Origin: an uncultured Verrucomicrobiota bacterium
GTDB lineage: Bacteria > Verrucomicrobiota > Kiritimatiellia > RZYC01
Assembly (NCBI GenBank): GCA_964542025.1
Contig: CAZISY010000001.1
Coordinates: 8,749 to 72,748 of the forward strand
Direction of reading: 5' to 3'
Length of the DNA stretch: 64,000 bases
Numbering within the stretch: position 1 is the first letter of the stretch; each line of letters begins with the position of its first letter. The notes beneath the pieces were generated by a model. That model was given only the letters and a program-made list of their open reading frames with translations. It had not been told where the DNA came from and did not search any database. The position numbers and the translations under genes were made by a program. This document shows, one piece after another, positions 1-64,000 of the stretch.

Positions 1-817
1 CGGACTGGCCGTGGCTTCCAATGATCCGCAGTTGATCGTCTTTTCCACCTTCTCGGCCTTCTTTGCCGGGATTGCACGGGAAGGATTCGAGATGTGGCGC
101 TATCAGCGGAATCTGAACGGCGTGAATGAGGGGCTGAATGTCACCATGCACCTTTCACACGTCGGCGCCTGCACCGGACGCGACCACTTTTCCGGCTGGG
201 ATCTCGATTGGATCAATCTGGCGCTGACCTATCTGCCTTATCTGCGCCGGTTCTATGCCCCCGCCGATGCCCGCAGCGCCTTTCTGGCCGTGCGCGATCT
301 GGCCGCCCATTACGGCGCGCACATTATCGGCATCCCGCGCGACAATCTGCCGATTCTGACAAAACAGGATGGCACGACGCCGCTTTGGAATCCGAATGAT
401 TCCTGGAGCAACATCACACCCTGCCGCTCCTATCCCGGCGCTCAAAAGGCGATTCTGTCCATGGGAGCGCCCAGTTTCCTGGCTGTGGAAGCCGCGGAAC
501 AGCTGCATCAGGCCGGAACTCCCGCCGACGTGCATATCATTAACGCCTTCCCGATTCCGCCCGCAGAACTAGCCGCCCTGATTCAGCGTTATCCGAAAGG
601 GCTGGTCACGGTGGAGGACGGACTCGTCTGCCACGGAACCGAATGCCTGCGCGGATTGGCCGGGATCGTGGCTGAATCCGCCGCCGCATTCAACATTCCC
701 GTGGACTTCATCGGCATTACCGATCCCCGGATTGCTCCGGCGGACGGCTACCTGGAACTCTGGGCGCACTTCGGCATAACAAAAGAAGCCATTGCCGGGG
801 CGGTCAGGGGTCTCTGA
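1..817 (+). CDS. Transketolase-family protein, C-terminal part (pyrimidine-binding plus TK_C domains); 5' end lies outside the window
   Basis: ORF 11..817 translation has the TK C-terminal pattern (ADVHIINAFPIPP...LVTVEDG). The frame runs open to the window edge. Alternatives DXS or PDH-E1beta cannot be excluded. Confidence 0.55.
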   Translation, partial: GLAVASNDPQLIVFSTFSAFFAGIAREGFEMWRYQRNLNGVNEGLNVTMHLSHVGACTGRDHFSGWDLDWINLALTYLPYLRRFYAPADARSAFLAVRDLAAHYGAHIIGIPRDNLPILTKQDGTTPLWNPNDSWSNITPCRSYPGAQKAILSMGAPSFLAVEAAEQLHQAGTPADVHIINAFPIPPAELAALIQRYPKGLVTVEDGLVCHGTECLRGLAGIVAESAAAFNIPVDFIGITDPRIAPADGYLELWAHFGITKEAIAGAVRGL

Positions 818-1656
818 TGCTGGATTTGCACCTGCATTCGACCTTTTCAGATGGATCCTGCACGCCGGAGGAATTGGTGCGGAAGGCCGTCGAACAGGGC
901 GTTTACGGCATCGCGCTGACCGATCATGACACGACCAAGGGTATTCCCGTATTCATGCAGGCCGGCGCGCAGTACGGCGTGGTCACGGTGCCCGGCGTGG
1001 AAATCAGCGCCGACTACGCCCCCGGAACCATGCACATCCTCGGCTACTACGTTGACCCCGAACACGGCCCGCTCAATGAACACCTGAAATGGATTCGCGA
1101 GGGGCGCGAGGAGCGTAACCGCGAAATTTATGAAAAACTGAAACAGCAGGGCGTGGATATTCCCTGGAGCGCCATTACCGCCTATGCCGGAGACGATGTG
1201 GTCGGGCGCCCGCACTTCGCGCAGGCTCTGGTGGCGGCAGGCTATGCCAGAGATCCCAAAGATGCCTTCAGAAAATTTCTGGCACGCGGACGCAGCGCCT
1301 ATTGCGAACGGCGTCGTCTGAATCCGGCGCTGTGCGTACAAATCATTGTGCAGGCCGGCGGAGTACCCGTACTCGCTCATCCCTCGTCCCTGGCCGTGGG
1401 TGGGCTGGACCTCCGCGAAGAAGTTAAAAAACTGGTGGATGCCGGTCTTCAGGGCATTGAAGTGATTTATCCCGAACATACCCAGGAAATGCGCAAGAAA
1501 TTCCGAACCCTCGCGGAGACCTTTGATCTGGTGGTTACCGGCGGAACCGATTTTCACGGCGCACTGACTCCGGACCTCCTGATCGGGCGCGGCTTCGGGA
1601 ATCTGAATGTGGAAAATGACGTGCTCGACTGCCTGATGCAGCGGCGTAAGCGCTGA
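817..1656 (+). CDS. PHP-domain metal-dependent phosphoesterase (TrpH/YciV-like)
   Basis: N-terminal LHLHSTFSDGS...GIALTDHD motif and C-terminal GGTDFHG are typical of PHP domains. The start overlaps the stop of the upstream gene. Confidence 0.7.
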   Translation: MLDLHLHSTFSDGSCTPEELVRKAVEQGVYGIALTDHDTTKGIPVFMQAGAQYGVVTVPGVEISADYAPGTMHILGYYVDPEHGPLNEHLKWIREGREERNREIYEKLKQQGVDIPWSAITAYAGDDVVGRPHFAQALVAAGYARDPKDAFRKFLARGRSAYCERRRLNPALCVQIIVQAGGVPVLAHPSSLAVGGLDLREEVKKLVDAGLQGIEVIYPEHTQEMRKKFRTLAETFDLVVTGGTDFHGALTPDLLIGRGFGNLNVENDVLDCLMQRRKR

Positions 1657-1717
1657 GCATCGCCCCGCGCCAAGCCCTCCGCCCTCCGGCGCAGGGGAAC
1701 GCCCTGCCGCCAAACGA

Positions 1718-2302
1718 TCAGTACTTCCGGATCACGGCTTTCACGACTCCTCCGATTTCAAGCGAATGGACCGGACGAATGCGTGTATAGCGGGCATTGG
1801 CGGGGTCGAGATATACGCCCTGCCGGTCTTTCCCGAAGTACTTCAGCGTCCATTCGCCATCCACCTGCGCGATGACAATCTCATTCGCCTTCGGTTTGGC
1901 GCTCTTATCAATCAGCACAATGTCGCCGGGATGGATCCCGGCCTCAATCATGGAATCCCCGCTGACCGTGAGCATGAAGGTGGATGCCGGTTTTTCGATG
2001 AGAAATTCATCCAGACTGATGGTGTCCACCAGTTCCTCTTCCGCAGGCGAGGGGAATCCCGCGCGGATGTTGCCCAGGAGTTTTACGGTTCCGGTCAGTT
2101 TACCCGTAAGGGCGATTTTCCCCTTTTCGTTGCGTATCAGAAAGCCGTTTTCCTCCAGCTTGCCCAGCAACCGGTGAACGGCGTTTTTAGATCGGTAGCC
2201 GAAAAGAGCCAGCATTTCGGTGTAGCCCGGAACACGGCCCTCGCGCTGATAAAAGGTGCGCAGGAGATCAAGTTTGCTGTGGAGATCGGTGGTTCTGGCC
2301 AT
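1718..2302 (-). CDS. lexA: LexA SOS repressor (S24 peptidase)
   Basis: The translation has an N-terminal winged-HTH region, the cleavage region and the S24 Ser/Lys catalytic core (VSGDSM...KPKANEIVIAQV). Length 194 aa. Confidence 0.9.
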   Translation of the reverse strand: MARTTDLHSKLDLLRTFYQREGRVPGYTEMLALFGYRSKNAVHRLLGKLEENGFLIRNEKGKIALTGKLTGTVKLLGNIRAGFPSPAEEELVDTISLDEFLIEKPASTFMLTVSGDSMIEAGIHPGDIVLIDKSAKPKANEIVIAQVDGEWTLKYFGKDRQGVYLDPANARYTRIRPVHSLEIGGVVKAVIRKY

Positions 2303-2335
2303 ACGTTTCTTCCATGAAGTACGCAGAAAACATAC

Positions 2336-2351
2336 GTGAACGAACGTTCAC
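2336..2351. promoter_or_regulatory. Putative LexA operator (Cheo-type GAAC-N4-GTTC) about 35 nt upstream of the lexA start
   Basis: The sequence gtGAACgaacGTTCac sits in the lexA 5' leader, consistent with autoregulation. Confidence 0.5.
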
Positions 2352-2370
2352 CATTCAAGCCTTTCTTCCA

Positions 2371-2407
2371 AAATAAAAAAGGCGGCCTGAAAGGCCGCCT
2401 GATGTCA
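2371..2407 (-). terminator. Rho-independent terminator for the minus-strand PEP-CTERM gene
   Basis: Hairpin GGCGGCC-tgaaa-GGCCGCC (2381-2399) is followed on the minus strand by UUUUUUAUUU. It lies between the stop of the PEP-CTERM gene and the lexA promoter. Confidence 0.6.
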
Positions 2408-2423
2408 AAGCAAACTCGTACGC

Positions 2424-3062
2424 TTACTGCCTGCGTATTTTCCGGCGTATCAAACCAATCGCCACAATACCCAACCCCAAAAGCGTGGCCGAAACCGGCT
2501 CGGGGACGGCAGCGAAATCGAAGGTGTCGATGTACATGGTCGCACCGCCATTGAGCGCTTGGAAATTAACTTCGCAATATGTGGCACCCACTGGGGCAAC
2601 GATGCCTGCGGGATCAAAGAGTGTGGCTTGATTCCACTGCGCGGGGGTATAACCGGCATAGTTGATCGCGGCAGCATTCGAGGAAATCAACCCCGATGAT
2701 CCATTCCAGTTGAATGTTCCGACTAATGTGCCGGTAAAGCCGGAAAATTCAATGGCGTAGTAGAGTGAAAGATTATAGGACGTTCCCGCGACTACGTTTG
2801 GTTTTTGTTCCACTCCGCTATTAGGGGCACCGCCGCTCCAAGTGAACAGCATAACGGCATTACTTCCGGCCTGAGGAGCGACACCATATCCGGAATCAGA
2901 GGTCTGAGCACCCCATCCATACCAATTCGTTACGTCGCAACCTGTTGCCCAGCTGTTATACGACACCCCGGGACCATCAAACCCGGGATTCACCAGAAGA
3001 TTTGCCTGAGCAGAAATGGTTAATGCACAAACCATAACCATTAAACAACCAGCTATTCTCAT
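2424..3062 (-). CDS. PEP-CTERM sorting-domain secreted protein (lectin/CBM-like body)
   Basis: Signal peptide MRIAGCLMVMVCALTISAQA; C-terminal VPEP motif, TM helix and RRKIRRQ. A strong RBS AAGGAGG precedes the ATG at 3062. The ORF track extends to 3119. Confidence 0.75.
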   Translation of the reverse strand: MRIAGCLMVMVCALTISAQANLLVNPGFDGPGVSYNSWATGCDVTNWYGWGAQTSDSGYGVAPQAGSNAVMLFTWSGGAPNSGVEQKPNVVAGTSYNLSLYYAIEFSGFTGTLVGTFNWNGSSGLISSNAAAINYAGYTPAQWNQATLFDPAGIVAPVGATYCEVNFQALNGGATMYIDTFDFAAVPEPVSATLLGLGIVAIGLIRRKIRRQ

Positions 3063-3397
3063 CTCATCCTCCTTATGCTGTTTTAAAGCGCCAACAACAC
3101 CGGACGCCAGCGAACACACAACACGAACACTGTTTGGAGAGTAGGTATTTAAACATTAAACGCAAGGAAAAAAATGCTGATGAATGTTGAAATGTATGGC
3201 GACGGTCCTCCTCCCCGAAACGCGTGGCCGTACGTAAAGAATGACAAAACCATGAAAATGTTTGACAAACAGGCGGTTTGAGTTGCTTAGTCAAACAAGA
3301 TTGTGTGTGGGGACGCCGGATGCCGCTTGTATCTCATTCATTTCAAGGGCACCAAGCCATTCCCTCTGTTGTAATACCACAAAGGAGTTTGTTCGTT

Positions 3398-3670
3398 ATG
3401 ATGCGTTCAAGAAATGGGACCGCGCTCATTTATGCGCTGCTTTTGTTTCACTTCGTTACGCTTGAGGGGATTTGTGATGATGGGCGATTCATTTGTGATC
3501 TGGTTCCATCTTTTGAGCAGGACGTCACGGGTGGATATACTATACGACTCAGCACGTATGAATCCAAGTGGGACACCTTGACGGCTGTAGTCAGCCTGTC
3601 AGGCATACAATGGCTTTCCATTCCGAATGGTGCTGCAGTGGGAATCGCGTGTATTATGATGGCGTCATGA
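3398..3670 (+). CDS. Hypothetical small protein in a low-GC leader
   Basis: RBS AAGGAG is 8 nt upstream of ATGATG. Hydrophobic N-terminus. No recognisable family. Confidence 0.3.
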   Translation: MMRSRNGTALIYALLLFHFVTLEGICDDGRFICDLVPSFEQDVTGGYTIRLSTYESKWDTLTAVVSLSGIQWLSIPNGAAVGIACIMMAS

Positions 3671-3828
3671 TCCTGAACGCCAATCACGGTATGACGAACT
3701 ATGCGCAGGTGTTTGCGCATGGACTCCATCCGCATATTGATTTCCAAAGTAATAACACGACGGATGGCATTATCGGATTGGAATATATCAAGTGTAGTAT
3801 ACGAGACGAATTTGGGGAGCCGGAATAA
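3568..3828 (+). CDS. Hypothetical small protein; its stop overlaps the start of the downstream FGE-like gene (TAATG)
   Basis: Overlaps the previous ORF in another frame. The two may be one frameshifted gene or alternative reading frames. Coupling to the 3828 start supports co-translation. Confidence 0.3.
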   Translation: MGHLDGCSQPVRHTMAFHSEWCCSGNRVYYDGVMILNANHGMTNYAQVFAHGLHPHIDFQSNNTTDGIIGLEYIKCSIRDEFGEPE

Positions 3829-4811
3829 TGACCGTATGTGTCCGCATGTTAATAGTTGCCGGGTGCCTGCTTGGTGTGTGTGCAACCCTGCATGCGGACA
3901 TTGTTTGCGACATGATCACGATAGGGAATCCGGGGAATGCAGCGGATACGCCCTATATGGATACATCCTTCCACATTGGCGCGGTATCCTACGTGTATCA
4001 GATCAGCACCTACGAGGTAACGGTGGGGCAATACACGGAGTTTCTGAATGCGAAGGCGGCGAGCGATCCATATGATTTGTATCACCCGGATATGGAAAGT
4101 GGGTATTTGGTCGGTGGAAGTTTCATTCTCCGCAGCGGGGAATCGGGATCCTATACGTATACGGCGGTTTCGGGCAAAGAGAATCAGCCGGTTCGCATGG
4201 TGAGTTTTTTTGATTCGCTCCGATTCTGTAACTGGCTGCACAACGGGCAGGGCGCCGGGGATACGGAAGCCGGCTCCTATACGATCAGCGACGGGGTCTG
4301 GTTGCTTCGCAATGAGGGGGCTTCCTGGGTGCTGCCGTCGCTGGATGAATGGTTCAAGGCGGCGTATTATGATGCGGAGGCGGAGGAATACCGGCAATAT
4401 CCCAATGGGCGCGATGCCATTGAGTATCCCACGGATGAAACGACCCCGAGAGAGCAGAATTTCGGGGGGAGTCAATATGAGTGGTACGGTAACGTGTGTT
4501 TCACGTCCACCGGTGAAACGACGGGACAGAGCGCCTATGGGGTCTGCGACATGGGAGGCAATGTCAGGGAATGGACCGATACGCTCAATCCGCCGGGAAA
4601 TGGGTTCTATCGCAAGGTGCGTGGGGGATCATTTTCTTCGTTGGCATCAAGTCTTTCCCGGCCTGGAGAAGTATCGGAAAATCCTGATCTTTCCAGCGAA
4701 GGTCTTGGGTTTCGGCTGGTCTACCTGATCCCGGAGCCGGGGACGGTCGGGCTGCTGGTTGTTGGCATGATGGGGATTTGTTATATGCGCAGGCGGAAAT
4801 CATCGGGTTAA
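3828..4811 (+). CDS. FGE-sulfatase (SUMF1/DUF323) domain protein with a PEP-CTERM anchor
   Basis: RGGSF...GFRLV C-terminal FGE-fold motifs. The catalytic Cys pair of true FGE is missing. IPEPGTVGLLVVG...RRRK PEP-CTERM tail. Signal peptide present. Confidence 0.75.
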   Translation: MTVCVRMLIVAGCLLGVCATLHADIVCDMITIGNPGNAADTPYMDTSFHIGAVSYVYQISTYEVTVGQYTEFLNAKAASDPYDLYHPDMESGYLVGGSFILRSGESGSYTYTAVSGKENQPVRMVSFFDSLRFCNWLHNGQGAGDTEAGSYTISDGVWLLRNEGASWVLPSLDEWFKAAYYDAEAEEYRQYPNGRDAIEYPTDETTPREQNFGGSQYEWYGNVCFTSTGETTGQSAYGVCDMGGNVREWTDTLNPPGNGFYRKVRGGSFSSLASSLSRPGEVSENPDLSSEGLGFRLVYLIPEPGTVGLLVVGMMGICYMRRRKSSG

Positions 4812-4813
4812 CC

Positions 4814-5812
4814 ATGAATACGGTATTGAATATCCGAATAATCAGGTGCGTGGCTCTATTCCTGTCCGTTTGTGCGGGGCCATCCGCCTTGGCGGAATTG
4901 GTGTTTAATATGACCACTATCGGCAATCCGGGCAATGTGCCGGATCATCCTTACCCGGACCCGGATGTGGTGGTAGGCGCAGTAGATTATGTTTATCAGA
5001 TCAGCAAGTATGAGGTGACGGTTGCGCAGTATGTGGAATTCCTGAATGCGAAGGCGGCCAGTGATCCGTATGGGTTGTACGACAGTCGAATGGCTGGTGC
5101 GCCTGGGATTATAGGTGGCGCGATTATCAACCGGGCCGGCGAAGACGGCACCTATACGTATACGGCTGTTTCCGGAAGAGAAAACCAGCCGGTGAGAATG
5201 TTAAATTTCTATGATGGCCTTCGCCTGGCGAACTGGTTGCACAATGGTCAGTGCGACGGGGATACGGAAGATGGAAGTTATACATTAAGCGGTGGTGTTT
5301 GGTTGACCCGTAATGAAGGGGCCTCCTGGGTGCTGGCTTCGCAGGACGAATGGCACAAGGCAGCCTACTACGACCCGGAAACGGGAAGCTACAATAAATA
5401 TCCCAACGGCAGGGACACGGTCGAATACCCCACCGATGAAACCACGCCCAGAGAGATGAATTTTGGATCCAGCCCCCAATGGCAGGGAAATGTATGTTTT
5501 ACCTCCATCGGCGAGACGACGGGGTATAGTGCGTATGGGGTATACGACATGGGGGGGAATGTCGAGGAATGGACGGATTCACTCAATCCTCCCGGTCAGG
5601 GGGCTAATCGAGCGGTTTACGGCGGAACCTACAGTACCGCAGACTCTTATTTGGCCCATGACGGCGATATTTCCCGCGATCCGGCGATTGATTCCGATGC
5701 GCGAGGTCTTCGTTTAGTTTATTTGATCCCGGAGCCGGGGACGGTCGGGTTGGGGGTGTTGGGGTTGGTTTCATGCTGGTTCTATCGTAAAAGAAAAACG
5801 GGGCAGCGGTGA
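4814..5812 (+). CDS. FGE-sulfatase domain PEP-CTERM protein, tandem paralogue of the previous gene
   Basis: Co-linear similarity to 3828..4811 (TIGNPGN, YVYQIS, NQPVRM, IPEPGTVGL). The ATG at 4814 follows the stop of the previous gene by 2 nt. Confidence 0.75.
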   Translation: MNTVLNIRIIRCVALFLSVCAGPSALAELVFNMTTIGNPGNVPDHPYPDPDVVVGAVDYVYQISKYEVTVAQYVEFLNAKAASDPYGLYDSRMAGAPGIIGGAIINRAGEDGTYTYTAVSGRENQPVRMLNFYDGLRLANWLHNGQCDGDTEDGSYTLSGGVWLTRNEGASWVLASQDEWHKAAYYDPETGSYNKYPNGRDTVEYPTDETTPREMNFGSSPQWQGNVCFTSIGETTGYSAYGVYDMGGNVEEWTDSLNPPGQGANRAVYGGTYSTADSYLAHDGDISRDPAIDSDARGLRLVYLIPEPGTVGLGVLGLVSCWFYRKRKTGQR

Positions 5813-6398
5813 TGAAAAGACGAATGTTGTCATTTTTCCAACCCATGATGGCACCGAAAGATATTCCGGCACCCCGTTTGGGGGGCATGGGGCACAGGGG
5901 AATCAGAACCCCAGGGTCTGCCGAACCTGGGCTATATGCCTGCACCCGCTCAGGGGTGTTGGCTCGTTTCTTCTCGGATCGGCTGCGGCATGTTGAACCC
6001 GCGAAAAAAGAAAATAGGGCTACGATGCACGCCTGCAAATTGAAATTATTAAAATATAGGACTGAGGCCAGCGGCCCTCCAGAGGGGTCATAATCTGTGA
6101 AAATCGGTGCAATCTGTGGACGACGTCCTTTGCGTTTTGCTGCTCCGTGTCTCCGTGCCCTCCAGCGCCAGCGGGTGGTGAAAAATACAATGGAGAGTTT
6201 GGCGCAGTGGAAATCTCGTTTTTCCGTCGGGAGTGAGATTTTAAGTTACTAATGAGTCCTTCATTCGTTGCTTTCTGATTCGTTGGAGGAGCGTGGTGGT
6301 CTTTGGTCATTGATTCTGCTGAGAAGAACATTCCGCATGTTTCGCGGCGACAGCCGGCAATCGAAATCCTTGTTGGACGAAAGAGGCTTTCTAAACGT

Positions 6399-6476
6399 TT
6401 TCCAATGGTTGGAAAATTCGTTCAAAAAGTTTCCAATGATTGGAAGTTTTCTCAACCCGTTTTCCAATGATTGGAA
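6399..6476. repeat. Three 15-bp palindromes TTCCAAT-G-(G/A)TTGGAA spaced about 31 bp apart
   Basis: Direct reading gives centres near 6406, 6438 and 6469. Two of the three are perfect palindromes. Confidence 0.8.
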
Positions 6477-6896
6477 GGGTAGTATCCAGGCAGTGTTCAG
6501 ATATTTTCGCGCATTCGTAATAAGGTCCTCCATTAACTTCACCGTTCCTGCTTGCCGGGCGGCGGCCTCTGTGTTCCGGCCGGCGAGAATGGGTATCCTT
6601 GCTTCGTTGCCTTTGCGCCCTTGAGCGAAGCGGGTGTGAATGTGATTCTGAACAGAGAAAACGAACCTTTTGAGTTACCTTTTTTGACAGGATCGAGAGC
6701 ATTTGGATTTTTGAACAGAAGGAAACGAAGGTAACGAAGAGGTAATCAAACCGGTTGCGACAGAGCGCAACCCTCCATCAATTCCTTTATTCGCGCCCAT
6801 TGGCGCTCAGTCGCGGTTAACACTCTCCGCATCTCAAATCTGTGCAATCCGCCTTCGTTCTGACGGAACTACGGCGCGACACGTCTGCGGAGAATT

Positions 6897-6942
6897 TCCA
6901 ATCGTTGGAAACTTTTCGGGCTGTTTTTCCAATCATTGGAAA
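6897..6942. repeat. Two 15-bp palindromes TTCCAATC(G/A)TTGGAA 31 bp apart
   Basis: Centres near 6904 and 6935. Same family as 6399..6476 and 53099..53236. Confidence 0.8.
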
Positions 6943-6955
6943 TCCGGGGGGCGTT

Positions 6956-7894
6956 TCACGGGCGATTCTTTTGCCAGGCGACCTGGGCGGCGAGTCCCTC
7001 GCGGACGGTGGTGGTGGGCGAGTAGTTGAGGAGTCGCCTGGCTTTTTCAATGTTTGCGGAGGTGTGTTTCTGGTCGCCGGGACGCATGGGGAACCGCTCG
7101 ATGATGGCCTGTTCGCCGATGAGTTCCTGGAGGAGGGCGACGACCTGATTCAGGGATACGGTTTCGCCGCCGCCCACGTTGAAGGTTTGGCCGATGGCTT
7201 TTTCGCGATGCTGCCAGGCGAGGAGGGTGGCTTGTACGCAGTCGGCCACGTAGGTGTTGCTGCGCGTCTGTTCGCCGTCGCCGTATTGTTTGAAGGGTGT
7301 GTGTTCCATCAGGGCGCGGATGAGGATGTTGTAGGCCATATCGGGGCGCTGGCGGGGACCGTAGACGGAAAAGTAGCGGAGGATGGTGATGGGGAGCCCG
7401 AAGTTGACTTCGTAGGCGCGGCAGAGGTTTTCGGCGGCGAGTTTGGTGATGCCGTAGGGGGAGAAGGGGGCGAGGGGGGAGTCTTCGGAGCCGGTGGCCT
7501 GTTTGCCGTATACGCTGGAGGTGGAGACATGAATGAGCTGGGGGATTTTGTGTTTGCGGGTGGTGTCGAGCATGCGCTGAGTGGCGATGAGATTGCAGGA
7601 GGAGTAGAGTTCAAGGTCGCTCCAGCTCAGCATGAGGCCGGCCATGGCGGCCAGGTGGAAAATGACGTCGCATCCTTCCGCGAGGTGATCGGGGACAGGG
7701 TTTCGCAGGTCGGCTTCATGGAAGGTGAAGCGGGGGTTTTTGAGTATTTCGGTGAGGTTGGTTTCTTTGATGGGGCGCGGATAATAGGGAATGAAGGCAT
7801 CCACCCCGACGACTTCGTGTCCGTGCGCGAGCAGGGTTTCCGTGAGGTGTGATCCGATAAATCCGGCGGCGCCTGTAACCAAACAACGACTCAT
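6956..7894 (-). CDS. NAD-dependent epimerase/dehydratase (UDP-sugar epimerase/decarboxylase family)
   Basis: GAAGFIGSHL Rossmann motif and YxxxK (YGITK) catalytic motif. Confidence 0.8.
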   Translation of the reverse strand: MSRCLVTGAAGFIGSHLTETLLAHGHEVVGVDAFIPYYPRPIKETNLTEILKNPRFTFHEADLRNPVPDHLAEGCDVIFHLAAMAGLMLSWSDLELYSSCNLIATQRMLDTTRKHKIPQLIHVSTSSVYGKQATGSEDSPLAPFSPYGITKLAAENLCRAYEVNFGLPITILRYFSVYGPRQRPDMAYNILIRALMEHTPFKQYGDGEQTRSNTYVADCVQATLLAWQHREKAIGQTFNVGGGETVSLNQVVALLQELIGEQAIIERFPMRPGDQKHTSANIEKARRLLNYSPTTTVREGLAAQVAWQKNRP

Positions 7895-7916
7895 TGTTCA
7901 CCACTCCTGATGATAT

Positions 7917-7956
7917 GAAAAAAGTATTGGCAGGCATCATAGCGATGATGCCTGCC
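7917..7956 (-). terminator. Hairpin plus U-tract on the minus strand between the secreted-protein gene and the epimerase
   Basis: GGCAGGCATCAT-agcg-ATGATGCCTGCC (12-bp perfect stem, 7929-7956) is followed on the minus strand by UUUUUUC. It sits just 5' of the epimerase RBS. Confidence 0.55.
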
Positions 7957-7998
7957 AATTCAACCCATTTCCCGCGTTTCGGACGGGTGTTTTCAGCT

Positions 7999-10623
7999 TC
8001 AGGGCGCGGCGATGCGGGCGAAGGGCGCGGTGTAGTGGTCGGTATCGCTCCACTCGAAGGAGGAGTTATAGGATTCCACGCCCGGGGTATCGGTGGTGGC
8101 GGCATCGTTGGGAATGGTATCCATGGCGGAGGTGGACCCGGCGCCGAGCATCACGCCGATGCCGCCGGCTTCAAGGGTGGCGCGGGTGAGTCCGATGGAA
8201 GCGAGGGGGATTTTAATTTCGTAGAAGCTGTCACGGCTGGTGTTGTTGTGGCCGCTGGTGAGGAAGTTCTGCAGGGCGGATTCTCCGTTGTTGCGGTTGT
8301 CGCAGTCGGATACGCCGTAGAGGATGGAGGGGACGAGCAGTGCGCCGTTGTCGTAGGTGATGCTGCGAGCGGCGCAGGAGTAGTACTCGCCGGAATCGAC
8401 GGGGAACACTCCGCCGCTCTGATGGGAGATGTAGCCCTGCCAGAGGCTGCCGGCCATGTAGATCATGTAGTCGGGTTGGTCGGCTCCGCCCCACGTCTGT
8501 TTTTTATTCCACATATCGTTGGTGGCGCCGCCGGATTCGGTGTCGAGCACCATCCAGAGGAGAATGCCGTCATTGCGGCTGATGGGGTCGCCGCTGCCGG
8601 CGTTGGCGCCGTCGATGGCGTCGGTGATGTCCACGAGTTGCCAGGCGACGTACAGATAGTTGTCATCCCAACAGGCCCAGAGGTGGGAGAAGTCGAGGGG
8701 AGCCTCGTGGGTGGTCCAGTTGCTGCCGAGCGTGCGGGGGTCGTCATTGGCCACATCAAGGGCAATCAGCATGGAGTCGGACCATTCGCCGGCGGTGTTG
8801 GCGCCGTCGATGGTGATTCCCGATGAGCGGAAGGCGCCGAGGGTGGGGTTGGTGGAGTAGGGCTTGTCGGGTCCGGGTTCAAAGTCGGAATTGACGCGGA
8901 TGCTGTAGTTGGCGGAATTGTTGTTGTCCCACTGCTGGGTACCTTCGGCGTCGGTGACGACGAATGCGAAGCGGATGGTGGTTCCTTTGGGATAGGCGCT
9001 GAGAGTGATGGACCAGAGGTCATTGGTGGCATTGCTTCCGGTTTTGGTCAGTGCGGCGCTGCTCCAGGTGGCGCCATCGGAGGAGTAGACGATGCCGGCG
9101 GACGCGGCGGCTCCGATGGGGGCTGTTTTGAAGGAGATGGTGAGGGTTTCTTCGGCGTCCCAGTTTCCGGAGGTGGGATCAGTGGCGGAACCGCCGAACC
9201 AGGTGACGGGCGTGGCGGAGGTGCTTTCGGAGAACGTGTACATTTTTTGGGTGGTGATGCCGCCGGCGGTTTCGCCGTAGAGGGTGAGGGTCCGGTAGTC
9301 GCCTACGTTCATGTCGGCTCCGAAGGTGATGACGGTTCCATTGGTGTAGAAAACGGGACTGCCGCTCTGGATGGCGTAGGTGGCGTATGACACATTCACG
9401 CCGCTGACGCGGAGCGTGACCGGAATGCCGTTGCTGTCGCCATCAGAGAATGAACCGCCGGCAGGCGAGGCGGAGATGGTGACGGATTCAACCACGATTC
9501 CGCCGGATGGAATTTCGGCGCGCAGCTTGTAGTACACGCTGGGGTGGTTGGTGGTGAAGGTGTCGGTATAGCCGGACTGCGGGAGCGCGCCGACGATATT
9601 GCTTTGAACGAGGGTGAAGGGGCCGGAGGTCAGATTGGTGGAACGGTAAAGGGTGTAGCGGCGTCCGGTGTCGGCCACGGGCCAGAGCAGTCGGATCGAT
9701 CCGTTTTCCAGAAGGCTGTGGCTGAGGGCGAGGGAGGAAAGGGCATTGGTGGGATTGGTGCCGGCGACATATTCCTGGTGGTTGCTGAATCCATCGCCGT
9801 CGGTATCGGCTGAGGCGTCCGACGGGCTGTTGGGGTTGAATCCATACTTGGATTCCCATTCATCCTGCATGCCGTCGCCATCGGTATCGTCTGATTCGCA
9901 GGGGGCGAGGGTGATGGTCCAGTTGGAGGAGGTGTTGTTATCCCAGTTTCCGCTGCCGTCGGTGAAGCAGATTTCAATGGCGAGGCAATCGCTGGGAATA
10001 CTGAGGGTGACGGTCCAGTTTTGGCCGGTGGCTGTCATGGGGGCTCCGGCCCAGTTGGTGGTGGTTGCGTAGAAGCAGCCGTAGATCATGGTGACGGCGG
10101 AGGCGGCGGAGAGGGCCCCGCTGTTTGGGGCGTAGGTGACGGTGACGGTGCTGCCGAGGCAGTTATCGGGCGTTTCGGGCGTCCAGGAAACCGAGGAAGC
10201 GGCTCCGGCATTCACGGTGGCGGTGAAGTCGTTATTGTTGTTGTTATCCCAGACATCACCGGAGGCTCCCTGCACGCAGATGGCGTATTTAATGGTGGCG
10301 CCGCCGGGAAACTTACCAAGGTTGGCGTGCCAGCCGTCGGCGGAGGTGACGGTGTCGTCGGCGGACATTACGGTGGTATTCCAGTTGGTGCTGCCGTTCA
10401 CGGAATACACGACGAAGGCATTGGTGGTGGAATTTTCCGGCGTGGCGGAGGTGTTGATCCAGAGATCATCCACGGCGTTCAGTGCGCCGTTGGTGGGCCA
10501 GTGGTAGGTGTTGGCGACGGTGAAGTCGGCGGCCAGAACGTGTGATGCGGAGCCGAAGAGCGCCGCGAGGAGTAGAGCGCTTAACCGTTGATGGTTAAAA
10601 AAAAGACTAAAAATGGCCGTCAT
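7999..10623 (-). CDS. Large secreted multidomain protein with repeated carbohydrate-binding-like modules and thrombospondin type-3 Ca-binding repeats
   Basis: Signal peptide at the N-terminus. At least three W-D-N-N-N repeats (starch-binding-CBM-like: VWDNNNNNDF, NWDNNTSSNW, QWDNNNSANY). DTDGDGxxDxxE repeats. C-terminal CBM9-like region. Confidence 0.65.
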   Translation of the reverse strand: MTAIFSLFFNHQRLSALLLAALFGSASHVLAADFTVANTYHWPTNGALNAVDDLWINTSATPENSTTNAFVVYSVNGSTNWNTTVMSADDTVTSADGWHANLGKFPGGATIKYAICVQGASGDVWDNNNNNDFTATVNAGAASSVSWTPETPDNCLGSTVTVTYAPNSGALSAASAVTMIYGCFYATTTNWAGAPMTATGQNWTVTLSIPSDCLAIEICFTDGSGNWDNNTSSNWTITLAPCESDDTDGDGMQDEWESKYGFNPNSPSDASADTDGDGFSNHQEYVAGTNPTNALSSLALSHSLLENGSIRLLWPVADTGRRYTLYRSTNLTSGPFTLVQSNIVGALPQSGYTDTFTTNHPSVYYKLRAEIPSGGIVVESVTISASPAGGSFSDGDSNGIPVTLRVSGVNVSYATYAIQSGSPVFYTNGTVITFGADMNVGDYRTLTLYGETAGGITTQKMYTFSESTSATPVTWFGGSATDPTSGNWDAEETLTISFKTAPIGAAASAGIVYSSDGATWSSAALTKTGSNATNDLWSITLSAYPKGTTIRFAFVVTDAEGTQQWDNNNSANYSIRVNSDFEPGPDKPYSTNPTLGAFRSSGITIDGANTAGEWSDSMLIALDVANDDPRTLGSNWTTHEAPLDFSHLWACWDDNYLYVAWQLVDITDAIDGANAGSGDPISRNDGILLWMVLDTESGGATNDMWNKKQTWGGADQPDYMIYMAGSLWQGYISHQSGGVFPVDSGEYYSCAARSITYDNGALLVPSILYGVSDCDNRNNGESALQNFLTSGHNNTSRDSFYEIKIPLASIGLTRATLEAGGIGVMLGAGSTSAMDTIPNDAATTDTPGVESYNSSFEWSDTDHYTAPFARIAAP

Positions 10624-10990
10624 GATACACCTCCAGGTTCAGTTATTCAGCTTATCCGGCGATTAAAACGTTACACCTTGGAGTTAATACGCTGTAGAAA
10701 TGCTTTTGTAAAGGAATAGGTCGGAGTTCATTTTTCCAGTGCGCATCTGCGAATTGGGGACCTTCGCTTTGTTTTCCGTGATGTCTCCGGAGGGGGGCGT
10801 GGAGCCGGGACCGGGATCGAATGAACACGGGAAGACGGGAATAAACACCCTCGGCTCTCCCGGACGGGGTGGGTATTCGAGTCAAGCACTTCCAGATGCG
10901 CCGGCGGCCTGTGGTGCGCAAAGAGAATGCTTGATTTTTCGCTTATTTTGCTGATTATACGCGGCCGCGTTCAAGGCCGTTCGGTCAGGG

Positions 10991-11308
10991 TTGAATCAAT
11001 GGGAATTATTAAAAATGACATGCAGTGGCAGACATGCGGAAAAAAGGTCGTGCGGAGGAGGTTGCAGCGGGTGTTCGTCGGTGGATTGTACGCCTGCGGG
11101 GGATGCGCCGTTCGGGCTGCGTTTGGTGATGATGGCCGGGCTGGTTTTTATCCTCCCATTGCTGGCGCTGTTGGGGATCTCCTTTTTTGCGCATGACCAC
11201 GGTCTGCGGAGTACGGGTATGGTGATCGGCAGCTTCCTGATTCTCCTGGCTGTATTGCCGATGATCTTTCGGCGTATTTTCAATCGAAAGGTGCAAAAGA
11301 CGAAATGA
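10991..11308 (+). CDS. rseC: RseC/MucC-family small membrane protein (SoxR-reducing-system type) preceding rnf
   Basis: Cys cluster CGGGCSGCSSVDC followed by two TM helices. The stop overlaps the rnfC ATG (ATGA). The start is TTG at 10991 or ATG at 11015. Confidence 0.45.
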   Translation: MNQWELLKMTCSGRHAEKRSCGGGCSGCSSVDCTPAGDAPFGLRLVMMAGLVFILPLLALLGISFFAHDHGLRSTGMVIGSFLILLAVLPMIFRRIFNRKVQKTK

Positions 11309-12657
11309 GTGCCAAGAGCAGTTTTCCGGGCAAGGGAAGTTTTGCCCGCGGCGTACATCCGCCCGATAGCAAATGGCTTTCGGCGGATCAGAAAATCGAA
11401 GTCGTCCCCGCGCCTTCCGAGGTGATTATTCCTCTTTTGCAGCATACCGGCGCGCCGTGCAAAACGACGGTGACCCAAAAGCAGTCCGTGCGGGTGGGGG
11501 ATCGTGTCGGCGATGCGGATGCTCCGGTGTCCGCGCCCGTGCATGCCAGCCTCAATGGCGTGGTGGGAAAATTGAGTGTGGTGACGCTGCCGAATGCGCG
11601 CCACGTCAATATGCTTCCGATCCAGGCGGAGGGCGAACAACTGGAAGGGCAGGCGCTGTATGACGAAGTGCTCGGAGGCAACTGGGCGCTGGACAAACTG
11701 GAAGAGTGGTCCCCGGAAGCGCTTACAATGCGGGTGCGGGAGGCGGGCATCGTCGGGTTGGGCGGAGCGGCTTTTCCCACGAGCGTCAAGTTGGTGCGCA
11801 ATGCCAAAAAACCGGCGGAAATTCTCCTGCTGAATGGCTGCGAGTGTGAGCCGTATCTGACCGCGGATTACCGAATCATGATCGAAGCACCCGCCGCCGT
11901 AATCGCCGGCGCGCTGATTGCGGCCATAAGCTGCGGCGTGCGGGAAACGGTCATCGCGATTGAAGATAATAAGCCGGAGGCCATTCAATCGCTTCGAACG
12001 GCCGCTGCGGGAACCGGCGTGCGGATTGCAGTTTTAGAAACCAAGTATCCCATGGGTGGCGAACGCCAAACCGTGCCGGCGGTTACGGGAAGAGCCGTGC
12101 CAACCGGTGGTTTGCCCCTGGATGTCGGGGTGGTGGTCATCAATGTGGGTACGGCTATGGCTGTGGCGGGCGCCGTGCTGCGGGGGCGGAATCTTACGCA
12201 TCGGGTGGTGACGGTCACGGGAGAAGGCGTCCGGCAGCCGAAGAATCTTCTGGTGCCCATCGGGATCAGTTACAGGGCGCTCATTGATTACTGCGGAGGA
12301 ATGACCGCCGATACGACACGTATCATTTCCGGAGGACCCATGATGGGGTTTGCGGTGAATACGACGGATATTCCCGTTACGAAAGGTACGTCGGGCATTC
12401 TGCTGCTCACAGAGAAAAATATCCGAATGGCGGAGGAAACATCCTGCATACGCTGTGGGCGCTGTGTGGATGCCTGCCCGCTGAATCTGATCCCCACGCG
12501 TTTGGCGATGGCCGTACGCCACCGGGAATGGCTGGTGGCCAAACGATATCATCTCACGGCCTGTATGGAATGCGGATGTTGCGCTTACGTTTGTCCGGCG
12601 TCTATTCCGCTGGTACAGTTGATCCGTATGGGCAAAGTGCAGATGCCCCGAGACTAA
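11305..12657 (+). CDS. rnfC: Rnf complex subunit C
   Basis: SGGPMMG motif, two 4Fe-4S CxxCxxCxxxCP motifs and the NADH/FMN-binding region. Confidence 0.9.
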   Translation: MSAKSSFPGKGSFARGVHPPDSKWLSADQKIEVVPAPSEVIIPLLQHTGAPCKTTVTQKQSVRVGDRVGDADAPVSAPVHASLNGVVGKLSVVTLPNARHVNMLPIQAEGEQLEGQALYDEVLGGNWALDKLEEWSPEALTMRVREAGIVGLGGAAFPTSVKLVRNAKKPAEILLLNGCECEPYLTADYRIMIEAPAAVIAGALIAAISCGVRETVIAIEDNKPEAIQSLRTAAAGTGVRIAVLETKYPMGGERQTVPAVTGRAVPTGGLPLDVGVVVINVGTAMAVAGAVLRGRNLTHRVVTVTGEGVRQPKNLLVPIGISYRALIDYCGGMTADTTRIISGGPMMGFAVNTTDIPVTKGTSGILLLTEKNIRMAEETSCIRCGRCVDACPLNLIPTRLAMAVRHREWLVAKRYHLTACMECGCCAYVCPASIPLVQLIRMGKVQMPRD

Positions 12658-12704
12658 ATAAAAAAAACACCGGGCTGACAGAAAACACAGTGAGGATTGA
12701 AAGT

Positions 12705-13676
12705 ATGGCCGTGAATGACGAAAATAAAACAGTGTATGAGGTCGCATGCAGTCCTCATGCCCATGCCGCCGTGACAACAGCCGGTATCATGACGGATGTG
12801 CTGATCGCCCTGATTCCTTTGATGCTCGCGGGGGTACTGGTGTTTGGCCTGGCTGGGGCCAAACAGATCCTGGTGGCCGTTGGAAGTGCCTGGCTCGCAG
12901 AGGCGGTATTCACCGGGATGCGAAAAAAAACATTCAGTTTGAAAGACGGCTCGGCAACCATCACCGGCGTGATTCTGGCGCTGTCCCTGCCGGCCTCCGC
13001 CCCCTGGTATATTGCCGTGATCGGCTCGTTCGTGGGGATCGGCATTGGGAAAATCATTTTCGGCGGGTTGGGCTGCAACCTTTTTAATCCGGCCATGGTC
13101 GGTCGGGCATTTGTCATGATTGCGTTTCCCTCGATGATGGGCGCCTCTGCCTACATAGTGGCGGGAAGTCATGTGGATGCCCTTACGGCCGCCACCCCGT
13201 TGACTCTTTTTAAAATGGAGGGCATCACCACGGGGCTCCGTGCGCTTTTCCTGGGAACCACCAATGGGTCCGTCGGAGAAACGAGTGCGCTGGCCTGTTT
13301 GCTGGGAGGCGCCTATCTGTGCATCCGGCGTACGGCCGCCTGGCAAATCCCCGCCGCCATGATCGGAACCATGGCGCTGATCAGCGGCCTGATCGCTCAT
13401 TTCAACGTGCTTGCGGTTCTTCACGAAATCATGTCCGGGGCCGCCCTGTTCGGGGCCTTTTATATCGCGACAGATCCGGTTACCAGCCCGGTCACTCCGA
13501 AGGGCCGCTGGATCTTTGGTGCCTTTATCGGCGCAATGGTTATGTTGCTCAGAACACTCAGCGGATATCCGGAAGGCGTCATGTTTGCGGTGTTGCTCGC
13601 CAATGCGGTAACGCCGTTGATTAATCGGTGGACCGTTCCGATGCCCGTGGGCGGGCCTGTGCCGCGTAAAAAATGA
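12705..13676 (+). CDS. rnfD: Rnf complex subunit D
   Basis: Polytopic membrane protein in the NqrB/RnfD family; the ORF track's upstream extension is spurious. The start is estimated at MAVNDENK (+/-1 nt; my nucleotide count and the ORF track disagree by one base). Confidence 0.85.
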   Translation: MAVNDENKTVYEVACSPHAHAAVTTAGIMTDVLIALIPLMLAGVLVFGLAGAKQILVAVGSAWLAEAVFTGMRKKTFSLKDGSATITGVILALSLPASAPWYIAVIGSFVGIGIGKIIFGGLGCNLFNPAMVGRAFVMIAFPSMMGASAYIVAGSHVDALTAATPLTLFKMEGITTGLRALFLGTTNGSVGETSALACLLGGAYLCIRRTAAWQIPAAMIGTMALISGLIAHFNVLAVLHEIMSGAALFGAFYIATDPVTSPVTPKGRWIFGAFIGAMVMLLRTLSGYPEGVMFAVLLANAVTPLINRWTVPMPVGGPVPRKK

Positions 13677-13720
13677 GAATGTCAAATGTCAAGGGCTGAC
13701 CCCATATGAAATGACCCCAT

Positions 13721-14302
13721 ATGAAAACATATATCAGGGATGGTTGGTTGATTCTGCTGCTGGCAGTACTTTTTGGCGCCGGGCTTTCCGGTGTTCAAAA
13801 GGGGCTCAGCGGAAAAATTCAGGAGAACAAAAACGCGGATACCATGAGTCAGATTCCGAACCTGACGCCCGGCGCCGTGCGGGGCGATCCGGAACAGTAT
13901 GGCGAATTGCTGGTGTATAAAACATGGACCGCGCAGAACGAACAGGCCGGATGGGTGGTGGCGGCTTCCGGTCAGGGCTTTGCCGACCGTATTGAATTGC
14001 TGATCGGACTGAATTCCGATGCGTCTATCATCACGGGGCTGTATGTGCTGTTCCAAAATGAGACTCCCGGGCTGGGCAACAAAATCGTCGATGATGGTGA
14101 GGGCACCTATCGCGCACAGTTTGTCGGGAAATCTGCCCTGGAACCGCTCGCGGTAACCAAAAATCGTGAAGCGGCAGTGAATAATAATAAGATTGATGCG
14201 GTCACGGGGGCCACGATTTCATCCGACAGCGTGGTGGATATTGTGAATCGCGCCGTGCGTAGTTTTCGCGCTCAGCTTGCCATGCAGAAGGAGGCCCAAT
14301 GA
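13721..14302 (+). CDS. rnfG: Rnf complex subunit G (FMN-binding)
   Basis: Single N-terminal TM helix and the FMN-binding motif region (GATISS). Standard position in the operon. Confidence 0.85.
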   Translation: MKTYIRDGWLILLLAVLFGAGLSGVQKGLSGKIQENKNADTMSQIPNLTPGAVRGDPEQYGELLVYKTWTAQNEQAGWVVAASGQGFADRIELLIGLNSDASIITGLYVLFQNETPGLGNKIVDDGEGTYRAQFVGKSALEPLAVTKNREAAVNNNKIDAVTGATISSDSVVDIVNRAVRSFRAQLAMQKEAQ

Positions 14303-14925
14303 ACACTGATCAGGGACCCACACCGCTTGAACGTTTTCTCCGGGGTATACTGCCCGAGAATCCCGTGTACCGCCAGGTCCTGGGCACCTGCCCGACCCTG
14401 GCCGTGACCAACGGTATGCAGGCCGCGCTGACCATGGCGGTATCCACCATGTTTGTCCTGGTCTGTTCCAATGTGATTATCAGCCTCATCCGCGGACTGC
14501 TGAAGCCGTATTTGCGCATTCTGGTTTTTACATTGACCATCGCTGCTTTTGTGACGGTCGCGGACAAGGTGGTGGCCGCCTATCTGTATGCCATGAGCAA
14601 GCAGTTGGGCCCTTATTTGCCGCTGATTGTGGTGAACTGCATCATTATCGGCCGCGCGGAAATATGCGCCTCCAAACAGGGTCCGGTCACGGCGTTGTTT
14701 GACGGATTGGGGCAGGGGCTTGGTTTCACGCTTGCGCTGGCGAGTCTGGCCACCGTGCGTGAAATTCTGGGATCGGGCACTTGGATGGGGCTGCCGGTGC
14801 TTTCACCGTTTGGATGGCCATCGTGGGTGGTGATGGTGCTCCCTCCGGGCGCATTTTTCACGCTGGGCATTCTGCTGGGCATTGTGAATCGGATCGGTGA
14901 GTTGCGCGCTCAACGCTCCAAATAA
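14299..14925 (+). CDS. rnfE: Rnf complex subunit E
   Basis: NqrD/RnfE family membrane protein. ATGA overlap with rnfG. Confidence 0.9.
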   Translation: MNTDQGPTPLERFLRGILPENPVYRQVLGTCPTLAVTNGMQAALTMAVSTMFVLVCSNVIISLIRGLLKPYLRILVFTLTIAAFVTVADKVVAAYLYAMSKQLGPYLPLIVVNCIIIGRAEICASKQGPVTALFDGLGQGLGFTLALASLATVREILGSGTWMGLPVLSPFGWPSWVVMVLPPGAFFTLGILLGIVNRIGELRAQRSK

Positions 14926-14931
14926 AAGGGG

Positions 14932-15678
14932 ATGACGATGGATTATTTCGTTTCGATTATGCTGATTGCGATCAGTGCGGCGATCGTGAATAACTTCGTC
15001 CTGCACTTCTTTGTGGGGATCTGTCCGTTCATCGGGGTTTCCCGACGGGTGGATGTGGCGTTCGGGATGGGGTGTGCAGTGACCTTTGTGATTACCATTG
15101 CCGCCATGATGTGCTGGGCGCTCACCAATTATGTGCTTCGTCCGGGCGCGGCGGTTCCCCTGTGGCTGACCGGACACGCCATGGACCTTTCGGTGCTGAG
15201 CTATATCGTCTATATTTTCGTCATAGCGGCATCTGTGCAGTTTGTGGAAATGTACATGCGGAAATATTTCCCTCCGCTGTATAAGGCGTTTGGTGTTTAC
15301 CTGCCGCTGATCACCACGAATTGCTGCATTCTCTTTGCCTGCCTGAACATCATGGCGCATGTTTCCGGAGTGGAGAATCCGGCCGATCGATGGGGGCTGC
15401 TGGAAGCTGTAACGTACTCTTTTTGCGGGGGTGCGGGATTCACCCTCGCGATCATCATCATGGCGGGGATACGCGAGGAACTGGATCTCTGCGATGTGCC
15501 CGGCTGTCTGCGCGGAGTCGGGATTACGCTTTTGGTGGCGGGAATCCTGTCACTGGCTTTTATGGGGTTTACCGGGGTGGATCGCGGCATGGAGAAGGCT
15601 TTGAAGCGCTGGGCCGGGCAACAGGAATCGGCACCTGTTTCATCCCCGCAACACGAAGCGCCGGCGCATGAGGCGTAA
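14932..15678 (+). CDS. rnfA: Rnf complex subunit A
   Basis: NqrE/RnfA family membrane protein with a short C-terminal extension. Confidence 0.9.
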
Positions 15679-15700
15679 TCGTTCTCTCAAGGAGTGAAAC

Positions 15701-16609
15701 ATGGATATCGTTTTTGTAGCGGCAGTGATCATGCTGGTTTTGTCCGTGGCGGGCGCGCTCATTTTGGGATGGGCCAATAAAGCCTTTCATGTGCCTGTGA
15801 ATCCGCTTGTGGAAAAAATTAACGGAGTGCTTCCGGGAGCGAACTGCGGCGGGTGCGGATATGTGGGTTGCAACGAGTATGCCGAGGCCGTGGCTTCCGG
15901 CGCGGCTCAGCCGGATAAATGCACGGTGGGCGGCGAAGAGGTCGCCGCAAAAGTTGCCGAGATTCTCGGCGTCACGCTCGAGGCCTCGTGGCCGTATCGT
16001 CCGGTGGTGCATTGCGGGGCCACCTATGGTCAGCGTAAGGGACGTATGGATTATCGGGGCGAACGAACCTGCGCGGCCGCCAATCTGGTTTGCGGTGTGC
16101 AGTCGTGTACGTACGGATGTCTGGGATTCGGCGATTGTGAACAGGTTTGTGCGTTTGATGCCATTCATGTGAAAAACGGCCTGGCGACCGTGGATTATAC
16201 GAAGTGTACCGGATGCGGCGCCTGTGCCGGAGCGTGCCCGCGCAATATCATCAATATGGTTCCGTTCAAGAAGGAACGGATGCTGGTGATTTCCTGCTCC
16301 AACAAAGATATGGGCAAAGAAGTGCGTGAGGTATGCGAAGTGGGATGCATAGGCTGTCGTGCCTGCGAGCGGGCATCGGGCGGGGCCATTCGTGTGGAAA
16401 ACAATCTGCCGACGATCAATTATGAAGAGTACAACCCGGAGACCATGAATGCCTCCATCATGGCTATGCAAAAATGCCCGATGCAGCGCATTCTTTACGT
16501 CGGCAAACCGTCGCCGGAGGACGTCGGCAGCGTTCAGGATCAGCCCGTTCCGACAGTGGTTACCGCCGATTTTAAATCCACGGTGGATCAGACCACATGG
16601 CGCGGATAG
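15701..16609 (+). CDS. rnfB: Rnf complex subunit B (ferredoxin-like)
   Basis: N-terminal TM helix, CGGCGYVGC motif and several 4Fe-4S ferredoxin motifs. Confidence 0.9.
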   Translation: MDIVFVAAVIMLVLSVAGALILGWANKAFHVPVNPLVEKINGVLPGANCGGCGYVGCNEYAEAVASGAAQPDKCTVGGEEVAAKVAEILGVTLEASWPYRPVVHCGATYGQRKGRMDYRGERTCAAANLVCGVQSCTYGCLGFGDCEQVCAFDAIHVKNGLATVDYTKCTGCGACAGACPRNIINMVPFKKERMLVISCSNKDMGKEVREVCEVGCIGCRACERASGGAIRVENNLPTINYEEYNPETMNASIMAMQKCPMQRILYVGKPSPEDVGSVQDQPVPTVVTADFKSTVDQTTWRG

Positions 16610-16645
16610 CGGCGGACGCAGTCAATCATGGACACGGTGCCTGGC

Positions 16646-18031
16646 TCACAGAACCGGCCAGCGGGGTTTAATCTCCAGTCCGCTGCGTTTGGCCAATGCG
16701 CGTTGACGAACACAGGCCTCTTCCACGATGGATTCCTCATCCAGCGTCAGCACCTTGCGATGCCGCATAACGAGGTCGCCGTCGATAACCACTGTATCCA
16801 CATCGGAGCCGTGTGCCGAGTAGGCCACTGCGGAAACCGGATCCCAAATGGGCGTGAGGTGCGGCGCATCGGTATTGATCAGAATGAAGTCGGCCCTTTT
16901 CCCAACTTCCAGTGAGCCGCACTGGTCGGCGATTCCCATGGCTTTGGCGCCGTTAATGGTGGCCATTTCAAGAATAGTCTCGGCAGGCAGCGCGGTGGGA
17001 TCATTCTGTTTCAGAGCGGCCAAATAGCTGACCATGCGCATATCGCGGATCATGTCGTAGGTGTTGTTGCTGGGCCCGCCGTCGCAGCCCAGCGCCACAT
17101 TGACGCCCGCATCCAGCATCCCCCGGATGGGTGCAATGCCGGCGGCGGTTTTAGAATTGGATGCCGGGTTGTGCGAGACGTGCGTCCCGGTTTCCTGCAT
17201 GACGCGCCAGTCTTCTTCATCGGTCCATACACAATGCGCGAGAACCGTTCGGGGGCCCAGATAGTGGTGCTTCAGCAGAAAATCCAGCGCGGAACGGCAC
17301 CCGACGGAGCGTGCAAAGTCGAGATCCTGCATGACTTCCGAATTATGAACCGTCATTCCCATGTTGCGTTCACGGGCCAGGAGGGCCATCTCGTCAAAGA
17401 GCGACGGTGTGACGCCGCCGGGGGTGCGTGCCCCGAACCAAACCTGGATGCGTCCATCTGCCGCGCCGTTCCAGCGGTCATACATGTGGAGTGTGTTTTC
17501 GATGCAGCGGTGACCGTCGGCTTCCACCATGCCCGGATACATCGTCAGTTCGGATTTGGCGTAGGCGGGTTTATCCATCACAATTTTTCCGATGGCGGCG
17601 CGCAGGCCGGATTGCTCCACCACATGGGCCACGCCGTCAAAGCCGTAGCGTTCCGCGAGCATACATTCGATGAATCCGGTGGTTCCGGATTTGATCATTT
17701 CGAGCGCGCACAGAGAGGCGCTGGTGCGTCCATCATCGGCGTCGTAATTGCCTTGCAGCACCCATACCCGCTTGAAAAGCCAGTCAATCAGGCTGAGGTC
17801 ATCCGCACAGCCCCGGATCATGGCCTGAGCGGTATGCACATGCGTGTCGATCAGTCCGGGCATGAGAATCCACCCATGACAGTCGATCACGGTTTCGCCG
17901 GGATATTTTTCTAAAAGTTCGGAGGATTTTCCCAGATCGGCAATCTGTTTTTCGCGGGTGAGAAGTGCACCGTTGGCAATGATATGCCGTTGCGGATTGA
18001 CGGTGATCAGTGTGGCATTTTTGAATAGCAT
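16646..18031 (-). CDS. Amidohydrolase-superfamily deaminase of the MtaD/SsnA/ATZ-TRZ family
   Basis: GLIDTHVHTAQ metal-binding motif and a conserved HxxxE...D C-terminal part. The start is taken at MLFKNATL with RBS GGAGGG. The ORF track's 5' extension to 18220 is probably spurious. Confidence 0.8.
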   Translation of the reverse strand: MLFKNATLITVNPQRHIIANGALLTREKQIADLGKSSELLEKYPGETVIDCHGWILMPGLIDTHVHTAQAMIRGCADDLSLIDWLFKRVWVLQGNYDADDGRTSASLCALEMIKSGTTGFIECMLAERYGFDGVAHVVEQSGLRAAIGKIVMDKPAYAKSELTMYPGMVEADGHRCIENTLHMYDRWNGAADGRIQVWFGARTPGGVTPSLFDEMALLARERNMGMTVHNSEVMQDLDFARSVGCRSALDFLLKHHYLGPRTVLAHCVWTDEEDWRVMQETGTHVSHNPASNSKTAAGIAPIRGMLDAGVNVALGCDGGPSNNTYDMIRDMRMVSYLAALKQNDPTALPAETILEMATINGAKAMGIADQCGSLEVGKRADFILINTDAPHLTPIWDPVSAVAYSAHGSDVDTVVIDGDLVMRHRKVLTLDEESIVEEACVRQRALAKRSGLEIKPRWPVL

Positions 18032-18294
18032 GAGAATCCCTCCGGCGGATAATTGCATTGATTCCATTGCGTTCAGCGGAAGAGGATACGCCGCGTAACC
18101 GCGGTTATGTAATGAAAATTGAAAATAAATTGAAAAAATAACTACGGATCCGGTATATAGATACGTGTCTAAGGGACTTGAAACTTGACATTGCCTGCAG
18201 GATGCGGGCAGTATTTGCAAGAGAAACCAGTTGTCAGTTTAAAACCGAAACGGAATCCGTTGAAACCTGGCACTTCATAGGAGGAGCTCGTCCG

Positions 18295-18999
18295 ATGAGT
18301 GCAGCGTATCTTGACCGATTAAAAGCAGCTATTCTCGAAGGGGAAGAGGATGATGCCGCTCTGGCCGCCCGCGAGGCGTTGGAAGCCGGTGTGGCGCCCA
18401 TTCAACTGATCAATGAGGGCATTCAGCAGCCGCTGGAAAAAATCGGGAAGGATTTTGAAAACGGCGAATGCTTTTTACCTGAACTCATTCTCGTGGGAGA
18501 CGCAGCGCGTGCCGCGACCGACGTCATCATGCCGAAACTTTCTGCCGGGGAACGTGCGGATGGTTTGCATGGCACCGCCGTTATCGGCGTGGTGTCCGGC
18601 GATTTGCATGACATCGGAAAGAACATTGTTTCCGCTTTTCTGGCGGCCCAGGGGTTGAAGGTGATTGACCTGGGTTGCGATGTGAGCCCCAAGCGTTTTG
18701 TGGATACGGTGGCGGAGCAGGATGCGCGTTTCATTGTGATCTCCACGCTGCTGACCACCTCCCGTCCATTTTACCGGCAAATCGTCGACAATCTCAAATC
18801 GCGCGGTCTGCGTGAAAAAACCTATGTGCTGGTTGGCGGAGGGCCGGTGACTCCGGCGTGGGCCCGCGAAGTGGGGGCGGATGCCTACGGACGTGATGCC
18901 AAGGATGCCGTGGCCTGTTGCCGGGAGCTGTTGGCTTCCAGCGCAAAAGCGCCGCTGGCCGAACCGCTGATTATCAATGCGCTTCAGAGCAAGGCTTGA
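18295..18999 (+). CDS. Corrinoid (cobalamin-binding) protein cognate to a methyltransferase (MtmC/MttC-like)
   Basis: B12-binding cap helix bundle followed by a Rossmann B12-binding domain with a DxHxxG-type motif (GDLHDIGKN). RBS GGAGGAG. Confidence 0.85.
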   Translation: MSAAYLDRLKAAILEGEEDDAALAAREALEAGVAPIQLINEGIQQPLEKIGKDFENGECFLPELILVGDAARAATDVIMPKLSAGERADGLHGTAVIGVVSGDLHDIGKNIVSAFLAAQGLKVIDLGCDVSPKRFVDTVAEQDARFIVISTLLTTSRPFYRQIVDNLKSRGLREKTYVLVGGGPVTPAWAREVGADAYGRDAKDAVACCRELLASSAKAPLAEPLIINALQSKA

Positions 19000-19044
19000 T
19001 CATCAGCTATCTCATCCCTGTAAAATCCGAACCAAGGAGTCACC

Positions 19045-20430
19045 ATGCACCAGAAGCCTGATATTGTTGAAATTCTGCGCCGTACAAACAGTGGGGAATA
19101 TTGTCCGCTCAAAGAATGGGACGTGAAGCGGATTCCGCGAACAGTCCGGGCCATGCTGAAAAAGTATGGCCTGGAAAAGACGATGAATCCGGAGCAGCCG
19201 GTCAATTTGGATCCGGCACTGGCCGATACCTTTTTCAAAGCCGGTTTCGAGCTGGCACTGGAACTGGGTATGCTGTGCGAGCCGACCGAACGTATTATAA
19301 AAATTTCCGAAGATGAGCTGCGCAGTGCGTTGAAACACGCGCCTTCGCAATTGGAACTCGGCTTTGGAAAAGATAAGCGCATCATGAAGTCGCGAACCCC
19401 GTCGGATCCCTATCCGATGATGTTTGGCGCCTCGCTGGGCATCACGATTTCTGAAGACGTGTGGCCATACTACATTGAAGGCATTGTACGGCAGAAAGAA
19501 GTGGATTTGCTCGAAGGCGGGTCGCTGGTTTCCGTGTTTGGGCTGGATGTCATGCCGGGTACGCCATCGGAAACGCTGCTGGGTTACGTGCAGGGGCGCC
19601 GTCACCGGGAGTTGCGCAAGCAGGGCGGGCGCGAAGGGATGCCGGGCATCGGCAATATCTCGGCGGTCACGGAGTTTGGTCAGTTCTGCTATGGCACCAA
19701 GGGCGGTTTCTATAACACCGACCTTTCGCTGATTTTGTTCCCGTCCGAGTTAAAGGTGAACAATCAGACGCTGCACAAAGTGGTGCATACGCTGGCGATG
19801 GACGGCTTGGTTTTTGCGGGATCGCCGGCCATGATCGGCGGTATGCCGGGTCCGGCGGAAGGCGCCGTGCTGTCCTGTATTGCCTGTGCGCTGCTTCAGT
19901 ATGCCGTGCTGCAGGCGAGTGTCGGCGGCGGAGAAATTTACGACATCCGTTACCTGGCGAATGTGAACCGCGAGGGCCTGTGGGCATTGAGCGTGACGCA
20001 TCAGGCGCTGAGTCGGAATACGCATATCCTGACGCACGGCATAGCCAACGAAGTGTCCGGACCGGGCACGGAAGCCTTTTTGTATGAAATCCTGGTGGGG
20101 GTGGCCGTGATTGCTGCATCGGGTGCTTCCTTTTCCACCGGCCCGCGCGCGGCAGGCGGCAAGCTGCAGGATTACATCACGCCACTGGAATGCCGATTCT
20201 GCGCCGAAGTGGCGCATGCGGCCTCGGGCATGGAGCTTTCGAAGGTCGCTGAATTGGCGAAGCATTTCCTGCCGAAATACGAAGCACGGATCAAAGATCC
20301 GGACATCGGAAAACCCATTCAGGAGGTTTGGGATCTCAGGAATTTCAAACCGACTCCGGAATATCACGCGATCTATCAGCGTGTGAAACAGGAAGCCATT
20401 GACTTCGGCGTGCCGATGGATCCTTTTTGA
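19045..20430 (+). CDS. MtmB-family (monomethylamine methyltransferase family) protein with no amber codon (non-pyrrolysine)
   Basis: Co-linear similarity to methanogen MtmB as I recall it (N-terminal CP-KEWD-KRIP...KKYGL...FKAGFEL; C-terminal TPEY..Y). The 461-aa ORF is uninterrupted. RBS AAGGAG. Confidence 0.8.
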   Translation: MHQKPDIVEILRRTNSGEYCPLKEWDVKRIPRTVRAMLKKYGLEKTMNPEQPVNLDPALADTFFKAGFELALELGMLCEPTERIIKISEDELRSALKHAPSQLELGFGKDKRIMKSRTPSDPYPMMFGASLGITISEDVWPYYIEGIVRQKEVDLLEGGSLVSVFGLDVMPGTPSETLLGYVQGRRHRELRKQGGREGMPGIGNISAVTEFGQFCYGTKGGFYNTDLSLILFPSELKVNNQTLHKVVHTLAMDGLVFAGSPAMIGGMPGPAEGAVLSCIACALLQYAVLQASVGGGEIYDIRYLANVNREGLWALSVTHQALSRNTHILTHGIANEVSGPGTEAFLYEILVGVAVIAASGASFSTGPRAAGGKLQDYITPLECRFCAEVAHAASGMELSKVAELAKHFLPKYEARIKDPDIGKPIQEVWDLRNFKPTPEYHAIYQRVKQEAIDFGVPMDPF

Positions 20431-20510
20431 TCGGTGAGTGTAGAGGATCTCGCGGGCGTGTCCGTCGGAATTGGCTGCAACCATAACAGTCAACAGAAAG
20501 CGGGAGGTGT

Positions 20511-21530
20511 ATGATGAGCAAAGGACCGTGGAAACTTTGGGTCATGCTTGTTTTGTTAGGTGCGGCGGCAGTCGTGCAGGCAGAGCAGCCCAAAAAACTG
20601 AAAGTGGCCTTGATCACCAACACCACCGTGGAAGAACCGTGGAACACGGCCGCGATTCAGGCATTTGACCGGGTGATTGCCTTGAAGCCGCATGGACTGA
20701 ACATGGAGCTGAAGGTGCAGGAAAATGTCGCCATGACGGATGGGGAGCGCGTACTGCGCACCTATGCGCAAACCGGCGAGTATGGCATCATCTGGTGTCA
20801 GGGGCAATATCCGGATGCGGTGGAAAGTCTGCATGAGGAGTTTCCTGACATCTGCTGGGTGGAAGCGGGGTCGGCCTATAAGCCGCTTGGCGGGAATGTC
20901 TATTGGGTGCAGATGTATGTGCATGAACCGGCTTATCTGCTCGGGATGCTGGCGGGAATGATGAGCAAAAACAACACCATTGGTGCGGTTGCGGCTTATC
21001 CGTTTCCGAATGTCAATCTGCCGATCAATGGATACATTTCCGGAGCCAAATCGGTGAATCCCGCGATCCAGGTGAAGATGACCTACATCGACAGCTGGTT
21101 CGATCCGGCCAAAGCCAAGGAGTCGGCCCTGGCGCAGATTTCTGCAGGAGCTGATGTGATCTATGCGGAACGCTTTGGTCCTTTCGAAGCGTGCGCGGAC
21201 AGGAACGTATTCGCGTTCGGACATTACGTGGATCAGAGTTCGCTGGCACCCGATGCGGTTCTGGGATGCACACTGGCTCTCTGGGATCCGGCCATTCAGT
21301 ACATCGTCAATGTATGGCGGGATCATGTGGTGAACGGAAAAGCGTATGATGGCCCGATGGCTGAAATCGTATTCAGCATGGCCCAGGGCGGAAGCGGAGT
21401 GGCCTTGTCGTCCACACTGGCTGAAAAAATTCCGGCGGAGGTTAAGGCCAAATTCGATACCGCCCGGCAGGGCATCATGGATGGATCGCTGAAAGTGCCG
21501 TTCAGCGAAGTGCAGGTTCTTTCCGACTAG
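20511..21530 (+). CDS. BMP-family (Bmp/PnrA/TmpC nucleoside-type) ABC transporter substrate-binding lipoprotein
   Basis: Signal peptide, then the BMP-family fold pattern (KVALITN..., GAD.IYAE). Confidence 0.8.
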   Translation: MMSKGPWKLWVMLVLLGAAAVVQAEQPKKLKVALITNTTVEEPWNTAAIQAFDRVIALKPHGLNMELKVQENVAMTDGERVLRTYAQTGEYGIIWCQGQYPDAVESLHEEFPDICWVEAGSAYKPLGGNVYWVQMYVHEPAYLLGMLAGMMSKNNTIGAVAAYPFPNVNLPINGYISGAKSVNPAIQVKMTYIDSWFDPAKAKESALAQISAGADVIYAERFGPFEACADRNVFAFGHYVDQSSLAPDAVLGCTLALWDPAIQYIVNVWRDHVVNGKAYDGPMAEIVFSMAQGGSGVALSSTLAEKIPAEVKAKFDTARQGIMDGSLKVPFSEVQVLSD

Positions 21531-21547
21531 TCGGGTGAAGGCATTTC

Positions 21548-21581
21548 GTCACGGCGGGGCGAGCGCCCCTGCCGTGACGGA
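21548..21581 (+). other. Intercistronic stem-loop between the SBP gene and the ATPase gene
   Basis: GTCACGGCGGGGC-gagc-GCCCC(t)GCCGTGAC, a 13-bp stem with one bulge and no U-tract. Confidence 0.4.
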
Positions 21582-21661
21582 TCATGCGGGACGGAAATCA
21601 ATCCGGTTTGACGGCCGGGCGGGGAGACGGCTTTTTGTGCAAAAAAACGGCTGATAAAGAT

Positions 21662-23215
21662 ATGAAAAACGAAACACAGAGCCCCGTGACAAGCCGTGAA
21701 ACGGATGAGCAGCCGGTTCTGCTTCGTGTCGAAAACCTTTGTAAAAAATTCAGCAGTGTCCAGGCCAACGACCAGGTGTCGTTTGAGGTTCGGAAAGGGG
21801 AGATTCATTGTCTCCTTGGGGAAAATGGCGCCGGAAAATCCACCATGGCGGAGTGTCTGTACGGCACGTATCAGCCGGATTGCGGCACAATAACGTTTAA
21901 AGGGAAACCGATCAAACTGTCTGCGCCCCGGGATGCGATTGAAATGGGCATAGGCATGGTGCATCAGCATTTTGTGCTGGTGCCGCCGATGACGGTGGTT
22001 GAAAACATTATCATCGGGACGCAGCACAAAGGGTTGGTTCTGAAAACGGCGGATGCTGAAAAGAAAATTCAGAAACTGTGCGATGAGTACGGCATTGATT
22101 TGAATATCCACGCCGCGATCAAAGAGCTTTCGGTCAGTCAGCAGCAGTGGGTGGAAATTCTGAAGGCTCTTTATGTGGGTGTGGAGCTGTTAATTCTGGA
22201 TGAACCCACCGCCGTACTCACACCGCAGGAAATTACGGGTCTTTTCAATACGGTCAAAGCCATGGCGAAACAGGGGCTTTCCGTGATTCTGATTACCCAT
22301 AAATTTGCCGAAGTACTGGATATTTCCGACCGTATCACGGTATTACGGAAAGGAAAGTTGATCGGTACGGTGAATACCCGGAGTGTGAATGAGCGGGAAC
22401 TGGCTCAGATGATGGTGGGACGGGAAGTGGTGTTCCGCGTGGAAAAGGAGCAGCTCGCTCCAGGGGATGTCGTCCTGCGCCTGGAGGGTGTTTCGCTCCG
22501 AAATGCTGCAAAAACAAAGAAACTGGATGGGATCAGCCTGCAGATTCGAGAGCATGAAATTCTGGGGTTGGCCGGTGTTGGGGGGAATGGGCAGCGGTCG
22601 TTATATGATGCGATCATCGGTGTTTCGCCTGTGGATGAAGGGCGTATTCTGCTTTTGGAAAATGATTTGGTCTGTCAAAACGTGGCGCAGCGAATGCTGG
22701 CGGGATTGGCAGGCATTCCGGATGATCGCATTAAACAGGGACTTCTGATGGATTTTTCTGTTCAGGAGAGCATTATCCTGGGGCGTCAAAATCAACCGCA
22801 GTTCTCCCGGGCCGGGTGGCTGTGCAAGCGAAGCATAAGGCAGTTTGCGGAACGGGCGATTGCCGATTACGAAATTGCCGTTCCGCATTGTGATGGGCGA
22901 ACTGCCACGCTTTCCGGCGGCAATCTGCAGAAGGTGATTCTTGCGCGCGAATTATCCAATAACCCGAAGTGCGTGATTGCCAGTCAACCTACGCGCGGAT
23001 TGGATGTGGGGGCGATTGAATATGTGCATCGCCGCCTGCTGGACCTGCGCCGTGACGGGGCCGCCATTCTGCTGATTTCCGAAGATTTGGACGAATTGTT
23101 TACGCTGTCCGACCGGATTGCCGTGATCTACAAAGGGCGAATCATGGGAGACTGCGGGGTCCATGAAATTACCCGTGAAAAAACAGGACTGCTGATGGCG
23201 GGGATCGCTTCATGA
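21662..23215 (+). CDS. ABC transporter ATP-binding protein with duplicated ATPase domains (sugar/nucleoside type)
   Basis: Two Walker A motifs (GENGAGKST, GVGGNGQ), two signature motifs and two Walker B motifs. The start is taken at MKNETQ; the ORF track starts at 21584. Confidence 0.8.
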   Translation: MKNETQSPVTSRETDEQPVLLRVENLCKKFSSVQANDQVSFEVRKGEIHCLLGENGAGKSTMAECLYGTYQPDCGTITFKGKPIKLSAPRDAIEMGIGMVHQHFVLVPPMTVVENIIIGTQHKGLVLKTADAEKKIQKLCDEYGIDLNIHAAIKELSVSQQQWVEILKALYVGVELLILDEPTAVLTPQEITGLFNTVKAMAKQGLSVILITHKFAEVLDISDRITVLRKGKLIGTVNTRSVNERELAQMMVGREVVFRVEKEQLAPGDVVLRLEGVSLRNAAKTKKLDGISLQIREHEILGLAGVGGNGQRSLYDAIIGVSPVDEGRILLLENDLVCQNVAQRMLAGLAGIPDDRIKQGLLMDFSVQESIILGRQNQPQFSRAGWLCKRSIRQFAERAIADYEIAVPHCDGRTATLSGGNLQKVILARELSNNPKCVIASQPTRGLDVGAIEYVHRRLLDLRRDGAAILLISEDLDELFTLSDRIAVIYKGRIMGDCGVHEITREKTGLLMAGIAS

Positions 23216-24282
23216 AAATCGGTTACTACAAGCTTGAAAAACGGCCGCATGTCTCCTGGTTAATCCAGTTTCTTTCCATATTGATTGCCCTGGCGGGCGC
23301 CTTTTTGCTCGGGGCGCTGCTGATCGTGAGTACGGGTGCCGGGGTGGGTGAGGCGTATGCCGCACTTTTCAAGGGTGCCTTTGGAAGCAGAAACGCCTTT
23401 CTGGAAACGCTGGTACAATCCACACCGCTCATTCTGTGCGGGCTGGCGATGATTGTCGCGTTTCGTGCGCGGGTGTGGAACATCGGAGCGGAAGGTCAGT
23501 TCTTTGCGGGGGCCATGGCGGCAGCCTGGGTCAGTATGAACCTGAACGACAAGCTTCCGTACGGGCTGCTGATTGCCGTGATTCTTCTTGCAGCGATGCT
23601 GAGCGGCGCATGCTGGGCGGTAATTGCCGCGTACTGCAAAGTGCGGTTCAATGCCAACATAATCATCGTAACCGTCATGATGAATTATATCATTACGTTT
23701 CTGCTCTCTTATCTGCTCGGCAATCCCTGGCGGGAACCCGGTTCCTACTTCATGCAGACGGCGCGTTTTGAGCCGATCACCTATCTGCCGCGCTTCTTCT
23801 CCAGTCGTTTGCACCTGGGCTTTTTCAATGCGCTGATTGCGGCGCTGGCGGTGTATGTCATTATCTGGAAAACATCACTGGGCTACACCATTCGCGCGGT
23901 CGGCGTGAATCCGGTGGCATCGCAGTACAAGGGCATCCAGATTAAAAAAACCATTTTGATCGTCATGATACTCAGCGGCGCGCTGGCCGGGCTGGCGGGC
24001 GGAGGAGAAATCGCGGGATTGCAGCATCGATTGCGCCTGGATATTTCCACGGGCTACGGCTTCACGGGCGTGATCATTGCGCTGCTCGGACGCTTGAACC
24101 CCGTGGGTGTGATTCTGGCAGCCGTCTTTTTCGGGGCGCTGGTGAATGGTTCAACGCACATGCAGATATTCACCGGGGTGCCGGTGGCGCTGGTGCAGTC
24201 ACTGCAGGGAATCGTGTTGATCTTTCTGCTCATGTCCGACGTGCTGACGCGGTACCGAATCAGGAGGATATCCCCATGCTGA
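23212..24282 (+). CDS. ABC transporter permease (BPD_transp_2 family)
   Basis: Polytopic membrane protein. ATGA overlap with the ATPase gene. Confidence 0.8.
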   Translation: MKIGYYKLEKRPHVSWLIQFLSILIALAGAFLLGALLIVSTGAGVGEAYAALFKGAFGSRNAFLETLVQSTPLILCGLAMIVAFRARVWNIGAEGQFFAGAMAAAWVSMNLNDKLPYGLLIAVILLAAMLSGACWAVIAAYCKVRFNANIIIVTVMMNYIITFLLSYLLGNPWREPGSYFMQTARFEPITYLPRFFSSRLHLGFFNALIAALAVYVIIWKTSLGYTIRAVGVNPVASQYKGIQIKKTILIVMILSGALAGLAGGGEIAGLQHRLRLDISTGYGFTGVIIALLGRLNPVGVILAAVFFGALVNGSTHMQIFTGVPVALVQSLQGIVLIFLLMSDVLTRYRIRRISPC

Positions 24283-25226
24283 CTGATCTGCTCACCCTGA
24301 ATTTTCTGGAAAGCCTGTTGTCGGGCATGATGCGCATTTCAACGCCGCTGCTGCTGGCTGCTCTGGGCGAGTTGATCACGGAGCGGGGCGGCGTGCTCAA
24401 TCTGGGCGTGGAGGGGACCATGCTGGTGGGCGCGTTTACCGGATTTGTGGTGTCCTACTACTCCGGGAATCTTTATCTGGGTGTTTGCCTGGCCATGGTA
24501 TCGGGCGGATTGCTCAGTCTCCTGATGGCGTTCATGACGTGTACGCTCAAACTCGATCAAATTGTCTCCGGACTGGCGCTCAATATTTTCGGCGGGGGTT
24601 TGGCGTTTTACGGCTACCGGGTGGCTTTTCAGGATGTGGGCAGCAAAAATCTGCCCACCATCACTACGTTCAGCGCCGTAAAAATCCCCGGCCTTTCGCA
24701 GATCCCCGTCATTGGTCCGGTTTTGTTTTCTCAGCATCTGCTGACGTACATCGCCGTATTGCTGGTTCCGTTGATCGCCTGGTTTCTGTACCGGACGGTA
24801 CCCGGCCTTACGCTGCGGTGCGTGGGGGAAAATCCGCGTGCGGTAGATATGCGCGGAATCCCGGTGATGCGTTATCAGTATCTGGCCGTCATTTTCGGGG
24901 GCATGATGTCCGGGATGGCCGGCGCCTACCTGACGGAGGCCGCGGCGGGACTCTTTGTTCCGGATATTGCGGCGGGCCGGGGATGGATCGCCATTGCGAT
25001 CGTGATATTCGGCGGCTGGCGTCCGATTCCCATTCTGCTGGCCGCTCTGTTTTTCGGCATGCTGGATTCCTTCCAGCTTCAGGTGCAGGGCATCGGCATA
25101 CGGTTTCCGTATCAGATTTTATTGGCCCTGCCGTATATCCTGACGATTCTGGCCATCATCCTGCGCGGCACACGAACCGGCGAACCCATTTCCCTGGGGA
25201 TCCCGTATCAGCGAGAGAAAAGCTGA
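24276..25226 (+). CDS. ABC transporter permease (second permease)
   Basis: Polytopic membrane protein that overlaps the previous permease by 7 nt. Confidence 0.8.
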   Translation: MLTDLLTLNFLESLLSGMMRISTPLLLAALGELITERGGVLNLGVEGTMLVGAFTGFVVSYYSGNLYLGVCLAMVSGGLLSLLMAFMTCTLKLDQIVSGLALNIFGGGLAFYGYRVAFQDVGSKNLPTITTFSAVKIPGLSQIPVIGPVLFSQHLLTYIAVLLVPLIAWFLYRTVPGLTLRCVGENPRAVDMRGIPVMRYQYLAVIFGGMMSGMAGAYLTEAAAGLFVPDIAAGRGWIAIAIVIFGGWRPIPILLAALFFGMLDSFQLQVQGIGIRFPYQILLALPYILTILAIILRGTRTGEPISLGIPYQREKS

Positions 25227-25228
25227 CC

Positions 25229-25990
25229 ATGAATGGCGTCCGATTATCCTTTCGCGAACTGCCGGATTCGGGGTGGCAGCTTCAAAAGCAGATTACCGCC
25301 GACGACTGGCCGCTGTCAGTGCGCGCAAAGGATGTTCTGAAAAGTCAAAAAATGGACCCGGATCAAATCCGCTCGCGACGCCCGGCCCTTTTTGAAATCG
25401 CCGAGCGCATGCAGCATGAAGCCTCCCGCCTGCTGGCTCCAAAACTAACCTATCGGATTTGGCCTGTGGAGTCGTTAGAGGGTACGTTATACCGGTTGGG
25501 CGGAGGCGCTCTGCTGGATCGTACGCCAATCGCCGAGTATGTCCGGGATGTGCGATTCTTCGTGGCCGTGCTTTTTACCGTAGGCGGAGAATTGGATCAA
25601 TTGGTACGCGAAAAATCGGCCTGTCGAATGGCGGAGAGCCTGATGGCCGATGCTGTCGGCAATGCCGCCATGGCACAGTTTTCGCACATGATCAGCCGCA
25701 CCCTTCAGCGCATGATTGAAAACGCCGGTTCGGGTTCCGCCGGGCTTCTGCTGCAGCCGGGTATTCGCACCTGGCCCCTGGCCGATGGGCAGAAAACCAT
25801 ATTCGGGCTTGTGGACGGTTCTGAAATTGGCGTAGAAATTCATGAGAGCGGCCTGATGACGCCGAACAAAACGTGCTCGGGAATTATGGCCATAGGAAAT
25901 GATGTGACTACGCAAAACCAGATAGCGCCATGTGACATGTGCATGATGCACGATACCTGCCCCTACCGCGGAACCTATACGCATGACTGA
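25229..25990 (+). CDS. Uncharacterised protein translationally coupled to the RACo gene. It may be an accessory of the corrinoid system; an activation-domain-like fold is only a guess.
   Basis: Starts 3 nt after the permease stop. Its last 8 nt overlap the RACo start. C-terminal Cys/His-rich motif CDMCMMHDTCPYRG. Confidence 0.4.
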   Translation: MNGVRLSFRELPDSGWQLQKQITADDWPLSVRAKDVLKSQKMDPDQIRSRRPALFEIAERMQHEASRLLAPKLTYRIWPVESLEGTLYRLGGGALLDRTPIAEYVRDVRFFVAVLFTVGGELDQLVREKSACRMAESLMADAVGNAAMAQFSHMISRTLQRMIENAGSGSAGLLLQPGIRTWPLADGQKTIFGLVDGSEIGVEIHESGLMTPNKTCSGIMAIGNDVTTQNQIAPCDMCMMHDTCPYRGTYTHD

Positions 25991-27782
25991 ACCATCCTGT
26001 GTGATTACTTTCGAGCCGATCGGCCTGCGCGTAATGGCCGGCCCCGGCCGGACATTGCTGGAGGCCGCGCGTGATGCCGGTATACGCATGACGTCGGTTT
26101 GCGGCGGCCTGGGCACCTGTGGAAAGTGCCGCGTTCAGGTCATTAAGGGAGAGGTGACTGCGCCGCGCGGAGACACGGCTCATATCACAGACACAGAATG
26201 GGCCCAGGGCGTGCGGCTGGCCTGTCTGAGCATTCCGCGAGGCGATGCGGTCACCGTATACATTCCCCCGGAATCGCTTGAACTGCGGCAGCAGCTTCAG
26301 GTGGAATGTCAATTCGTGCGCTCCGCGCCGGATAACGATTTGCAGCTGGTGCGCCTGAATCCGCCTGCTCCGACGCTGTCTGATTTGCGCGATGATGTCT
26401 CGCGCATATGCGATCACCTGAAATCCGTTCTGTACCGCGATATCACAATACCTCATGCGTTAATGAAGACGCTGTCCAATACGGTCCGCGCCGCCGGTTG
26501 GGATGCGACCGCCGTCGTGCTGCGCGGAAGGCTCACAGCACTTCTTCCGGCGAACCGAAAACCGTTCGGTTTGGCCGTGGATATGGGTACCACAAAAGTG
26601 GCCGCCTATCTGGTGGATCTGCAGGAAGGGCGCGTTGTGGATTCGGAAGGCGCCATGAACGGTCAGGCGGCGTACGGGGAGGATGTGGTCAGTCGCATCG
26701 CCTGCGCCAACGAAAGCCGCGGAAATGCGGAACGGTTGCGCGCCGTTCTTTGCGATACCGTCAATCAGCTCGTGCAGACACTCTCGGAACGACACGGGCT
26801 GATTCCTGAACAATGGGTGGATGCCGTATTGGTGGGCAACACCGTCATTCATCATCTGTTTGCCGGTTTCCCGGTTCGCCAGTTGGGAATGGCGCCCTAT
26901 ATCCCGGCTGTGACAGAACCCATAACGCTGGAGGCCGAAAACACGGGCCTTTCCATTCATCCGGCGGCACGGGTTTATCTGCCCTCCAATCTGGCCGGCT
27001 ACATCGGGTGCGACCATGTCGCCGCACTGACCGCAGAACAGATTTATGATTCTGATGAAACCGTGATGCTGTGTGATATCGGCACCAATACGGAAATTAC
27101 GCTTCGGCACAACGGAAAAATGAGTTGCTGTTCCTGCGCATCGGGTCCCGCCTTTGAAGGCGCACACATTAAGTTTGGAATGCGCGCCGCATGCGGTGCG
27201 ATTGATCATGTGGTGATTCAGCAGGGACGGGTGACCTGCACGACCATTGATCAGGACCAGCCTGTGGGCCTTTGCGGCAGCGGCGTATTGGATGCCGTGG
27301 CCCAGAGCCTGGCTGTCGGAGCGCTTTCGGAAGCCGGCGGACTCATCGCCGGGCATCCGCTGGTGGAAGCGTTTGGAAACGAACGCGCCGTATGCCTGAA
27401 CCGGGATGCGCCGGTTTTCCTTGCGCAATCGGATGTCAGCGTGATCCAACTGGCCAAAGGAGCCATCCGGGTCGGGATCGACATTTTGCTGGAAGACGCC
27501 GGCATCCAGCCGCACGACGTGAAGCGATTTATTCTTGCGGGCGCGTTCGGCACCTATATCGATCCTGAAAGTGCGTTGACTATCGGCATGTTTCCACCCT
27601 GGCCGTCGGCCGTGATTCATCAGGTAGGCAATGCCGCAGGGCGCGGGGCGGTGCATCTGCTGCTTTCCGATTCGATGAAGCAGCGCGCACGAACCATCCG
27701 GGATCACATGCACTATGTGGAATTGACGACCTATCCAAAATTCAGCCGAAAACTGGCGCAGGCCATGCTTTTTCGTCCGTAA
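25983..27782 (+). CDS. RACo-type reductive activator of corrinoid enzymes (2Fe-2S ferredoxin domain plus ASKHA ATPase, COG3894/DUF4445)
   Basis: N-terminal plant-type 2Fe-2S motif (CGGLGTCGKCRV...C). The remaining ~500 aa is an ASKHA fold with a C-x-C cluster (MSCCSCASGPAFEG). Length 599 aa. Confidence 0.8.
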   Translation: MTEPSCVITFEPIGLRVMAGPGRTLLEAARDAGIRMTSVCGGLGTCGKCRVQVIKGEVTAPRGDTAHITDTEWAQGVRLACLSIPRGDAVTVYIPPESLELRQQLQVECQFVRSAPDNDLQLVRLNPPAPTLSDLRDDVSRICDHLKSVLYRDITIPHALMKTLSNTVRAAGWDATAVVLRGRLTALLPANRKPFGLAVDMGTTKVAAYLVDLQEGRVVDSEGAMNGQAAYGEDVVSRIACANESRGNAERLRAVLCDTVNQLVQTLSERHGLIPEQWVDAVLVGNTVIHHLFAGFPVRQLGMAPYIPAVTEPITLEAENTGLSIHPAARVYLPSNLAGYIGCDHVAALTAEQIYDSDETVMLCDIGTNTEITLRHNGKMSCCSCASGPAFEGAHIKFGMRAACGAIDHVVIQQGRVTCTTIDQDQPVGLCGSGVLDAVAQSLAVGALSEAGGLIAGHPLVEAFGNERAVCLNRDAPVFLAQSDVSVIQLAKGAIRVGIDILLEDAGIQPHDVKRFILAGAFGTYIDPESALTIGMFPPWPSAVIHQVGNAAGRGAVHLLLSDSMKQRARTIRDHMHYVELTTYPKFSRKLAQAMLFRP

Positions 27783-27831
27783 TTTTATAAAACGCTCAGG
27801 GGGGAAAATGATGGCAAAGGAGGGAGAACCG

Positions 27832-28935
27832 ATGTTTAAGAAAGCCGTGTTTCCGGGTAAGTACATTCAGGGTTCCGGTGCGATCAGCGAATTGCCCGGG
27901 CTGCTCGACCTGCTGGGCAGGCATGGCTTGATTTTGGCTTCGCCCACGACGTGCAAAAAAATTCTGCCGGCCTGCGGCGTGGATTGGGCTGCACGCGGGA
28001 CGCTGGTTGAACCTTTCACGGGCGAGTGCAGTGAAACGGAATTGTCCCGGGTGAGTGAAATTATTCGCCGCAACAAGGTGGATGTGATTGTGGGCATGGG
28101 CGGCGGAAAAACCATTGATACAGCCAAGATTGCCGCCGACCGGGCAAACATTCCGGTTATCGTTGTGCCGACCATTGCCTCGACCGATGCGCCGTGCAGC
28201 GGGTGTGCGGTGATCTATTCGGATGCCGGAGTTTTTGAGTCGGTGTATTACCAGAAAATGAATCCGTCGGCGGTGCTGGTGGATGAACGGATCATCGTGT
28301 CGGCTCCTGTGCGGTTTCTCGTGGCCGGAATGGGAGATGCGCTGGCCACATGGTTTGAGGCGGATTCGTGCCGGCGAACGCAGTCGGAAAACGCCTGCGG
28401 CGGACTGGGTACGGAAGCGGGATATTCCATTGCGCGGCTTTGTTATGACATGCTGTTGGAATATGGGCGTTCTGCCAGGGTGGCCTGTGAAAACCAGGTG
28501 GTTACGCCTGCGTTTTCGCGTATCGTGGAGGCCAACATACTTCTGAGCGGCATCGGTTTTGAAAGCGGGGGCCTGGCCGCTGCGCATTCGATACACAATG
28601 GGTTCACCGCGCTGGCGCCGACGCATGCGTTTTATCACGGCGAAAAGGTGGCTTTCGGGGTGCTGGCCGGACTTCAGCTTAATGGGGCCCCGACGGCAGT
28701 TGCAGATACGGTGTATGGCTTTTGCGAGGCAATCGGCTTGCCGACGACGCTGGAGGCTCTGGGCCTGGCAAAGGTTACGCGTACCGAGTTGATGAAGGTG
28801 GCGGAAAAGACCTGTGCGCCGGTGGAGTGCGTTCATCACGAAGCGGGCATGATCACGCCGGAAAATGTACTGAACGCCATAATCGCCGCCGATGCGATCG
28901 GGCAGCAGCGTAAATGCGCATCCGGCCGGGCATGA
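27832..28935 (+). CDS. gldA: Glycerol dehydrogenase (iron-containing ADH family)
   Basis: PGKYIQGSG N-terminus, GGGKTIDTAK and TIASTDAPCS motifs, co-linear with GldA. Strong RBS AAGGAGGGAG. Confidence 0.8.
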   Translation: MFKKAVFPGKYIQGSGAISELPGLLDLLGRHGLILASPTTCKKILPACGVDWAARGTLVEPFTGECSETELSRVSEIIRRNKVDVIVGMGGGKTIDTAKIAADRANIPVIVVPTIASTDAPCSGCAVIYSDAGVFESVYYQKMNPSAVLVDERIIVSAPVRFLVAGMGDALATWFEADSCRRTQSENACGGLGTEAGYSIARLCYDMLLEYGRSARVACENQVVTPAFSRIVEANILLSGIGFESGGLAAAHSIHNGFTALAPTHAFYHGEKVAFGVLAGLQLNGAPTAVADTVYGFCEAIGLPTTLEALGLAKVTRTELMKVAEKTCAPVECVHHEAGMITPENVLNAIIAADAIGQQRKCASGRA

Positions 28936-28938
28936 CGG

Positions 28939-29901
28939 TTATGGCGCGGTCGTGGTGAGTGAAGCGGGGAGCGTCAGATTGATGTCCCGCGCAACGGTTG
29001 TATTGTAGCCGATACGCTTGGGCAGATCGCCGTCGTTTTCAAACGGAATAGAAGATGGATCTTCTCCTTTTACCACGCGAACGGCCATTTGCGCGAAGCG
29101 GCGCCCGATTTCCCCGCGGTCGGTTGAGCAGGCAATCACTGCGCCGATTTTTTCCATATTGAAGACCACTGAAAAAACGGGAATTTTCTGACGCGAGGCA
29201 TTTTTAAACAGGGCGGGGAACGTGACATCCTGCGATGGATCCTGAAGATGAATAACGGCGTGCGGTTTTTCAGCCATGAGGGCATCGGTGGCCGTCAGGA
29301 TTTCGTTTTGGGCGGTGTAGGGAATGGCAACGACCTCCATGTGATGCTCGGCAGCAACGCGTACGAGGTCGTCTTTGCGATATACGGAGTCATCATTGCC
29401 GGAATCATAGATAACACCCAGCCGGGTGATGGCGGGTTTGCATTCGCCTGCGAGGTCGAGCAATTCTTTGTACGGAGGAATCAGATACATGCCGGTCAAA
29501 TGCTCCAGGTGATTGGTATCCGATTCGCCCGCTCCAAGTATGAACGGGTTTTGCAGGAGCGTGAACATTTTATTCACGGTGGGCGCGCGGCGAATCGCCG
29601 TGAAGAGGGTGGGCGATTGGAACGTGATGAGCAGGTCCGTTTTCGAGTTTTCGGCGGCATCCACCAGCATGGTCAGCGAGGACATATCGCCCTGCGCGGA
29701 TCGTATTTTCAGTTGAAAATCCTGTCCGGCAATCAACCCCGCGCCGGTGAGTCCGGTCATCAGTTCATCTTCAAAGCAGCGGGTATAGGAATTATCCAGA
29801 TATTTAATCAGGGTAATGCGAAAGGCTTTGTTGTTGCGGCTGCACGATATGCCCGACAGGAGCAGGCACGCCAACATCAGGAGAATCAGTATTCTTTTCA
29901 T
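28939..29901 (-). CDS. ABC transporter substrate-binding lipoprotein (PF04392 ABC_sub_bind type)
   Basis: Lipoprotein signal (LLSGISC) followed by a periplasmic binding fold. Confidence 0.65.
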   Translation of the reverse strand: MKRILILLMLACLLLSGISCSRNNKAFRITLIKYLDNSYTRCFEDELMTGLTGAGLIAGQDFQLKIRSAQGDMSSLTMLVDAAENSKTDLLITFQSPTLFTAIRRAPTVNKMFTLLQNPFILGAGESDTNHLEHLTGMYLIPPYKELLDLAGECKPAITRLGVIYDSGNDDSVYRKDDLVRVAAEHHMEVVAIPYTAQNEILTATDALMAEKPHAVIHLQDPSQDVTFPALFKNASRQKIPVFSVVFNMEKIGAVIACSTDRGEIGRRFAQMAVRVVKGEDPSSIPFENDGDLPKRIGYNTTVARDINLTLPASLTTTAP

Positions 29902-29945
29902 GGATTCACTTTACGGAAAGCAGCGCGGGTGTGACAAGCGTGAAA

Positions 29946-30611
29946 TCAGGCGAAGCCGGGAATACGCATACGGTGCTGAATGCCCCTGGCGAGCAGCGTC
30001 AGCAGCGTGACCAGGATCAGATAGACGGCGGCGGCGAAAAGATAGCCGCGGAAAAAATAAAAGTTTTGTGCCGTGAAATTCTGGATGAATGCCAGGAAGC
30101 CGTTGAATTGAATGAGGAATGCCACGGAAGAATCCTTTAGATTGCTTATCGCCTGGCTGATGAGCCCGGGGAGTGCGTAGCGGAGCGATTGCGGAAGAAT
30201 AAGGTGACGGAAAATCTGGCGCTTGCGGAAACCCATGGATTGCGCGGCGGTCCGTTCGATGGATTGAATGGCTTTGTAGCCGCTCATCAGGTAACGCGCG
30301 TTATACGCGGAGACATTGAGCGTAAAGCCGATGAATGACGCGGCGAACGGCGAAAGGTCAAGCCCGATGGGCGGCAGGCCGTAGTACATCAGAAAGAGCA
30401 GCGCGAGCAGCGGCGTTCCGATGAAGAAGGTGACATAGGCGTTGGCAATGAATCGGAGGCATTTTGAAGAATGCGTCAACAGGAACAGCAGCACGATGCC
30501 GCCAAGCAGACCCGACAGAGTAATGGATCCGGCCAGGATGATCGTCCAGTTCAGCGCCTTGAGCAGAGCCGGTCCTTCAAGCCACAATTCCTGGAAAAAG
30601 AGGTCTGTCAT
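29946..30611 (-). CDS. Polar amino-acid ABC transporter permease
   Basis: His/Glu/Gln/Arg/opine family permease with the EAA loop. Confidence 0.8.
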   Translation of the reverse strand: MTDLFFQELWLEGPALLKALNWTIILAGSITLSGLLGGIVLLFLLTHSSKCLRFIANAYVTFFIGTPLLALLFLMYYGLPPIGLDLSPFAASFIGFTLNVSAYNARYLMSGYKAIQSIERTAAQSMGFRKRQIFRHLILPQSLRYALPGLISQAISNLKDSSVAFLIQFNGFLAFIQNFTAQNFYFFRGYLFAAAVYLILVTLLTLLARGIQHRMRIPGFA

Positions 30612-31345
30612 CAGACATCCCTCGCCATTTGGAAAAATTGGCGGATACGTTCATCTTCCGTCTGCGCATAGAGTGTTTCCGGGAGCTGCTCCGTCAGAAT
30701 TCGTCCATGATCCAGAAATAGAATTTTGTCACAGACGTACTTGGCGAAATGGGCATCATGGGTGACGCACAGCATGGTGACGTTGTCCAGAAACAGCTTA
30801 TTGATGATGATGGAGACTTCACGCGAAAGTTCCGGGTCCAGAGCGCTGGTGGGTTCGTCGAACAGGATGATCTGCGGATCCATGGCCAGGGCGCGGGCAA
30901 TGGCCACGCGCTGCTGCTGTCCGCCGGACAGCTGTGCCGGATACTTGTGAGCATGCTCCAGCATGTTCACACGCGCGAGTTCCTGCTCGGCTTTTTCCAG
31001 GGCATTTTTGCGGGGCAGTTTAAGGAGTTTGTTCGGTGCAAGCGCGACATTGTGCAGAGCATCCAGATGACGAAAGAGACCGAACTGCTGAAAGACAAAG
31101 CCGATCTGCAGGCGCACGCGGCGCACATCGGTGCCCGGTGCCGTAATATCCTCTCCATTCAGCAGAATTTTTCCACCGGTGGGTTTTTCGAGCAGATTCA
31201 GGCAGCGCAGGAGCGTTGTTTTTCCGCTCCCGGAAGGGCCCATCACCACCTTGACTTCCCCGCGGTTCAGAGAAAAGCTTACGCCGTCGAGAATGTTTTT
31301 TTCACCGAAGTGAAGAGACAGGTTTTGAACTTCCAGTAGCGTCAT
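30611..31345 (-). CDS. Polar amino-acid ABC transporter ATP-binding protein (GlnQ-like)
   Basis: Walker A GPSGSGKTT, LSGGQQQRVAIARAL, Walker B ILFDEPTSALD. Confidence 0.9.
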   Translation of the reverse strand: MTLLEVQNLSLHFGEKNILDGVSFSLNRGEVKVVMGPSGSGKTTLLRCLNLLEKPTGGKILLNGEDITAPGTDVRRVRLQIGFVFQQFGLFRHLDALHNVALAPNKLLKLPRKNALEKAEQELARVNMLEHAHKYPAQLSGGQQQRVAIARALAMDPQIILFDEPTSALDPELSREVSIIINKLFLDNVTMLCVTHDAHFAKYVCDKILFLDHGRILTEQLPETLYAQTEDERIRQFFQMARDV

Positions 31346-31349
31346 GGCG

Positions 31350-32003
31350 TCAGGACTCCTCGAAACCCGGGATATGGAACCGGCGGTAGATAAGATGGAA
31401 AAGCGCGTGGCATCCCAGGTAAAGCAAAAGGAAAATCAGGGCGGCGGCGGTGTAGACCGGCAGACCGCGCGAAGTGACGGCTGTGAGTGTTTGTGCTTCT
31501 TTGAGGATTTCCGGAACTCCGGCCACATAGGCAAACGGCGAAGCTTTCAGCACGGATGTAAATTCGTTGATAATGCCCGGTACGGAAAGCCTCCACATTT
31601 GGGGCATCAGTATGGACCAGAAGACGCGCCGCCTGGACATCCCCAGCGCGATTCCGGCTTCACGCTGGAGGCGATCAATGGAATCGAGCGCGCCGCGGAA
31701 AACCTCCCCGATGTAGGCGGATGCCACCAGTCCGAGGCAGGCGGCCACGGTAAGGAAGGGCGGGGTCCGGATGCCGATGAGCGGAAGGCCGTACAAAGTC
31801 ATGAAAATAAGTACCAGCGACGGGATGCTTTGCAGGGTGTAGACGCAGCAGCGGTGCATCTTTTTCCCGAAGGGGCCGGCCAGCTGGTAAATCAGCGACA
31901 GCAGGAGTCCGCCGGTCAATCCGATGGTCATGGCGGAAAACGTGATCAGAAGAGTGTTCAATATCCCCGCCGACAGCGCCCGGACAATCTGAAGAAAAAC
32001 CAT
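31350..32003 (-). CDS. Polar amino-acid ABC transporter permease
   Basis: Paralogue of 29946..30611. Confidence 0.8.
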   Translation of the reverse strand: MVFLQIVRALSAGILNTLLITFSAMTIGLTGGLLLSLIYQLAGPFGKKMHRCCVYTLQSIPSLVLIFMTLYGLPLIGIRTPPFLTVAACLGLVASAYIGEVFRGALDSIDRLQREAGIALGMSRRRVFWSILMPQMWRLSVPGIINEFTSVLKASPFAYVAGVPEILKEAQTLTAVTSRGLPVYTAAALIFLLLYLGCHALFHLIYRRFHIPGFEES

Positions 32004-32024
32004 GTGTGCAGCCTTTTCGTGGAG

Positions 32025-32786
32025 TTACCTGGTCATGAAACGGTCGATAATGGCCTTCACTTCCGTGCCGTGCTCCTGAAGGAACTGATTAAACGCGTCG
32101 CGTAAGCCGCTGTTTTTCGGGAAGGCGAATCCAAATCGGTCATCTTCTGCCAGAGTAAACGCCGTAATCAGGTTGTAGATGCCTTTTTCCTTCTGATCGG
32201 CCAGTACAAGGCTGTCCATGAAAGCACCGTCAATTTTTCCGTTGCCGAGATCCGCGAGCAGTTCGTTGTACGATGGGTACTGCTTCAAATCTTCATACGC
32301 ATAAAACTCTTTGTATGTGGTTTTAATCAGATCGGCGAAATACTGGCCGCGTACAAAACCCAGTTTATACTTTTTCCAGTCAGCAGGCGTGGACATGATC
32401 ACGCCCCGATCAGCGATGGCGGCAATGACCAGGGTATTGATCATGTAAACGTCCGAAAAATCCATGGTTTGCTTGCGTTTTTCGGTAATGGAAATGCCGG
32501 AAAAAGCCACATCGGCCCGATTGGCGATCAGTGCGCCGAGCATCCCGGCCCAATCGTAAGCCGTGATTTCGAGTTCATATCCGGCGCTCTGGCAAAACGC
32601 GGTAAAAATTTCGATATCAATGCCGGTATAATTCTGTCCGCTTTGAAAACAGTTTGGCGGAGAGGTTGGGCAAACCGCCGCCTTCAAGATTCGGTTGGCC
32701 ATCGGCGCCGGTTCCGATTCGGTTCCTGTTTGTTTTCCGCAACCCGCCAAAAGCCCCGCCAACATAAAAATCAACACACGATACAT
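32025..32786 (-). CDS. Amino-acid ABC transporter substrate-binding lipoprotein (SBP_bac_3)
   Basis: The start is taken at MYRVLIF...AGCG (lipobox) with RBS AAGGAG. The ORF track extends to 32957. Confidence 0.75.
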   Translation of the reverse strand: MYRVLIFMLAGLLAGCGKQTGTESEPAPMANRILKAAVCPTSPPNCFQSGQNYTGIDIEIFTAFCQSAGYELEITAYDWAGMLGALIANRADVAFSGISITEKRKQTMDFSDVYMINTLVIAAIADRGVIMSTPADWKKYKLGFVRGQYFADLIKTTYKEFYAYEDLKQYPSYNELLADLGNGKIDGAFMDSLVLADQKEKGIYNLITAFTLAEDDRFGFAFPKNSGLRDAFNQFLQEHGTEVKAIIDRFMTR

Positions 32787-33015
32787 AGGTAAAAACTCCT
32801 TTAAATCAGCAATCTGGTGAGTCATGTTATCGTTCGAATTTTGCAGAACAAGGGAATATTCCGGAAATCGCCGGGTGATGCTGGGCAGCGGCTGATTCGC
32901 CTGGTTTTTGGTATTGAGACGTTGACGGCCATTTGCATTTTCCGATAGCCTGCGCACTCCTGATTGTTATTATGCCAATTCGGTATTGCATCAGGAAAAC
33001 CCAAAGGAAGCGATT

Positions 33016-34674
33016 ATGTCTGAAACATTGATTGGTTTTCCACAGGTTGTGGAAATGATCACTTATTTGTTCGGTGGTTTAAGCGTATTCCTCCTGGGTA
33101 TGAAATATCTTTCCGATGGTGTACAGGCCACGGCCGGAGATCGGCTGAGCCGAATGATCGCCATGGTGACCGATAATCGTCTGGCCGCCTGCGGGACCGG
33201 CATCTTTGTGACCGGTCTGATTCAGTCCAGTTCCATTACCACCGTGATGCTGGTCGGGCTGGTGAATGCCGGAGTGATGAATCTGACACAGTCCATCGGC
33301 GTTATTCTGGGGGCGGATATCGGCACGACCGTGACGGCCTGGATTGTTGCCGTGAAAGTGACCAAGTACGGGTTGCTCATGGTGGGCGTTTCCGGGTTGC
33401 TATATCTTTTTACGCGGCATGAACGCACCCGTTTTGTGGCCATGCTCGTTATGGGACTGGGCATGGTTTTTTTCGGATTGCAGCTGATGGAGCAGGGGGT
33501 TGCTCCGCTGCGTTGCGATGAGCGTTTCACCAACCTGCTTGCGCGCTTTTCGCCGACCACTTATTGGGGGGTGATCAAGTGCGTACTGATTGGCTCTGCG
33601 GTAACCGGAGTGATTCAATCGTCCTCGGCGACGATTGCCATCACAATCACCCTTGCACGCGCCGGCATTGTGGATTTTGATACCTCCGTGGCGCTGGTGC
33701 TTGGACAAAACATAGGCACCACGGTGACCGCCTTTTTGGGATCTCTGGGGATGAGTGTACAGGCACGCCGGGTGGCCTATGCGCACATCATCATCAAAAT
33801 AGCGGCTGTGGCGCTCATGATTCCGTTCTTTTTCCTCTATATGGACATGCTTGGCCAAATCCTGAATGCCAATACCGGGATTGCCACACGTATTGCGCTG
33901 GCTCATACCGTGTTTAACGTGCTGCTTGTGCTGGCCTTTTTACCGTTTACCAAACAACTGGCGCGGCTTCTGACTCTGGTGTTTCGTGATCGTCCGCTTA
34001 TCGTTCCGAAGCTGACCCACCTCGATATCCGCATGCTGGAAGCCCCCCTGATTTGTCTGGAACAATCCCGGCGTGAAATTCTGCAAATGGGCGCCATCGT
34101 CGGCGAGATGATGAACACACTGCGTGAGATTGAAGTCAGGGGCGTTGGAAGCTGTCGCCAGCTGGTCGCTGATTTATTCGCCCAGGAAGAGCGATTGGAT
34201 GTCATGCAAAAAGAGGTGGTGGTTTTTCTCACGCGGCTGCTTACCCAGGAAATTTCCACGGCTGTTGCCAAAGAAACGCATGAACAGCTGCGCAGGGCGG
34301 ATGAATATGAATCCATCAGCGACTATTGCGCATCCATTCTTAAGTTGCATCTGCGTCTATCCAAGGCGGGTATTGAGTTGGATGAGGACGACAACGTCGA
34401 TGTGCTGGCCATGCACGATGCAGTGTATGCCTATTATCAAATGGTGTATGCCGCGCACGAAAAGAGGGACCTGACCATTCTCACCACCGCGTATCCGCAG
34501 GGCGATGCCCTCAAACACCAGTTCAAGGAAGTTCGCAGTCGCCATTTGGCCAAGTTGCATGTCAAACAACTCGATCCATTGATCTGTACCCTGTATCCTG
34601 ACATCTTAAATGGCTACAGGCGTATCAAGGAGCACTTAATTAACGTGGCTGAGGCCGTGGCCGGAGTGAAGTAA
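33016..34674 (+). CDS. Na/Pi-cotransporter family protein with C-terminal PhoU-like domains
   Basis: Two Na_Pi_cotrans repeats and a PhoU-like C-terminus. The start is taken at MSETLIGF. Confidence 0.8.
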   Translation: MSETLIGFPQVVEMITYLFGGLSVFLLGMKYLSDGVQATAGDRLSRMIAMVTDNRLAACGTGIFVTGLIQSSSITTVMLVGLVNAGVMNLTQSIGVILGADIGTTVTAWIVAVKVTKYGLLMVGVSGLLYLFTRHERTRFVAMLVMGLGMVFFGLQLMEQGVAPLRCDERFTNLLARFSPTTYWGVIKCVLIGSAVTGVIQSSSATIAITITLARAGIVDFDTSVALVLGQNIGTTVTAFLGSLGMSVQARRVAYAHIIIKIAAVALMIPFFFLYMDMLGQILNANTGIATRIALAHTVFNVLLVLAFLPFTKQLARLLTLVFRDRPLIVPKLTHLDIRMLEAPLICLEQSRREILQMGAIVGEMMNTLREIEVRGVGSCRQLVADLFAQEERLDVMQKEVVVFLTRLLTQEISTAVAKETHEQLRRADEYESISDYCASILKLHLRLSKAGIELDEDDNVDVLAMHDAVYAYYQMVYAAHEKRDLTILTTAYPQGDALKHQFKEVRSRHLAKLHVKQLDPLICTLYPDILNGYRRIKEHLINVAEAVAGVK

Positions 34675-34676
34675 TC

Positions 34677-35621
34677 ATGCACCCAAAAACCATGAGTTCC
34701 GCTGATCACGACAAAACATCCCGCGCTGTACCGCCGGTCTCTGAGGGGTACATTCCGTTTCACGGCTTTCGCGTGTGGTACCGGGTGGTTGGCGACCTTG
34801 CTTCAGAGCAGGTTCCGATTCTTTGCCTGCATGGAGGGCCCGGTATAGCTCATGACTATCTCGAACCGCTGGAATGCCTCGCGGACACAGGACGCCCAGT
34901 GGTCTTTTATGATCAGCTGGGTTGCGGGAAATCCGACCATCCGCACGAACCCGCGCTGTGGACGATGAACCTGTTTGTCGAGGAGCTTTCGGCGGTTAGG
35001 ACGGCCCTTGATCTTCATCGCGTTCACCTGTTCGGGCAGTCATGGGGTGGAATGCTGGCGTTGGAGTATCTGTTGGGTAAACCGCAGGGCGTGGCGTCGC
35101 TGATTTTAGCCAGCGCCCCCGCGAGCTCCGCGCAATGGGCTGAAGAGACCGGGCGCCTGCGCGCTGAACTGCCGCCCGGCGTACGGGAAATTCTTGATCG
35201 CCATGAAGCGGCGGGAACCACCGATTCGCCGGAATATGCCGAAGCTATGATGGTATTTTATAATCGTCACGTCTGCCGAATGAACCCCTGGCCGGACTGT
35301 ATGATGCGTTCCATCAACCAGATGATGGCCGATCCGGAGGTGTACTTCACGCTGTGGGGACCGAGTGAGTTTTATATAACGGGTAAACTTCAAGACTGGG
35401 ATGTGACGGATCGACTGGGCGAAATAACGCTGCCGACTCTGATCACTACAGGTCGCTATGACGAGGCGACTCCGACGGTGGCGGAAACGCTGCTGCATGG
35501 AATTCGCGGGTCGCGCTGGGAGTTGTTTGCCCATAGTGCGCATGCCGCGCACATCGAAGAGGCGGATCGCTACGGTCAGGTGCTGGCTGATTTCATAACC
35601 GGCGTGGAAACCGTAAAATAA
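34677..35621 (+). CDS. Proline iminopeptidase-family alpha/beta hydrolase (S33)
   Basis: HGGPG oxyanion motif, GQSWGG nucleophile elbow and a C-terminal catalytic His region. Confidence 0.75.
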   Translation: MHPKTMSSADHDKTSRAVPPVSEGYIPFHGFRVWYRVVGDLASEQVPILCLHGGPGIAHDYLEPLECLADTGRPVVFYDQLGCGKSDHPHEPALWTMNLFVEELSAVRTALDLHRVHLFGQSWGGMLALEYLLGKPQGVASLILASAPASSAQWAEETGRLRAELPPGVREILDRHEAAGTTDSPEYAEAMMVFYNRHVCRMNPWPDCMMRSINQMMADPEVYFTLWGPSEFYITGKLQDWDVTDRLGEITLPTLITTGRYDEATPTVAETLLHGIRGSRWELFAHSAHAAHIEEADRYGQVLADFITGVETVK

Positions 35622-35642
35622 AATGGAAGAAAGGGAGGGGTC

Positions 35643-36125
35643 ATGTTCAGTGTAATTCTTTTGCTCGCGGCGCTGGCAGGGGCCTGCCTGACGATCATCC
35701 TTCGCAAACAAGCCGGTATTCGCCGTGTTCAAACACTGATTGCCTGGCTGATGGGGTGCTGCATCGGATTGGGTGGCCTGTGGGCATTCGTGGGCCATGC
35801 CTTTTTTGCACAGCGCGTGGCGGAGTCCATCGGCTGGGCGCCGAGTCCGTTTCAGTGGGAAATTGCAATGGCGAATCTGGCCTGCGGCATTCTCGGTATT
35901 TTCAGTGTTTTTATGACAGGGCGTTTTCGTTTGGCGACGGCCATTTTCGTGAATGTGTATCTGCTGGGTTGTGCCATCGGACATTTTCACCAGATCATCA
36001 CGGAGCATAATGTGTCCATTAACAATGCCGGTCCAATTCTTTGGGTGGGTGACATCGCCGTTCCACTTCTGGTGCTTGTGACCGTCCTGATTGCCGAGGG
36101 AAAACGCCGGACCGATCAGGCCTGA
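35643..36125 (+). CDS. Hypothetical polytopic membrane protein
   Basis: Four predicted TM helices. No recognised family. Confidence 0.5.
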   Translation: MFSVILLLAALAGACLTIILRKQAGIRRVQTLIAWLMGCCIGLGGLWAFVGHAFFAQRVAESIGWAPSPFQWEIAMANLACGILGIFSVFMTGRFRLATAIFVNVYLLGCAIGHFHQIITEHNVSINNAGPILWVGDIAVPLLVLVTVLIAEGKRRTDQA

Positions 36126-36146
36126 CATGTTCCCGGAGAGTCGCTG

Positions 36147-37481
36147 TTAATCGGCGATTTCCTGGCTGATTCGCATAGAGCAGAATTTAGGTCCGCACAT
36201 GGTGCAGTAATGGTGGCTGCCATCATCTGTGCAAGTGGTTTTCATGGATTCAGGATCCATCGCCTGCTGTTCCCCGAGAGCTTCCGCACGAAGCGCGCGC
36301 GCCCGGTCGGGATCAAGGGCGAGCTCAAATTGGCGTTTCCAATCGAAGGCGGCGCGTGCGCGGGAAATTTCATCATCCCGATCGCGGGCATGAGGCCGCT
36401 TGAGCGCGATGTCGGCGGCATGGGCAGCTATTTTATAGGCGATCACGCCCTCGCGGACGTCACGGTCGTTGGGGAGGCCGAGGTGTTCTTTCGGGGTCAC
36501 ATAGCAGAGCATGGCCGCACCGTGAAAGGCACCGAGCGTGGCGCCGATGGCGGAGGTAATATGATCGAATCCCGGGGCGCAATCGGTGACGACCGGACCC
36601 AGAATATAAAACGGCGCGTCATCACAGAGTTCCCGTTCCCGCTCCATATTCATCTGAATTTCATCAAGCGGAATGTGCCCGGGACCTTCCACCATCGCCT
36701 GGACTCCCGCTGCGCGTGACCGGCGGACCAGATCACCGAGTACGGTAAGTTCGGCGAACTGAGCCGCGTCGGATGCATCAGCGAGGCAGCCGGGCCGGAG
36801 GCCGTCGCCCAGCGATAGGGTCACATCGTGGGCGCGGCAGATATCCAGCAGATCGTCAAAATGAGTGAAGAGCGGATTTTCCAGTTTGTGTTTCATCATC
36901 CATTTGGCGGTAATGGATCCTCCGCGGCTGACAATACCCAGAAGCCGTTTTTTTGCCAGTGGGACGTGTTCTTTCAGTAGTCCGGCATGAACGGTCATGT
37001 AATCCACGCCCTGCCGTGCCTGGAAGTCGATGACTTCCAAAAGCTGTTGCACGGTGATGGCCATGGGGTCATCCACCTGGTTGAGTGCCTGATAAATCGG
37101 AACAGTGCCGACCGGAACCGTTGCGTGTTTAAGAATCTGCGCACGGATCTCATTCACCTGGGCGCCTGTACTCAGGTCCATCACCGTATCCGCGCCATAT
37201 TGTACAGCGCAGTGAAGTTTGGTCAGTTCCTCGCCGATACCGCTGCTGAGCGCCGAGTTGCCAATGTTGGCGTTGATTTTGGTGGTGAGCTCGCGGCCGA
37301 TGCCGATGGGCTGAAGGGCCTCATGATGAATGTTGGCCGGAATCACGATTCGGCCTGCCGCGACGCCTGCCCGAATGGTTTCCGGGGAAAGATATTCCCG
37401 AGAGGCGACAGTGATCATCTGCGGAGTGATGTGCCCCTGTGCGGCGGCTTGCTGTTGCGTCTGGTGTTTGCTCATGTTCAA
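36147..37481 (-). CDS. thiC: Phosphomethylpyrimidine synthase
   Basis: Full-length ThiC similarity including the C-terminal CxxCxxxxC radical-SAM-type cluster motif (CTMCGPKFC). Confidence 0.95.
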
Positions 37482-37519
37482 TTCCTTTCCGCGCCGCAGA
37501 ACCTTAAGGCCGATCGACG

Positions 37520-37630
37520 TGGAAAGGACGGAACTGTCCGTTCCAACTCGCGGTCCCTGCGCTGGTATTATCCAACAGGTTCGTGGGGTATTTTCTCAGC
37601 ACGGCGCAAGACGCGCGCCGGCACCCCCGG
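37520..37630 (-). promoter_or_regulatory. TPP riboswitch (THI element) in the thiC 5' leader
   Basis: The minus-strand RNA reads GGGGGUGCC...GCUGAGA...ACCC...GAACCUGUUGGAUAAUACCAGCGCAGGGA, matching the THI-box consensus. Confidence 0.9.
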
Positions 37631-37743
37631 CGATATGAGCGCAGAGCATGCCCGAACCTTTTGAAAAAGCGAGCGTATATTCAGGAGAATTAGATTCCCG
37701 CTTCAACGGTCGGAGGACGGTTTTCGGGATGCTTCCGAAACGC

Positions 37744-38124
37744 TTATTCAAAATCCTCTTCGTCGGGATCTTCATCGAAGTCCTCATCTTCTTCGGTGTT
37801 TTCCCGGGTGCGGGGAAGCGTTCCGTGATCATTCAGATAGCTGATAACGGCTTCCGGCAGTTTGCCTTCGCCGGACCAATGCACTTTAGAGGAACCGCCG
37901 AATCCTTTGGACAGGTAGAAATCCACCGACGTTTCGGGCAGGAGCATAAACGGCGGTTTGCGGCCGGTTCGTTGAATATGCTGAGTGATTTCCTCAGGCA
38001 TGGGGCCTTTTCCGTTATACTGCACATAGCGCCCGCCACCGACGGCATAGAGCTTTTCTCCATCATAGTAAGGGTCAATTTCACGGATTTCTTTGGCTTT
38101 TGCTTTGGCCTTCTCTTTTTTCAT
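37744..38124 (-). CDS. Hypothetical small protein with a lysine-rich N-terminus and a highly acidic C-terminal tail
   Basis: 126-aa ORF between glgX and the thiC riboswitch. KAKAKAKE N-terminus, EEDEDFDEDPDEEDFE tail. Confidence 0.45.
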   Translation of the reverse strand: MKKEKAKAKAKEIREIDPYYDGEKLYAVGGGRYVQYNGKGPMPEEITQHIQRTGRKPPFMLLPETSVDFYLSKGFGGSSKVHWSGEGKLPEAVISYLNDHGTLPRTRENTEEDEDFDEDPDEEDFE

Positions 38125-38217
38125 GCCCGTTCTCTCCTCGGCTTTGTGCGATATATATCAAAGGTTTGACGATTTGTTTATCATTCTTTCGATTGATTGT
38201 GTGTTTACGGATACATT

Positions 38218-40296
38218 TTACAGCTTCGTGGATCGAAACACGGTAATACTGCGCGGTTCCACCTTGACGGTTTTTTGCATGGTGCGCCACGCGGGCAGCC
38301 GTTCCTGAGTGCTGAAAGCCAGATTCCAGGCGCGGAAATCGGGTTCGGGAAATTGAAAGATCTGAGGGACGGTTTCATCCGCGTTGATCAGGATATACAA
38401 ATCCTCCATTTCCTGTTTGTCCTGTGCGTGCAGCCAGCAGGCAATGCTCTTGCCGTTATCCCAATCCACATGGGTTCCATTTGGACCGAACCAGCGGACA
38501 TCCGGCGTTTTCCCGGAGTCCTGTTTGTCATTCAAAAAATGCGTTTTCCGGAGGATTGGATGCGTCTTGCGGAAGATAATCAGGCGCCGCACAAAACTAA
38601 ACAACTCTTTGTTTTTTTCCAGCAGCGACCAGTCAACCCAGGAAATTTCATTGTCCTGGCAGTAGGCATTGTTATTGCCGGATTGTGTACGGGCAAATTC
38701 ATCACCGGCCAGCAGCATGGGGACGCCCTGCGAAAGCATCAGCGTCGCCAGCAGGTTTTTCATTTGCCGCATGCGCACCGAACAAATGGCGGGATCGGTG
38801 GACGGTCCCTCCACGCCGTAGTTGAAGCTGCGGTTGTGGTTTTCACCGTCGCGGTTGTTTTCTCCGTTATCCAAATTGTTTTTTTGATTGTAGCTGACGA
38901 TGTCGTTCAGCGTGAATCCGTCGTGACACGCAATGAAGTTGATGCTCTTTTGCGGGTTCTGGTTGTTTTTGGCGTAGAGATCCGGGCTGCCGATAAAGCG
39001 GGTGACGAGGGTGCGCAGATCGTGACGCGCGCCGTTCCAGAACTCGCGGATATCATCGCGATAACGCCCGTTCCATTCGGACCAGCGGCGATTCGGGAAG
39101 GAGCCGACCTGATAGAGCCCCGCGGCATCCCACGCCTCGGCGATGAGTTTGGCATCCCGCAGGGCGGGATCCTCGGCGATGGCTTCCACGACCGGCGGGT
39201 TATTCAGTGGTTCGCCGTTCTGCCCCCGCGTTAAAATGGAAGCCAAGTCGAAGCGAAACCCGTCCACATGCATGACCAGGTGCCAATATCGAAGACAGTC
39301 CAGAATGAAATTGCGCACCACGGGGTGATTGCAGTTGACCGTATTTCCGCATCCGGTGTAGTTGCAGTTTTTTTTGCGGTCGGCTTCCAGCATATAATAG
39401 GTGGAGTGGTCGATTCCCCGCATGCTCCAGGCGTGGCCGTTTTCATTGCCTTCATCCGTGTGGTTGAACACGACATCCAGAATGACTTCTATGCCGGCCT
39501 TATGGCAGGCCTTCACCAATTTTTTGAATTCGCGTATTTGTTCTCCGCAGATTCCTGAAGCGGAAAACCGGCCCATCGGTGCGAAGAAGGAGCGTGTGCT
39601 GTATCCCCAGAAGTTGCGCAGTTTTTTGCGGGCGCCGTTTTCCAGGTAGTATTCCATTTCGTTGAATTCGTGAATCGGCAACAGCTCCAGCGTGGTGATT
39701 CCAAGCTTTTTCAGATAGGGAATTTTTTCAATCAGGCCCGCATAGGTCCCGGGGTTCGAGGTTTTGGCGCTGGGATGAATGGTGAAGCCGCGAACGTGCG
39801 TTTCATAGATGACGGAATCGGCGAGCGGGATGCGCGGGAAGGCGTCATCGCCCCAGTTGAATGACTGATCCGCGACCACGCATTTGGGAAAAGCAGAGCC
39901 GTTGCGCAGTGGTTTTCCCGGAATCATCCCTTCGGCTTTTCCCCAATTAGGCTCACCGGAAATGGCGAGGGCATACGGGTCCAGCAGCCACTGGTCTGGA
40001 TTGAAATAAGCGGCCTCGGGAATTTTTAACTCCGAGGCCATGCGATAGAGGTACAGCTGGCCGGCGCGTATGCCGGGAATAAAAATATGCCAAAGATCCC
40101 CGATGCGGTGCAGCGTCGGATCCAGCTTGATTTCGCGCGTTGGTTTTGCGGCATCAGGAGCGCTGAAAAGCATCAGCCAAACCTCTGTAGCGTGTCGGCT
40201 GAAGATGGTGAAATGGGCGCCTTTATTGGTTAAATGCGTGCCGTAGGGAATTGGCAGTTCGAAGGGAGATGGTCGTTTTTTCAGTCCAATTTGCAT
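38218..40296 (-). CDS. glgX: Glycogen debranching enzyme (GH13 isoamylase type)
   Basis: N-terminal CBM48-like region and GH13 catalytic regions (GFRFDLAS, EAWD, NFIACHD) over 692 aa. Confidence 0.9.
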   Translation of the reverse strand: MQIGLKKRPSPFELPIPYGTHLTNKGAHFTIFSRHATEVWLMLFSAPDAAKPTREIKLDPTLHRIGDLWHIFIPGIRAGQLYLYRMASELKIPEAAYFNPDQWLLDPYALAISGEPNWGKAEGMIPGKPLRNGSAFPKCVVADQSFNWGDDAFPRIPLADSVIYETHVRGFTIHPSAKTSNPGTYAGLIEKIPYLKKLGITTLELLPIHEFNEMEYYLENGARKKLRNFWGYSTRSFFAPMGRFSASGICGEQIREFKKLVKACHKAGIEVILDVVFNHTDEGNENGHAWSMRGIDHSTYYMLEADRKKNCNYTGCGNTVNCNHPVVRNFILDCLRYWHLVMHVDGFRFDLASILTRGQNGEPLNNPPVVEAIAEDPALRDAKLIAEAWDAAGLYQVGSFPNRRWSEWNGRYRDDIREFWNGARHDLRTLVTRFIGSPDLYAKNNQNPQKSINFIACHDGFTLNDIVSYNQKNNLDNGENNRDGENHNRSFNYGVEGPSTDPAICSVRMRQMKNLLATLMLSQGVPMLLAGDEFARTQSGNNNAYCQDNEISWVDWSLLEKNKELFSFVRRLIIFRKTHPILRKTHFLNDKQDSGKTPDVRWFGPNGTHVDWDNGKSIACWLHAQDKQEMEDLYILINADETVPQIFQFPEPDFRAWNLAFSTQERLPAWRTMQKTVKVEPRSITVFRSTKL

Positions 40297-40431
40297 GTAT
40301 CAACCCGCGTTGTTTTGTTCCTGGATAAATATGCCGATGCTATATAGTGAATGTTGTTCCAATTGTAAACAGGGATATGTTTTGAATGATTCAATCGTTT
40401 TACATGGCATATGCAGGAGATTCCCGGCCGA

Positions 40432-41652
40432 TCAATCGCTCAGGCCGGAGGTGTATTTCACCCGTTGGGTGAATGTGCGGAGAACGCGGGTTATGCCGCG
40501 ATAGGTATGGGTGCCTGCTGTTCGGGTGACGCGTATGGCGGCTGTGCCGGCGCGCGTGGCGGATCGGGTGCCGGCGACCGCGGGCTGGAGGAGCAGGGCG
40601 TCCATCGTACTTATGGTGTTGTCCACGGAGGTCGCGATACCCTGGAGCAGCGTGTTCCAAAAACCGGGATCATCGCTATTGGCCGGCATGGCGGCGGAAA
40701 GAGAAATGCGCGTTTTCAGATGCGGAAATACATCCTGTGTGAATATGTTTTTCACGTCGTTGAAAAATACGCGCGACTGACCGGCAATGGAGGAAACAGC
40801 CTGATCGCGTTTCCAGGGACGGAACGCGGCGCAGCGCAAAATCGCGGCATGGCCGGTGGCTGAGGTCAGCAGGCCGGCGCCGAGCCCCTGTGAAATATCA
40901 TCCATGACGCGCCCAATCAACGGCACATTGGCGAAGAGTCCTTCAATCAGTGTTCGGCCCATATGCAGAATATTGACGGCAACGACGGTTCGCAGGGTGT
41001 CGCGCAGGATCAGCGCCTGCTCGGATTTATGAGGGCGGCCGTCAAAGAGGTCGGCGATGCGCAGCACCATGACAGCGTTGCGGTAAAGCACAATCAGCAG
41101 ATCCATGCTGTGGTACGGGCTCAGCGAAACACCCAGCATGATGTCGCGCACGCTGTGGCGGACTTCTTCATTGGCCTGCTGTTCCAGTTGTTCAAGAACC
41201 GGAATGACAGCGGTGTTTTCCGTTTTTTTTATTTCGCGTATCAGGTCGTCGCGCAGCGGGTGCGCTGAGAGAACGTCCTGAATTCCCGCGATGGCGGCAT
41301 TCAGGGCAGAAAGGTCGTCCGGTTTCAGCAGCGGATTGGCCATCAGCCGCTGCATATAGCGGATCAGGTAGCGGGAATAATCGCGAAGCTGATTGAACGA
41401 AGCATCAGGCAGATGGTCGGGGAGAGGAGGCGGAGTCAGCGCTTTCGGCAGGCGCAGCCAGTAACGGAAAAAGAAAATAAAGACATAGCCGACAAGCGCA
41501 ACAATGAACAGTGCAAAAGCCCAGCCTGCGAACGGATGAATGCGGTAAAGAAAGGAAAACCCGCGCAGAACTTCCAGGATGGCGATGACCGAGAAGAAAA
41601 CGCCGGCGATCAACGTGATTCGGCAGGCCAGATTCCAGATGGTCTTAAACAT
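40432..41652 (-). CDS. DUF697/YcjF-like membrane protein
   Basis: N-terminal TM pair and a C-terminal domain resembling the UPF0283 family. The start is taken at MFKTIW. Confidence 0.55.
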   Translation of the reverse strand: MFKTIWNLACRITLIAGVFFSVIAILEVLRGFSFLYRIHPFAGWAFALFIVALVGYVFIFFFRYWLRLPKALTPPPLPDHLPDASFNQLRDYSRYLIRYMQRLMANPLLKPDDLSALNAAIAGIQDVLSAHPLRDDLIREIKKTENTAVIPVLEQLEQQANEEVRHSVRDIMLGVSLSPYHSMDLLIVLYRNAVMVLRIADLFDGRPHKSEQALILRDTLRTVVAVNILHMGRTLIEGLFANVPLIGRVMDDISQGLGAGLLTSATGHAAILRCAAFRPWKRDQAVSSIAGQSRVFFNDVKNIFTQDVFPHLKTRISLSAAMPANSDDPGFWNTLLQGIATSVDNTISTMDALLLQPAVAGTRSATRAGTAAIRVTRTAGTHTYRGITRVLRTFTQRVKYTSGLSD

Positions 41653-41802
41653 AGAACAACTCCTTTGCCGGGGACGCACACGTCTCCGCAGCTGAGCAGG
41701 TCTGGCTTAACACAGGTTCCGCCGCGGAATCTACTGAAAAAAGACGGTTTCCGCAGATACACGGATTGACTTGAAGGGCTAACTCCCTTAGATTCCAACG
41801 CC

Positions 41803-42585
41803 ATGAGCAGATCAACCCGATATTTTCGTTATTTCAGTTATTTTTTATCCGTTTTTTGCGTACTTATCATGGCCGGATGCGGGCAGGATGCGGAGAGCCT
41901 CGATAAGCAGGAGGAAAATGATCCCGCTTTGCGCCGTGCGCGGGTACGAAAAAAAGCCCAGGACATTGACGGGGCCATTGAGCTGTACAATAAAGCCCTT
42001 GAGCGCAAGCCGCAACTGGCCCGGGCTCACCTCGAAGTGGGGCTGTTGTACGACAGTTACAAAGAGGATTACAACCGGGCCATTTATCATTATCAGCGTT
42101 ATTTGGAGTTACGCCCCGAGAGCGAAAAAGTGCAGCTGATTCAGGATTTGATCCGCCGTGCCCGATTGTCCTACGCGGTATCGCTTCCCGATACGCCGCC
42201 GGGCGCCATTGAGGAAATTGCCGAACTTCGCAAGGAGAACGCGGCGTTGAAAGCCAAGTTGTCCGACGCCGTAGTAGACTATTCGGCCAATACGGCGGAT
42301 GGCGCTGTGCAGCCTGAGCCCGTGCGCCAAACTTCGATCCAAACAGCATCGTCAAGCTCCGCGGCGGTGCGCAATTCTACGTTATCGGAGCCTGCGCCTA
42401 AGCCGGCGCCCGCCCAACCGCCGGTCAGAACTTATCGGGTGCAGAAAGGCGATACGCTCAGCAGTATTTCCACGAAAATGTACAATGATTCCGCTGCATG
42501 GCAGAAAATTTACCAGGCGAACCGAAAAACATTAAAGTCGCCTTCCAGTCTGGTGGTTGGCCAGACGCTTATCATACCGCAGTGA
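41803..42585 (+). CDS. Lipoprotein with TPR repeats and a C-terminal LysM domain
   Basis: Lipobox LIMAGCG. TPR-like ELYNKALERKPQLARAHLEVGLLY. C-terminal YRVQKGDTLSSIS...QTLIIP LysM. Confidence 0.7.
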   Translation: MSRSTRYFRYFSYFLSVFCVLIMAGCGQDAESLDKQEENDPALRRARVRKKAQDIDGAIELYNKALERKPQLARAHLEVGLLYDSYKEDYNRAIYHYQRYLELRPESEKVQLIQDLIRRARLSYAVSLPDTPPGAIEEIAELRKENAALKAKLSDAVVDYSANTADGAVQPEPVRQTSIQTASSSSAAVRNSTLSEPAPKPAPAQPPVRTYRVQKGDTLSSISTKMYNDSAAWQKIYQANRKTLKSPSSLVVGQTLIIPQ

Positions 42586-42601
42586 GCAGGAGGAATAGGT
42601 T

Positions 42602-43354
42602 ATGTCGAATACGGATTTTTTTGATGATGATTTGATTCAGAAACGGGAGGGCGCCAAGCGTGTGCGGCTCGGCGCGGGTGATGAAGTGGAGCCGCTGGCG
42701 CCGCCGGCTGCTCCGTCGGATACGCTGCCATCGCGGATTGTGGGCGATCTGAATCTGACCCGGATGGCCAAACACCGCGAGGAAATTGAAGATTCCGTGG
42801 CCAAGACGACGGAAGAACTGGAACGTCTCCGTCAGCGTCAGGAAGCCCTGGAGCGCGAACGAAAGGAATTGCAGGAACTGCGTACGCGCCAGGATGGGTA
42901 TGAATCGGGGCGGCGTGAAATCATCGACAAACTGGGGCAGACCATTCTTACGCTTGAGCGGGATGAAATTCGGGCCGCTCAGGTCACCGATTTGCTGAGC
43001 ACAACGCGCGGCCGCTTCAAGACGATGCTCTCGGAACTGGAGAATCTGGACCCGGAATCCTGGGAAGACAGCAAGATCCGGGACGAGCTGGGCAAGGCGC
43101 TTGCGATCATCGAAGATGCACGAATGGAATACAAAAAATCCATGTCGAAAATTGAGACGATCCGGGAGCGCAATCTGGCGTCCGAGCAGAGCGGGCCGAC
43201 TATTTACGAAGAGCCCGTCATTCGATCAGGCGATCAGCAAAAGACGTGGATGTACTGGTTCAAAGTGGGCGTGGCGGTCAGCCTGCCTTTAGGGATTATT
43301 CTGCTGCTGATCACGGTGATGACGATCGTGCTGCTTGCCCAGGGAATTATCTGA
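42602..43354 (+). CDS. Hypothetical coiled-coil protein with a C-terminal TM anchor
   Basis: Charged heptad-rich sequence followed by a C-terminal hydrophobic helix. Confidence 0.5.
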   Translation: MSNTDFFDDDLIQKREGAKRVRLGAGDEVEPLAPPAAPSDTLPSRIVGDLNLTRMAKHREEIEDSVAKTTEELERLRQRQEALERERKELQELRTRQDGYESGRREIIDKLGQTILTLERDEIRAAQVTDLLSTTRGRFKTMLSELENLDPESWEDSKIRDELGKALAIIEDARMEYKKSMSKIETIRERNLASEQSGPTIYEEPVIRSGDQQKTWMYWFKVGVAVSLPLGIILLLITVMTIVLLAQGII

Positions 43355-43369
43355 TAAGAAGGTGAGCGT

Positions 43370-43756
43370 ATGGCCCTCTCTTTTCTCAAGAAGGACGATA
43401 GTCCCCTGGAAAAAAAACTACGCCACATCGAGAGCCAGAGCAGTCTGATTGAGAATCATATCCGGCAACTGGAAAGAAGCGTTCGGAAAAAAAACGCGAC
43501 GGCACCTTCCATGCCCGGTTCCGCCGTAAAAACGGTATCTGACGCGCCGGCCAGAACGGTGCAGAGCGATGCGGTGCGTGCGCCGGTGAGTGTTCATACG
43601 CCGGCCGGACGAAAATTGGGGAAATACCTGGTGACCGGCAGCTTTAAACCGGCGGCGGAACGGGAACTTTCCGATCACGTCCGGAGAAACCGGCGGATTT
43701 TCTTCATTGTGCTGGGCTTGATCCTGTTGCTCATTTTTCTTTGGTTGGTGCTGTAG
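43370..43756 (+). CDS. Hypothetical small protein with a C-terminal TM helix
   Basis: 128-aa ORF with no recognised family. Same strand and tight spacing as its neighbours. Confidence 0.4.
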   Translation: MALSFLKKDDSPLEKKLRHIESQSSLIENHIRQLERSVRKKNATAPSMPGSAVKTVSDAPARTVQSDAVRAPVSVHTPAGRKLGKYLVTGSFKPAAERELSDHVRRNRRIFFIVLGLILLLIFLWLVL

Positions 43757-43838
43757 GGGAGGCCGTCGCAGGAAAAATTAAGAGATGGACGGCCGTGCGC
43801 GGGGTGTTGTATACGGTGAACTCTTTTTCGGAGTCGGC

Positions 43839-45068
43839 ATGGATTTACCCTTTTCACTTTTTATTGCATTAAAATATTTGCGACCCAAACGCACCTTTAT
43901 CTCCGTGGTGACCGTCATTTCCATTCTTGGCGTGTTACTGGGCGTATCCGTTTTGGTGATCGTGCTTTCCGTGATGAGCGGATTTGACAATATGTGGCGC
44001 GACAAGATTCTGGGTTTCAATGCGCATCTCACCGTCGCCGGCTGGGACCTGATCGAAAACGATCAGGAGATCATTGAAACCGTGGAACGTGTTCCCGGTG
44101 TTCTCGGCGCGGCTCCCTATGTGCAGGGGTTGGTGTTCATCCAGCGGGGCGAGCGTATTTTCACGCCGTTTGTGCGTGGTATACAGCCCGACGAAGAGCG
44201 GAGAATAAGCCGCATCCCGGAGCATATGAGCGAGGGAGAATTTGCTCTCGAAGATGATGAAGTGCTGATCGGAAAGGATTTGGCGCTGCGCATACAGGCC
44301 GGCGTGGGCGACAAGCTGCTGCTTTATTCCCCGCGGACTTTCTCCACAGCCACCGATGAGCTGTATCTGCCGGAAGAACTGACTATTCGTGGAATTTTCG
44401 ATTTGGGTATGTGGGATTTTGATATGGGCTTCATACTTACCACCCTGGATACCGCACGCAATCTCTACGGCATCGAAAGCGGAGTCCACGGCATTCAGGT
44501 GATGACCGATGATCCATACAAGGCCGGTGATACCGCTCATCTTGTTCGGCGGGCTCTTGGCGGCGGCTACAATATCCAAACCTGGATGGAAATGAACCGC
44601 CAACTCTTCTCCGCCCTGCGCGTGGAAAAAAACATGATGTTCTTCCTGCTCATTTTCATCACCGTGGTGGCGGCCTTTGGGATTACCAACACGCTCATCA
44701 CCCTGACTGTCCAGAAAACCCGCGAAATCGGACTGTTGAAAGCGCTGGGTTACACGTCCGGCCACATCATGCGCATATTCATTTGGCAGGGTCTGATTTC
44801 AGGAGTCATCGGAACCATCGCAGGCATCGGCACCGGGTTGCTGATTCTTCACTACCGCAACGACCTGATGCGCGGCATGGCCACGCAATTCGGATGGGAG
44901 CTTTTCCCGAAAGAACTGTATCACCTGACGGAAATTCCCGCCGCCACTTCCGCGATGGACATCGCGATCATTGCCATTTCGGTCATGGTAATCTGTACGC
45001 TGGCCGGAGTGATACCGGCCTATCGCGCGGCCCGATTGGACCCCGCCAAATCATTGAGGTATGAATGA
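43839..45068 (+). CDS. Lipoprotein-release ABC transporter permease (LolC/LolE, FtsX-domain)
   Basis: MacB-like periplasmic domain and C-terminal FtsX 4-TM module. The start is taken at MDLPFS. Confidence 0.75.
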   Translation: MDLPFSLFIALKYLRPKRTFISVVTVISILGVLLGVSVLVIVLSVMSGFDNMWRDKILGFNAHLTVAGWDLIENDQEIIETVERVPGVLGAAPYVQGLVFIQRGERIFTPFVRGIQPDEERRISRIPEHMSEGEFALEDDEVLIGKDLALRIQAGVGDKLLLYSPRTFSTATDELYLPEELTIRGIFDLGMWDFDMGFILTTLDTARNLYGIESGVHGIQVMTDDPYKAGDTAHLVRRALGGGYNIQTWMEMNRQLFSALRVEKNMMFFLLIFITVVAAFGITNTLITLTVQKTREIGLLKALGYTSGHIMRIFIWQGLISGVIGTIAGIGTGLLILHYRNDLMRGMATQFGWELFPKELYHLTEIPAATSAMDIAIIAISVMVICTLAGVIPAYRAARLDPAKSLRYE

Positions 45069-45801
45069 TATGACGGAGTTAACCAGCGACGCACAACCGA
45101 TTCTCCGCTGCAATCAGGTATTCAAGCGCTACCTGTTGTTTTCGAAACCCATTGAGGTTCTGCACGGATTATCGCTGGAGGTGCGCGAGGGCGAGTCGGT
45201 ATCCATCATGGGAGCCAGCGGTGCCGGGAAAAGCACGCTGCTGCACGTCATGGGAGGGCTTGATCGGCCGGACAGCGGAACGGTGAGTTTTGGGGGGAAA
45301 GACATATACCGCTTTTCAGCGCGCCGCCGTTCTCAATGGCTGGCTCAGGAGGTGGGATTTGTGTTTCAGTCGTACCACCTGCTTCCCGAGCTCAGTATTT
45401 TGGAGAATGTGATGCTGCCGGCGATGAGCCTCAAAGGATCCCTGCGCCGCAGCGCCGCCAACCGGGCGCGTGCGCTGGAACTGCTGGATCGCGTCGGGTT
45501 ATCCGCCCGCGCGCAGCACCGCTCAACGGAACTTTCCGGGGGCGAGCAGCAGCGGGCATCCCTGGCCCGTGCGCTGATGAACAGTCCGTCGCTGCTGCTG
45601 GCGGATGAGCCTACAGGCAATCTGGACTCGACCACGGGTGATCTGGTGCTCGGCTATTTGTTTGAATTGCAGAAGGAATATGGGCAGACGCTGATTATGG
45701 TGACGCATAATGAGGCGGTATCCCGGCGGACTGATCGGCGGGTGATCCTGCGCGACGGGATGATCGTCGGTCAGAATGAAAAGGAACAAACGCATGAATA
45801 A
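45061..45801 (+). CDS. lolD: Lipoprotein-release ABC transporter ATP-binding protein
   Basis: Walker A GASGAGKST, LSGGEQQRASLARAL, Walker B LLADEPTGNLD. Overlaps the permease gene. Confidence 0.85.
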   Translation: MNDMTELTSDAQPILRCNQVFKRYLLFSKPIEVLHGLSLEVREGESVSIMGASGAGKSTLLHVMGGLDRPDSGTVSFGGKDIYRFSARRRSQWLAQEVGFVFQSYHLLPELSILENVMLPAMSLKGSLRRSAANRARALELLDRVGLSARAQHRSTELSGGEQQRASLARALMNSPSLLLADEPTGNLDSTTGDLVLGYLFELQKEYGQTLIMVTHNEAVSRRTDRRVILRDGMIVGQNEKEQTHE

Positions 45802-46234
45802 ACGAATGGTGGGGTTGTTTGGTGTATGGGTGCTGGCCCTGTTCATTGCGGCGGGGGCGCGGGCGGAAGAAGCGGACGATTTGTGCGGGAAGTATGACAT
45901 ACAGGGCTGGGAGCCGAATGGCGATATCTGTTCCACGCCGGACTATGTCGGTACAAGTGAGTTTTCAAAAAAAGGCGGGGTCTATGTTTATCGGGGTTCC
46001 GTGGATCAGGTGACATTTGAAGGTATCGGATATGCCGAAGGCAAAACCGTATACTTTGCCTATCGCGGCACGGATGGCGACTCCGGAATTCTGCGCGGCA
46101 AAAACAACAATGGAATTTGGGTGTGTGAATGGGTATCCGCGAACAGTGCGGACGGAAAACCCGGGAAAGAGATCTGGAAAAAGCAGCGGCCGCCGGTTTC
46201 TGCGGGTGCTTCCACTTCAGAAGACAAGCCCTGA
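45794..46234 (+). CDS. Hypothetical secreted protein
   Basis: Signal peptide MVGLFGVWVLALFIAAGARA. No recognised family. Confidence 0.5.
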   Translation: MNKRMVGLFGVWVLALFIAAGARAEEADDLCGKYDIQGWEPNGDICSTPDYVGTSEFSKKGGVYVYRGSVDQVTFEGIGYAEGKTVYFAYRGTDGDSGILRGKNNNGIWVCEWVSANSADGKPGKEIWKKQRPPVSAGASTSEDKP

Positions 46235-46246
46235 AAGGGACACGGA

Positions 46247-46549
46247 ATGAGTATACAGTGCGCCATTCAACCGAGAACGCAGGGCGGTGTTACGTTGTCC
46301 GTGACGGGACGTGTGGATTCTGCCACAGCTTCGCTCTTTGATGAGCAGGCGGAAAAAGCGATGAACCATTTGGCGGATGGAAGCCCGATCGTTTTGGACT
46401 TTTCCCGGGTTACCTTCATCAGCAGTATGGGTATTCGATCGCTGCTGAAACTGCGAAAAGCGCATCAGGCCCGGGGCGGCGCCGTCAGTATTATTCACAT
46501 GCAGCCTCAGGTGGCTTCCGTGCTGCAAATGGCCAATCTGTATTTCTAA
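46247..46549 (+). CDS. STAS-domain protein (anti-sigma-factor antagonist SpoIIAA-like)
   Basis: About 100 aa with the STAS fold pattern, including conserved Ser in FISSMGI. Confidence 0.7.
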   Translation: MSIQCAIQPRTQGGVTLSVTGRVDSATASLFDEQAEKAMNHLADGSPIVLDFSRVTFISSMGIRSLLKLRKAHQARGGAVSIIHMQPQVASVLQMANLYF

Positions 46550-46600
46550 CGCGCATCCACCGCAATGGTGGGTTTGGCGCATCAACGGAAAATCACGAAT

Positions 46601-46628
46601 AAAAAAAGCGGCGCTTCAGCGCCGCTTT
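46601..46628 (-). terminator. Bidirectional terminator hairpin with the strong U-tract on the minus strand
   Basis: AAAAAAA-GCGGCGC-ttca-GCGCCGC-TTTG lies between the convergent STAS gene and the fusion gene. Confidence 0.6.
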
Positions 46629-46653
46629 GCAGAGATTCCATTTAATCGAATGT

Positions 46654-48825
46654 TCAGGGGACCGGGAACCCGGCCGTCAATTCGATCACCTTGCCGCGCA
46701 CGGCTTCAATCACTTTTTCATTATCGGTGTTTTTCAGTACATCCACAATGAATCCGGCGATGGCGCGCATTTGATCTTCCTTCATGCCGCGGGTGGTCAG
46801 TGCGGCTGTTCCAAGCCGAACGCCGGAGGTGACAAACGGACTCTTGGAATCGAACGGGATCGCATTTTTGTTCACCGTGATGCAGGCCTTATCCAGAGCG
46901 GTGGCTGCGTCCTTGCCGGTGACGTCGATGGGTGAAAGGTCGACCAGCATCATGTGATTGTCGGTACCGCCCGAAACAATACGCAGTCCGGCATCCTGCA
47001 GGGAGGTGGAAAGCGCCTGGGCATTTCGGATCACCTGTTGCGCGTAATCTTTGAAGGCGGGTTGAAGCGCCTCTTCAAAGCAAACCGCTTTGGCGGCGAT
47101 GACGTGCATGAGCGGCCCGCCCTGAATACCGGGGAACACCTGGCGATTGATATCTGCCGCGAAACGTTCCTGGCACAGGATCATGCCGCCGCGCGGTCCG
47201 CGCAGGGTTTTATGCGTTGTGGTGGTGACAAAATCGCAATAGGGCACCGGATTGGGATGGCACCCGGCCGCGACGAGCCCGGCGATGTGGGCCATATCCA
47301 CCATCAGGAGCGCGCCGACGCCGTCGGCAATCTGGCGGAGGCGTTTGAAGTTGATGATGCGGGAATAGGCGCTGGCGCCCGCCACAATCAATTTAGGATT
47401 GTGCTGCTCGGCCAGTTTCTGGACTTCATCGTAGTCAATGGTTTCCGTCTGACGGGAAACGCCGTAGGAGACGATGTTGTACATGCGGCCGGAGAAGTTC
47501 ATTTTATTGCCGTGCGTCAGGTGTCCGCCGTCCGCAAGGCTCATGGCCAGAATGGTATCGCCGGGGTTGAGCACGGTGAAATAAACGGCCATATTGGCCT
47601 GGCTTCCGCTGTGCGGCTGCACATTGGCCTGTTCCGCGCCGAAGAGTTTGAGCGCGCGATCAATGGCCAGGCGTTCGGCGGCGTCCACAAATTCACAGCC
47701 GTTATACCAGCGCTTGGCGGGATAGCCTTCGGCATACTTGTTGGTCATAACGGAACCGGTCGCGTCGCGCACGGCCCGGCTGGCGTAATTTTCCGACGCA
47801 ATCAGCTCCAGATTTTCGCGTTGGCGTTTGGCCTCGCTGCGGAGTGCGTTGTATATCTCCGGATCCGTGTCATAAATAGCCACAGGATCGGCATTTTGGT
47901 TCATGCAGGCCTGAATTTTGGCCACGCGGCGCTCGTGGCGTCCGCCGGCTTCAAAGGCGGCATCCAGCCAGGCGTTGATGATGGCCTCGGCCTCTTCCGG
48001 CGTGGTGAGCGAAGCGCCGAGAGCGAGGACGTTGGCATTGTTGTGGGCGCGGGCCAGCTGAGCCATTTTCGCCGTGGTGCAGAGGGCGGCACGCACGCGC
48101 GGGAATTTATTGGCGACGATGGAAACGCCGATGCCGGTCGTGCAGATTACGATCCCCATATCGACACGGCCTTCATTGATTTTGAGGGCGACGGCGGCGG
48201 CATAATCCGGGTAGTCCACGGCGTCCGCGCTGTTACATCCCTGATCCAGCACTTCGAGTCCCTTGCCGGAGAGAAATTTGATCAGGTGGGTTTTTAATTC
48301 AAAACCGCCGTGATCCGATCCGATTGCAATTTTCATGGTACACATCCTCTCTGCGTTTTTTTGCAGGGGCGCTCCCTGGTGTTTCATAAACAAGGCCAAA
48401 TCCGGGATGACGGCATTCAGTTCATCACGGGTTTTTCTGTATTGACCCGGCGACTGCCCGAACGGATCGCTCACATCCTCATCGGTGAGAGCCACGCCGA
48501 ACGAACGAAACAGGCGCACTTTGGAGGCGGCTTCCGGCGATAATCGGCACACAGCCTCCCGATGGGCGCAGGTCATTACCACGATCAGGTCTGCTTCGTC
48601 AATCATCTCCCGGGTCAAAGATCGGCTGCGGTGTCCGGATAAATCAATGCCCAGTTCGCTCAGAGCGCTTTGGGCATATGCGGAAGCGGGCATGCCGTCC
48701 GCTGCGGAAATCCCGGCCGATGAGCACTGCACATCAAGCGAACCGCCGACCATGTGGCGGAATAAATACTCCGCCATGGGGCTTCGGCAGGTGTTGCCGG
48801 AGCAAACGAATAGAACACGTTTCAT
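46654..48825 (-). CDS. glyA: Tri-domain fusion: low-molecular-weight protein-tyrosine phosphatase, ribose-5-phosphate isomerase B and serine hydroxymethyltransferase
   Basis: One uninterrupted 723-aa ORF. Residues ~1-150 carry the LMW-PTP CX5R motif (VCSGNTCRS). Residues ~163-305 are RpiB/LacAB ([11 protein letters not shown]). Residues ~310-723 are full-length SHMT ([11 protein letters not shown]-Lys region [11 protein letters not shown]). Confidence 0.8.
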
Positions 48826-49667
48826 TACAGGATCGTCGTCTTGGTCAGCGCCAGCATGGTCTTCCAGAGTTTGTCAGAATCTTTTTGTTCCAGAATTTTA
48901 TCACGGGCTTCCTTTTTCTGAAAAATCTGAGCCATGCCCGCGAGCAGTTTCAGGTAGAACGCGCTGGCGGCGGTGGGAATCACCACAAAGATCACGATGC
49001 GGGTCAACTTGGAGGCGTCGTTGTCGTATTTGAATCCGTTTTTGCTGGTGGCAACGGCGACGGTTAAACCGCCGCCTTCCACGCCGCGAACGTGCGGGAA
49101 GGCGAGGCCGTGGTCCAGCGCGGTGCTGACAATAGCTTCGCGTTTCAGAGCGGCTTCCGTCAGGGCGGCAGCATCATTGATGAAATTTTCTTTCTGCATA
49201 CGGGCGGCGAGTTCCGCAATGATTTCTTCTTTGGTCGTGGCCTCGCTGTGGGCGATCATGAGGTTCGGCGAGGAGAAACGGCTTAAGCCGGCCTGGACCT
49301 GTCCGGCGAATCGGTGCGTTTTCTGGGCGATGCGCGTCGGCAGTTCTTTGGAAGGGGCGTAGAGGATGCGGGCGCAGTTTGGGCAGACGTGCAGCTCCGT
49401 GGCGGCTTTGACGGCGTGTACGCGGCTGACCGGAAGGCCCATTCCGCACCCGGTGCATGTGCCGTTGGAAATGGGAACGATGGCGATGTGATGTTTGTTG
49501 TGCAGCTTGGTGAATTGGTCGCGGATTTCAGAGGGGAGGCTTTCGAGGTAGGTTTCGATGGATTTGTTCAGCTGTTCCAGGCGTCCGTTGGTTGATGTGG
49601 CGCTTTGCTGGGCCAGCGCCTCCATGAGTTCCTGTAACTGGATGAGCTGATTGATGATTCTTTTCAT
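48825..49667 (-). CDS. PtsN-like PTS EIIA type-2 (nitrogen-regulatory) domain protein with an N-terminal C4 zinc-ribbon/coiled-coil domain
   Basis: C-terminus has the GLAFPH(V) phospho-His motif in an EIIA-2 fold. N-terminus has CTGCG...CPNC. Overlaps the fusion gene start by 1 nt (TAATG). Confidence 0.6.
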
Positions 49668-49792
49668 GACAATCCTGTTTGAGGTTGATCTTGAAACGTC
49701 GTCACCGTGGCGGCGTATGCGAATTAAGTTGCTTCTCTATCATAAATTATCGGGGATGCAATGAAGAATCATGCGGATTCCAGGTTGAGCGA

Positions 49793-50701
49793 TTAACTGG
49801 CATAGAAGCGTTTTGAAATGCGTTTTGACAGGGGGTAAAGCAGGATCAGCAGCACGGCGGCGGGATAGCCCTGAGGGATCAGATACGCGCAAAAGGCGGC
49901 CTGAATCCACAGCAGGTTTCGGATGAGCGAGCCGATGAGGCGCGGGGTTCGGGTGGGGTTCAGGTGTGGGCCGAGCAGGTGTCCCGCATGAGCAGCCAGG
50001 GCGACGGAAACGAGTGCCGGCAGCATGGAGAGCGGGCAGAGGGGATGAGTGCCGTAAAATAAAATCCAGGCGATCAGCAGAACGCCTGCGGGGGCCCAGC
50101 GTTTGATGGGCGCCGGCTCCGTGCGGGTTTCGCGTAAGGCGATCCACGTCACGGCTGCAATGAAGAGGGTGGTGATCAGTGCGGCGGAGGCGACTGTTCC
50201 CGTCAGGTGGGGCGTTTGCGGCAGTGCGCCCAGCAGCAGGCCGACGCCGCGGCACGCGCCCATCACCAGCGGCCCGATGACGGGAACCGACTTCGCCGCG
50301 AAATTGTAGAGCAGGATCAGGCCAGTCAGCAGCAGCGACGCGTAAACAGCGGGGCCGCCGGAAAAAGCTGCAACAAAAATGCCCGCGGCGGTCAGCCCCG
50401 CGAAGGCATATGCGGCTGCGCGCGGGGTGATGCGTCCGGACGGGATCGGGCGGCTCGGGCGTTCACGGGCGTCTTCGCAGCGGTCGGCCAGGTCGTTGCT
50501 GATGAGTCCAGCCATATAGAGCAGGGTAACGGCGAGCATGGGGCCCGGGGCGTGAGTGAACGGAACAGGGTTGGGTGTGAGCGATTGAGCCAGAAAAAAA
50601 CCGGCCAGCGGATCGCCGGGCACGGTGAAAAGATTGGGCGGCCGAAGGAGTTGCATCCAGGCGCGCAGGGACTCGCGATGGGCGCCGGCGGGAGCCGTCA
50701 T
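49793..50701 (-). CDS. UbiA-family prenyltransferase
   Basis: NDLADRCEDARERPSRPIPSG (Asp-rich motif) and about 8 TM helices. The start is taken at MTAPAG, which forms an ATGA overlap with the upstream DedA gene. Confidence 0.75.
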   Translation of the reverse strand: MTAPAGAHRESLRAWMQLLRPPNLFTVPGDPLAGFFLAQSLTPNPVPFTHAPGPMLAVTLLYMAGLISNDLADRCEDARERPSRPIPSGRITPRAAAYAFAGLTAAGIFVAAFSGGPAVYASLLLTGLILLYNFAAKSVPVIGPLVMGACRGVGLLLGALPQTPHLTGTVASAALITTLFIAAVTWIALRETRTEPAPIKRWAPAGVLLIAWILFYGTHPLCPLSMLPALVSVALAAHAGHLLGPHLNPTRTPRLIGSLIRNLLWIQAAFCAYLIPQGYPAAVLLILLYPLSKRISKRFYAS

Positions 50702-51339
50702 GCGGACTCCTTTCGGCGCATGATCAGCATGGCCGCCAGGGGGAGAAGGATGGCTCCGGCGAAAGAAGCAAAAAAAGAGACCGCGCCGGAGGTCAGGCTG
50801 CCTGTGAGTGAATACACGAGGGATATGCCGGTATTGGAAAGGATCGAGAGAATAAAGAAGCGCTTCAGCGGCATTCGGCCCATACCGGCAAAGAGGACGG
50901 CGGCTTCTGCCAGAACGGGTACGGCGCGTGTGACCACGATCAGCCAATCGCCGGTGCGGCGGTAGAGCCGGTCGAGTCGGTCCAGGTCATGTTCTGAAAG
51001 CAGGCGGCGGCGTACGGCCGTGCGCCCGAAACGCCCCAGGGCATAACCGAGCGCGCAGCTGACCGTCATGCCGGTCAGTGAAACGAGCGTCCCGGGAATG
51101 AAGCCCAGCAGCAGCCCGCAGGCGGTACTCACGAGGCTGGATGGCGTCGGCAGAATGAAATCCGCGGCGAGCAGGCCGCCGAGAACGAGCGCGACGGTTG
51201 TCCGGTGTTCGCGGGCGGAATCCAGAAACGCTGCGGTCCAGAGTTCCAGGCGTTCTCCAAAGAGCGCAAAGGGAACCAGAATCAGCGCCAGGATTAACGC
51301 AGCCAGCAGACACCAGCGTATGGATTCGTTCTTGATCAT
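50698..51339 (-). CDS. DedA/SNARE-associated (TVP38/TMEM64) family membrane protein
   Basis: DedA family pattern (VTRAVPVL...). The start is taken at MIKNESIRW; the ORF track extends to 51366. Confidence 0.7.
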   Translation of the reverse strand: MIKNESIRWCLLAALILALILVPFALFGERLELWTAAFLDSAREHRTTVALVLGGLLAADFILPTPSSLVSTACGLLLGFIPGTLVSLTGMTVSCALGYALGRFGRTAVRRRLLSEHDLDRLDRLYRRTGDWLIVVTRAVPVLAEAAVLFAGMGRMPLKRFFILSILSNTGISLVYSLTGSLTSGAVSFFASFAGAILLPLAAMLIMRRKESA

Positions 51340-51390
51340 GGCCAATCCATTTTCGCCGCGCTCCAAAAGGCGGAAACGCGGTGGCCTGTT

Positions 51391-52914
51391 TCAGTACGAC
51401 TTGGCGAAGATGACGCGGCGCTCGCTGGGTTTTCCGGTGAAGATGCAGGTGCCGGGTTCCTTCGGGCCATCCATCGGAATACAGCGGACGGTCACGTTGA
51501 GGTCGTCCTTAATTTGTTTTTCCACTTCGGCATCGCCGCACCAGTGGGCATAGGCAAAGCCGCCGTGGACCTCGGGTTTCTCCGCATTTTTCGGGGTGAA
51601 CCAGGCGTAAAATTCGTCACGACTGTTGATGATGCGGGAATTTTGCTCGCGGTTTTTGAGGGCGCGGTCAAAGAGGGTCTGCTGGATTTCCTGCAGCTGC
51701 GCGGAAATAGTGGCCACAAAGTCGGCGCGTTTTTGTCCGCTGCGGTCTTTGGCGTCGAGGGTGCGCTTGCCGACGAATACGGAATCCTGCTGCATGTCGC
51801 GCGGTCCGATTTCGACGCGTACGGGGACGCCTTTTTTGACCCACGACCACATTTTTTCGCCGCCGCGCAGATCGCGGGCGTCGATTTCGACGCGTACGGG
51901 GAGGCCGTCGTAAGTTTGTGCGCGCAGTTCATCGGCCACGCGGTTGCAGTAATCCATCACGGCCTGGCTGTCGCCGTCTTTGTGGATGACCGGCAGAATG
52001 ACCACCTGCGTGGGGGCCAGGCGCGGGGGCAGGACGAGACCGTTGTCGTCGCTGTGAGTCATGATGAGTCCGCCGATGAGTCGGGTGGAAACGCCCCACG
52101 ACGTGGTCCAGGCGAGGGTCAGTTCGCCCTGTTCGTTTTGGAATTTGATGTCGGAGGCTTTGGCAAATTTCTGGCCGAGGAAGTGCGAGGTGCCCGCCTG
52201 GAGGGCTTTGCAGTCCTGCATCATCGACTCAATGCTGAAGGTGTTTTCAGCGCCGGGGAAGCGCTCGCCGGGTGTTTTCTCGCCCTTAATGACGGGCATG
52301 GCCATGTAGTCTTCCGCGAAACGGGCGTAGACTTCCAGCATGCGCATGGTTTCTGCCATGGCGTCCTGCGCGGTGGCGTGAACGGTATGGCCTTCCTGCC
52401 AGAGAAATTCCGTAGTGCGCAGAAAGAGGCGCGTACGCATTTCCCAGCGGACGACGTTGGCCCACTGATTGATGAGCAGCGGCAGATCGCGATAGGACTG
52501 CACCCACTTGGCAAACATGGCGCCGATGATGGTTTCCGACGTCGGGCGGACGACCAGCGGTTCTTCCAGCGGAGAGGCCGGATGCAGTACGCCTTTTTCA
52601 TCGGCTTCGAGCCGGTGATGCGTGACCACGGCGCATTCTTTGGCGAAGCCTTCCACATGCTCGGCTTCCTTCTGCAGAAAACTCATCGGAATGAACAGCG
52701 GGAAGTAGGCGTTTTTGTGTCCGGTGGCCTTGAACATGCCGTCCAGGACGCGCTGGATATGTTCCCAGAGCGCGTACCCCCAGGGCTTGATCACCATACA
52801 GCCCCGCACGGGCGACGCTTCCGCGAGATCCGCCTCTTTAATGACCTGCTGATACCACTCCGGATAGTCTTCCAGACGCGTGGGGTTGATTGCCGTTTTT
52901 TCCTGCTTGGCCAT
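51391..52914 (-). CDS. proS: Prolyl-tRNA synthetase (class II, archaeal/eukaryote-like type with C-terminal Zn-binding domain)
   Basis: The start is taken at MAKQEKTAINPTRLEDYPEWYQQ. Class II motifs 1-3 and a C-terminal anticodon/Zn domain. The ORF track's N-terminal extension reads through the palindromic repeats and is spurious. Confidence 0.9.
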   Translation of the reverse strand: MAKQEKTAINPTRLEDYPEWYQQVIKEADLAEASPVRGCMVIKPWGYALWEHIQRVLDGMFKATGHKNAYFPLFIPMSFLQKEAEHVEGFAKECAVVTHHRLEADEKGVLHPASPLEEPLVVRPTSETIIGAMFAKWVQSYRDLPLLINQWANVVRWEMRTRLFLRTTEFLWQEGHTVHATAQDAMAETMRMLEVYARFAEDYMAMPVIKGEKTPGERFPGAENTFSIESMMQDCKALQAGTSHFLGQKFAKASDIKFQNEQGELTLAWTTSWGVSTRLIGGLIMTHSDDNGLVLPPRLAPTQVVILPVIHKDGDSQAVMDYCNRVADELRAQTYDGLPVRVEIDARDLRGGEKMWSWVKKGVPVRVEIGPRDMQQDSVFVGKRTLDAKDRSGQKRADFVATISAQLQEIQQTLFDRALKNREQNSRIINSRDEFYAWFTPKNAEKPEVHGGFAYAHWCGDAEVEKQIKDDLNVTVRCIPMDGPKEPGTCIFTGKPSERRVIFAKSY

Positions 52915-53098
52915 GAAAAACTCCTCGATTCGTTGGGTTGAAAACAGTGGTGCGTACCATAATTGAACGCATTCTGATTGCAAGCCTTCTTCAAGGGATT
53001 CGGCGCGGCCTCCGCGGGATTTACGCCGCATTTTTCCTGATGAACTTATTGCACTTGGAAAACGAATCCGTAGGATTCTGCAGCTGAACCCAGAAGTT

Positions 53099-53236
53099 TT
53101 CAACGATTGGAAAAACGGCATCGAAAAGTTCCAACGGTTGGAAAAACGCCGGCGGAAAGTTCCAACGGTTGGAAAAACAGCACAGGATTTTTCCAACGGT
53201 TGGAAAAACGGCATTTGAATTTTCCAATGATTGGAA
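53099..53236. repeat. Five phased 15-bp palindromes (TTCCAAC-G-GTTGGAA / TTCCAAT-G-ATTGGAA) with exactly 31 bp between centres, in the proS / efpL divergent promoter region
   Basis: Centres near 53105 (degenerate), 53136, 53167, 53198 and 53229. The last ends about 20 nt before the efpL GTG start. A possible half-site sits at 53056. Confidence 0.85.
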
Positions 53237-53256
53237 AAGGATGAGGAGAACGGATT

Positions 53257-53823
53257 GTGATTAAGGCATGCAATATTAAAAAAGGGGACATTGTGGATAT
53301 CGGCGGCACGCCGCATATTACGGAAAACGTGACGGTGCAGTCGCCCTCGGCCCGCGGGAGCGCCACGCTGTATAAGGTGCGTTTCCGGAATGTGCAGACG
53401 AAGCAGAAGGTGGATCAGACGCTGCGGGGGGATGATATCTTCAAGGATGCGGATTTTGAAACGCGCGAGGCGCAGTATCTGTATAAGAACGGCGATCAGT
53501 ATACGTTTATGGATTTGACGGACTATACGCAGTATGACCTGCCGGAAAGCGATGTGGAGGAGGCGACCCCGTTTCTGGTGGATGACATGGAGGGGATTTT
53601 GCTGCTGCTGTCTGACGGTCGCATTTTGGGAATTCAGATGCCGGACGTGGTGGAGCTGAAGATTACGGAGTGCGATCCTTCGATGCGCGGGGCGTCGGCG
53701 ACGTCGCGCACGAAGCCGGCGAAACTGCAGACGGGTTTGGTGGTGCAGGTTCCGGAATACATGTCCCCCGATGAAGTGGTGCGGGTGGATACGCGCACGA
53801 GTGATTTTTTATCCAGGGCGTGA
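53257..53823 (+). CDS. efpL: EF-P-like protein EfpL (YeiP family)
   Basis: The loop region QSPSARGSATLYKVRF is co-linear with YeiP (QSPTARGAATLYKMRF). GTG start with RBS GAGGAG. Confidence 0.8.
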   Translation: MIKACNIKKGDIVDIGGTPHITENVTVQSPSARGSATLYKVRFRNVQTKQKVDQTLRGDDIFKDADFETREAQYLYKNGDQYTFMDLTDYTQYDLPESDVEEATPFLVDDMEGILLLLSDGRILGIQMPDVVELKITECDPSMRGASATSRTKPAKLQTGLVVQVPEYMSPDEVVRVDTRTSDFLSRA

Positions 53824-55622
53824 GTATGGCTGCGGAAATACCCGTTCGAGGCGAGATGGATCCGGCGTATCAGTGGGATATTTCCCGGATTTACGCGACG
53901 TGCGATGACTGGGAACAGGATTTCGCGCGGATCGGCGAGCTGCTTGAACCGCTCGCGGCCATGAAGAAAACGCTGCACGATCCGGAGCGGCTGCTGTTGG
54001 CGCTGGAGCGGGAAGAGGAACTCTCGCGGCTGATGGACCGGTTGTATGTGTATGCGCATTTGCAGGAGGATCAGGACACCGGGAACGGGCAGAGCCAGAG
54101 CCGGATGGCCCGAGTCCGGGCACGCTTTACGGAAGTGCAGGGGCGGCTGGCGTGGATGACGCCGGAGATTCTTTCAAATCGGAAGAAGGATTTGCAGCAG
54201 TGGGTGAAGTCGGAGGCGTTCGCGGCGTTTCGTTATCCGCTGCAGAAACTGATCCGGCGCAAGGCGCATACGCTTTCGGAAAAGGAGGAGACGCTGCTTT
54301 CGAAGGCGTCGGATATTTTCGCGGCATCGGCCAGAACCTATACGTATCTGACGAATGCGGATCTGCGATTTCCGAAAATACGGGACGACCGGGGCGAAAT
54401 GAGTGAGATGTCGGATGGGCGGTATGTGCAGTTTTTGCTCAGCCGTGATCGCGGGGTGCGGCGGGAAGCCTTTTCGGCGATGTACGACACCTATGGATCG
54501 ATTAAGAATACGGTGGCGTCCACGCTTTCGAGTACGGTGAAGTATCACAATTACTGCGCGCGCATCCGGGAGTTTGGTTCGGCGGTGGAGGCGTCGCTCT
54601 TCAATGATCAGATTCCTGTGGCGCTTTACAGTACGCTGATTGAAACGGTTCGTCGGGAGCTTCCGCTCTATTTTCGCTATTTGGCGCTGCGGGCGCGTCG
54701 GCTGGGGTTGGAACGGCTGGATATGTACGATTTGTATGTTCCGTTGGTGTCGCGTGTGGACATGCAGGTGCCGTATGAGCAGGCGCGGGACTGGGTGCTG
54801 GCGGCCTGTGAACCGCTGGGCGATGCGTACAATGAGGTGCTGCGTACGGCGTTTTCGGACGGGTGGATCGATGTGTATGAAAACCGGGGAAAACGCTCCG
54901 GGGCCTATTCGAGCGGAAGCTATGAGACGCTGCCGTATGTGCTGATGAATTATCAGGGTACGCTGAATGATGTGTTTACGCTGGCCCATGAGCTGGGACA
55001 TTCCATGCACAGTCGGCTGGCGAATCAGGCGCAGCCTTCGCAAACGGCGGGCTATCCGATCTTCATCGCGGAAATCGCATCGACGCTGAATGAAGAACTG
55101 CTGCTCCGCTATTTGCTGAAGCAGGCCGCGGACCCCGTATTTCGGGCGTATCTGCTGAATCATTACTGCGACAGTTTCAAGGGAACGGTGTACCGGCAAA
55201 CGATGTTCGCGGAGTTTGAACGGATGATTCACGAGCTGGATGCCGACAGCCGCCCCCTGACACATGAAACGCTCTGCGGGGAGTATGGCAGGCTGAACCG
55301 CGACTTCTTCGGGCCGCAGATGGATGCCGATCCGCGCATTGCGCTGGAATGGGCGCGCATCCCGCATTTCTATTACAATTTCTATGTGTATAAATATGCG
55401 ACGAGCTTTTGCGCCTCGCAGATTTTCGCGGATCGCGTGCTGGAGTCGGCGGATGGTCGGGATCAGTATCTCCAATTGCTGCAGGCGGGCGGTTCGGATG
55501 ATCCGCTGGCATTGATTCGCCGGGCGGGGGTGGATTTAACGGACCGCGAGACCATGGAAGGAGCGTTTAACCGGTTTGGAAAGGTGTTGAGCGGGCTGGA
55601 GGCGGCGCTCGAAGGGACGTAG
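53820..55622 (+). CDS. pepF: Oligoendopeptidase F (M3B family)
   Basis: HELGHSMH zinc motif and M3 fold over 600 aa. The start overlaps the efpL stop. Confidence 0.85.
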   Translation: MSMAAEIPVRGEMDPAYQWDISRIYATCDDWEQDFARIGELLEPLAAMKKTLHDPERLLLALEREEELSRLMDRLYVYAHLQEDQDTGNGQSQSRMARVRARFTEVQGRLAWMTPEILSNRKKDLQQWVKSEAFAAFRYPLQKLIRRKAHTLSEKEETLLSKASDIFAASARTYTYLTNADLRFPKIRDDRGEMSEMSDGRYVQFLLSRDRGVRREAFSAMYDTYGSIKNTVASTLSSTVKYHNYCARIREFGSAVEASLFNDQIPVALYSTLIETVRRELPLYFRYLALRARRLGLERLDMYDLYVPLVSRVDMQVPYEQARDWVLAACEPLGDAYNEVLRTAFSDGWIDVYENRGKRSGAYSSGSYETLPYVLMNYQGTLNDVFTLAHELGHSMHSRLANQAQPSQTAGYPIFIAEIASTLNEELLLRYLLKQAADPVFRAYLLNHYCDSFKGTVYRQTMFAEFERMIHELDADSRPLTHETLCGEYGRLNRDFFGPQMDADPRIALEWARIPHFYYNFYVYKYATSFCASQIFADRVLESADGRDQYLQLLQAGGSDDPLALIRRAGVDLTDRETMEGAFNRFGKVLSGLEAALEGT

Positions 55623-55624
55623 GA

Positions 55625-55702
55625 TGGGGTGAGTGACGGGGTTCGAACCCGCGACCTAAAGAGCCACAATCTTTCGCTCTAACCAGCTGAGCTACACCCA
55701 CC
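55625..55702 (-). tRNA. tRNA-His (anticodon GTG) with encoded G-1 and CCA
   Basis: Folded by hand: acceptor GTGGGTG/CACTCAC with G-1 opposite discriminator C. D-arm GCTC-AGCTGGTTA-GAGC. Anticodon stem AAAGA/TCTTT with loop TTGTGGC. T-arm GCGGG-TTCGAAC-CCCGT. Confidence 0.9.
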
Positions 55703-55860
55703 GTCCTAATCCGGCAGAAAACGCAGGAAGATTAACGGTGATGCGGGAGAAATCAAAACAAAAGATAAAAAAAATGCCCGGTGGGGCATGAAAGTCGCTT
55801 GGCAAAGAATAACGGGCTGTGCATAGTACCCGCTTTCCAACAAAAAAGACGAGGTGAGTT

Positions 55861-56424
55861 ATGTATGATGTTTCTGAATTACGCAAGGGATTGAAAATTG
55901 AAATCGACGGCGCGCCGTATGAAATCACGGATTTCTCGTTTGCCAAGCCCGGCAAGGGCCAGGCCATTTACCGCTGTAAACTGCGGAATCTGCTGACCGG
56001 TTCCACGCAGGATAAGACGTATCGCTCCGGGGACAAGGTTGATCAGCCGGACCTGGCGCAGCGCGACCTGATCTATTCGTATCAGGAAGGCGAGCATTAT
56101 GTTTTTATGGAAAAAGAGACCTATGAGCAGGTCATTGTGGACGGCAGTGTTTTGAAAGATCAGCACTATTTCCTGATTGAGGATATGGAAGTCAAAGTGC
56201 TCTTTTTCAATGACGGCGCGATCGAAGTGACGCTACCCAACTTCATCGAAAAACGCGTGGCCGAAACCGAACCCGGGGCCCGCGGTGATACCGCCACCAA
56301 CGTGACGAAGACGGCCAAGCTGGATAACGGGTATGAAATCCAGGTGCCCATTTTCATCAATGAGGGCGACACCATCCGTGTGGATACGCGAACCGGAACC
56401 TACAACGGACGCATCAATGCCTGA
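55861..56424 (+). CDS. efp: Elongation factor P (Lys-type)
   Basis: KPGKGQA loop carrying the conserved Lys for beta-lysylation. Full three-domain EF-P. Confidence 0.9.
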   Translation: MYDVSELRKGLKIEIDGAPYEITDFSFAKPGKGQAIYRCKLRNLLTGSTQDKTYRSGDKVDQPDLAQRDLIYSYQEGEHYVFMEKETYEQVIVDGSVLKDQHYFLIEDMEVKVLFFNDGAIEVTLPNFIEKRVAETEPGARGDTATNVTKTAKLDNGYEIQVPIFINEGDTIRVDTRTGTYNGRINA

Positions 56425-57361
56425 TCAGAATGCCCGGGAGGTCCGCAGCGATTGTTCGCCGGCGTCCTATGCCGGAATCTTACAGGCCCGTCATCGTCTT
56501 CTCCAGGCGGTGCGGGCCTTTTTCTGTGCCCGCGACTATCTGGAAGTGGAAACGCCGATCCGTATTCCGCGTCCGGCGCTGGAGGATCACATTGACGCGG
56601 AGCCGGCCGGAAAATGGTATCTGCGGACGTCGCCGGAACTGCACATGAAGCGGTTGCTGGCGTCCGGCTATCCACGGCTGTTTCAACTGGGGCCGTGCTT
56701 TCGAAAAGGCGAACGGGGGGCGCGGCATAATCCGGAGTACAGCATGCTGGAGTGGTATCGAGCCGGCGTGGATTACCGGAGCATTTTGGAAGAAACGCGT
56801 GAGCTGCTCATTGGATCGGCCCAGGCGGTGATTGGTTCGAGCTGCCTGCCGGGGGCGTACGGCCCGATCGATATTGCCGGAGATTGGCTCATCCTTCCGG
56901 TACGCGAGGCGTTTTTGACGTATGCGGGATGGGATCCGGTGAAGGAACAGAATCCGCTGCGGTTCGATATGGATTTAATGGAACGCGTAGAACCGGCCCT
57001 GCCGAAGGATCGACCGACCGTGTTGATGGATTATCCGGCTTATCTGGGTGCGTTGGCGCGCCGGAAACCGGGTGCGGGGGAGCTGGCCGAGCGCTGGGAA
57101 TTGTATGTGGATGGTCTGGAATTGGCCAATGCGTATTCGGAGTTGATTGATCCTGTGGAACAGCGGATGCGGTTTGAGCAGTGCGCGGAAGGACGCGCAT
57201 CGCGCGGGCAGGACGTGTATGAGCCGGATGAGGCCTTTCTTGCAGCGCTTCCCGGGATGCCGGAGGCCGGGGGCATTGCCCTGGGGGTGGACCGTCTCTT
57301 GATGGTTCTTTGCGGGGTGCGCGATCTGGACCGGGTTCTGCCGTTTCGAAATGACACCTGA
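56417..57361 (+). CDS. epmA: EF-P (R)-beta-lysine ligase (PoxA/GenX)
   Basis: Truncated class-II LysRS-like catalytic core, co-linear with EpmA. Overlaps the efp stop by 8 nt. Confidence 0.85.
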   Translation: MPDQNAREVRSDCSPASYAGILQARHRLLQAVRAFFCARDYLEVETPIRIPRPALEDHIDAEPAGKWYLRTSPELHMKRLLASGYPRLFQLGPCFRKGERGARHNPEYSMLEWYRAGVDYRSILEETRELLIGSAQAVIGSSCLPGAYGPIDIAGDWLILPVREAFLTYAGWDPVKEQNPLRFDMDLMERVEPALPKDRPTVLMDYPAYLGALARRKPGAGELAERWELYVDGLELANAYSELIDPVEQRMRFEQCAEGRASRGQDVYEPDEAFLAALPGMPEAGGIALGVDRLLMVLCGVRDLDRVLPFRNDT

Positions 57362-57407
57362 CCGGACGCGCAGGCCGTACTTTGGCGGCGGGCAGGATGA
57401 AAACAGA

Positions 57408-57881
57408 TCAGGGCGCGAGCGGATTCAGAAAGCCGCTTTGCAGTTCCGCTTCTTCGATGGCCGTGACAATGCCGCTTTCAAATTCAATCCGCTTCTTTTC
57501 GTATTCATGCAGCTGATCCACATCGACCCAGACGGAATCGTTGACCGTGCGGTAGCGTCCGGAGGCATCTTTGACGCGAAAGGAGCCTTCCACACGCTGT
57601 TGATGCGGGGTGGTGTAGGTGTCGGTGTAGGACCAAACGGAAATGCGCTGCGTGGCCGTGATTCGGGTGTATTTGCGGTCGGGATCGCCGAGGGCCATGA
57701 ACACCATGTCCTCTGTGAAGCCGGGATTGACCAATCCTTTCCTGATGGAATCCTGAATTTCGGGCGGATAGGCATCAAATTCCGTCTGGTGTTTTTTAAT
57801 GCGTGAATCGGTGGTTGAACAGGCCGTGAAGAGCAGTGGGAGAAGAAGTACGGCTGAAAGCAGGCGGAACATTGTTTTCAT
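57408..57881 (-). CDS. Hypothetical lipoprotein
   Basis: Lipobox LLFTACS after MKTMFRLLSAVLLLP. No recognised family. Confidence 0.5.
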   Translation of the reverse strand: MKTMFRLLSAVLLLPLLFTACSTTDSRIKKHQTEFDAYPPEIQDSIRKGLVNPGFTEDMVFMALGDPDRKYTRITATQRISVWSYTDTYTTPHQQRVEGSFRVKDASGRYRTVNDSVWVDVDQLHEYEKKRIEFESGIVTAIEEAELQSGFLNPLAP

Positions 57882-58046
57882 GGTGCGGAATCCTCGTGTT
57901 TCGTTGGTTACGTGAAGCATGCTACGTTTTCACGGACGGCCTGCCAAGAAAATGTTGGGTTCAATTAGGCCAAGAAGTAGCTGCATGTTTTTCTTGAAAA
58001 GAATTCCGTGGGCGATCAAATTGAGATGGGATGTCGTTAGTGGAGC

Positions 58047-61000
58047 ATGAATAGGTATTTAACGAAAGACGATTTGCTAAAGTGGGCCGGGAAGAAGGTG
58101 TATGAAGAGGGGCAAAACCTCTTTGACGCCGGACGCGTCCGCGAGCTCAACGCGCAGCAGTGGCCGATATTGGAAGGTTCCATCGGCTATGGGGACCGTG
58201 TTTTCAGTACGCGTTTTGAAGTGCTGCCGGATGGGACCGTGGAGAATCAGTGTCCCTGTCGGGATTCACGCGAGCGCGGGATTGTCTGTTGTCACGTCAT
58301 CGCCGTTGCGCTGGCCTGGGTGGATCAGACGTCGGATCCCTGCCGCGAACGGGCTCACCGCATTCAGCAGCGCAAAATGACCCTGGGTGAAAAAATGCCA
58401 GGCGGGTACATTCAGCGACTTGCTGCCGATGCGCCGGGCGCTGTTCCGGCGTCGCTCCGTTTTCGGATCCCTGAAGGATGGCGTGAAGTTTTTTCCAATG
58501 GCGTTTTGCTGACCACGCAGGTGTTGTTTAAAAACAGTAAAAAGAAAATCGATCAAGTAGATACGACGCTTCCATTGGCATTCAGTGAGCAGGACACGCG
58601 GATGCTCTGGGTACTGGAAGATCTGTGCGATGAAAAGCCTGTGCCGGGCGAGTTGATCTTAACGCCGGACGCCTTTTTGGAATTCCTCCACGAAATGGCC
58701 ACGGGGGAATTGCATGTCGAGGGAGACTCCGCCACACTTAAAATTCATTCGGTAGCCGTGCAGCCGCATCTGGTGGTGCGGGCTGATAAACAGACCGGTT
58801 CTTTAATTGTTCAGCAGCACCTGGATTTGCCCGGCGAAGCAAATCCGCCCTGTTTTTTAACAGGTCGCCGTTTGGCCTGGGTGGGGCTTGGCGACGGATT
58901 GCATCCGCTGGATCCTGTTTTGCCCGGCGCGATTCGCGGCCTCTACGAAGGGCCGATGACTCTCGCGCCCGAACGGGTGCCTGAGTTTTTGTTTGAAGTG
59001 CTGCCGGAGTTGGAAAACCGGATTTTGGTGGACTCGGACATTCAGCGGGAGAATTGCGTGCTTGAGCAGGGAACGCCCTCTTTTGAGTTGGAACTGAGCG
59101 GGCGGCTGGACGTGCTTCAGCCGGCATTGTACGTACGGTACGGCGGGGGGCGTGAACGATTTGCGGCCGGTCAGCATGGCGGCAGTTTTCGCCAGGCCAT
59201 TCCTTCGCCGGAGGAGCGTTTCCGTTATCTGCTGCGGAATTACGAGCAGGAGGACGATGGATTGAAAGTCCTGCTTGGACACGGCATCAAAGGGATGCAC
59301 GGCGGTGTTTTGGAACCGTTAACCGGACGACGGGAAGCGCTCAACTTCCTCGCCAACCACGTTCCGGAATTGCGGATGAAGAGTTGGAATGTCCGTTTTG
59401 CCGGAAGTCTGGGCGCGGAAATGGGAGATGTGGAATGGGTCCGTCCGCAGCTCAATATTGCGAAGGTTCGGCGCGCGGGGTGGTATCAGGTGGATTTTCG
59501 GTTTCCCACCAAAAGCGGGAAGTGTCTCGATGAAATGGCGATTGAGGATGCGGTACTGCTGGGCGACCATTTTGTTGAACAGGATGAAAAGCTGTATTTA
59601 CTGGATGGGGTGCTGGTGGAGCGGGTGAATGCCGTATTTGACGATTGCTCGGTTCGCGATGAAGTGCCGTATCGGAGTTTGCAGGTGGGGGATATTCATG
59701 CAGGCTATGTGATGTCCTCCATCGAATCCCTTGCAGGCATTCAAGTGACCACGGATGAACATTGGCAGCGTCAGGTGGAGCGTCAAAACAGGAAAGAGCG
59801 TATGGACCCGCTGGTGCTTGATCCTGCGATGGAGGAGGTGCTTCGATCCTATCAGAAAAGCGGTGTCAGTTGGCTTCGTTATATGGAAAACGGAGGGTTC
59901 AGCGGCATTTTGGCCGATGAAATGGGATTGGGAAAGACGGTTCAGACGCTGGCCTGGCTTCAGCTGCCGCGTGTGGATGAATCGGCCCGCGGTTGTCCGG
60001 CGCTGATCGTGTGCCCGACCAGTCTGGTGGAGAATTGGGAAGCCGAGGCGCGTAAATTCACGCCGTCGCTCAAGGTTCATATTTCCAGCGGGGCGCATCG
60101 GCAGAAAAGCTGGGATCACATGGAAGGGGCTGATCTTGTAATTACCTCCTATGCGCTGCTGCGGCGGGACATTGATTTCTATGCTCGATTGCGTTTTTCA
60201 GTGGCCGTGCTGGATGAAGCGCAGCATATCAAAAATCATTCCACACAAAATGCACGCTCTACAAAACGCATTAAGGCGACTTATCGTCTGGTGCTTACAG
60301 GCACGCCCATTGAAAACAGTGTAACGGATTTGTGGTCTATCCTGGATTTTCTGATGCCCGGCTATCTGGGATCACATCAGCAGTTCAAATATGTATACGA
60401 AATGCCCATTGCCAACCGCACGCCGGATGCCTCGGCGGCACAGGAACGACTGCGCAGGAAGATTCACCCGTTTTTGCTGCGGCGCCTGAAATCCGAAGTG
60501 GCGAAAGATCTTCCGCCTAAAATTGAACGTGTGGCACTGTGTACGATGACGCGGGATCAGCAGGAGGTGTACCAAAAGCTGCTCGCTCATTATCGGACGC
60601 AAATTTACGACCTGGTGCGCGATCAGGGGTTTGAAAAAACGCGGTTTGAAATTTTCAAGACACTTTTGCGGTTACGCCAAACCTGTTGCCACCTGGATTT
60701 GCTGAAGGATCCGAACATCAAGTACAAGGAGCCTTCCGGCAAACTGGATTTGTTTCATGAGTTGCTGGACGAAGCCATTGATGGAGGAAACCGCATTCTG
60801 GTGTTCAGTCAATTTGTCTCCATGCTGCAAATTTTGAAAGCGGAATTGGATAAGCGGGGCATTCGGTACAGTTATCTGGATGGTTCCACTAAAGAGCGTT
60901 TGGCCGTCGTCAATGATTTTAACGGCGATGACGGGATTCCGGTCTTTCTGATCAGTCTGAAAGCCGGCGGAACGGGATTGAATCTGACGGGTGCGGATAC

Positions 61001-61244
61001 GGTCATTCATTTCGATCCCTGGTGGAATCCCGCCGTGGAGGATCAGGCCACCGACCGGGCGCATCGTATCGGTCAGCGCAGAACCGTGTACAGTGTGAAG
61101 CTGATTACAAAAGACAGTATTGAGGAAAAAGTGCTCGAGATGCAGCGCCGGAAAAAAGCGGTGATAGACGCGACGCTGGCGCGTGAAGAGCAGATCCTGG
61201 AAAAACTGACGTGGGATGATGTCCAGGAACTCCTCAAGGTCTGA
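58047..61244 (+). CDS. SNF2-family helicase with an N-terminal SWIM zinc finger
   Basis: SWIM CxC...CxH (CPCRDS...CCHV). SNF2_N motifs (ILADEMGLGKT, DEAQHIKN). Helicase C motifs (QATDRAHRIGQ). Confidence 0.85.
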   Translation: MNRYLTKDDLLKWAGKKVYEEGQNLFDAGRVRELNAQQWPILEGSIGYGDRVFSTRFEVLPDGTVENQCPCRDSRERGIVCCHVIAVALAWVDQTSDPCRERAHRIQQRKMTLGEKMPGGYIQRLAADAPGAVPASLRFRIPEGWREVFSNGVLLTTQVLFKNSKKKIDQVDTTLPLAFSEQDTRMLWVLEDLCDEKPVPGELILTPDAFLEFLHEMATGELHVEGDSATLKIHSVAVQPHLVVRADKQTGSLIVQQHLDLPGEANPPCFLTGRRLAWVGLGDGLHPLDPVLPGAIRGLYEGPMTLAPERVPEFLFEVLPELENRILVDSDIQRENCVLEQGTPSFELELSGRLDVLQPALYVRYGGGRERFAAGQHGGSFRQAIPSPEERFRYLLRNYEQEDDGLKVLLGHGIKGMHGGVLEPLTGRREALNFLANHVPELRMKSWNVRFAGSLGAEMGDVEWVRPQLNIAKVRRAGWYQVDFRFPTKSGKCLDEMAIEDAVLLGDHFVEQDEKLYLLDGVLVERVNAVFDDCSVRDEVPYRSLQVGDIHAGYVMSSIESLAGIQVTTDEHWQRQVERQNRKERMDPLVLDPAMEEVLRSYQKSGVSWLRYMENGGFSGILADEMGLGKTVQTLAWLQLPRVDESARGCPALIVCPTSLVENWEAEARKFTPSLKVHISSGAHRQKSWDHMEGADLVITSYALLRRDIDFYARLRFSVAVLDEAQHIKNHSTQNARSTKRIKATYRLVLTGTPIENSVTDLWSILDFLMPGYLGSHQQFKYVYEMPIANRTPDASAAQERLRRKIHPFLLRRLKSEVAKDLPPKIERVALCTMTRDQQEVYQKLLAHYRTQIYDLVRDQGFEKTRFEIFKTLLRLRQTCCHLDLLKDPNIKYKEPSGKLDLFHELLDEAIDGGNRILVFSQFVSMLQILKAELDKRGIRYSYLDGSTKERLAVVNDFNGDDGIPVFLISLKAGGTGLNLTGADTVIHFDPWWNPAVEDQATDRAHRIGQRRTVYSVKLITKDSIEEKVLEMQRRKKAVIDATLAREEQILEKLTWDDVQELLKV

Positions 61245-61272
61245 GTGCAGTCACTTGATGGGGCGGGTCAGG

Positions 61273-62565
61273 TCAGGTGTTTTTTTTCACCGTGCTTGCC
61301 AAAAAATGTTCGTAGAGGAAATTCCAGTCGGGGCGGGCCTGTTCACGCAGAACACGCCGGAGGGCGGGCGCCAGTACATTCCAGAAATCGGAATGGATGG
61401 GGACGCGGCTGAGTATCTGTTCCGTCGCTTCGGGATTGTTCGTTCGGGCGTACAGCAGAGCCTCGGCCGCACAGGTCAGGTCGTGATCGGGGTCCGATGC
61501 CGTCAGGCGTTTAATAAGTGATCGCGCCTGGGCATAATCGTTGTGTTTCAGACAGCTCATGGAGGCGATCCATCCGGCGCGCCATCCGTTCAGCGTGCGG
61601 TCCGGAATGGACTCCGCCGGAGGTTCTGCGGGTGAAATTCCTGCGCGTACAAGCATTTGCGGAATCAGGCGGTCAAATGAGTAGTCGTTTTGAACACGGC
61701 GCATTCCGGCTTCTGCAATGGCTTGGCGTTCCTCGTCATGCGTGAGGTAGTGGCGTATCAGGTCCGCCAAATGATCGGGATTCTGATAAACAACCAGTTC
61801 TTTGCCGGGATTGAAAAGCGTATGGGCATCTTGCTGATCATCAGTGAGGAGCAGTCCGCCGCAGGCCAGCACGTCAAATACGCGTACGGGAAGCGCCGTG
61901 CGGAGCTGTTCACTGGTAATATTGAGATTGATTTTGGAGGCGCGGTACAGGTGGGGGCAGTCCTCGCGATAGGACGCATATCCTTCATAGTGCAGGTTGG
62001 GATGGGCAACGGCTCGCCACGCCTCGTTGCCAAACAGGTGTACTTCAATATTTCGCTCGGCGAGCGCGAGCAAAAGCGATTCGCGCCGTGGAGAGTGCCC
62101 GCCAATGAAGGAAACATCATGAAGAAATGGGCCATCGTACGATTCTTCCCGGAAAAATGACGATGGGGCTCCGAACGGCTGATAATACACATGGGTAAAT
62201 CCCAATGCCCGCACCGGCTCCATATAGGCGGCGTCCCAGAGAAAAAGATACAGACGGTCTTTAATCAGGCGATCCAGCGGTTGCAGAATTTTGAGGGGAT
62301 TATCATAAAACCAGCTGATGACCGGCGGCGGATGAATGAACGCATTCAGAATGGCCGGAAGTACGCCGCAGTGATCGACGGTGAAAAGGAGATCGGGGCG
62401 GCGCTGTGCCAGCGTGTCCGCCAAAAGGACCATGCGGACAGGCGGTGCCGCTCTGCGCAGATCAAGGCGATCCACTTCGTGCCCGGCCCGGCGCAACGTA
62501 TCCTGCACATCCTGCAGGGTATGCGGCAGAATGCGTCCATCGGCTTTGAATGACAGTATTCTCAT
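61273..62565 (-). CDS. CgeB-family (DUF3880 plus glycosyltransferase-like) protein with a C-terminal TPR-like region
   Basis: Resembles spore-maturation CgeB-like glycosyltransferases (Glyco_trans_1_2 C-terminal part). Confidence 0.6.
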   Translation of the reverse strand: MRILSFKADGRILPHTLQDVQDTLRRAGHEVDRLDLRRAAPPVRMVLLADTLAQRRPDLLFTVDHCGVLPAILNAFIHPPPVISWFYDNPLKILQPLDRLIKDRLYLFLWDAAYMEPVRALGFTHVYYQPFGAPSSFFREESYDGPFLHDVSFIGGHSPRRESLLLALAERNIEVHLFGNEAWRAVAHPNLHYEGYASYREDCPHLYRASKINLNITSEQLRTALPVRVFDVLACGGLLLTDDQQDAHTLFNPGKELVVYQNPDHLADLIRHYLTHDEERQAIAEAGMRRVQNDYSFDRLIPQMLVRAGISPAEPPAESIPDRTLNGWRAGWIASMSCLKHNDYAQARSLIKRLTASDPDHDLTCAAEALLYARTNNPEATEQILSRVPIHSDFWNVLAPALRRVLREQARPDWNFLYEHFLASTVKKNT

Positions 62566-62735
62566 GGCAGAACGTATGCGGCTTTATCCACCATATGGAT
62601 TCATCGGGCAAGTGCAATTCTTCCGACCCGAACGTTTGCGAACAGGCGGTGTAATCAATCTCATGGAGAATGGTTTGACAGGAGGCAGCTTGTTGACTAT
62701 TCATCCAAACATTCGCGTGTTGAGCCGGAGCGTGT

Positions 62736-63479
62736 TTGGATTTGAATGTGGAGAACGCAGTGCCGCATAAAACGTATACCATTGAGGAAATTGCAGGCTA
62801 TCTGCATCTGTCTGTACCGGATGTTGAGCGGTTGGTGCATGAACGGGATATTCCGTTTTCCTGGCAGGGGAAACGGTTGGTTTTTCGTCGGCGCGAAATC
62901 GATGGTTGGGCCAATCAGCGGATAATGCGCATGAGCACGGATAGTCTCCGCAACTTTCATAAAAAAACGACCAGTCACGTCCACGATTTATCCTTCAATC
63001 ATGCCATTATCACCGAATTGCTGAAGCCTGTCTGTATTGATCCGGCGATGAGCGCAAAAACCAAACCATCGCTGATTCATTCCATGGTGGCGTTGGCGGA
63101 GAAAAGCGAGTTTCTCAATTTATCGAATGAGTTAAAGGACAGCATTATCGCCCGAGAGCGGCTGGGATCGACGGCGATGTCCGGCGGATTTGCATTGCTG
63201 CATGCGGAGTATCATGATTCGTTCATGTTCGAGGATTCCTTTATCGCTTTGGGGCGCTGCGTTCATCCGATTGCCTTTTCCTCGCCGGACGGGCAGCTGA
63301 CCGATGTGTTTTTTCTTCTGTGTTGTCAGGATGAGCGGATACATCTGCATGTGCTTGCGCGTATGTGCATGCTTTGTCAGCAAACCAGTCTGTTGCTGGA
63401 GCTGCGTGACTGCACAACGGCGGAAGAGATGCGCCGCGTGGTGGCCGAAAAAGAAGCGGAACTCATTCGCATTGCCTGA
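62736..63479 (+). CDS. PtsN-like PTS EIIA type-2 domain protein with an N-terminal helix-turn-helix DNA-binding domain
   Basis: N-terminal YTIEEIAGYLHLSVPDVERLV (MerR/excisionase-like HTH). C-terminal EIIA-2 with GFALLHAE His motif. Start is TTG at 62736 or GTG at 62748. Confidence 0.6.
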   Translation: MDLNVENAVPHKTYTIEEIAGYLHLSVPDVERLVHERDIPFSWQGKRLVFRRREIDGWANQRIMRMSTDSLRNFHKKTTSHVHDLSFNHAIITELLKPVCIDPAMSAKTKPSLIHSMVALAEKSEFLNLSNELKDSIIARERLGSTAMSGGFALLHAEYHDSFMFEDSFIALGRCVHPIAFSSPDGQLTDVFFLLCCQDERIHLHVLARMCMLCQQTSLLLELRDCTTAEEMRRVVAEKEAELIRIA

Positions 63480-63524
63480 TCCGGCGGGCGGCACTGCGTC
63501 AATAAATTCTACCTGCGCCGGTAT

Positions 63525-64000
63525 TTATTCATAGACCGATTTAACGGCGTCCATGAATTCGTAGCCGGTATGATCCAGGGCAATGGGGGTAATGGAAACG
63601 AACCCATCTTCAACAGCCTGCAGATCCGTGTTCTCCGCGTAGTCCCGGCGATCTTCCAGTACTTCAATATCGCCATCCAGCCAGTAATAGTTGCGGCCGC
63701 GGGGATCCTGACGCCGGTGAAAGCGTTCGTTGAACCGGGATCGGCCCGTACGTGTGACTTTGAATCCCCTGATTTGTTCAAAAGGCAGATTGGGGATGTT
63801 TACGTTGATTAGGCAGTCCGGGGGTGGCGGCGTGCGCAGAAAACGCTCAATGACCAGGCGCGCGCAGCGTTCAGCCGTGTCCCATCGGGGTTCCGTAAAG
63901 GTCGATAAGGAAATGGCCATGCCGGGAATGCCCAGAATGGCCGCTTCCGTGGCCGCCGAAACAGTCCCTGAGTAAATGACGCTGATTCCCGTGTTCGGCC
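63525..64000 (-). CDS. surE: 5'/3'-nucleotidase SurE (3' part; continues beyond the window end)
   Basis: The SurE C-terminal half (...RGRNYYW...) is in the listed ORF. The frame stays open upstream through VIYSGTVSAATEAAILGIPG to the window edge. Confidence 0.8.
   Translation of the reverse strand, partial: PNTGISVIYSGTVSAATEAAILGIPGMAISLSTFTEPRWDTAERCARLVIERFLRTPPPPDCLINVNIPNLPFEQIRGFKVTRTGRSRFNERFHRRQDPRGRNYYWLDGDIEVLEDRRDYAENTDLQAVEDGFVSITPIALDHTGYEFMDAVKSVYE

Follow-up and report, generated by a model that had tools for sequence, protein, structure and literature searches.

What does the 11-kb gene block at positions 16646-27782 of the 64-kb window (the whole stretch of DNA analysed here) do, and which methylated compound do its products handle? 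A first-pass annotation had described one functional module in which a methylated purine or nucleoside is imported and deaminated, and the methylamine so released is demethylated by an MtmB-like methyltransferase. All genes that it named were found inside the block on the strands that it had assigned (Table 1), and gene presence was cross-checked with independent gene calls on the identical public contigs.

Table 1. Features of the block, with window coordinates and the basis of each assignment.
Feature	Coordinates	Strand	Basis
TRZ/ATZ-type (guanine/adenosine-deaminase-related) metal amidohydrolase, "type A"	16646..18031	-	Pfam Amidohydro_1, 220 bits
Intergenic, putative promoter region, amidohydrolase vs corrinoid operon	18032..18294	.	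Read directly
Corrinoid (cobalamin) carrier protein, 234 aa	18295..18999	+	Pfam B12-binding_2 + B12-binding; DLHDIG (DxHxxG) motif
Non-pyrrolysine MtmB-family methyltransferase, 461 aa, presumptive substrate:corrinoid methyltransferase (MT1)	19045..20430	+	Pfam MtmB, 236 bits, model positions 2-449 of 450
Periplasmic BMP-family substrate-binding protein, 339 aa, signal peptide	20511..21530	+	Pfam Bmp, 108 bits
ABC transporter ATPase, two fused nucleotide-binding domains	21584..23215	+	Pfam ABC_tran, two stretches
ABC permease 1	23212..24282	+	Pfam BPD_transp_2, 143 bits
ABC permease 2	24276..25226	+	Pfam BPD_transp_2, 149 bits
Methionine-synthase activation-domain-like protein, stand-alone, 253 aa	25229..25990	+	C-terminal CxxC...C motif
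RACo-type ATP-dependent reductive activator of corrinoid proteins, 599 aa	25983..27782	+	Pfam Fer2, RACo_linker, Raco_middle, RACo_C_ter

The plus-strand genes are as tightly packed as had been noted, with gaps of 45, 80, 53 and 2 bp and overlaps of 4, 7 and 8 bp at three junctions; the true start of the ATPase may be a Met at about 21662. The amidohydrolase is indeed divergent, and the 263-bp region separating it from the corrinoid operon gave no Rfam family match and no more matches in consensus promoter and terminator scans than shuffled sequence. The rnfCDGEAB genes (11305-16609, convergent with the amidohydrolase) do lie upstream of the block, but their proposed link to RACo as electron suppliers looks like chance adjacency: the closest relatives, which share about 80% nucleotide identity with the window across the module, do not keep this arrangement. 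The block was correctly said to contain neither a pterin-binding gene nor a second methyltransferase, and tblastn with the relatives' proteins detected no pterin-binding or URO-D-type methyltransferase gene anywhere in the window. Within 64 kb, no second methyltransferase thus accounts for corrinoid turnover, which counts against the explanation that we favour, direct demethylation of an imported ring.

The block represents a genuine gene module that is widely conserved, with occurrences in at least four bacterial phyla. The comparison set comprised 47 species-level loci from Kiritimatiellae/Verrucomicrobiota, Spirochaetia, Anaerolineales/Chloroflexia and Acidimicrobiia, whose ORFs were clustered without prior labels, and occurrences were counted in the 24 loci for which 18 kb or more was available. 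Many loci are interrelated or were probably exchanged as units, so that the counts are not independent: the ABC ATPase recurs in 21 of the 24 long loci, the corrinoid protein in 20, the BMP-type importer protein in 19, a xanthine-dehydrogenase (XDH)-family molybdenum hydroxylase in 18, a presumptive second methyltransferase (MT2) in 16, RACo in 15 and TRZ/ATZ-type amidohydrolases, several of them 8-oxoguanine deaminase equivalogs, in 14, while an XDH-family enzyme or an amidohydrolase is present in 21. Gene order differs between the phyla, which suggests that the clustering is selected and not merely inherited. The reverse search, started from the window's BMP protein, retrieved two orthologues (P0415, 66% identity; P0424, 53%), both located in units of the order Corr-MtmB-Bmp-ABC-Perm-Perm-MSact-RACo (MSact stands for the MetH-activation-like protein). 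The gene set is thus co-conserved across phyla, as a check proposed in the first-pass annotation asked, and the view of the block as one functional module is borne out in both search directions.

The MtmB homologue belongs over its full length to the same Pfam family as the pyrrolysine-dependent monomethylamine methyltransferase MtmB of Methanosarcina barkeri (PDB 1L2Q/1NTH; E=5e-50 and about 28% identity in the alignment with 1L2Q), and its corrinoid partner is a protein of the MtmC type. Unlike M. barkeri MtmB, it comes from a bacterial host and has the hydrophobic Ile202 in place of Pyl202, Leu in place of Glu229 and Gly in place of Glu259; its ORF is uninterrupted, with no in-frame stop, and neither tRNA-Pyl nor pyl genes were found in the window. 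Throughout its clade, the pyrrolysine site is occupied by Ile, Trp, Val or Met, position 229 by Leu in nearly all members and position 259 by Gly, Asp, Ala or Asn; the acidic residues are not conserved. We assume that Glu229 and Glu259 of the M. barkeri enzyme matter for methylamine activation, although a literature search on this role returned nothing. The clade is tight (55-98% identity), comprises more than 120 clusters defined at 90% identity (59-98% identity), is clearly separated from its next relatives (43%) and is distributed among Kiritimatiellae, Spirochaetia, Chloroflexota and Acidimicrobiia. Some loci carry three to four full-length MtmB paralogues from two deep clades, and up to six MtmB-cluster ORFs.

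These features bear on the previously proposed order of reactions, in which an imported N6-methylated adenine or adenosine is split by the amidohydrolase into hypoxanthine or inosine and methylamine, and the MtmB homologue demethylates the free methylamine. The amidohydrolase is closest to adenine-ring deaminases and is divergently paired with MtmB in several phyla, and the characterised non-Pyl MtmB, MtqB, shows trace methylamine activity (PMC13044021). Nevertheless, we consider this route quite improbable. Besides the missing pyrrolysine and the altered positions 229 and 259, at least ten loci, among them L061 and the nine Spirochaetia-type loci that carry DUF1638, have MtmB together with a dedicated BMP importer but no amidohydrolase. 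Orthologues of the type-A amidohydrolase (64-86% identity) adjoin core-clade MtmB in eight other loci (L011, L012, L023, L024, L039, L044, L046 and L049), and orthologues also occur with BMP importers in the absence of MtmB, so that their tie to demethylation is facultative, a point that also weighs against our favoured explanation. Finally, several divergent MtmB paralogues per locus would be superfluous if methylamine were their common substrate. Direct demethylation of the imported compound is therefore favoured over the use of methylamine.

Direct demethylation might also concern a small amine, quaternary or methylated, such as choline or tetramethylammonium, with the BMP importer, amidohydrolase and hydroxylases as functionally unrelated neighbours. 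To our knowledge, quaternary amines are the substrates of every non-Pyl member characterised so far in the sister MttB family. The sole characterised non-Pyl MtmB points the same way and also counts against a purine substrate: MtqB/MtqC of Methanococcoides methylutens Q3c is a tetramethylammonium/choline:corrinoid methyltransferase (PMC13044021). It resembles our block in combining a non-pyrrolysine MtmB-family member with a cognate corrinoid protein and in having the second methyltransferase encoded elsewhere; it differs in being archaeal and methanogenic and in its small quaternary-amine substrate, and no BMP importer, hydroxylase or amidohydrolase is mentioned beside it (PMC13044021). Moreover, MtqB is placed near the Pyl-MtmBs (PMC13044021), whereas the window protein shares only 24-26% identity with the non-Pyl representatives nearest to the M. 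barkeri enzyme, which were used as stand-ins. Since the tie to the BMP importer is seen from both search directions and in four phyla, and no quaternary-amine transporter gene was seen among the genes that recur in the loci or have a Pfam annotation, a quaternary-amine system appears very unlikely.

The BMP protein gives an indication of the imported compound. Its comparison with solved and characterised relatives, likewise proposed earlier, revealed as the closest ones the purine-base binders AtzT (6PI5, E=8e-28) and 3S99 from Brucella (E=1e-26), both at about 30% identity. AtzT binds guanine (Kd 110 nM) and adenine, and 3S99 binds adenine (PMC6834077). As in these proteins, both stacking positions are aromatic (Trp44 and Trp196 in the window, Tyr45 and Trp194 in AtzT). 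The polar contacts are different: relative to AtzT, Ser97 is replaced by Gln (Q97), Glu165 by Asn (N167), Asn218 by Glu (E220) and Asn220 by Phe (F222), and the ligand is therefore probably a different base, perhaps methylated or charged. These four hydrogen-bonding positions are in themselves a point against a purine. The Spirochaetia-type BMP protein retains the purine-contacting Ser97, Phe98, Glu165 and Trp194. The expectation of an importer for purine-type rings is thus supported; free bases fit somewhat better than nucleosides. In NCBIfam, the BMP protein matches a single model, that of a "putative B6 (pyridine ring) ABC transporter", and the ATPase and permeases also score best with models of this transporter, all of them far below cut-off (for the ATPase, "putative B6 ABC transporter ATP-binding protein", 463 bits versus 670).

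The amidohydrolase, whose sequence shows the metal/catalytic motifs HxH, HxxE, H and D, had been assigned to the MtaD/SsnA family. Its kinship to adenine-ring deaminases stands, whereas the family assignment is only approximate: the best NCBIfam model, 5'-deoxyadenosine deaminase, gives 391 bits against a cut-off of 522, and no curated equivalog cut-off is passed, which counts against a purine. The best PDB matches are the MTA/SAH deaminase 4F0R and AtzA 4V1X. In five loci (L007, L013, L014, L049 and L062), amidohydrolase paralogues exceed the NCBI curated cut-off for 8-oxoguanine deaminase (573-659 versus 532 bits). The XDH-family hydroxylases have XdhA, PucD or the XdhD-like TIGR03313 as best NCBIfam models, most of them scoring below the cut-offs, and among solved structures they are best matched by aldehyde oxidoreductase and 4-hydroxybenzoyl-CoA reductase rather than by xanthine dehydrogenase, which again argues against a purine. 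One locus contains an adenosine-deaminase-family gene, and four contain creatininase-family genes. Taken with its nearest solved relatives, the deaminase equivalogs and XdhA-like hydroxylases of related loci agree with the earlier view that the amidohydrolase points to purine-type rings.

Some of this evidence would equally suit a methylated non-purine N-heterocycle, for example an N-methylpyridinium osmolyte (trigonelline, homarine or 1-methylnicotinamide), a methylated pterin or triazine, or a creatinine-like ring, which the hydroxylase and amidohydrolases would process after demethylation. Nicotinate hydroxylases and others that act on N-heterocycles belong to the XDH family, and the solved matches of the hydroxylases, the B6-transporter models, the resemblance to AtzA, the creatininase-family genes and the polar residues of the window-type BMP pocket, unlike those for guanine or adenine, are consistent with such a ring. 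However, the 8-oxoguanine deaminase equivalogs, the XdhA and PucD models, the conserved purine contacts of the Spirochaetia-type BMP protein and the adenosine-deaminase-family gene speak against it, and we regard it as unlikely. The most likely substrate is a methylated purine base, e.g., methyl-adenine or methyl-guanine.

The remaining genes relate to the corrinoid itself. The corrinoid protein scores 190 bits with the NCBIfam "methyltransferase cognate corrinoid protein" model (cut-off 215), and RACo scores 389 bits with the AcsV-like model (cut-off 800). The 253-aa product previously described as a small unknown protein proved to be a stand-alone homologue of the MetH activation domain: its single sequence matches Pfam Met_synt_B12 weakly (E=0.0012), and a profile of 14 orthologues matches PDB 1J6R (deposited as "methionine synthase", 214 aa) with E=5e-16. 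The gene, present in 14 of the 47 loci, always lies just upstream of RACo and never alongside DUF1638; its product is presumptively a helper in corrinoid reactivation.

Similar logic is known from the bacterial non-Pyl MttB systems, MtgB for glycine betaine, MtcB for carnitine and MtpB for proline betaine, which have RACo-type activators (see PMC13080624, PMC6855144). There, too, anaerobic bacteria harvest N-methyl groups with a pyrrolysine-free methyltransferase homologue, a corrinoid protein, a reductive activator and a transporter, but MT1 is MttB instead of MtmB, the substrates are aliphatic quaternary amines, and the context is not known to include hydroxylases or deaminases. In aerobic N-demethylation of methylxanthines, the NdmABCDE Rieske oxygenases release the methyl group as formaldehyde. 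The block would share with them the purpose of freeing purine rings from N-methyl groups before the ring is oxidised; the Ndm enzymes differ in being unrelated and oxygen-dependent and in yielding formaldehyde instead of conserving the methyl group on a C1 carrier.

We lean, with moderate confidence, towards the block being a self-contained module that takes up a planar N-heteroaromatic compound, removes its N-methyl group directly in a corrinoid-dependent reaction and then deaminates and hydroxylates the ring. Our literature search found no paper describing the association of these genes, and the module would provide a large orphan branch of "methylamine methyltransferase" homologues with its first testable function. 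The compound would be captured between the two BMP tryptophans in the periplasm and imported by the ABC transporter. The MtmB homologue, as its homology suggests, may then move the ring N-methyl group directly onto Co(I) of the corrinoid protein. A second methyltransferase encoded outside the window would unload methyl-Co(III), probably to tetrahydrofolate; in the relatives, the candidates are an MtaA/MtbA-like URO-D protein or a pterin-binding enzyme. Judging from the protein families, RACo would re-reduce corrinoid that has fallen back to Co(II), helped by the MetH-activation-like protein. The demethylated ring would presumably be deaminated by the divergent amidohydrolase, and an XDH-family hydroxylase may continue its catabolism. 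The hydroxylase gene is inside the cluster in most relatives, whereas in the window's own genome an XdhA-like hydroxylase gene lies beside a BMP paralogue just past coordinate 64000, about 1-2 kb beyond the right end.

The conserved neighbourhood of the MtmB homologue and the purine-type enzymes found beside its relatives suggest that the block at 16646-27782 handles an N-methylated purine-like compound. All genes named in this block by the first-pass annotation were confirmed by ORF listing and by Pfam and NCBIfam searches, and the same gene calls were obtained on public contigs whose MtmB sequence is that of the window. The genes are tightly packed, with gaps of 45, 80, 53 and 2 bp and three overlapping junctions. 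According to Pfam, the importer (a Bmp-fold protein, a double ATPase and two BPD_transp_2 permeases) has the architecture of the BMP/PnrA-family ABC importers of purine compounds. The Rfam scan of the block revealed no RNA families, riboswitches included, and the promoter and terminator scan was uninformative, since its matches were fewer than, or not above, those in shuffled sequence.

Features of the block, of its surroundings and of the contig stretch past the right end of the window
Feature	Position	Strand	Basis
Amidohydrolase, Amidohydro_1	16646-18031	-	ORF listing, Pfam/NCBIfam
Corrinoid protein, B12-binding_2 and B12-binding, DLHDIG motif	from 18295	+	Pfam/NCBIfam; motif from translation
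MtmB homologue, full length	19045-20430	+	Pfam PF05369
BMP-family binding protein with signal peptide; double ABC ATPase; two permeases (BPD_transp_2)		+	Pfam
253-aa protein, directly 5' of RACo		+	
RACo-type activator	ends 27782	+	all four RACo Pfam domains found
rnfCDGEAB, complete	11305-16609	+	
Glycerol-dehydrogenase-family gene	27808-28935	+	PRK09423, 458 bits (cut-off 336)
ABC_sub_bind protein, two BPD_transp_1-type permeases, ATPase, SBP_bac_3 binding protein	28939-32957	-	
874-aa protein, bacterial TSP3 repeats and starch-binding (CBM20/21) modules	7999-10623	-	
ThiC gene	36147-37481	-	602 bits
tRNA-His	55625-55701	-	
P0514, window-type BMP paralogue	~64964-66040		
Three-subunit XDH-family enzyme, directly past P0514	together with P0514, ~64964-70000; L060:1-2347		Mo subunit best as XdhA

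The MtmB homologue scores 236 bits against PF05369 (positions 2-449 of 450), aligns end to end with Methanosarcina barkeri MtmB and matches PDB 1L2Q with E=5e-50. It is like the pyrrolysine (Pyl)-dependent MtmB in its full-length TIM-barrel family homology, but differs from it in having Ile202 at the M. barkeri Pyl position and an uninterrupted ORF without an in-frame UAG encoding Pyl. Leu and Gly stand at the positions of Glu229 and Glu259, which we take to have a role in M. barkeri MtmB; a literature search on the roles of these two residues retrieved nothing. The residue aligned with Pyl is Ile in 35 of 49 clade members, Trp in seven and Val, Met, Leu or Asn in the rest; it is hydrophobic in all members except the one with Asn. 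Polar positions that do not vary include E297, Y299, D300, R302, N306, R309, H331, N335 and R368. No Pyl-related families were found in Pfam scans of the block and ten further ORFs, and tRNA-His, the sole tRNA of the window, appears unrelated to the module.

Homologues of MtmB lacking pyrrolysine have been known for years. The sole one with an assigned function is the archaeal MtqB of Methanococcoides, which acts on tetramethylammonium/choline; its clade lies next to the Pyl-MtmBs in the tree of its authors (Fig. 6), who describe the remaining non-Pyl MtmBs of this tree as being of unknown function (PMC13044021). Like MtqB, the homologue in the window is a non-Pyl MtmB with an adjacent cognate corrinoid protein. 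Its distance from the MtqB clade was gauged indirectly, through P0265 and P0227: of the non-Pyl representatives these are most closely related to M. barkeri MtmB, and the window protein shares 24-26% identity with them. Of the 277 close homologues retrieved by word-indexed searching, the top 120 are all 59-98% identical, and HMMER against 1.84 billion representatives gave 796 clusters (50% identity) at E≤0.001. Since its own cluster representative is 59% identical to the window protein and the next relatives 43% or less, one sharply bounded bacterial clade can be defined among the ~800 clusters of the MtmB superfamily. CdmB (chloromethane), considered as a possible MtmB relative, belongs instead to the UroD superfamily.

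To describe the neighbourhood of this clade, we used a forward survey of five homologues’ neighbourhoods plus one genome per species (46 loci) with label-free ORF clustering, and counted genes in the 24 loci of at least 18 kb, which are not phylogenetically independent. The first-pass annotation had proposed conservation of the neighbourhood as a check on the module, and the neighbourhood is indeed conserved: these long loci contain the ABC ATPase in 21 cases, the corrinoid protein in 20, the BMP protein in 19 and RACo in 15. A xanthine dehydrogenase (XDH)-family molybdenum hydroxylase is present in 18/24, an amidohydrolase from the superfamily cluster of the window in 14/24, and one or the other in 21/24; a URO-D or pterin-binding methyltransferase occurs in 16/24. 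The arrangement of genes varies among Spirochaetia, Anaerolineales, Chloroflexia, Acidimicrobiia and Kiritimatiellae. Full-length MtmB paralogues number 3-4 in the Anaerolineales loci (up to six MtmB-cluster ORFs, fragments included) and 2-4 in the Chloroflexota and Acidimicrobiia loci L023-L028, L037, L039-L041, L049 and L052. The paralogues of multi-copy loci fall into two deeply separated clades, and these loci combine two corrinoid proteins with several molybdenum hydroxylases and amidohydrolases interleaved within 21 kb. Such arrays imply several distinct methyl donors. Genes for UbiD, Amidohydro_2, GcvT-like and LysR proteins were found in two loci each only, and the recurrent Marispirochaeta neighbours c27-c31 were dropped as housekeeping genes (protease, UvrB and others).

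The nearest genomes (loci L011 and L012) are MAGs, one from Kiritimatiellae and one from Verrucomicrobiota, with MtmB identities of 96% and 95% and a nucleotide identity of ~80% from the amidohydrolase (16737 in L011) to 25226. Because this similarity begins only at the amidohydrolase, rnf falls outside the conserved unit, and the tie between the rnf operon and the module suggested by the first-pass annotation is not upheld. The operon lies directly upstream of the block and is convergent with the amidohydrolase gene, and the nearest relatives do not share this synteny.

The first-pass designation of the amidohydrolase as an “MtaD-like” deaminase stands in so far as the MTA/SAH deaminase 4F0R is among its best solved relatives, together with atrazine chlorohydrolase and with guanine deaminases far lower, but its score for the MtaD equivalog is 243 bits against a cut-off of 779. 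With 391 bits for DadD (cut-off 522), it passes no equivalog cut-off in NCBIfam, and judged by its sequence it is a TRZ/ATZ-type enzyme matching no characterised specificity. Its true orthologues (64-86% identity) adjoin core-clade MtmB genes in L011, L012, L023, L024, L039, L044, L046 and L049, divergently, as in the window, in all of these except L023 and L024, while the other amidohydrolases of the eight loci are paralogues (24-31% identity). The reverse test revealed three orthologues with 67-71% identity and without MtmB, one after a BMP importer and a hydroxylase, one after a BMP importer and one after a GntR regulator. In the two importer loci, L058:277-9383 and L059:3285-9383, the orthologue (67%) ends a GntR-BMP-ABC(-hydroxylase) operon without MtmB or corrinoid genes, and the BMP proteins there represent a third pocket type.

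The purine-type ligand expected for the BMP protein in the first-pass annotation agrees with its best solved relatives, AtzT (6PI5) and Brucella 3S99: the affinities of AtzT are 110 nM for guanine and 2.5 µM for adenine, and the ligand in 3S99 is adenine (PMC6834077). The agreement does not extend to four polar positions of the pocket. The AtzT pocket residues Tyr45, Ser97, Phe98, Glu165, Trp194, Asn218 and Asn220 were located in every BMP protein of the loci. Of these, Ser97, Phe98, Glu165 and Trp194 are retained in the Spirochaetia type, whose position 218 carries His, as in 3S99. In the window type, found in the window, L011, L012, L009, L046, L049, L040 and L037, the two stacking positions are occupied by Trp (W44, W196) and the polar positions by Gln/His, Asn, Glu and Phe, all four differing from AtzT; the window pocket matches no characterised specificity. 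The reverse test of this protein was clean, since its orthologues P0415 (66%) and P0424 (53%) both lie in Corr-MtmB-Bmp-ABC-Perm-Perm-activation-like-RACo units; in L061 the gene order is exactly that of the window without the amidohydrolase. In addition, contig L060 equals window positions 54964-64000 at 99.9% nucleotide identity and continues 3.3 kb further, revealing a paralogue of the window-type BMP (P0514, 50% identical) without its own ABC genes. P0514 stems from the samples that yielded the window; it looks like an orphan binding protein and may feed the transporter of the module.

The purine signal is extended by the accessory genes of the relatives. For the 8-oxoguanine deaminase equivalog (cut-off 532), scores of 573-659 bits are reached by amidohydrolase paralogues in L007, L013, L014, L049 and, in two copies, L062. 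Among the NCBIfam models, XdhA or PucD fit the hydroxylases best, with scores below their cut-offs, and the Spirochaetia hydroxylase exceeds the cut-off of TIGR03313 (1308 vs 1102 bits), presumably the family of E. coli XdhD, encoded in the purine-catabolism cluster of that species. For the XDH-family enzymes NCBIfam was more informative than solved structures, whose top matches (aldehyde oxidoreductase, 4-hydroxybenzoyl-CoA reductase and CO dehydrogenase) were not diagnostic of the substrate. One locus carries an adenosine-deaminase-family gene and a Rieske/VanA-type oxygenase. A creatininase-family (PF02633) gene, sub-cut-off for creatininase and for MftE, was observed at L007:15263-16009 and L009:19904-20680 and also in L013 and L054; in the sister clade of the window’s MtmB, its place is between RACo and an 8-oxoguanine deaminase equivalog.

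According to the first-pass annotation, the deaminase would release methylamine from an imported methylpurine, and the MtmB homologue would then use this methylamine. Such an order is unlikely because pyrrolysine is absent, because each partner occurs without the other (MtmB-importer units without the amidohydrolase and the amidohydrolase without MtmB), and because the paralogue arrays imply several donors. The combination of BMP importer, deaminases and hydroxylases fits the breakdown of a purine-like ring, and MtmB, the corrinoid protein and RACo, with their own BMP type, fit the part of it handling the N-methylated form. We tentatively suggest, at somewhat less than an even chance, that the clade encodes an anaerobic pathway in which methylated purine bases are N-demethylated with the help of cobalamin.

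If methylpurines are the substrates, the candidates would be N6-methyladenine, 7-methylguanine and related bases coming from nucleic-acid turnover or from marine organisms. Each MtmB paralogue would serve one methyl position, the C1 carrier would retain the methyl group, and the freed purine would be taken by the deaminases and molybdenum hydroxylases. The substrate, with its methylamino or N-methyl group carried by a ring carbon or nitrogen of the protonated amidine type, would itself mimic the pyrrolysine-methylamine adduct of the true MtmB, which would make pyrrolysine dispensable. By analogy, we infer that an N-methylated heteroaromatic ring in protonated or cationic form, attacked by Co(I) at the methyl group, would be comparable to the quaternary-amine substrates of other pyrrolysine-free homologues.

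Literature searches found no paper tying MtmB homologues to XDH-family enzymes, nucleobases or BMP importers, and nothing relevant on MtmB or corrinoid methyltransferases with methylxanthines or methyladenine. A familiar corrinoid methyltransferase architecture is combined here with an uncharacterised clade of the substrate:corrinoid methyltransferase (MT1), and the likely substrate class is new. The link of the clade with BMP importers and purine-type deaminases or hydroxylases is conserved both ways, which gives a short and concrete list of substrates. If the methylpurine proposal is true, N-methylated heteroaromatic bases would be a new substrate class for corrinoid methyltransferases, and the pathway would be an oxygen-independent counterpart of Rieske-type purine N-demethylation. 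Anaerobes of sediments and saline waters (Spirochaetia, Anaerolineae, Acidimicrobiia and Kiritimatiellae) could then harvest the methyl groups and nitrogen of modified nucleobases.

The corrinoid system of the block comprises MT1, the corrinoid protein with its DxHxxG motif and the RACo activator. The first-pass observation that the block has no pterin-binding gene was borne out, and tblastn with the relatives’ proteins and Pfam found no URO-D or pterin-binding homologue, a candidate methylcorrinoid:acceptor methyltransferase (MT2), in the entire 64-kb window; tblastn with the relatives’ proteins also found no hydroxylase, DUF1638 or MetF there. A separately encoded MT2 has a precedent in MtbA, which is apart from MtqBC (PMC13044021). 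The best model for the relatives’ URO-D genes is that of the MtaA/CmuA family, and the MT2 label of these genes is presumptive because URO-D proteins can also act as MT1 enzymes (PMC13222342).

The small protein listed in the first-pass annotation as unknown is present, but it can now be related to the MetH activation domain. Taken alone, the 253-aa protein gives 18.8 bits against the Pfam methionine-synthase activation domain (threshold 25), and a profile of 14 orthologues (A2) matches PDB 1J6R with E=5e-16 over profile positions 37-206. This 214-aa structure was deposited as “methionine synthase”, and we take it to be the activation domain that Thermotoga maritima has as a separate protein. 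The orthologues share a near-invariant CxxC...C motif at their C terminus, and the gene is invariably located directly upstream of RACo. In the Spirochaetia loci (L001-L004, L015-L020 and L022) a DUF1638 protein replaces the MetH-activation-like protein, which is found in other phyla; the two occur together in 0/47 loci and may stand in for each other as accessory proteins of the corrinoid system.

Several genes around the block were also recorded. The glycerol-dehydrogenase-family gene starts 25 bp past RACo and has no match in any other compared locus, including the close relative L012. The set of minus-strand transport genes following it looks, by sequence, like a polar amino-acid-type ABC system, and the ThiC gene appears unrelated to the module. 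On the other side of the block, the gene for the 874-aa protein has an unusually high GC content at third codon positions (0.80, its neighbours having ~0.65).

Follow-up and report, generated by a model that had tools for sequence, protein, structure and literature searches.

The window, by which we mean the whole 64-kb stretch of DNA that was analysed, contains a same-strand run of genes encoding a corrinoid protein, a predicted methyltransferase of the MtmB family (MT1), an ABC importer, an accessory protein and RACo, with intergenic gaps of -8 to 80 nt. MT1, the corrinoid protein and the activase thus lie within one run, preceded by a divergent amidohydrolase gene, as listed here.

16646..18031, minus strand: COG0402 amidohydrolase, purine/triazine deaminase type, divergent (Pfam Amidohydro_1, 220 bits; start at 18031 inferred from the onset of family alignments, ORF reaching 18220)
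18292..18999, plus strand: cognate corrinoid protein with B12-binding_2 and B12-binding domains (PF02607, PF02310), 45 nt upstream of the MtmB-like gene (start at 18292 inferred, ORF opening at 18178)
19045..20430, plus strand: MtmB-family methyltransferase without pyrrolysine, 461 aa, predicted MT1 (substrate:corrinoid methyltransferase), from PF05369, 1L2Q and fold
19648..19650, plus strand: codon ATC for Ile202, aligned with pyrrolysine-202 (UAG) of Methanosarcina barkeri MtmB1 (alignment and DNA)
20511..21530, plus strand: Bmp/PnrA-family ABC substrate-binding protein, purine-base-binding subgroup (PF02608, 108 bits)
21584..23215, plus strand: ABC transporter ATPase with two ABC_tran domains (PF00005, two stretches)
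23212..24282, plus strand: ABC permease, BPD_transp_2 (PF02653, 143 bits), overlapping the ATPase gene by 4 nt
24276..25226, plus strand: ABC permease, BPD_transp_2 (PF02653, 149 bits)
25229..25990, plus strand: accessory protein, 253 aa, weakly like the MetH activation domain (sub-threshold PF02965)
25983..27782, plus strand: RACo-type reductive activator of corrinoid proteins (PF14574, 243 bits; PF17651, 168 bits; PF00111; PF17650)
27808..28935, plus strand: glycerol-dehydrogenase-family gene (PRK09423, 458 bits against an NCBIfam cut-off of 336)

The MtmB-like open reading frame starts with ATG, has a ribosome-binding site (AAGGAG) 8 nt upstream and contains no internal stops. Its product matches the Pfam MtmB profile PF05369 at 236.3 bits (cut-off 25), with residues 6-455 covering profile positions 2-449 of 450, and phmmer against the PDB pairs residues 7-456 with 9-456 of M. 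barkeri MtmB1 (1L2Q; E=4.7e-50), to which it is 29% identical over 448 aa (BLASTP, E=3e-55). No NCBIfam model matched the protein. An AF2 model (pTM 0.83, with low confidence in active-site loops 204-218, 258-268, 291-305 and 369-375) was placed by Foldseek on 1NTH/1L2Q with a TM of 0.88-0.89 and an rmsd of 2.9; MttB, the next fold, reached TM 0.45. The first-pass annotation had described an uninterrupted 461-aa MtmB-like frame, which the profile score and the 1L2Q match bear out, and had allowed that the likeness might be that of a generic TIM barrel, which is ruled out by the full-length profile match and by the TM of 0.88 to MtmB versus 0.45 to MttB. The protein also keeps 49 positions conserved across the superfamily, the majority of them identical in MtmB1 too; these include R196, G198, D226, E235, K237, E272, G339, P340, T342 and E348, and both proteins share the GRxGM motif just before the pyrrolysine position.

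At that position itself, the segment GGREGMPGIGNISAVTEF pairs with AGRPGMGVXGPETSLSAQ of 1L2Q, in which X is pyrrolysine-202. The same annotation had read ordinary residues across this region, correctly and with the right segment quoted, and in the alignment to Methanosarcina MtmB that it proposed Ile202 takes the place of pyrrolysine; the in-frame UAG that marks the pyrrolysine-dependent monomethylamine methyltransferase (EC 2.1.1.248) is absent from 19045..20430, the codon being ATC instead. The loop that follows is unrelated (IGNISAVTEF versus OGPETSLSAQ in M. barkeri, O being pyrrolysine). E229, E259, Q333 and Y335 of 1L2Q, which we take to be residues around or contacting pyrrolysine, are paired with L229, G259, I333 and N335. 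While the residue-202 column is hypervariable over the MtmB superfamily, Ile202 is unchanged in all 17 aligned members, from several phyla, of the clade that we define by at least 55% identity to the MtmB-like protein. Specific to this clade is a set of invariant polar and aromatic residues, namely E210, Q213, Y216, E297, Y299, N308, H331 and N335. The MtmB-like protein is a true, full-length member of the MtmB family with an ordinary residue at the pyrrolysine site.

Absence of pyrrolysine is not peculiar to this protein. A search of the MtmB superfamily returned 796 clusters at 50% identity, and of the 150 representatives with the highest scores, 124 reach 400 aa or more and are therefore unbroken at the position of the pyrrolysine codon, so that the absence of pyrrolysine is the rule in the superfamily rather than an oddity. 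Pyrrolysine-free MtmB homologues have in fact long been known, and a claim of novelty for them is outdated. In strain DCMF, a non-pyrrolysine member of the MtmB superfamily (Ga0180325_111810) is reported to respond to dichloromethane with the strongest induction of any protein (PMC9768040, 2022), and MtqB of Methanococcoides methylutens Q3c (ACT9XH_RS04775) is a non-pyrrolysine MtmB homologue that acts as a tetramethylammonium/choline:corrinoid methyltransferase (PMC13044021, 2026). The first-pass view that the substrate is open stands for the present clade, but its view that non-pyrrolysine MtmB relatives are unstudied does not, given these two proteins. That annotation left aside the neighbouring genes, which bear most of the functional information. 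MtqB, the only pyrrolysine-free family member with a demonstrated function, has been placed near the branch of pyrrolysine-containing MtmB (PMC13044021); in our neighbor-joining tree of 130 sequences, the window clade lies well apart from the group around MtmB1 and pyrrolysine-containing MtmB, and MtqB is compared by description. The full-length non-pyrrolysine representative nearest to MtmB1 (P0265/P0271) was considered as MtqB and rejected; it has no adjacent corrinoid protein and its locus adjoins a split pyrrolysine-type MtmB, which leaves no basis for the label.

The genes around MT1 resemble a corrinoid-dependent methyl-transfer system. The corrinoid protein carries DLHDIG as its DxHxxG motif and is MtgC/MtbC-like, scoring 190 bits with TIGR02370 (pyl_corrinoid), with all its matches under equivalog cut-offs. 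As in M. barkeri, an MtmC-like corrinoid protein with DxHxxG is thus adjacent to the methyltransferase. Unlike this methanogen, whose MtmB has MtbA, a monomethylamine (MMA) permease and pyl genes as neighbours, the window host is bacterial and Kiritimatiellae-like, with a Bmp importer and a purine-type deaminase in these places. RACo combines a 2Fe-2S domain with the RACo linker, middle and ASKHA domains and is AcsV-like (389 bits). The accessory protein belongs to a family of which four members each match the same part of PF02965 below threshold (E 0.0012-0.08), and it is homologous (hhalign 100%, E=3.7e-49) to an unannotated product of 228-243 aa whose gene precedes RACo in other phyla. DUF1638, which holds a similar place in Spirochaete operons, was tried as an identity for it and rejected (hhalign probability 0.2%). 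The glycerol-dehydrogenase-family gene begins 25 nt after RACo and is the last in the same-strand run; it was not seen in orthologous loci, and its membership in the system is uncertain.

Among approximately 40 ORFs of the window, none encodes an MT2 (URO-D or Pterin_bind) or an XDH-like protein, and the two closest Kiritimatiellae/Verrucomicrobiota loci likewise have no MT2- or XDH-like gene near the operon within contig reach. The methyl-transfer system in the window is incomplete in cis, with no MT2. An Rfam scan of 15500..29500 yielded no significant match (the sole match at E up to 1 was RNaseP_nuc, E=0.41), and promoter and terminator scans around the operon gave no excess over shuffled sequence. 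Of seven loci scanned, two (L008 and L075) have AdoCbl riboswitches ahead of the orthologous operon, and none gave a purine-class riboswitch.

Two of the neighbours speak to the nature of the substrate. The amidohydrolase is best matched among NCBIfam models by 5'-deoxyadenosine deaminase (392 bits, below the cut-off of 522), N-ethylammeline chlorohydrolase and TRZ/ATZ, and in the PDB by MTA/SAH deaminase 4F0R (1.4e-63) and AtzA 4V1X (1.8e-59); in loci of Kiritimatiellae and of Anaerolineales/Chloroflexia, its orthologues, with 63-85% identity, adjoin the MtmB-like gene. The substrate-binding protein is best matched in the PDB by AtzT (6PI5, E=8e-28) and 3S99 (E=1.4e-26), and its counterpart in the Oceanispirochaeta locus (L001) matches these purine-base binders at E=3e-79 and E=2e-80, respectively. 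AtzT binds guanine (0.11 uM), adenine (2.5 uM) and hydroxyatrazine, and 3S99 has adenine modelled (PMC6834077). A two-tryptophan sandwich that stacks a flat ring is kept in every associated binding protein. The hydrogen-bonding sites of AtzT are changed in the window protein (E165 to N, N218 to E and N220 to F), and with these guanine contacts lost, its ligand is therefore not plain guanine, and a purine is not required.

The clade spans Kiritimatiellae, Chloroflexi, Spirochaetes and Acidimicrobiia at 59-96% identity, with 136 invariant columns in its alignment. The closest orthologues are 96% and 95% identical, in a Kiritimatiellae and a Verrucomicrobiota MAG, and dN/dS against Kiritimatiellae/Verrucomicrobiota orthologues (in L006 and L007) is 0.02-0.03; the gene is under strong purifying selection. 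Neighbours were counted in 37 clade loci, non-redundant and each flanked by 8 kb or more; all are MAG contigs, some from related organisms, and enrichment is relative to a roughly expected frequency of a few percent. A corrinoid protein lies near the MtmB-like gene in 35, a Bmp binding protein and an XDH-family Mo subunit in 24 each, a COG0402 amidohydrolase and RACo in 21 each, and MT2 in 20. An XDH or amidohydrolase gene is found in 31 of the 37, from four phyla, and 35 have at least one gene of the XDH, amidohydrolase or Bmp kind. MtmB paralogues often stand alongside, with 3-4 held in some islands.

Two loci illustrate these arrangements. Around an 82% identical orthologue (L075), the order is AdoCbl riboswitch, GntR, XDH-like, corrinoid protein, MtmB-like, URO-D, accessory and RACo, followed by a creatininase-family gene, 8-oxoguanine deaminase (659 bits, cut-off 532), XDH-like and Bmp. 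In Oceanispirochaeta, the order is Bmp ABC, RACo, MtmB-like, corrinoid protein and DUF1638, followed by a YgfM-like FAD subunit, an XdhD-type Mo enzyme (TIGR03313, 1308 versus a cut-off of 1102) and an MtaA-type MT2. This MT2 is of the MtaA/CmuA type, while that of L004 is PRK07535 (298 bits versus 259). The top scores of the Mo subunits are to xanthine dehydrogenase models, though most of them, like the window amidohydrolase, fall under NCBIfam equivalog cut-offs. Pyridines, pterins, triazines and aldehydes are likewise substrates of XDH- and COG0402-family enzymes, which counts against a purine reading.

From this gene context, we propose, with a confidence that we would put at about even, that members of the clade demethylate an imported, purine-like N-methylated heterocycle in a corrinoid-dependent manner. 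The MtmB-like protein would serve as MT1, the substrate-specific methyltransferase, in a methyl transfer that runs through a corrinoid and does without pyrrolysine. A planar N-methylated N-heterocycle would be imported by the Bmp-type ABC importer, the likeliest substrate being an N-methylated aminopurine in which the ring-N methyl carries a positive charge or is readily protonated; 1- or 3-methyladenine, 7-methylguanine or the corresponding nucleosides may be given as examples, the choice of any specific compound being a guess. The MtmB-like TIM barrel would then bind the compound and offer its N-methyl group to Co(I) in the neighbouring corrinoid protein, giving methyl-Co(III) and the demethylated base. 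The COG0402 amidohydrolase may deaminate this base and so make it available to general purine salvage or catabolism; where other phyla have xanthine-dehydrogenase-like Mo enzymes in the same operon, these could continue after deamination. An MT2 encoded outside the window, which in orthologous operons is of the URO-D/MtaA or the pterin-binding type, would move the methyl group on, presumably to tetrahydrofolate, while RACo and the MetH-activation-like accessory protein would re-reduce the corrinoid after its oxidation to Co(II).

Known pyrrolysine-free systems offer partial precedents for these steps. Those of the MttB superfamily (MtgB for glycine betaine, MtcB for carnitine and MtpB for proline betaine, in Desulfitobacterium and Eubacterium) likewise comprise a pyrrolysine-free MT1, a corrinoid protein, an MT2 to THF and a RamA/RACo activase, and have diversified their substrate range via paralogues. 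They differ in that their MT1 belongs to another fold family and their substrates are aliphatic quaternary amines taken up via BCCT/Opu, whereas the window clade is linked to XDH, deaminases and Bmp. Pyrrolysine-free members of the MttB superfamily use substrates whose N-methyl nitrogen already bears a positive charge. The same holds for MtqB (PMC13044021), which may serve as a mechanistic template in that a cationic N-methyl group passes directly to Co(I). Like the window gene, the MtqB gene lies beside that of its own corrinoid protein. MtqB is, however, archaeal and methanogenic, passing methyl groups to CoM via MtbA/MtqA (PMC13044021), and the window system lacks this methanogen context, with its bacterial host and with the Bmp importer, deaminase and RACo as neighbours. 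By analogy, N1-methyladenine and N7-methylguanine species would fit the rule of a pre-charged N-methyl group.

The same machinery might instead act on another N-methylated N-heteroaromatic, with Mo enzymes hydroxylating the demethylated ring, such as the pyridinium compounds trigonelline, homarine and 1-methylnicotinamide or a methylxanthine (caffeine, theobromine), methylated pyrimidine, pterin or triazine. We consider this unlikely, though several features would accommodate it: the XDH family includes nicotinate and caffeine dehydrogenases, models of 4-hydroxybenzoyl-CoA reductase and aldehyde oxidoreductase score near the XDH models on the Mo subunits, triazine hydrolases resemble the window amidohydrolase (as with AtzA above), the guanine-contact residues of AtzT are missing from the window binding protein, and islands with several MtmB paralogues would suit multiply methylated compounds. 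Set against these are 8-oxoguanine deaminases at equivalog level in orthologous operons (572 and 659 bits versus 532), the XdhD-type enzyme above its own cut-off, and the Spirochaete binding proteins, which are approximately 42-45% identical to AtzT over the compared part of AtzT and keep its Ser97, Phe98 and Glu165. Deaminases would, moreover, be superfluous for methylxanthines or trigonelline.

Three further readings depart from the proposed demethylation of purine-like rings. The clade could comprise quaternary-amine methyltransferases like MtqB or non-pyrrolysine MttB, with its neighbours coincidental; to our knowledge, the characterised pyrrolysine-free MttB-superfamily members all use quaternary amines, and the sole characterised non-pyrrolysine MtmB takes tetramethylammonium and choline (PMC13044021). 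Yet we saw no betaine/choline transporter of the BCCT or OpuA type in the annotated neighbourhoods, where the transporter is instead of the Bmp type in 24 of 37 loci, with XDH or deaminase genes in 31, and both the distance of the clade from the pyrrolysine-containing group in which MtqB has been placed and its clade-specific invariant residues make this reading quite improbable. A genuine methylamine:corrinoid methyltransferase without pyrrolysine, supplied with methylamine that the amidohydrolase frees hydrolytically from an exocyclic N-methylamino purine (N6-methyladenine, N2-methylguanine), strikes us as very improbable. The COG0402 relatives AtzB and AtzC do release alkylamines, AtzB falls in one PDB cluster with 8-oxoguanine deaminase (7WW2), and MtqB has trace activity with MMA (PMC13044021), but methylamine activation is pyrrolysine-dependent in known enzymes, whereas here Ile occupies that position and L, G, I and N its presumed contacts, and a dedicated heterocycle importer would still be required upstream. 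Finally, the organism might decode pyrrolysine in an amber-containing mtmB, of which the present gene would be an inactive pseudo-paralogue; in favour of this one could cite the rarity of TAG as a stop (3 of 39 genes) and a genome view limited to 64 kb. This is scarcely credible: no tRNA-Pyl or tRNA(CUA) was found within the window and no pyl-like Pfam match in its approximately 40 ORFs, the operon gives the gene its own corrinoid protein, activase and transporter, and the low dN/dS together with conservation across phyla effectively refutes it.

If demethylation of purine-like heterocycles is indeed the function, the clade would show how anaerobes strip N-methyl groups from purines, the only purine N-demethylation route known to us being the oxygen-dependent Ndm system. 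In Pseudomonas putida CBB5, the Rieske oxygenases of NdmABCDE carry out aerobic N-demethylation of methylxanthines; both systems would remove purine N-methyls and pass the ring to catabolism of the xanthine dehydrogenase type, but Ndm chemistry requires oxygen and releases formaldehyde, and its enzymes are unrelated. In the literature, we found no paper on corrinoid- or MtmB-dependent demethylation of methylated purines or pyridinium compounds, and we tentatively suggest, at somewhat less than even confidence, that the clade and its adjacent paralogous MtmB clades form the first N-demethylase family for methylated purines or nucleobases that depends on a corrinoid and works without oxygen. Modified nucleobases would then join the C1 substrates of sediments, digesters and possibly methanogenic archaea, with m1A- and m7G-type compounds and marine methylpurines as a class of methylotrophic substrates that has gone unrecognised, and the rule that pyrrolysine-free members act on substrates with their own positive charge would extend beyond aliphatic quaternary amines to include heteroaromatic cations. 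If this reading is wrong, the MtmB-like gene is simply one more ordinary member of an already known family. More generally, there are hundreds of clusters of pyrrolysine-free MtmB homologues with a known substrate for one only, and the conserved, informative neighbours of this clade cut the question of their function to a short, testable list of compounds. Methylated nucleobases, if they are indeed the substrates, would supply methyl-THF to anaerobic bacteria and perhaps methyl-CoM to archaea of the Methanomethylicia type, whose loci L065 and L067 combine a related MtmB-like gene with a corrinoid protein and a Bmp transporter. In a further locus (L004), an MttB-family gene stands beside the MtmB-like gene.

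The MtmB-like gene (19045..20430, +) is a single 461-aa ORF with an ATG start, no internal stops and an AAGGAG ribosome-binding site 8 nt before the ATG. Pfam family PF05369 (MtmB) spans the whole protein, scoring 236 bits where the cut-off is 25 and covering positions 2-449 of the 450-position profile, which bears out the uninterrupted MtmB-family reading frame described in the first-pass annotation. Methanosarcina barkeri MtmB1, in the sequence of crystal structure 1L2Q, aligns with it almost end to end (E=4.7e-50; residues 7-456 against 9-456) at 29% identity by BLASTP. An AlphaFold2 model built with 17 clade members as input (pTM 0.83) superposes on the MtmB structures 1NTH and 1L2Q with TM-scores of 0.88-0.89, while the second-ranking fold, MttB, reaches only 0.45. 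Judged from the model, the resemblance is thus specific to MtmB, and the concern that it might extend no further than a generic TIM barrel is removed. The motif given earlier for the residues flanking pyrrolysine (Pyl) was correct, since GRPGMGV-X-GPETSL of 1L2Q aligns without gaps to GREGMPG-I-GNISAV; the counterpart of pyrrolysine-202 is Ile202, encoded by ATC at 19648..19650. In the same alignment, MtmB residues E229, E259, Q333 and Y335, which we take to surround Pyl, are replaced by L, G, I and N. No tRNA-Pyl was found in the window, where the sole tRNA is tRNA-His, and a Pfam screen of about 40 window ORFs returned no pyl-like genes.

The identification proposed earlier was right, but its novelty was overstated in that non-Pyl relatives of MtmB were held to be unstudied. 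In Methanococcoides methylutens Q3c, the tetramethylammonium methyltransferase MtqB, whose first purification dates from 1998, is an MtmB homologue that lacks Pyl; both tetramethylammonium and choline serve it as methyl donors to cob(I)alamin. In the tree of 1,061 MtmBs shown in that study, most lack Pyl and have no known function (PMC13044021, Front Microbiol, March 2026). In 'Ca. Formimonas warabiya', no protein is induced by dichloromethane more strongly than another non-Pyl member of the superfamily (PMC9768040). Our exhaustive HMMER search recovered 796 superfamily clusters (50% identity, E<1e-3); 124 of the 150 best representatives are at least 400 aa long and hence unbroken at the Pyl position. 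An alignment of 130 sequences shows conservation of the GRPGM motif and hypervariability in the Pyl column and following loop. Together, the survey and the published tree establish that absence of Pyl is normal in the superfamily, and the window protein belongs to a known yet almost uncharacterised kind. The full-length Pyl-free representative nearest to the Pyl-containing MtmB1 (P0265) is 41% identical to it; P0271, from the same cluster, lies in locus L076 (86..9386) without an adjoining corrinoid protein. That locus also carries, 7 kb from P0271, a 200-aa MtmB fragment accompanied by a corrinoid protein, a URO-D gene and an ammonium transporter, and the fragment is probably a Pyl-type gene split at UAG.

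Clade members, at 59-98% identity in a large protein collection, occur in Kiritimatiellae/Verrucomicrobiota, Chloroflexia/Anaerolineales, Spirochaetia (Oceanispirochaeta, Marispirochaeta) and Acidimicrobiia, the hosts being read from one-genome-per-species contigs. The window organism itself is probably related to the Kiritimatiellae, with which its PEP-CTERM and sulfatase-modifying-enzyme genes are consistent. The 17-member alignment contains 136 invariant columns, including Ile202 within the motif G-R-x-G-M-x-G/A-I-G-N/S-I-S/C-A-V-T-E-F-G-Q-F. The superfamily core is preserved in the clade (R196, G198, D226, E235, K237, E272, G339, P340, T342, E348), which has in addition invariant polar and aromatic residues peculiar to itself (R191, E210, Q213, Y216, M267, Y286, E297, Y299, N308, H331, N335, C383). 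Most of these additions fall in or beside low-confidence loops of the model, which would be expected to line the mouth of the barrel.

The gene lies inside a run of same-strand genes spaced -8 to 80 nt apart, next to a divergent amidohydrolase.

Genes of the window locus
16646..about 18031 (-): COG0402 amidohydrolase, divergent, upstream
18292..18999 (+): corrinoid protein, first in the run (B12-binding_2 and B12-binding domains, DLHDIG)
19045..20430 (+): MtmB-like gene, second (PF05369)
20511..21530 (+): Bmp/PnrA-family substrate-binding protein, third
21584..23215 (+): two-domain ABC ATPase, fourth
23212..24282 (+): permease, fifth
24276..25226 (+): permease, sixth
25229..25990 (+): 253-aa accessory protein, seventh (weak MetH activation domain match)
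25983..27782 (+): RACo-type reductive activator, eighth (N-terminal 2Fe-2S domain)
27808..28935 (+): glycerol-dehydrogenase-family gene, run end (PRK09423, 458 bits against 336)

The last gene begins 25 nt past RACo and is absent from the orthologous loci compared; its membership of the system is doubtful. Deaminases of the 5'-deoxyadenosine and MTA/SAH types, together with triazine hydrolases, are the top matches of the amidohydrolase, each under the equivalog cut-off. The window contains neither an MT2 gene (methylcorrinoid:THF or thiol methyltransferase) nor a xanthine-dehydrogenase (XDH)-like gene, and no AdoCbl riboswitch was detected in 15500..29500. A complete rnfCDGEAB operon (11305..16609, +) lies immediately upstream of the amidohydrolase/MtmB-like cluster, and its products might conceivably supply reduced ferredoxin.

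Neighbourhoods were compared by searching reference proteins from the window and from loci L001 and L004 against six-frame ORFs of all fetched loci. The counts refer to 37 non-redundant loci in which the focal gene shares 55% or more identity with the window protein and 8 kb or more of flanking sequence is available; these are MAG contigs, phylogenetically non-independent, and the counts are raw. A corrinoid protein is present in 35 of the 37, a Bmp-type binding protein and an XDH-family molybdenum subunit in 24 each, a COG0402 amidohydrolase and RACo in 21 each, MT2 in 20, and a further MtmB paralogue in 17. XDH or the amidohydrolase occurs in 31/37 loci, and at least one of XDH, amidohydrolase and Bmp in 35/37. 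Precomputed Pfam calls on long contigs gave the same picture. The molybdenum subunits find their best models among xanthine dehydrogenases (XdhA, PucD, Se-dependent XDH), mostly just below equivalog cut-offs, and orthologues of the window amidohydrolase (63-85% identity) adjoin the focal gene in Kiritimatiellae and Chloroflexi. The further MtmB paralogues represent no fewer than four other clusters of the superfamily (P0157, P0158, P0129, P0181).

Individual loci illustrate the arrangement. In Oceanispirochaeta (L001) a Bmp ABC transporter and RACo come before the MtmB-like gene, and a corrinoid protein and DUF1638 after it; next are an FAD subunit, an XdhD-type Mo/Fe-S enzyme scoring 1308 bits with TIGR03313 (cut-off 1102) and an MT2 of the MtaA/CmuA type. 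A JGI metagenome contig (L004), whose MtmB-like protein is 64% identical to that of the window, encodes a corrinoid protein, a pterin-binding MT2 (PRK07535, 298 against 259), an accessory protein, RACo, XDH-like subunits, a PNP/uridine-phosphorylase-like gene and another URO-D gene, with a divergent unit in which 8-oxoguanine deaminase (572 against 532) and XDH accompany an MttB-family gene and a corrinoid protein. The Chloroflexia locus L075 (82% identical) runs from an AdoCbl riboswitch through GntR/UTRA, XDH-like, corrinoid protein, MtmB-like, URO-D, accessory protein, RACo and creatininase-family genes to 8-oxoguanine deaminase (659 against 532), a second XDH-like gene and Bmp. Its riboswitch (4269..4419, +) and that of its Chloroflexia orthologue L008 (4262..4412, +; MtmB-like proteins 82% identical) score 52-54 bits against a gathering score of 50 and precede the GntR/XDH/corrinoid protein/MtmB-like operon. 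In Anaerolineales (L074; CAZUMA010000001.1, 1..19000), four MtmB paralogues share a single same-strand array of about 20 kb with two corrinoid proteins, two XDH-like enzymes, an amidohydrolase, MT2 genes of both types, an accessory protein and RACo.

The solved structures nearest to the window binding protein are AtzT 6PI5 (E=8e-28) and Brucella 3S99 (E=1.4e-26), to which the Spirochaete protein is closer still (E=3e-79 and 2e-80, respectively). Guanine co-purified with AtzT (KD 0.11 uM; adenine 2.5 uM), the ring being sandwiched by Tyr45/Trp194 and hydrogen-bonded by Ser97, Glu165, Asn218 and Asn220; adenine was modelled in the 3S99 site (PMC6834077). All clade-associated binding proteins keep an aromatic sandwich (Trp/Trp). 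The Spirochaete type retains Ser97, Phe98 and Glu165 and replaces Asn218 by His and Asn220 by Thr, and in the window type positions 165, 218 and 220 hold Asn, Glu and Phe in place of Glu, Asn and Asn. A conserved sandwich with altered hydrogen-bonding residues points to a flat heteroaromatic ligand, predicted to be a relative of guanine or adenine and not either base itself. Two archaeal loci, L065 (Ca. Terraquivivens) and L067 (Ca. Methanomethylicia), at ~10001..17400, encode MtmB-like proteins (37-38% identical) with a corrinoid protein and an adjoining Bmp-type ABC transporter, whose binding protein shares the window's 'EPW-NT' motif and keeps the Trp pair. Methyl-reducing archaea may thus use substrates of a similar class.

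The conserved unit consists of a Pyl-free MtmB-fold protein with its own corrinoid protein, ATP-dependent reductive activator and heterocycle-type importer, repeatedly set among purine-type deaminases and XDH-like enzymes. We predict with high confidence that the window protein is a functional, Pyl-independent corrinoid MT1 (substrate:corrinoid methyltransferase); that its putative substrate is an N-methylated purine-type heterocycle is an even call. MT1 would move the N-methyl group of an imported N-methylated purine-like base onto Co(I), and an MT2, encoded within the operon in other phyla and presumably elsewhere in the window organism, would hand it to THF; the demethylated base would then be deaminated and, in other phyla, also hydroxylated. 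In MtmB, Pyl turns the amine nitrogen into a good leaving group. Every Pyl-free member of the MttB/MtmB superfamilies characterised so far acts on an already quaternary nitrogen (PMC13044021), which favours a cationic or readily protonated methylated ring nitrogen. Such chemical reasoning supports 1- or 3-methyladenine or 7-methylguanine species as candidates, although the specific compound is a guess. A search of open-access literature, which takes in few subscription journals, turned up no paper that connects MtmB-family or other corrinoid methyltransferases to xanthine dehydrogenase, methylpurines, caffeine or trigonelline. More tentatively, the clade may represent a family of corrinoid-dependent anaerobic N-methylpurine demethylases, possibly extending to Methanomethylicia-type archaea (L065, L067).

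Another N-methyl heteroaromatic (trigonelline, homarine, methylxanthines, pyrimidines, pterins or triazines) would be compatible with the XDH and COG0402 families generally, but fits the equivalog-level 8-oxoguanine deaminases and purine-base-type binding proteins less well, and we consider it unlikely. An MtqB-like quaternary amine methyltransferase, for which a Pyl-free precedent exists, is disfavoured by the transporter type and the neighbourhood and is less probable again. We give little credence to a methylamine methyltransferase that dispenses with Pyl and draws its substrate from an amidohydrolase releasing alkylamines. An inactive paralogue is barely credible: dN/dS is 0.02-0.03 against orthologues from a Kiritimatiellae MAG (L006) and a Verrucomicrobiota MAG (L007), which share 95-96% amino-acid identity yet just 84% nucleotide identity, and the gene is live.

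The accessory family (228-253 aa) has no Pfam assignment and always directly precedes RACo (window 25229..25990 (+); L004 12341..13027; L074 16460..17158; L075 12717..13448). The window protein and three homologues all match one shared stretch of the MetH activation domain, weakly and below threshold (E 0.001-0.08), and hhalign relates the window protein to the unannotated pre-RACo gene of other phyla (100%, E=3.7e-49). Identity with DUF1638 was rejected, the two being non-homologous by hhalign; in Spirochaete operons, the DUF1638 protein just after the corrinoid protein may fill the accessory role.

Elsewhere in the window, 46654..48825 (-) encodes a 723-aa fusion of three normally separate enzymes, a low-molecular-weight phosphotyrosine phosphatase (4-143), an RpiB/LacAB ribose-5-phosphate isomerase (166-304) and a serine hydroxymethyltransferase (319-693). 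Adjacent PEP-CTERM proteins with FGE-sulfatase (sulfatase-modifying-enzyme-like) domains are encoded at 3828..4811 and 4778..5812 (+), and an 874-aa protein at 7999..10623 (-) combines bacterial TSP3 repeats with a CBM20 starch-binding module.

Follow-up and report, generated by a model that had tools for sequence, protein, structure and literature searches.

The question raised by this locus is whether a phosphatase, a sugar-phosphate isomerase and a serine hydroxymethyltransferase (SHMT) share one reading frame and, if they do, whether one protein or two would be made from it. In the window (the whole 64,000-nucleotide stretch analyzed here), a 723-aa ORF on the minus strand (46654..48825; 723 codons plus stop; identical to the public protein P0271) begins with ATG and, as the original prediction had it without giving the strand, contains no internal stops. 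All features described below lie on this strand. Pfam orders the ORF as LMWPc at aa 4–143 (1e-32), LacAB_rpiB at aa 166–304 (6e-55) and SHMT at aa 319–693 (5e-168). Full-length Pfam and NCBIfam matches bear out the claim of three complete domains in that order, and the P-loop, the RpiB motif and the PLP-lysine region that had been named are all found in the sequence. The gene is a covalent three-domain ORF with complete domains and intact catalytic residues. Because these residues are kept in all three domains, the product is most likely a trifunctional phosphatase/ribose-5-phosphate isomerase/SHMT polypeptide, the activities being predicted from sequence. The stop codon of a 280-aa upstream gene (Zn_ribbon_9 + PTS_EIIA_2, 48825..49667) overlaps the fusion start (TAATG). 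The nearest relatives L001–L003, L171, and L172 have this neighbor too, and the two genes probably share one operon. A terminator-like GC hairpin with a T-run (46605..46628) follows 26 nt past the stop codon of the fusion gene.

Could the frame be an error? In that case the phosphatase would really have a gene of its own ahead of rpiB-glyA, as in the nearest relatives, and a sequencing or assembly mistake would have joined the two at the phosphatase–RpiB junction. All five nearest sister clusters (76–92% identity) are indeed split, the change relative to the 92% relative is a single-nucleotide length difference plus the loss of a TAA, and there is an A7 run a few bases before the junction. However, the indel relative to L004 falls outside any homopolymer in the window, the linker has the canonical length of 22 residues with its Glu-Arg in register with other tri-fusions, and four contigs built from other samples with other assemblers (in NCBI, ENA, and Logan) encode the identical 723-aa protein. 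Two further sequences carry the junction in frame: L171, which comes from a different sample, is 5 nt away from the window gene, and the strain L172 has 126 differences over 2172 nt (5.8%), with 107 synonymous and 16 non-synonymous codon changes. The 13 linker codons show no differences between the window and L172 where about two would be expected, a shortfall that is not significant. Because independent assemblies and a diverged strain carry the same junction, we conclude that the ORF is not an assembly artifact. A collapsed stop, against which a check of the frame had been advised, is largely ruled out by L171 and L172, and we regard a junction created by error as extremely improbable.

The original prediction held the fusion to be unusual and proposed looking for it in relatives, where it turns out to be the norm of the clade. 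At the 90% identity level, more than 100 clusters carry all three Pfam domains in about 725 aa. These tri-domain clusters, at 61–72% identity, come from Kiritimatiellia, Lentisphaerae, and Verrucomicrobia, and the 50% level retains several tri-domain and RpiB-SHMT representatives. A metagenome scan with a junction-focused alignment, in which the matches listed were mostly distant relatives (40–60% identity), added at least 13 single-frame tri-fusion loci. Akkermansia and Verrucomicrobiales genomes (including L007 and L017) have the same domain order. The domain set was described for Minf_1669 of Methylacidiphilum infernorum V4, with the suggestion, shared by the original prediction, that it links serine/C1 and pentose-phosphate metabolism (Hou et al. 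2008, Biol Direct 3:26; PMC2474590). In the literature on YwlE with rpiB, Minf_1669 follow-ups, Akkermansia RpiB, and a gene-fusion survey (PMC4921024), we found no characterization of the fusion. Common as it is in the clade and on record since 2008, the tri-domain fusion is, we conclude, an already known form that is usual in both Kiritimatiellia and Verrucomicrobia, and the window gene is an uncharacterized, ordinary member.

The three genes are adjacent but separate in Bacillaceae, Omnitrophota, and Planctomycetales; among 12 Bacillales genomes with adjacent separate genes, all three are present in 10. In relatives, Sua5/TsaC, purD, and purE are found upstream; Sua5/TsaC, known as ywlC in Bacillus subtilis, has this position in several tri-fusion relatives. 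Three ancestral operon neighbors, a ywlE-type phosphatase, rpiB, and glyA, have thus probably become one reading frame. As a separate observation, in many phyla, Pelagibacteraceae and Acidobacteriota among them, rpiB and glyA lie in the same frame and only one stop codon separates them. We considered stop-codon read-through for these pairs and set it aside: tblastn ranking favors in-frame neighbors, so the pattern is probably selection bias.

The two junctions of the ORF differ in their history, and the second is the simpler. The RpiB domain (aa 164–308, 47902..48336; PF02502, 185.5 bits) matches the equivalog TIGR01120 over its full length (aa 165–306; 170.4 bits vs a cut-off of 138.65), and the LacA/LacB and DerI models stay under their cut-offs on it. 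Its D171, H172, C228, H261, R296, and H297 do not vary across the 91 homologs, 90 of which also keep N262. The catalytic Cys in (I/V)C(G/T)TG and the His-Asn of HNxAN are found, and these residues align to 3he8. The SHMT domain (aa 319–723, 46657..47871; PF00464, 559 bits) matches NF000586 over its full length (648 bits vs a cut-off of 335), and its PLP-binding Lys539 (codon 47209..47211) lies in T-T-T-T-H-K, with Lys conserved in 90 of 91. Between them, a helical linker (aa 305–320, 47866..47913) lacks a Shine–Dalgarno (SD) sequence; the in-frame Met there (ATG 47901–47903) occurs only in the subclade of the window and likewise has no SD. RpiB and SHMT are fused in all PVC-group relatives examined, and on this comparison the two were joined long ago and the junction is fixed. 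Each enzyme is a homo-oligomer, and they share no intermediate. From pathway knowledge and the gene neighborhood of relatives, not that of the window itself, we infer a rationale in nucleotide synthesis: the fusion would give 1:1 co-expression and co-assembly of two suppliers, one of ribose-5-phosphate for PRPP and the other of glycine and one-carbon units.

At the first junction the state changes repeatedly. In the five nearest sister clusters the phosphatase is a separate gene and a 560–563-aa RpiB-SHMT gene starts with ATG or GTG, and in the tree these split clusters are nested within fused forms. As judged from these comparisons, the phosphatase–RpiB junction is evolutionarily labile, a "soft" fusion, and lineages switch between fused and split through 1–2-nt indels or stop codons. 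The lability and the internal ribosome-binding-like site and start codon retained there had both gone unmentioned in the original prediction. The linker (aa 144–163, 48337..48396) is variable across 91 homologs save for E159-R160 and M164. The ATG of Met164 (48334..48336) is the ancestral RpiB start, as conservation and the start of the split genes indicate, and a putative internal initiation site; this Met is kept in 81 of 91 tri-fusions and is the called start of RpiB-SHMT in the nearest relatives. The codons of Glu159-Arg160 spell GAGAGG (48346..48351), which lies 9 nt upstream of the ATG and is the sole SD-like hexamer site in the whole window gene. Fused forms have an SD-like GAAAGG, read as Glu-Arg, at the same 9 nt, and split loci have AGGA/AAGGA 6–8 nt before the rpiB ATG, homologous to the GAGAGG site of the window.

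Codon choice bears on whether this element is kept as RNA or as protein. The linker Glu-Arg is encoded as GAA/GAG-AGG/AGA, at exactly 9 nt from the ATG, in 7/7 fused genes and in L099. AGR makes up 2–10% of Arg codons in these fused genes, and in L166 and L167 the linker AGR is the only one in the gene. In high-GC fused genes the linker Glu uses GAA, their minority codon. The test rests on 8 genes (nucleotide identity 64–78%) of the roughly 90 tri-fusions of the Glu-Arg/Met type, because the metagenome matches listed contained only two more such loci (L085 and L099). As background, SD-like motifs precede 8–12% of internal ATGs elsewhere, and of the long ORFs in the window, no more than about one-third to 60% have an SD-like 4-mer at a candidate start.

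The RNA of this predicted disordered linker of about 20 residues still bears the rpiB SD (GAGAGG) and ATG, and we postulate that ribosomes make both the 723-aa protein and, from the internal start, a 560-aa RpiB-SHMT. That RpiB-SHMT is also translated on its own is probable on these sequence features. The fuller reading, in which the linker is a working internal ribosome-binding site giving two products, fused/split switching is almost neutral with at least 5 independent state changes, and Glu-Arg is an RNA signal, we put forward tentatively. Conservation of Glu-Arg could also have a protein-level cause. If the enzyme were obligately trifunctional, the 723-aa protein would be the sole product, internal initiation would be absent, and the Glu-Arg and Met of the linker would serve the protein through a salt bridge or a docking contact. 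Tri-fusions of Verrucomicrobiales, Akkermansia, and soil lineages, including L007 and L017, lack the Met or SD at junction 1, as do 11 of the 13 metagenome single-frame loci listed. Their existence means that a full-length-only product is viable. Charged residues are moreover common in linkers, and SD use in the window genome looks moderate. Yet a purely protein-level role sits poorly with AGG/AGA for the linker Arg in 8/8 genes against its scarcity elsewhere in them, with a minority GAA for Glu in high-GC genes, with an element that matches the SD of split relatives in both sequence and spacing, and with a linker predicted to be disordered. The frequent fused/split switching further argues that the covalent linkage is non-essential. 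We therefore consider an obligate enzyme possible but rather unlikely. In the AF2 model, a prediction that had been proposed, pLDDT falls below 50 only at aa 151–162, which fits a disordered tether; with a pTM of 0.63 and such a tether we make no claim about domain packing.

The remaining question is what the phosphatase does. The N-terminal domain (aa 4–143, 48397..48816) matches PF01451 at 113.7 bits (cut-off 23.2) over profile positions 1–143 of 144, and contains both the CX5R(S/T) P-loop and the DP general acid (Asp120-Pro121). The P-loop reads C8-S-G-N-T12-C-R14-S15 (48781..48804), with the catalytic Cys and Arg in place. Its C, G, N, C, R, and S are invariant in all 87–88 of the 91 tri-fusion homologs that are ungapped there, and Asp120-Pro121 is invariant in the alignment of 91. 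At P-loop position 5, Thr is the phosphoarginine determinant and Ile is found in canonical tyrosine phosphatases (PMC7772506). The window has Thr12, as a YwlE-type protein arginine phosphatase does; among 88 ungapped homologs this position is V36/I33/T13. Compared with PDB entries, aa 1–150 score 87–101 bits with YwlE, 57–66 with Wzb/AmsI, and at most 47 with ArsC, the top matches being 4egs and then the YwlE structures 4pic, 4kk3, and 1zgg. (4egs is an LMW phosphatase, yet was deposited under the name "RpiB".) By sequence, the nearest relative of the domain is protein arginine phosphatase YwlE. Of the "LMW-PTP/ArsC-like" label given at first, the LMW phosphatase part holds and the ArsC part does not, ArsC models and structures scoring far under the YwlE/LMW-PTP ones.

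The original prediction also suggested that the phosphatase might have a regulatory role or act on a phospho-sugar; on this idea it could directly regulate the attached RpiB or SHMT, making the fusion a metabolic control module. Consistent with such a role, it is persistently next to or fused with rpiB and glyA in different phyla, L037 fuses LMWPc to SHMT with RpiB missing, and its catalytic residues are conserved. The kinship with YwlE and the phosphoarginine-type Thr point elsewhere, however; the phosphatase junction is dispensable in many lineages, and the AF2 model, with its disordered tether, predicts no confident inter-domain packing. In the literature consulted, we found no member of this phosphatase family reported to act on sugar phosphates. 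The phospho-sugar role is thus unsupported, and a control module seems improbable to us.

Taken as a whole, we consider it likely that the locus consists of clade-typical fused operon neighbors with a fixed RpiB-SHMT core and a soft, dual-product first junction. It matters in three practical respects. In annotation, NCBI records give these 720-aa proteins the name "ribose 5-phosphate isomerase B" alone, and JGI uses either that name or "glycine hydroxymethyltransferase". With such single-function names, glyA, rpiB, or the phosphatase can be overlooked when the metabolism of Kiritimatiellia, Verrucomicrobia, and Akkermansia is reconstructed. In function, the phosphatase is tied to rpiB and glyA across phyla as neighbors, as two-domain fusions (RpiB-SHMT, LMWPc-RpiB, LMWPc-SHMT), and as the tri-fusion, a strong and unexplained association for YwlE-like phosphatases outside Gram-positives. 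In evolution, if the internal start is true, the locus would be a clean natural example of operon neighbors that fuse and split yet keep their translation signals, and a warning that a linker motif may be conserved as an RNA signal. These points leave the verdict as it was: the fusion is ordinary for its clade.

Several known systems frame this view. Minf_1669, by its published description, likewise carries LMW phosphatase, RpiB, and SHMT in one protein within the PVC superphylum, but its host is a Verrucomicrobia methanotroph, whereas the window comes from Kiritimatiellia, a different phylum-level lineage. The ywlE-rpiB-glyA neighborhood of Bacillaceae (B. subtilis gene names ywlE, ywlF, and ywlG) has the same genes in the same order as the window ORF; there, however, each is a gene of its own, and another gene of about 0.7–1.2 kb sits between rpiB and glyA. 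YwlE (PDB 4kk3, 1zgg, 4pic) is the best-scoring characterized structural relative of aa 1–150 and shares with the fusion domain the DP general acid and the P-loop, whose fifth position is Thr in both. It differs in standing alone and partnering the McsB kinase in Gram-positives, and in most tri-fusion homologs Val or Ile takes the place of its Thr. The RpiB structures of Clostridium thermocellum (3he8, 147 bits) and Escherichia coli (1nn4) match the fusion RpiB over its full length (139–147 bits), but these proteins of about 150 aa stand alone, while the C terminus of the fusion RpiB runs straight into SHMT. Bacterial GlyA, finally, is a full-length match to the fusion SHMT with a conserved PLP-Lys motif; unlike GlyA, the fusion SHMT has no start codon or ribosome-binding site of its own in most relatives.

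An ORF search of the window returned a 723-aa frame at 46654-48825 on the minus strand, with an ATG start and no internal stops. Pfam matched three non-overlapping, essentially full-length domains on that strand: LMWPc (low-molecular-weight [LMW] phosphatase; aa 4-143, 1e-32), LacAB_rpiB (aa 166-304, 6e-55), and SHMT (serine hydroxymethyltransferase; aa 319-693, 5e-168). In NCBIfam, the middle domain scored 170 bits against the rpiB equivalog TIGR01120 (cut-off 138.65) and fell under the cut-offs of the LacA/LacB and DerI models, and the C-terminal domain scored 648 bits against NF000586 (cut-off 335). These searches bear out the single three-domain ORF of the original prediction and add its strand. 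An AlphaFold2 model built from a homolog alignment contained three confident domains (mean pLDDT 88), with pLDDT below 50 solely at residues 151-162 and a helical RpiB-to-SHMT junction (junction 2) at pLDDT 65-75; at a pTM of 0.63, the mutual placement of the domains is undefined.

An assembly artefact or a collapsed stop is very unlikely as the source of the fusion, because independent records agree and synonymous changes are in excess in every domain. Four contigs in public collections (NCBI, ENA, and Logan) encode the exact 723-aa protein (P0271). The read-through recurs in a Logan assembly of SRR8925805 (L171), which shows 5 nt differences over 5172 nt of the window and shares its junction, and in a diverged locus from another ENA sample (L172), which differs at 126 of 2172 nt and has an identical in-frame junction (...CAAAAAAACGCAGAGAGGATGTGTACCATG...). 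Codon changes in L172 comprise 107 synonymous and 16 non-synonymous (phosphatase 19/8, RpiB 19/3, SHMT 69/5).

The architecture is also widespread among relatives. More than 100 clusters came out of a protein search, at 61-72% identity and with lengths of about 720-735 aa; every one contains the three Pfam domains, and the source MAGs belong to Kiritimatiellia, Lentisphaerae, and Verrucomicrobia. Distinct representatives at the 50%-cluster level include P0121, P0122, P0139, and P0257 (the last by length) for the tri-domain form and P0123-125, P0127, and P0204 for RpiB-SHMT. When GTDB species genomes were sorted by domains sharing one stop-free frame, two MAGs, L007 (Verrucomicrobiales) and L017 (Akkermansia), had the same order, confirmed by Pfam; RpiB-SHMT di-fusions were present in Verrucomicrobiota and Akkermansiaceae, with sporadic cases in Acidobacteria and Coriobacteriales, and Bacillaceae, Omnitrophota, and Planctomycetales carry three separate, adjoining genes in the order of the fusion. 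Metagenome contigs held at least 13 further single-frame tri-fusions. The original prediction's view of the fusion as unusual does not survive this spread and a 2008 report of the protein Minf_1669; we conclude that the fusion is real, reproducible, clade-typical, and already described. NCBI labels the tri-domain proteins 'ribose 5-phosphate isomerase B', and the same protein is named either so or 'glycine hydroxymethyltransferase' depending on the source. Many homologs are recorded at 707 aa with the start MAEY..., which would leave them without the catalytic Cys; because the P-loop (MAKQREIIVVCTGNVCRSP) lies in frame 5' of the recorded start, with an ATG, in L169:2911-3030, the 707-aa forms are start-codon miscalls.

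Residues 1-150 gave as best matches the YwlE arginine phosphatases 4pic, 4kk3, and 1zgg (87-101 bits, PDB search), against 57-66 bits for the Wzb/AmsI tyrosine phosphatases and at most 47 bits for ArsC. The best PDB match, 4egs, is deposited as 'Ribose 5-phosphate isomerase RpiB' and aligns to the LMW-phosphatase domain; the name seems to have been carried over during annotation, from the neighborhood or fusion that phosphatase and rpiB conserve. The window P-loop, C-S-G-N-T-C-R-S, has Thr at position 5, a residue reported to confer phosphoarginine specificity (in a passage of PMC7772506 citing Fuhrmann 2013). Because position 5 varies across the 91 aligned tri-fusion homologs (Val 36, Ile 33, Thr 13), the substrate class is uncertain family-wide, and phosphoarginine is at most suggested for the window phosphatase. 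A role on phospho-sugars, proposed originally, found no support, YwlE being the best match. Among the 91 homologs, the phosphatase Cys, Arg, and Asp-Pro are invariant, as are RpiB D171, H172, C228, H261, R296, and H297; RpiB N262 and SHMT K539 are each kept in 90.

The two junctions behave differently. Junction 2 is fused in all PVC-group relatives examined, it lacks any Shine-Dalgarno (SD)-like sequence, and its in-frame Met (ATG 47901-47903) is limited to the window's subclade. At the phosphatase-to-RpiB junction (junction 1), all of the nearest sister clusters (P0001/P0272/P0273/P0275-277, about 92%; P0054, P0058, and P0061, 80%; P0114, 76%) encode the phosphatase separately, ahead of a 560-563-aa RpiB-SHMT. 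The split takes the form of one extra nucleotide plus TAA in L004, two in-frame stops in L001, and a frame change plus TAA in L002 and L003. An NJ tree built on the RpiB-SHMT part places this split clade, together with the window, deep among fused forms, and further splits are scattered (Pontiella L005, L006, L008, and L010). The differing modes and the scatter imply five or more changes of state at junction 1. The fusion was either kept or regained in the window lineage, parsimony favoring re-fusion. This contrast, junction 1 labile and junction 2 fixed, is added by the present analysis.

We also add evidence for a retained putative internal start signal at junction 1. All split loci carry AGGA/AAGGA 6-8 nt 5' of the rpiB ATG or GTG, and this element recurs in the window (AGAGAGGA, 8 nt, ATG), where it is read in frame as Glu159-Arg160. 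The linker of fused relatives has the canonical 22-residue length in 53 of 91 homologs, window included, and is variable save at positions 159 (Glu 54/91), 160 (Arg 48, Lys 20), and Met164 (81/91). Across all seven fused genes with DNA plus the locus L099, at only 64-78% DNA identity, Glu-Arg is written GAA/GAG plus AGG/AGA and ends 9 nt before the ATG in every case. These genes use AGR for only 2-10% of their Arg codons, L166 and L167 contain no AGR besides the linker codon, and the high-GC genes use GAA for a minority of their Glu codons. An SD-like 4-mer stands ahead of 8% of the internal in-frame ATGs of long ORFs in the window and of 12% of those in the compared genes, versus the RpiB Met in 7 of 8 genes; within the 2172-nt window gene, SD-like hexamers were found at junction 1 only. 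These patterns point to an internal ribosome-binding site under selection at the nucleotide level, from which RpiB-SHMT would be translated independently too. Neither Met nor SD is present at junction 1 in the tri-fusions of Verrucomicrobiales and Akkermansia or in most of the soil-type ones, so a full-length-only product is viable as well.

Other combinations were seen. Verrucomicrobia bacterium AV68 (L037:2813-4615, QHNV01000102.1) encodes a 601-aa, Pfam-confirmed LMWPc-SHMT ORF with no RpiB domain, and the phosphatase directly adjoins glyA without rpiB in L046 (Chthoniobacterales) and L049 (Clostridia); its association is therefore not RpiB-specific. LMWPc and RpiB share one frame in two metagenome contigs, with SHMT separate in L104 and not detected on the 2.7-kb L106, so each pairwise domain combination exists somewhere as a fusion. 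Separately, rpiB and glyA share a reading frame in L015, L019, L020, L031, L032, L035, L036, and L066, which span many unrelated phyla (Pelagibacteraceae, Acidobacteriota, and Marinimicrobia among them); glyA's stop-free stretch opens directly behind the stop codon of rpiB. A tblastn ranking bias toward in-frame neighbors may explain this pattern, or it could be a sign of frequent fusion and fission.

The fusion ATG overlaps the stop (TAATG) of a 280-aa gene directly upstream (48825-49667, minus strand) encoding a C4 zinc ribbon (Zn_ribbon_9) and a PtsN-like PTS EIIA-2 domain (PTS_EIIA_2), and a GC-rich hairpin with a T-run (46628..46605) lies 3' of the fusion stop. This His-phosphorylatable EIIA-type protein is kept beside the phosphatase in the window's subclade (L001-L003, L171, L172) and is absent in more distant relatives, where Sua5/TsaC (ywlC in B. 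subtilis) lies upstream instead, along with purD, purE, and an S41 peptidase. Convergent neighbors downstream (46247-46549 and 43785-45801, plus strand), namely a STAS-domain protein of the anti-sigma-factor antagonist type, a 152-aa ORF that matched nothing in Pfam, and an ABC transporter pair of the MacB/FtsX type, are kept in L171 and L172 and are unrelated to the fusion.

By the established chemistry of their reactions, RpiB and SHMT have no intermediate in common, and channelling between them is therefore unlikely. The most economical reading is that two homo-oligomeric enzymes would be co-expressed in stoichiometric amounts and co-assembled. Jointly, they may supply nucleotide synthesis with ribose-5-phosphate for PRPP, with glycine, and with one-carbon units, a rationale weakly supported because purD and purE neighbor the tri-fusion in relatives. 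By sequence, the phosphatase retains an intact catalytic site yet is loosely coupled. Our literature search found no follow-up on the Minf_1669-type fusion after Hou et al. 2008 (PMC2474590), who called this Methylacidiphilum infernorum product, which combines SHMT, LMW-phosphatase, and RpiB domains, 'an unusual protein'; their metabolic inference is the same as that of the original prediction, a link between pentose-phosphate and C1/serine metabolism.
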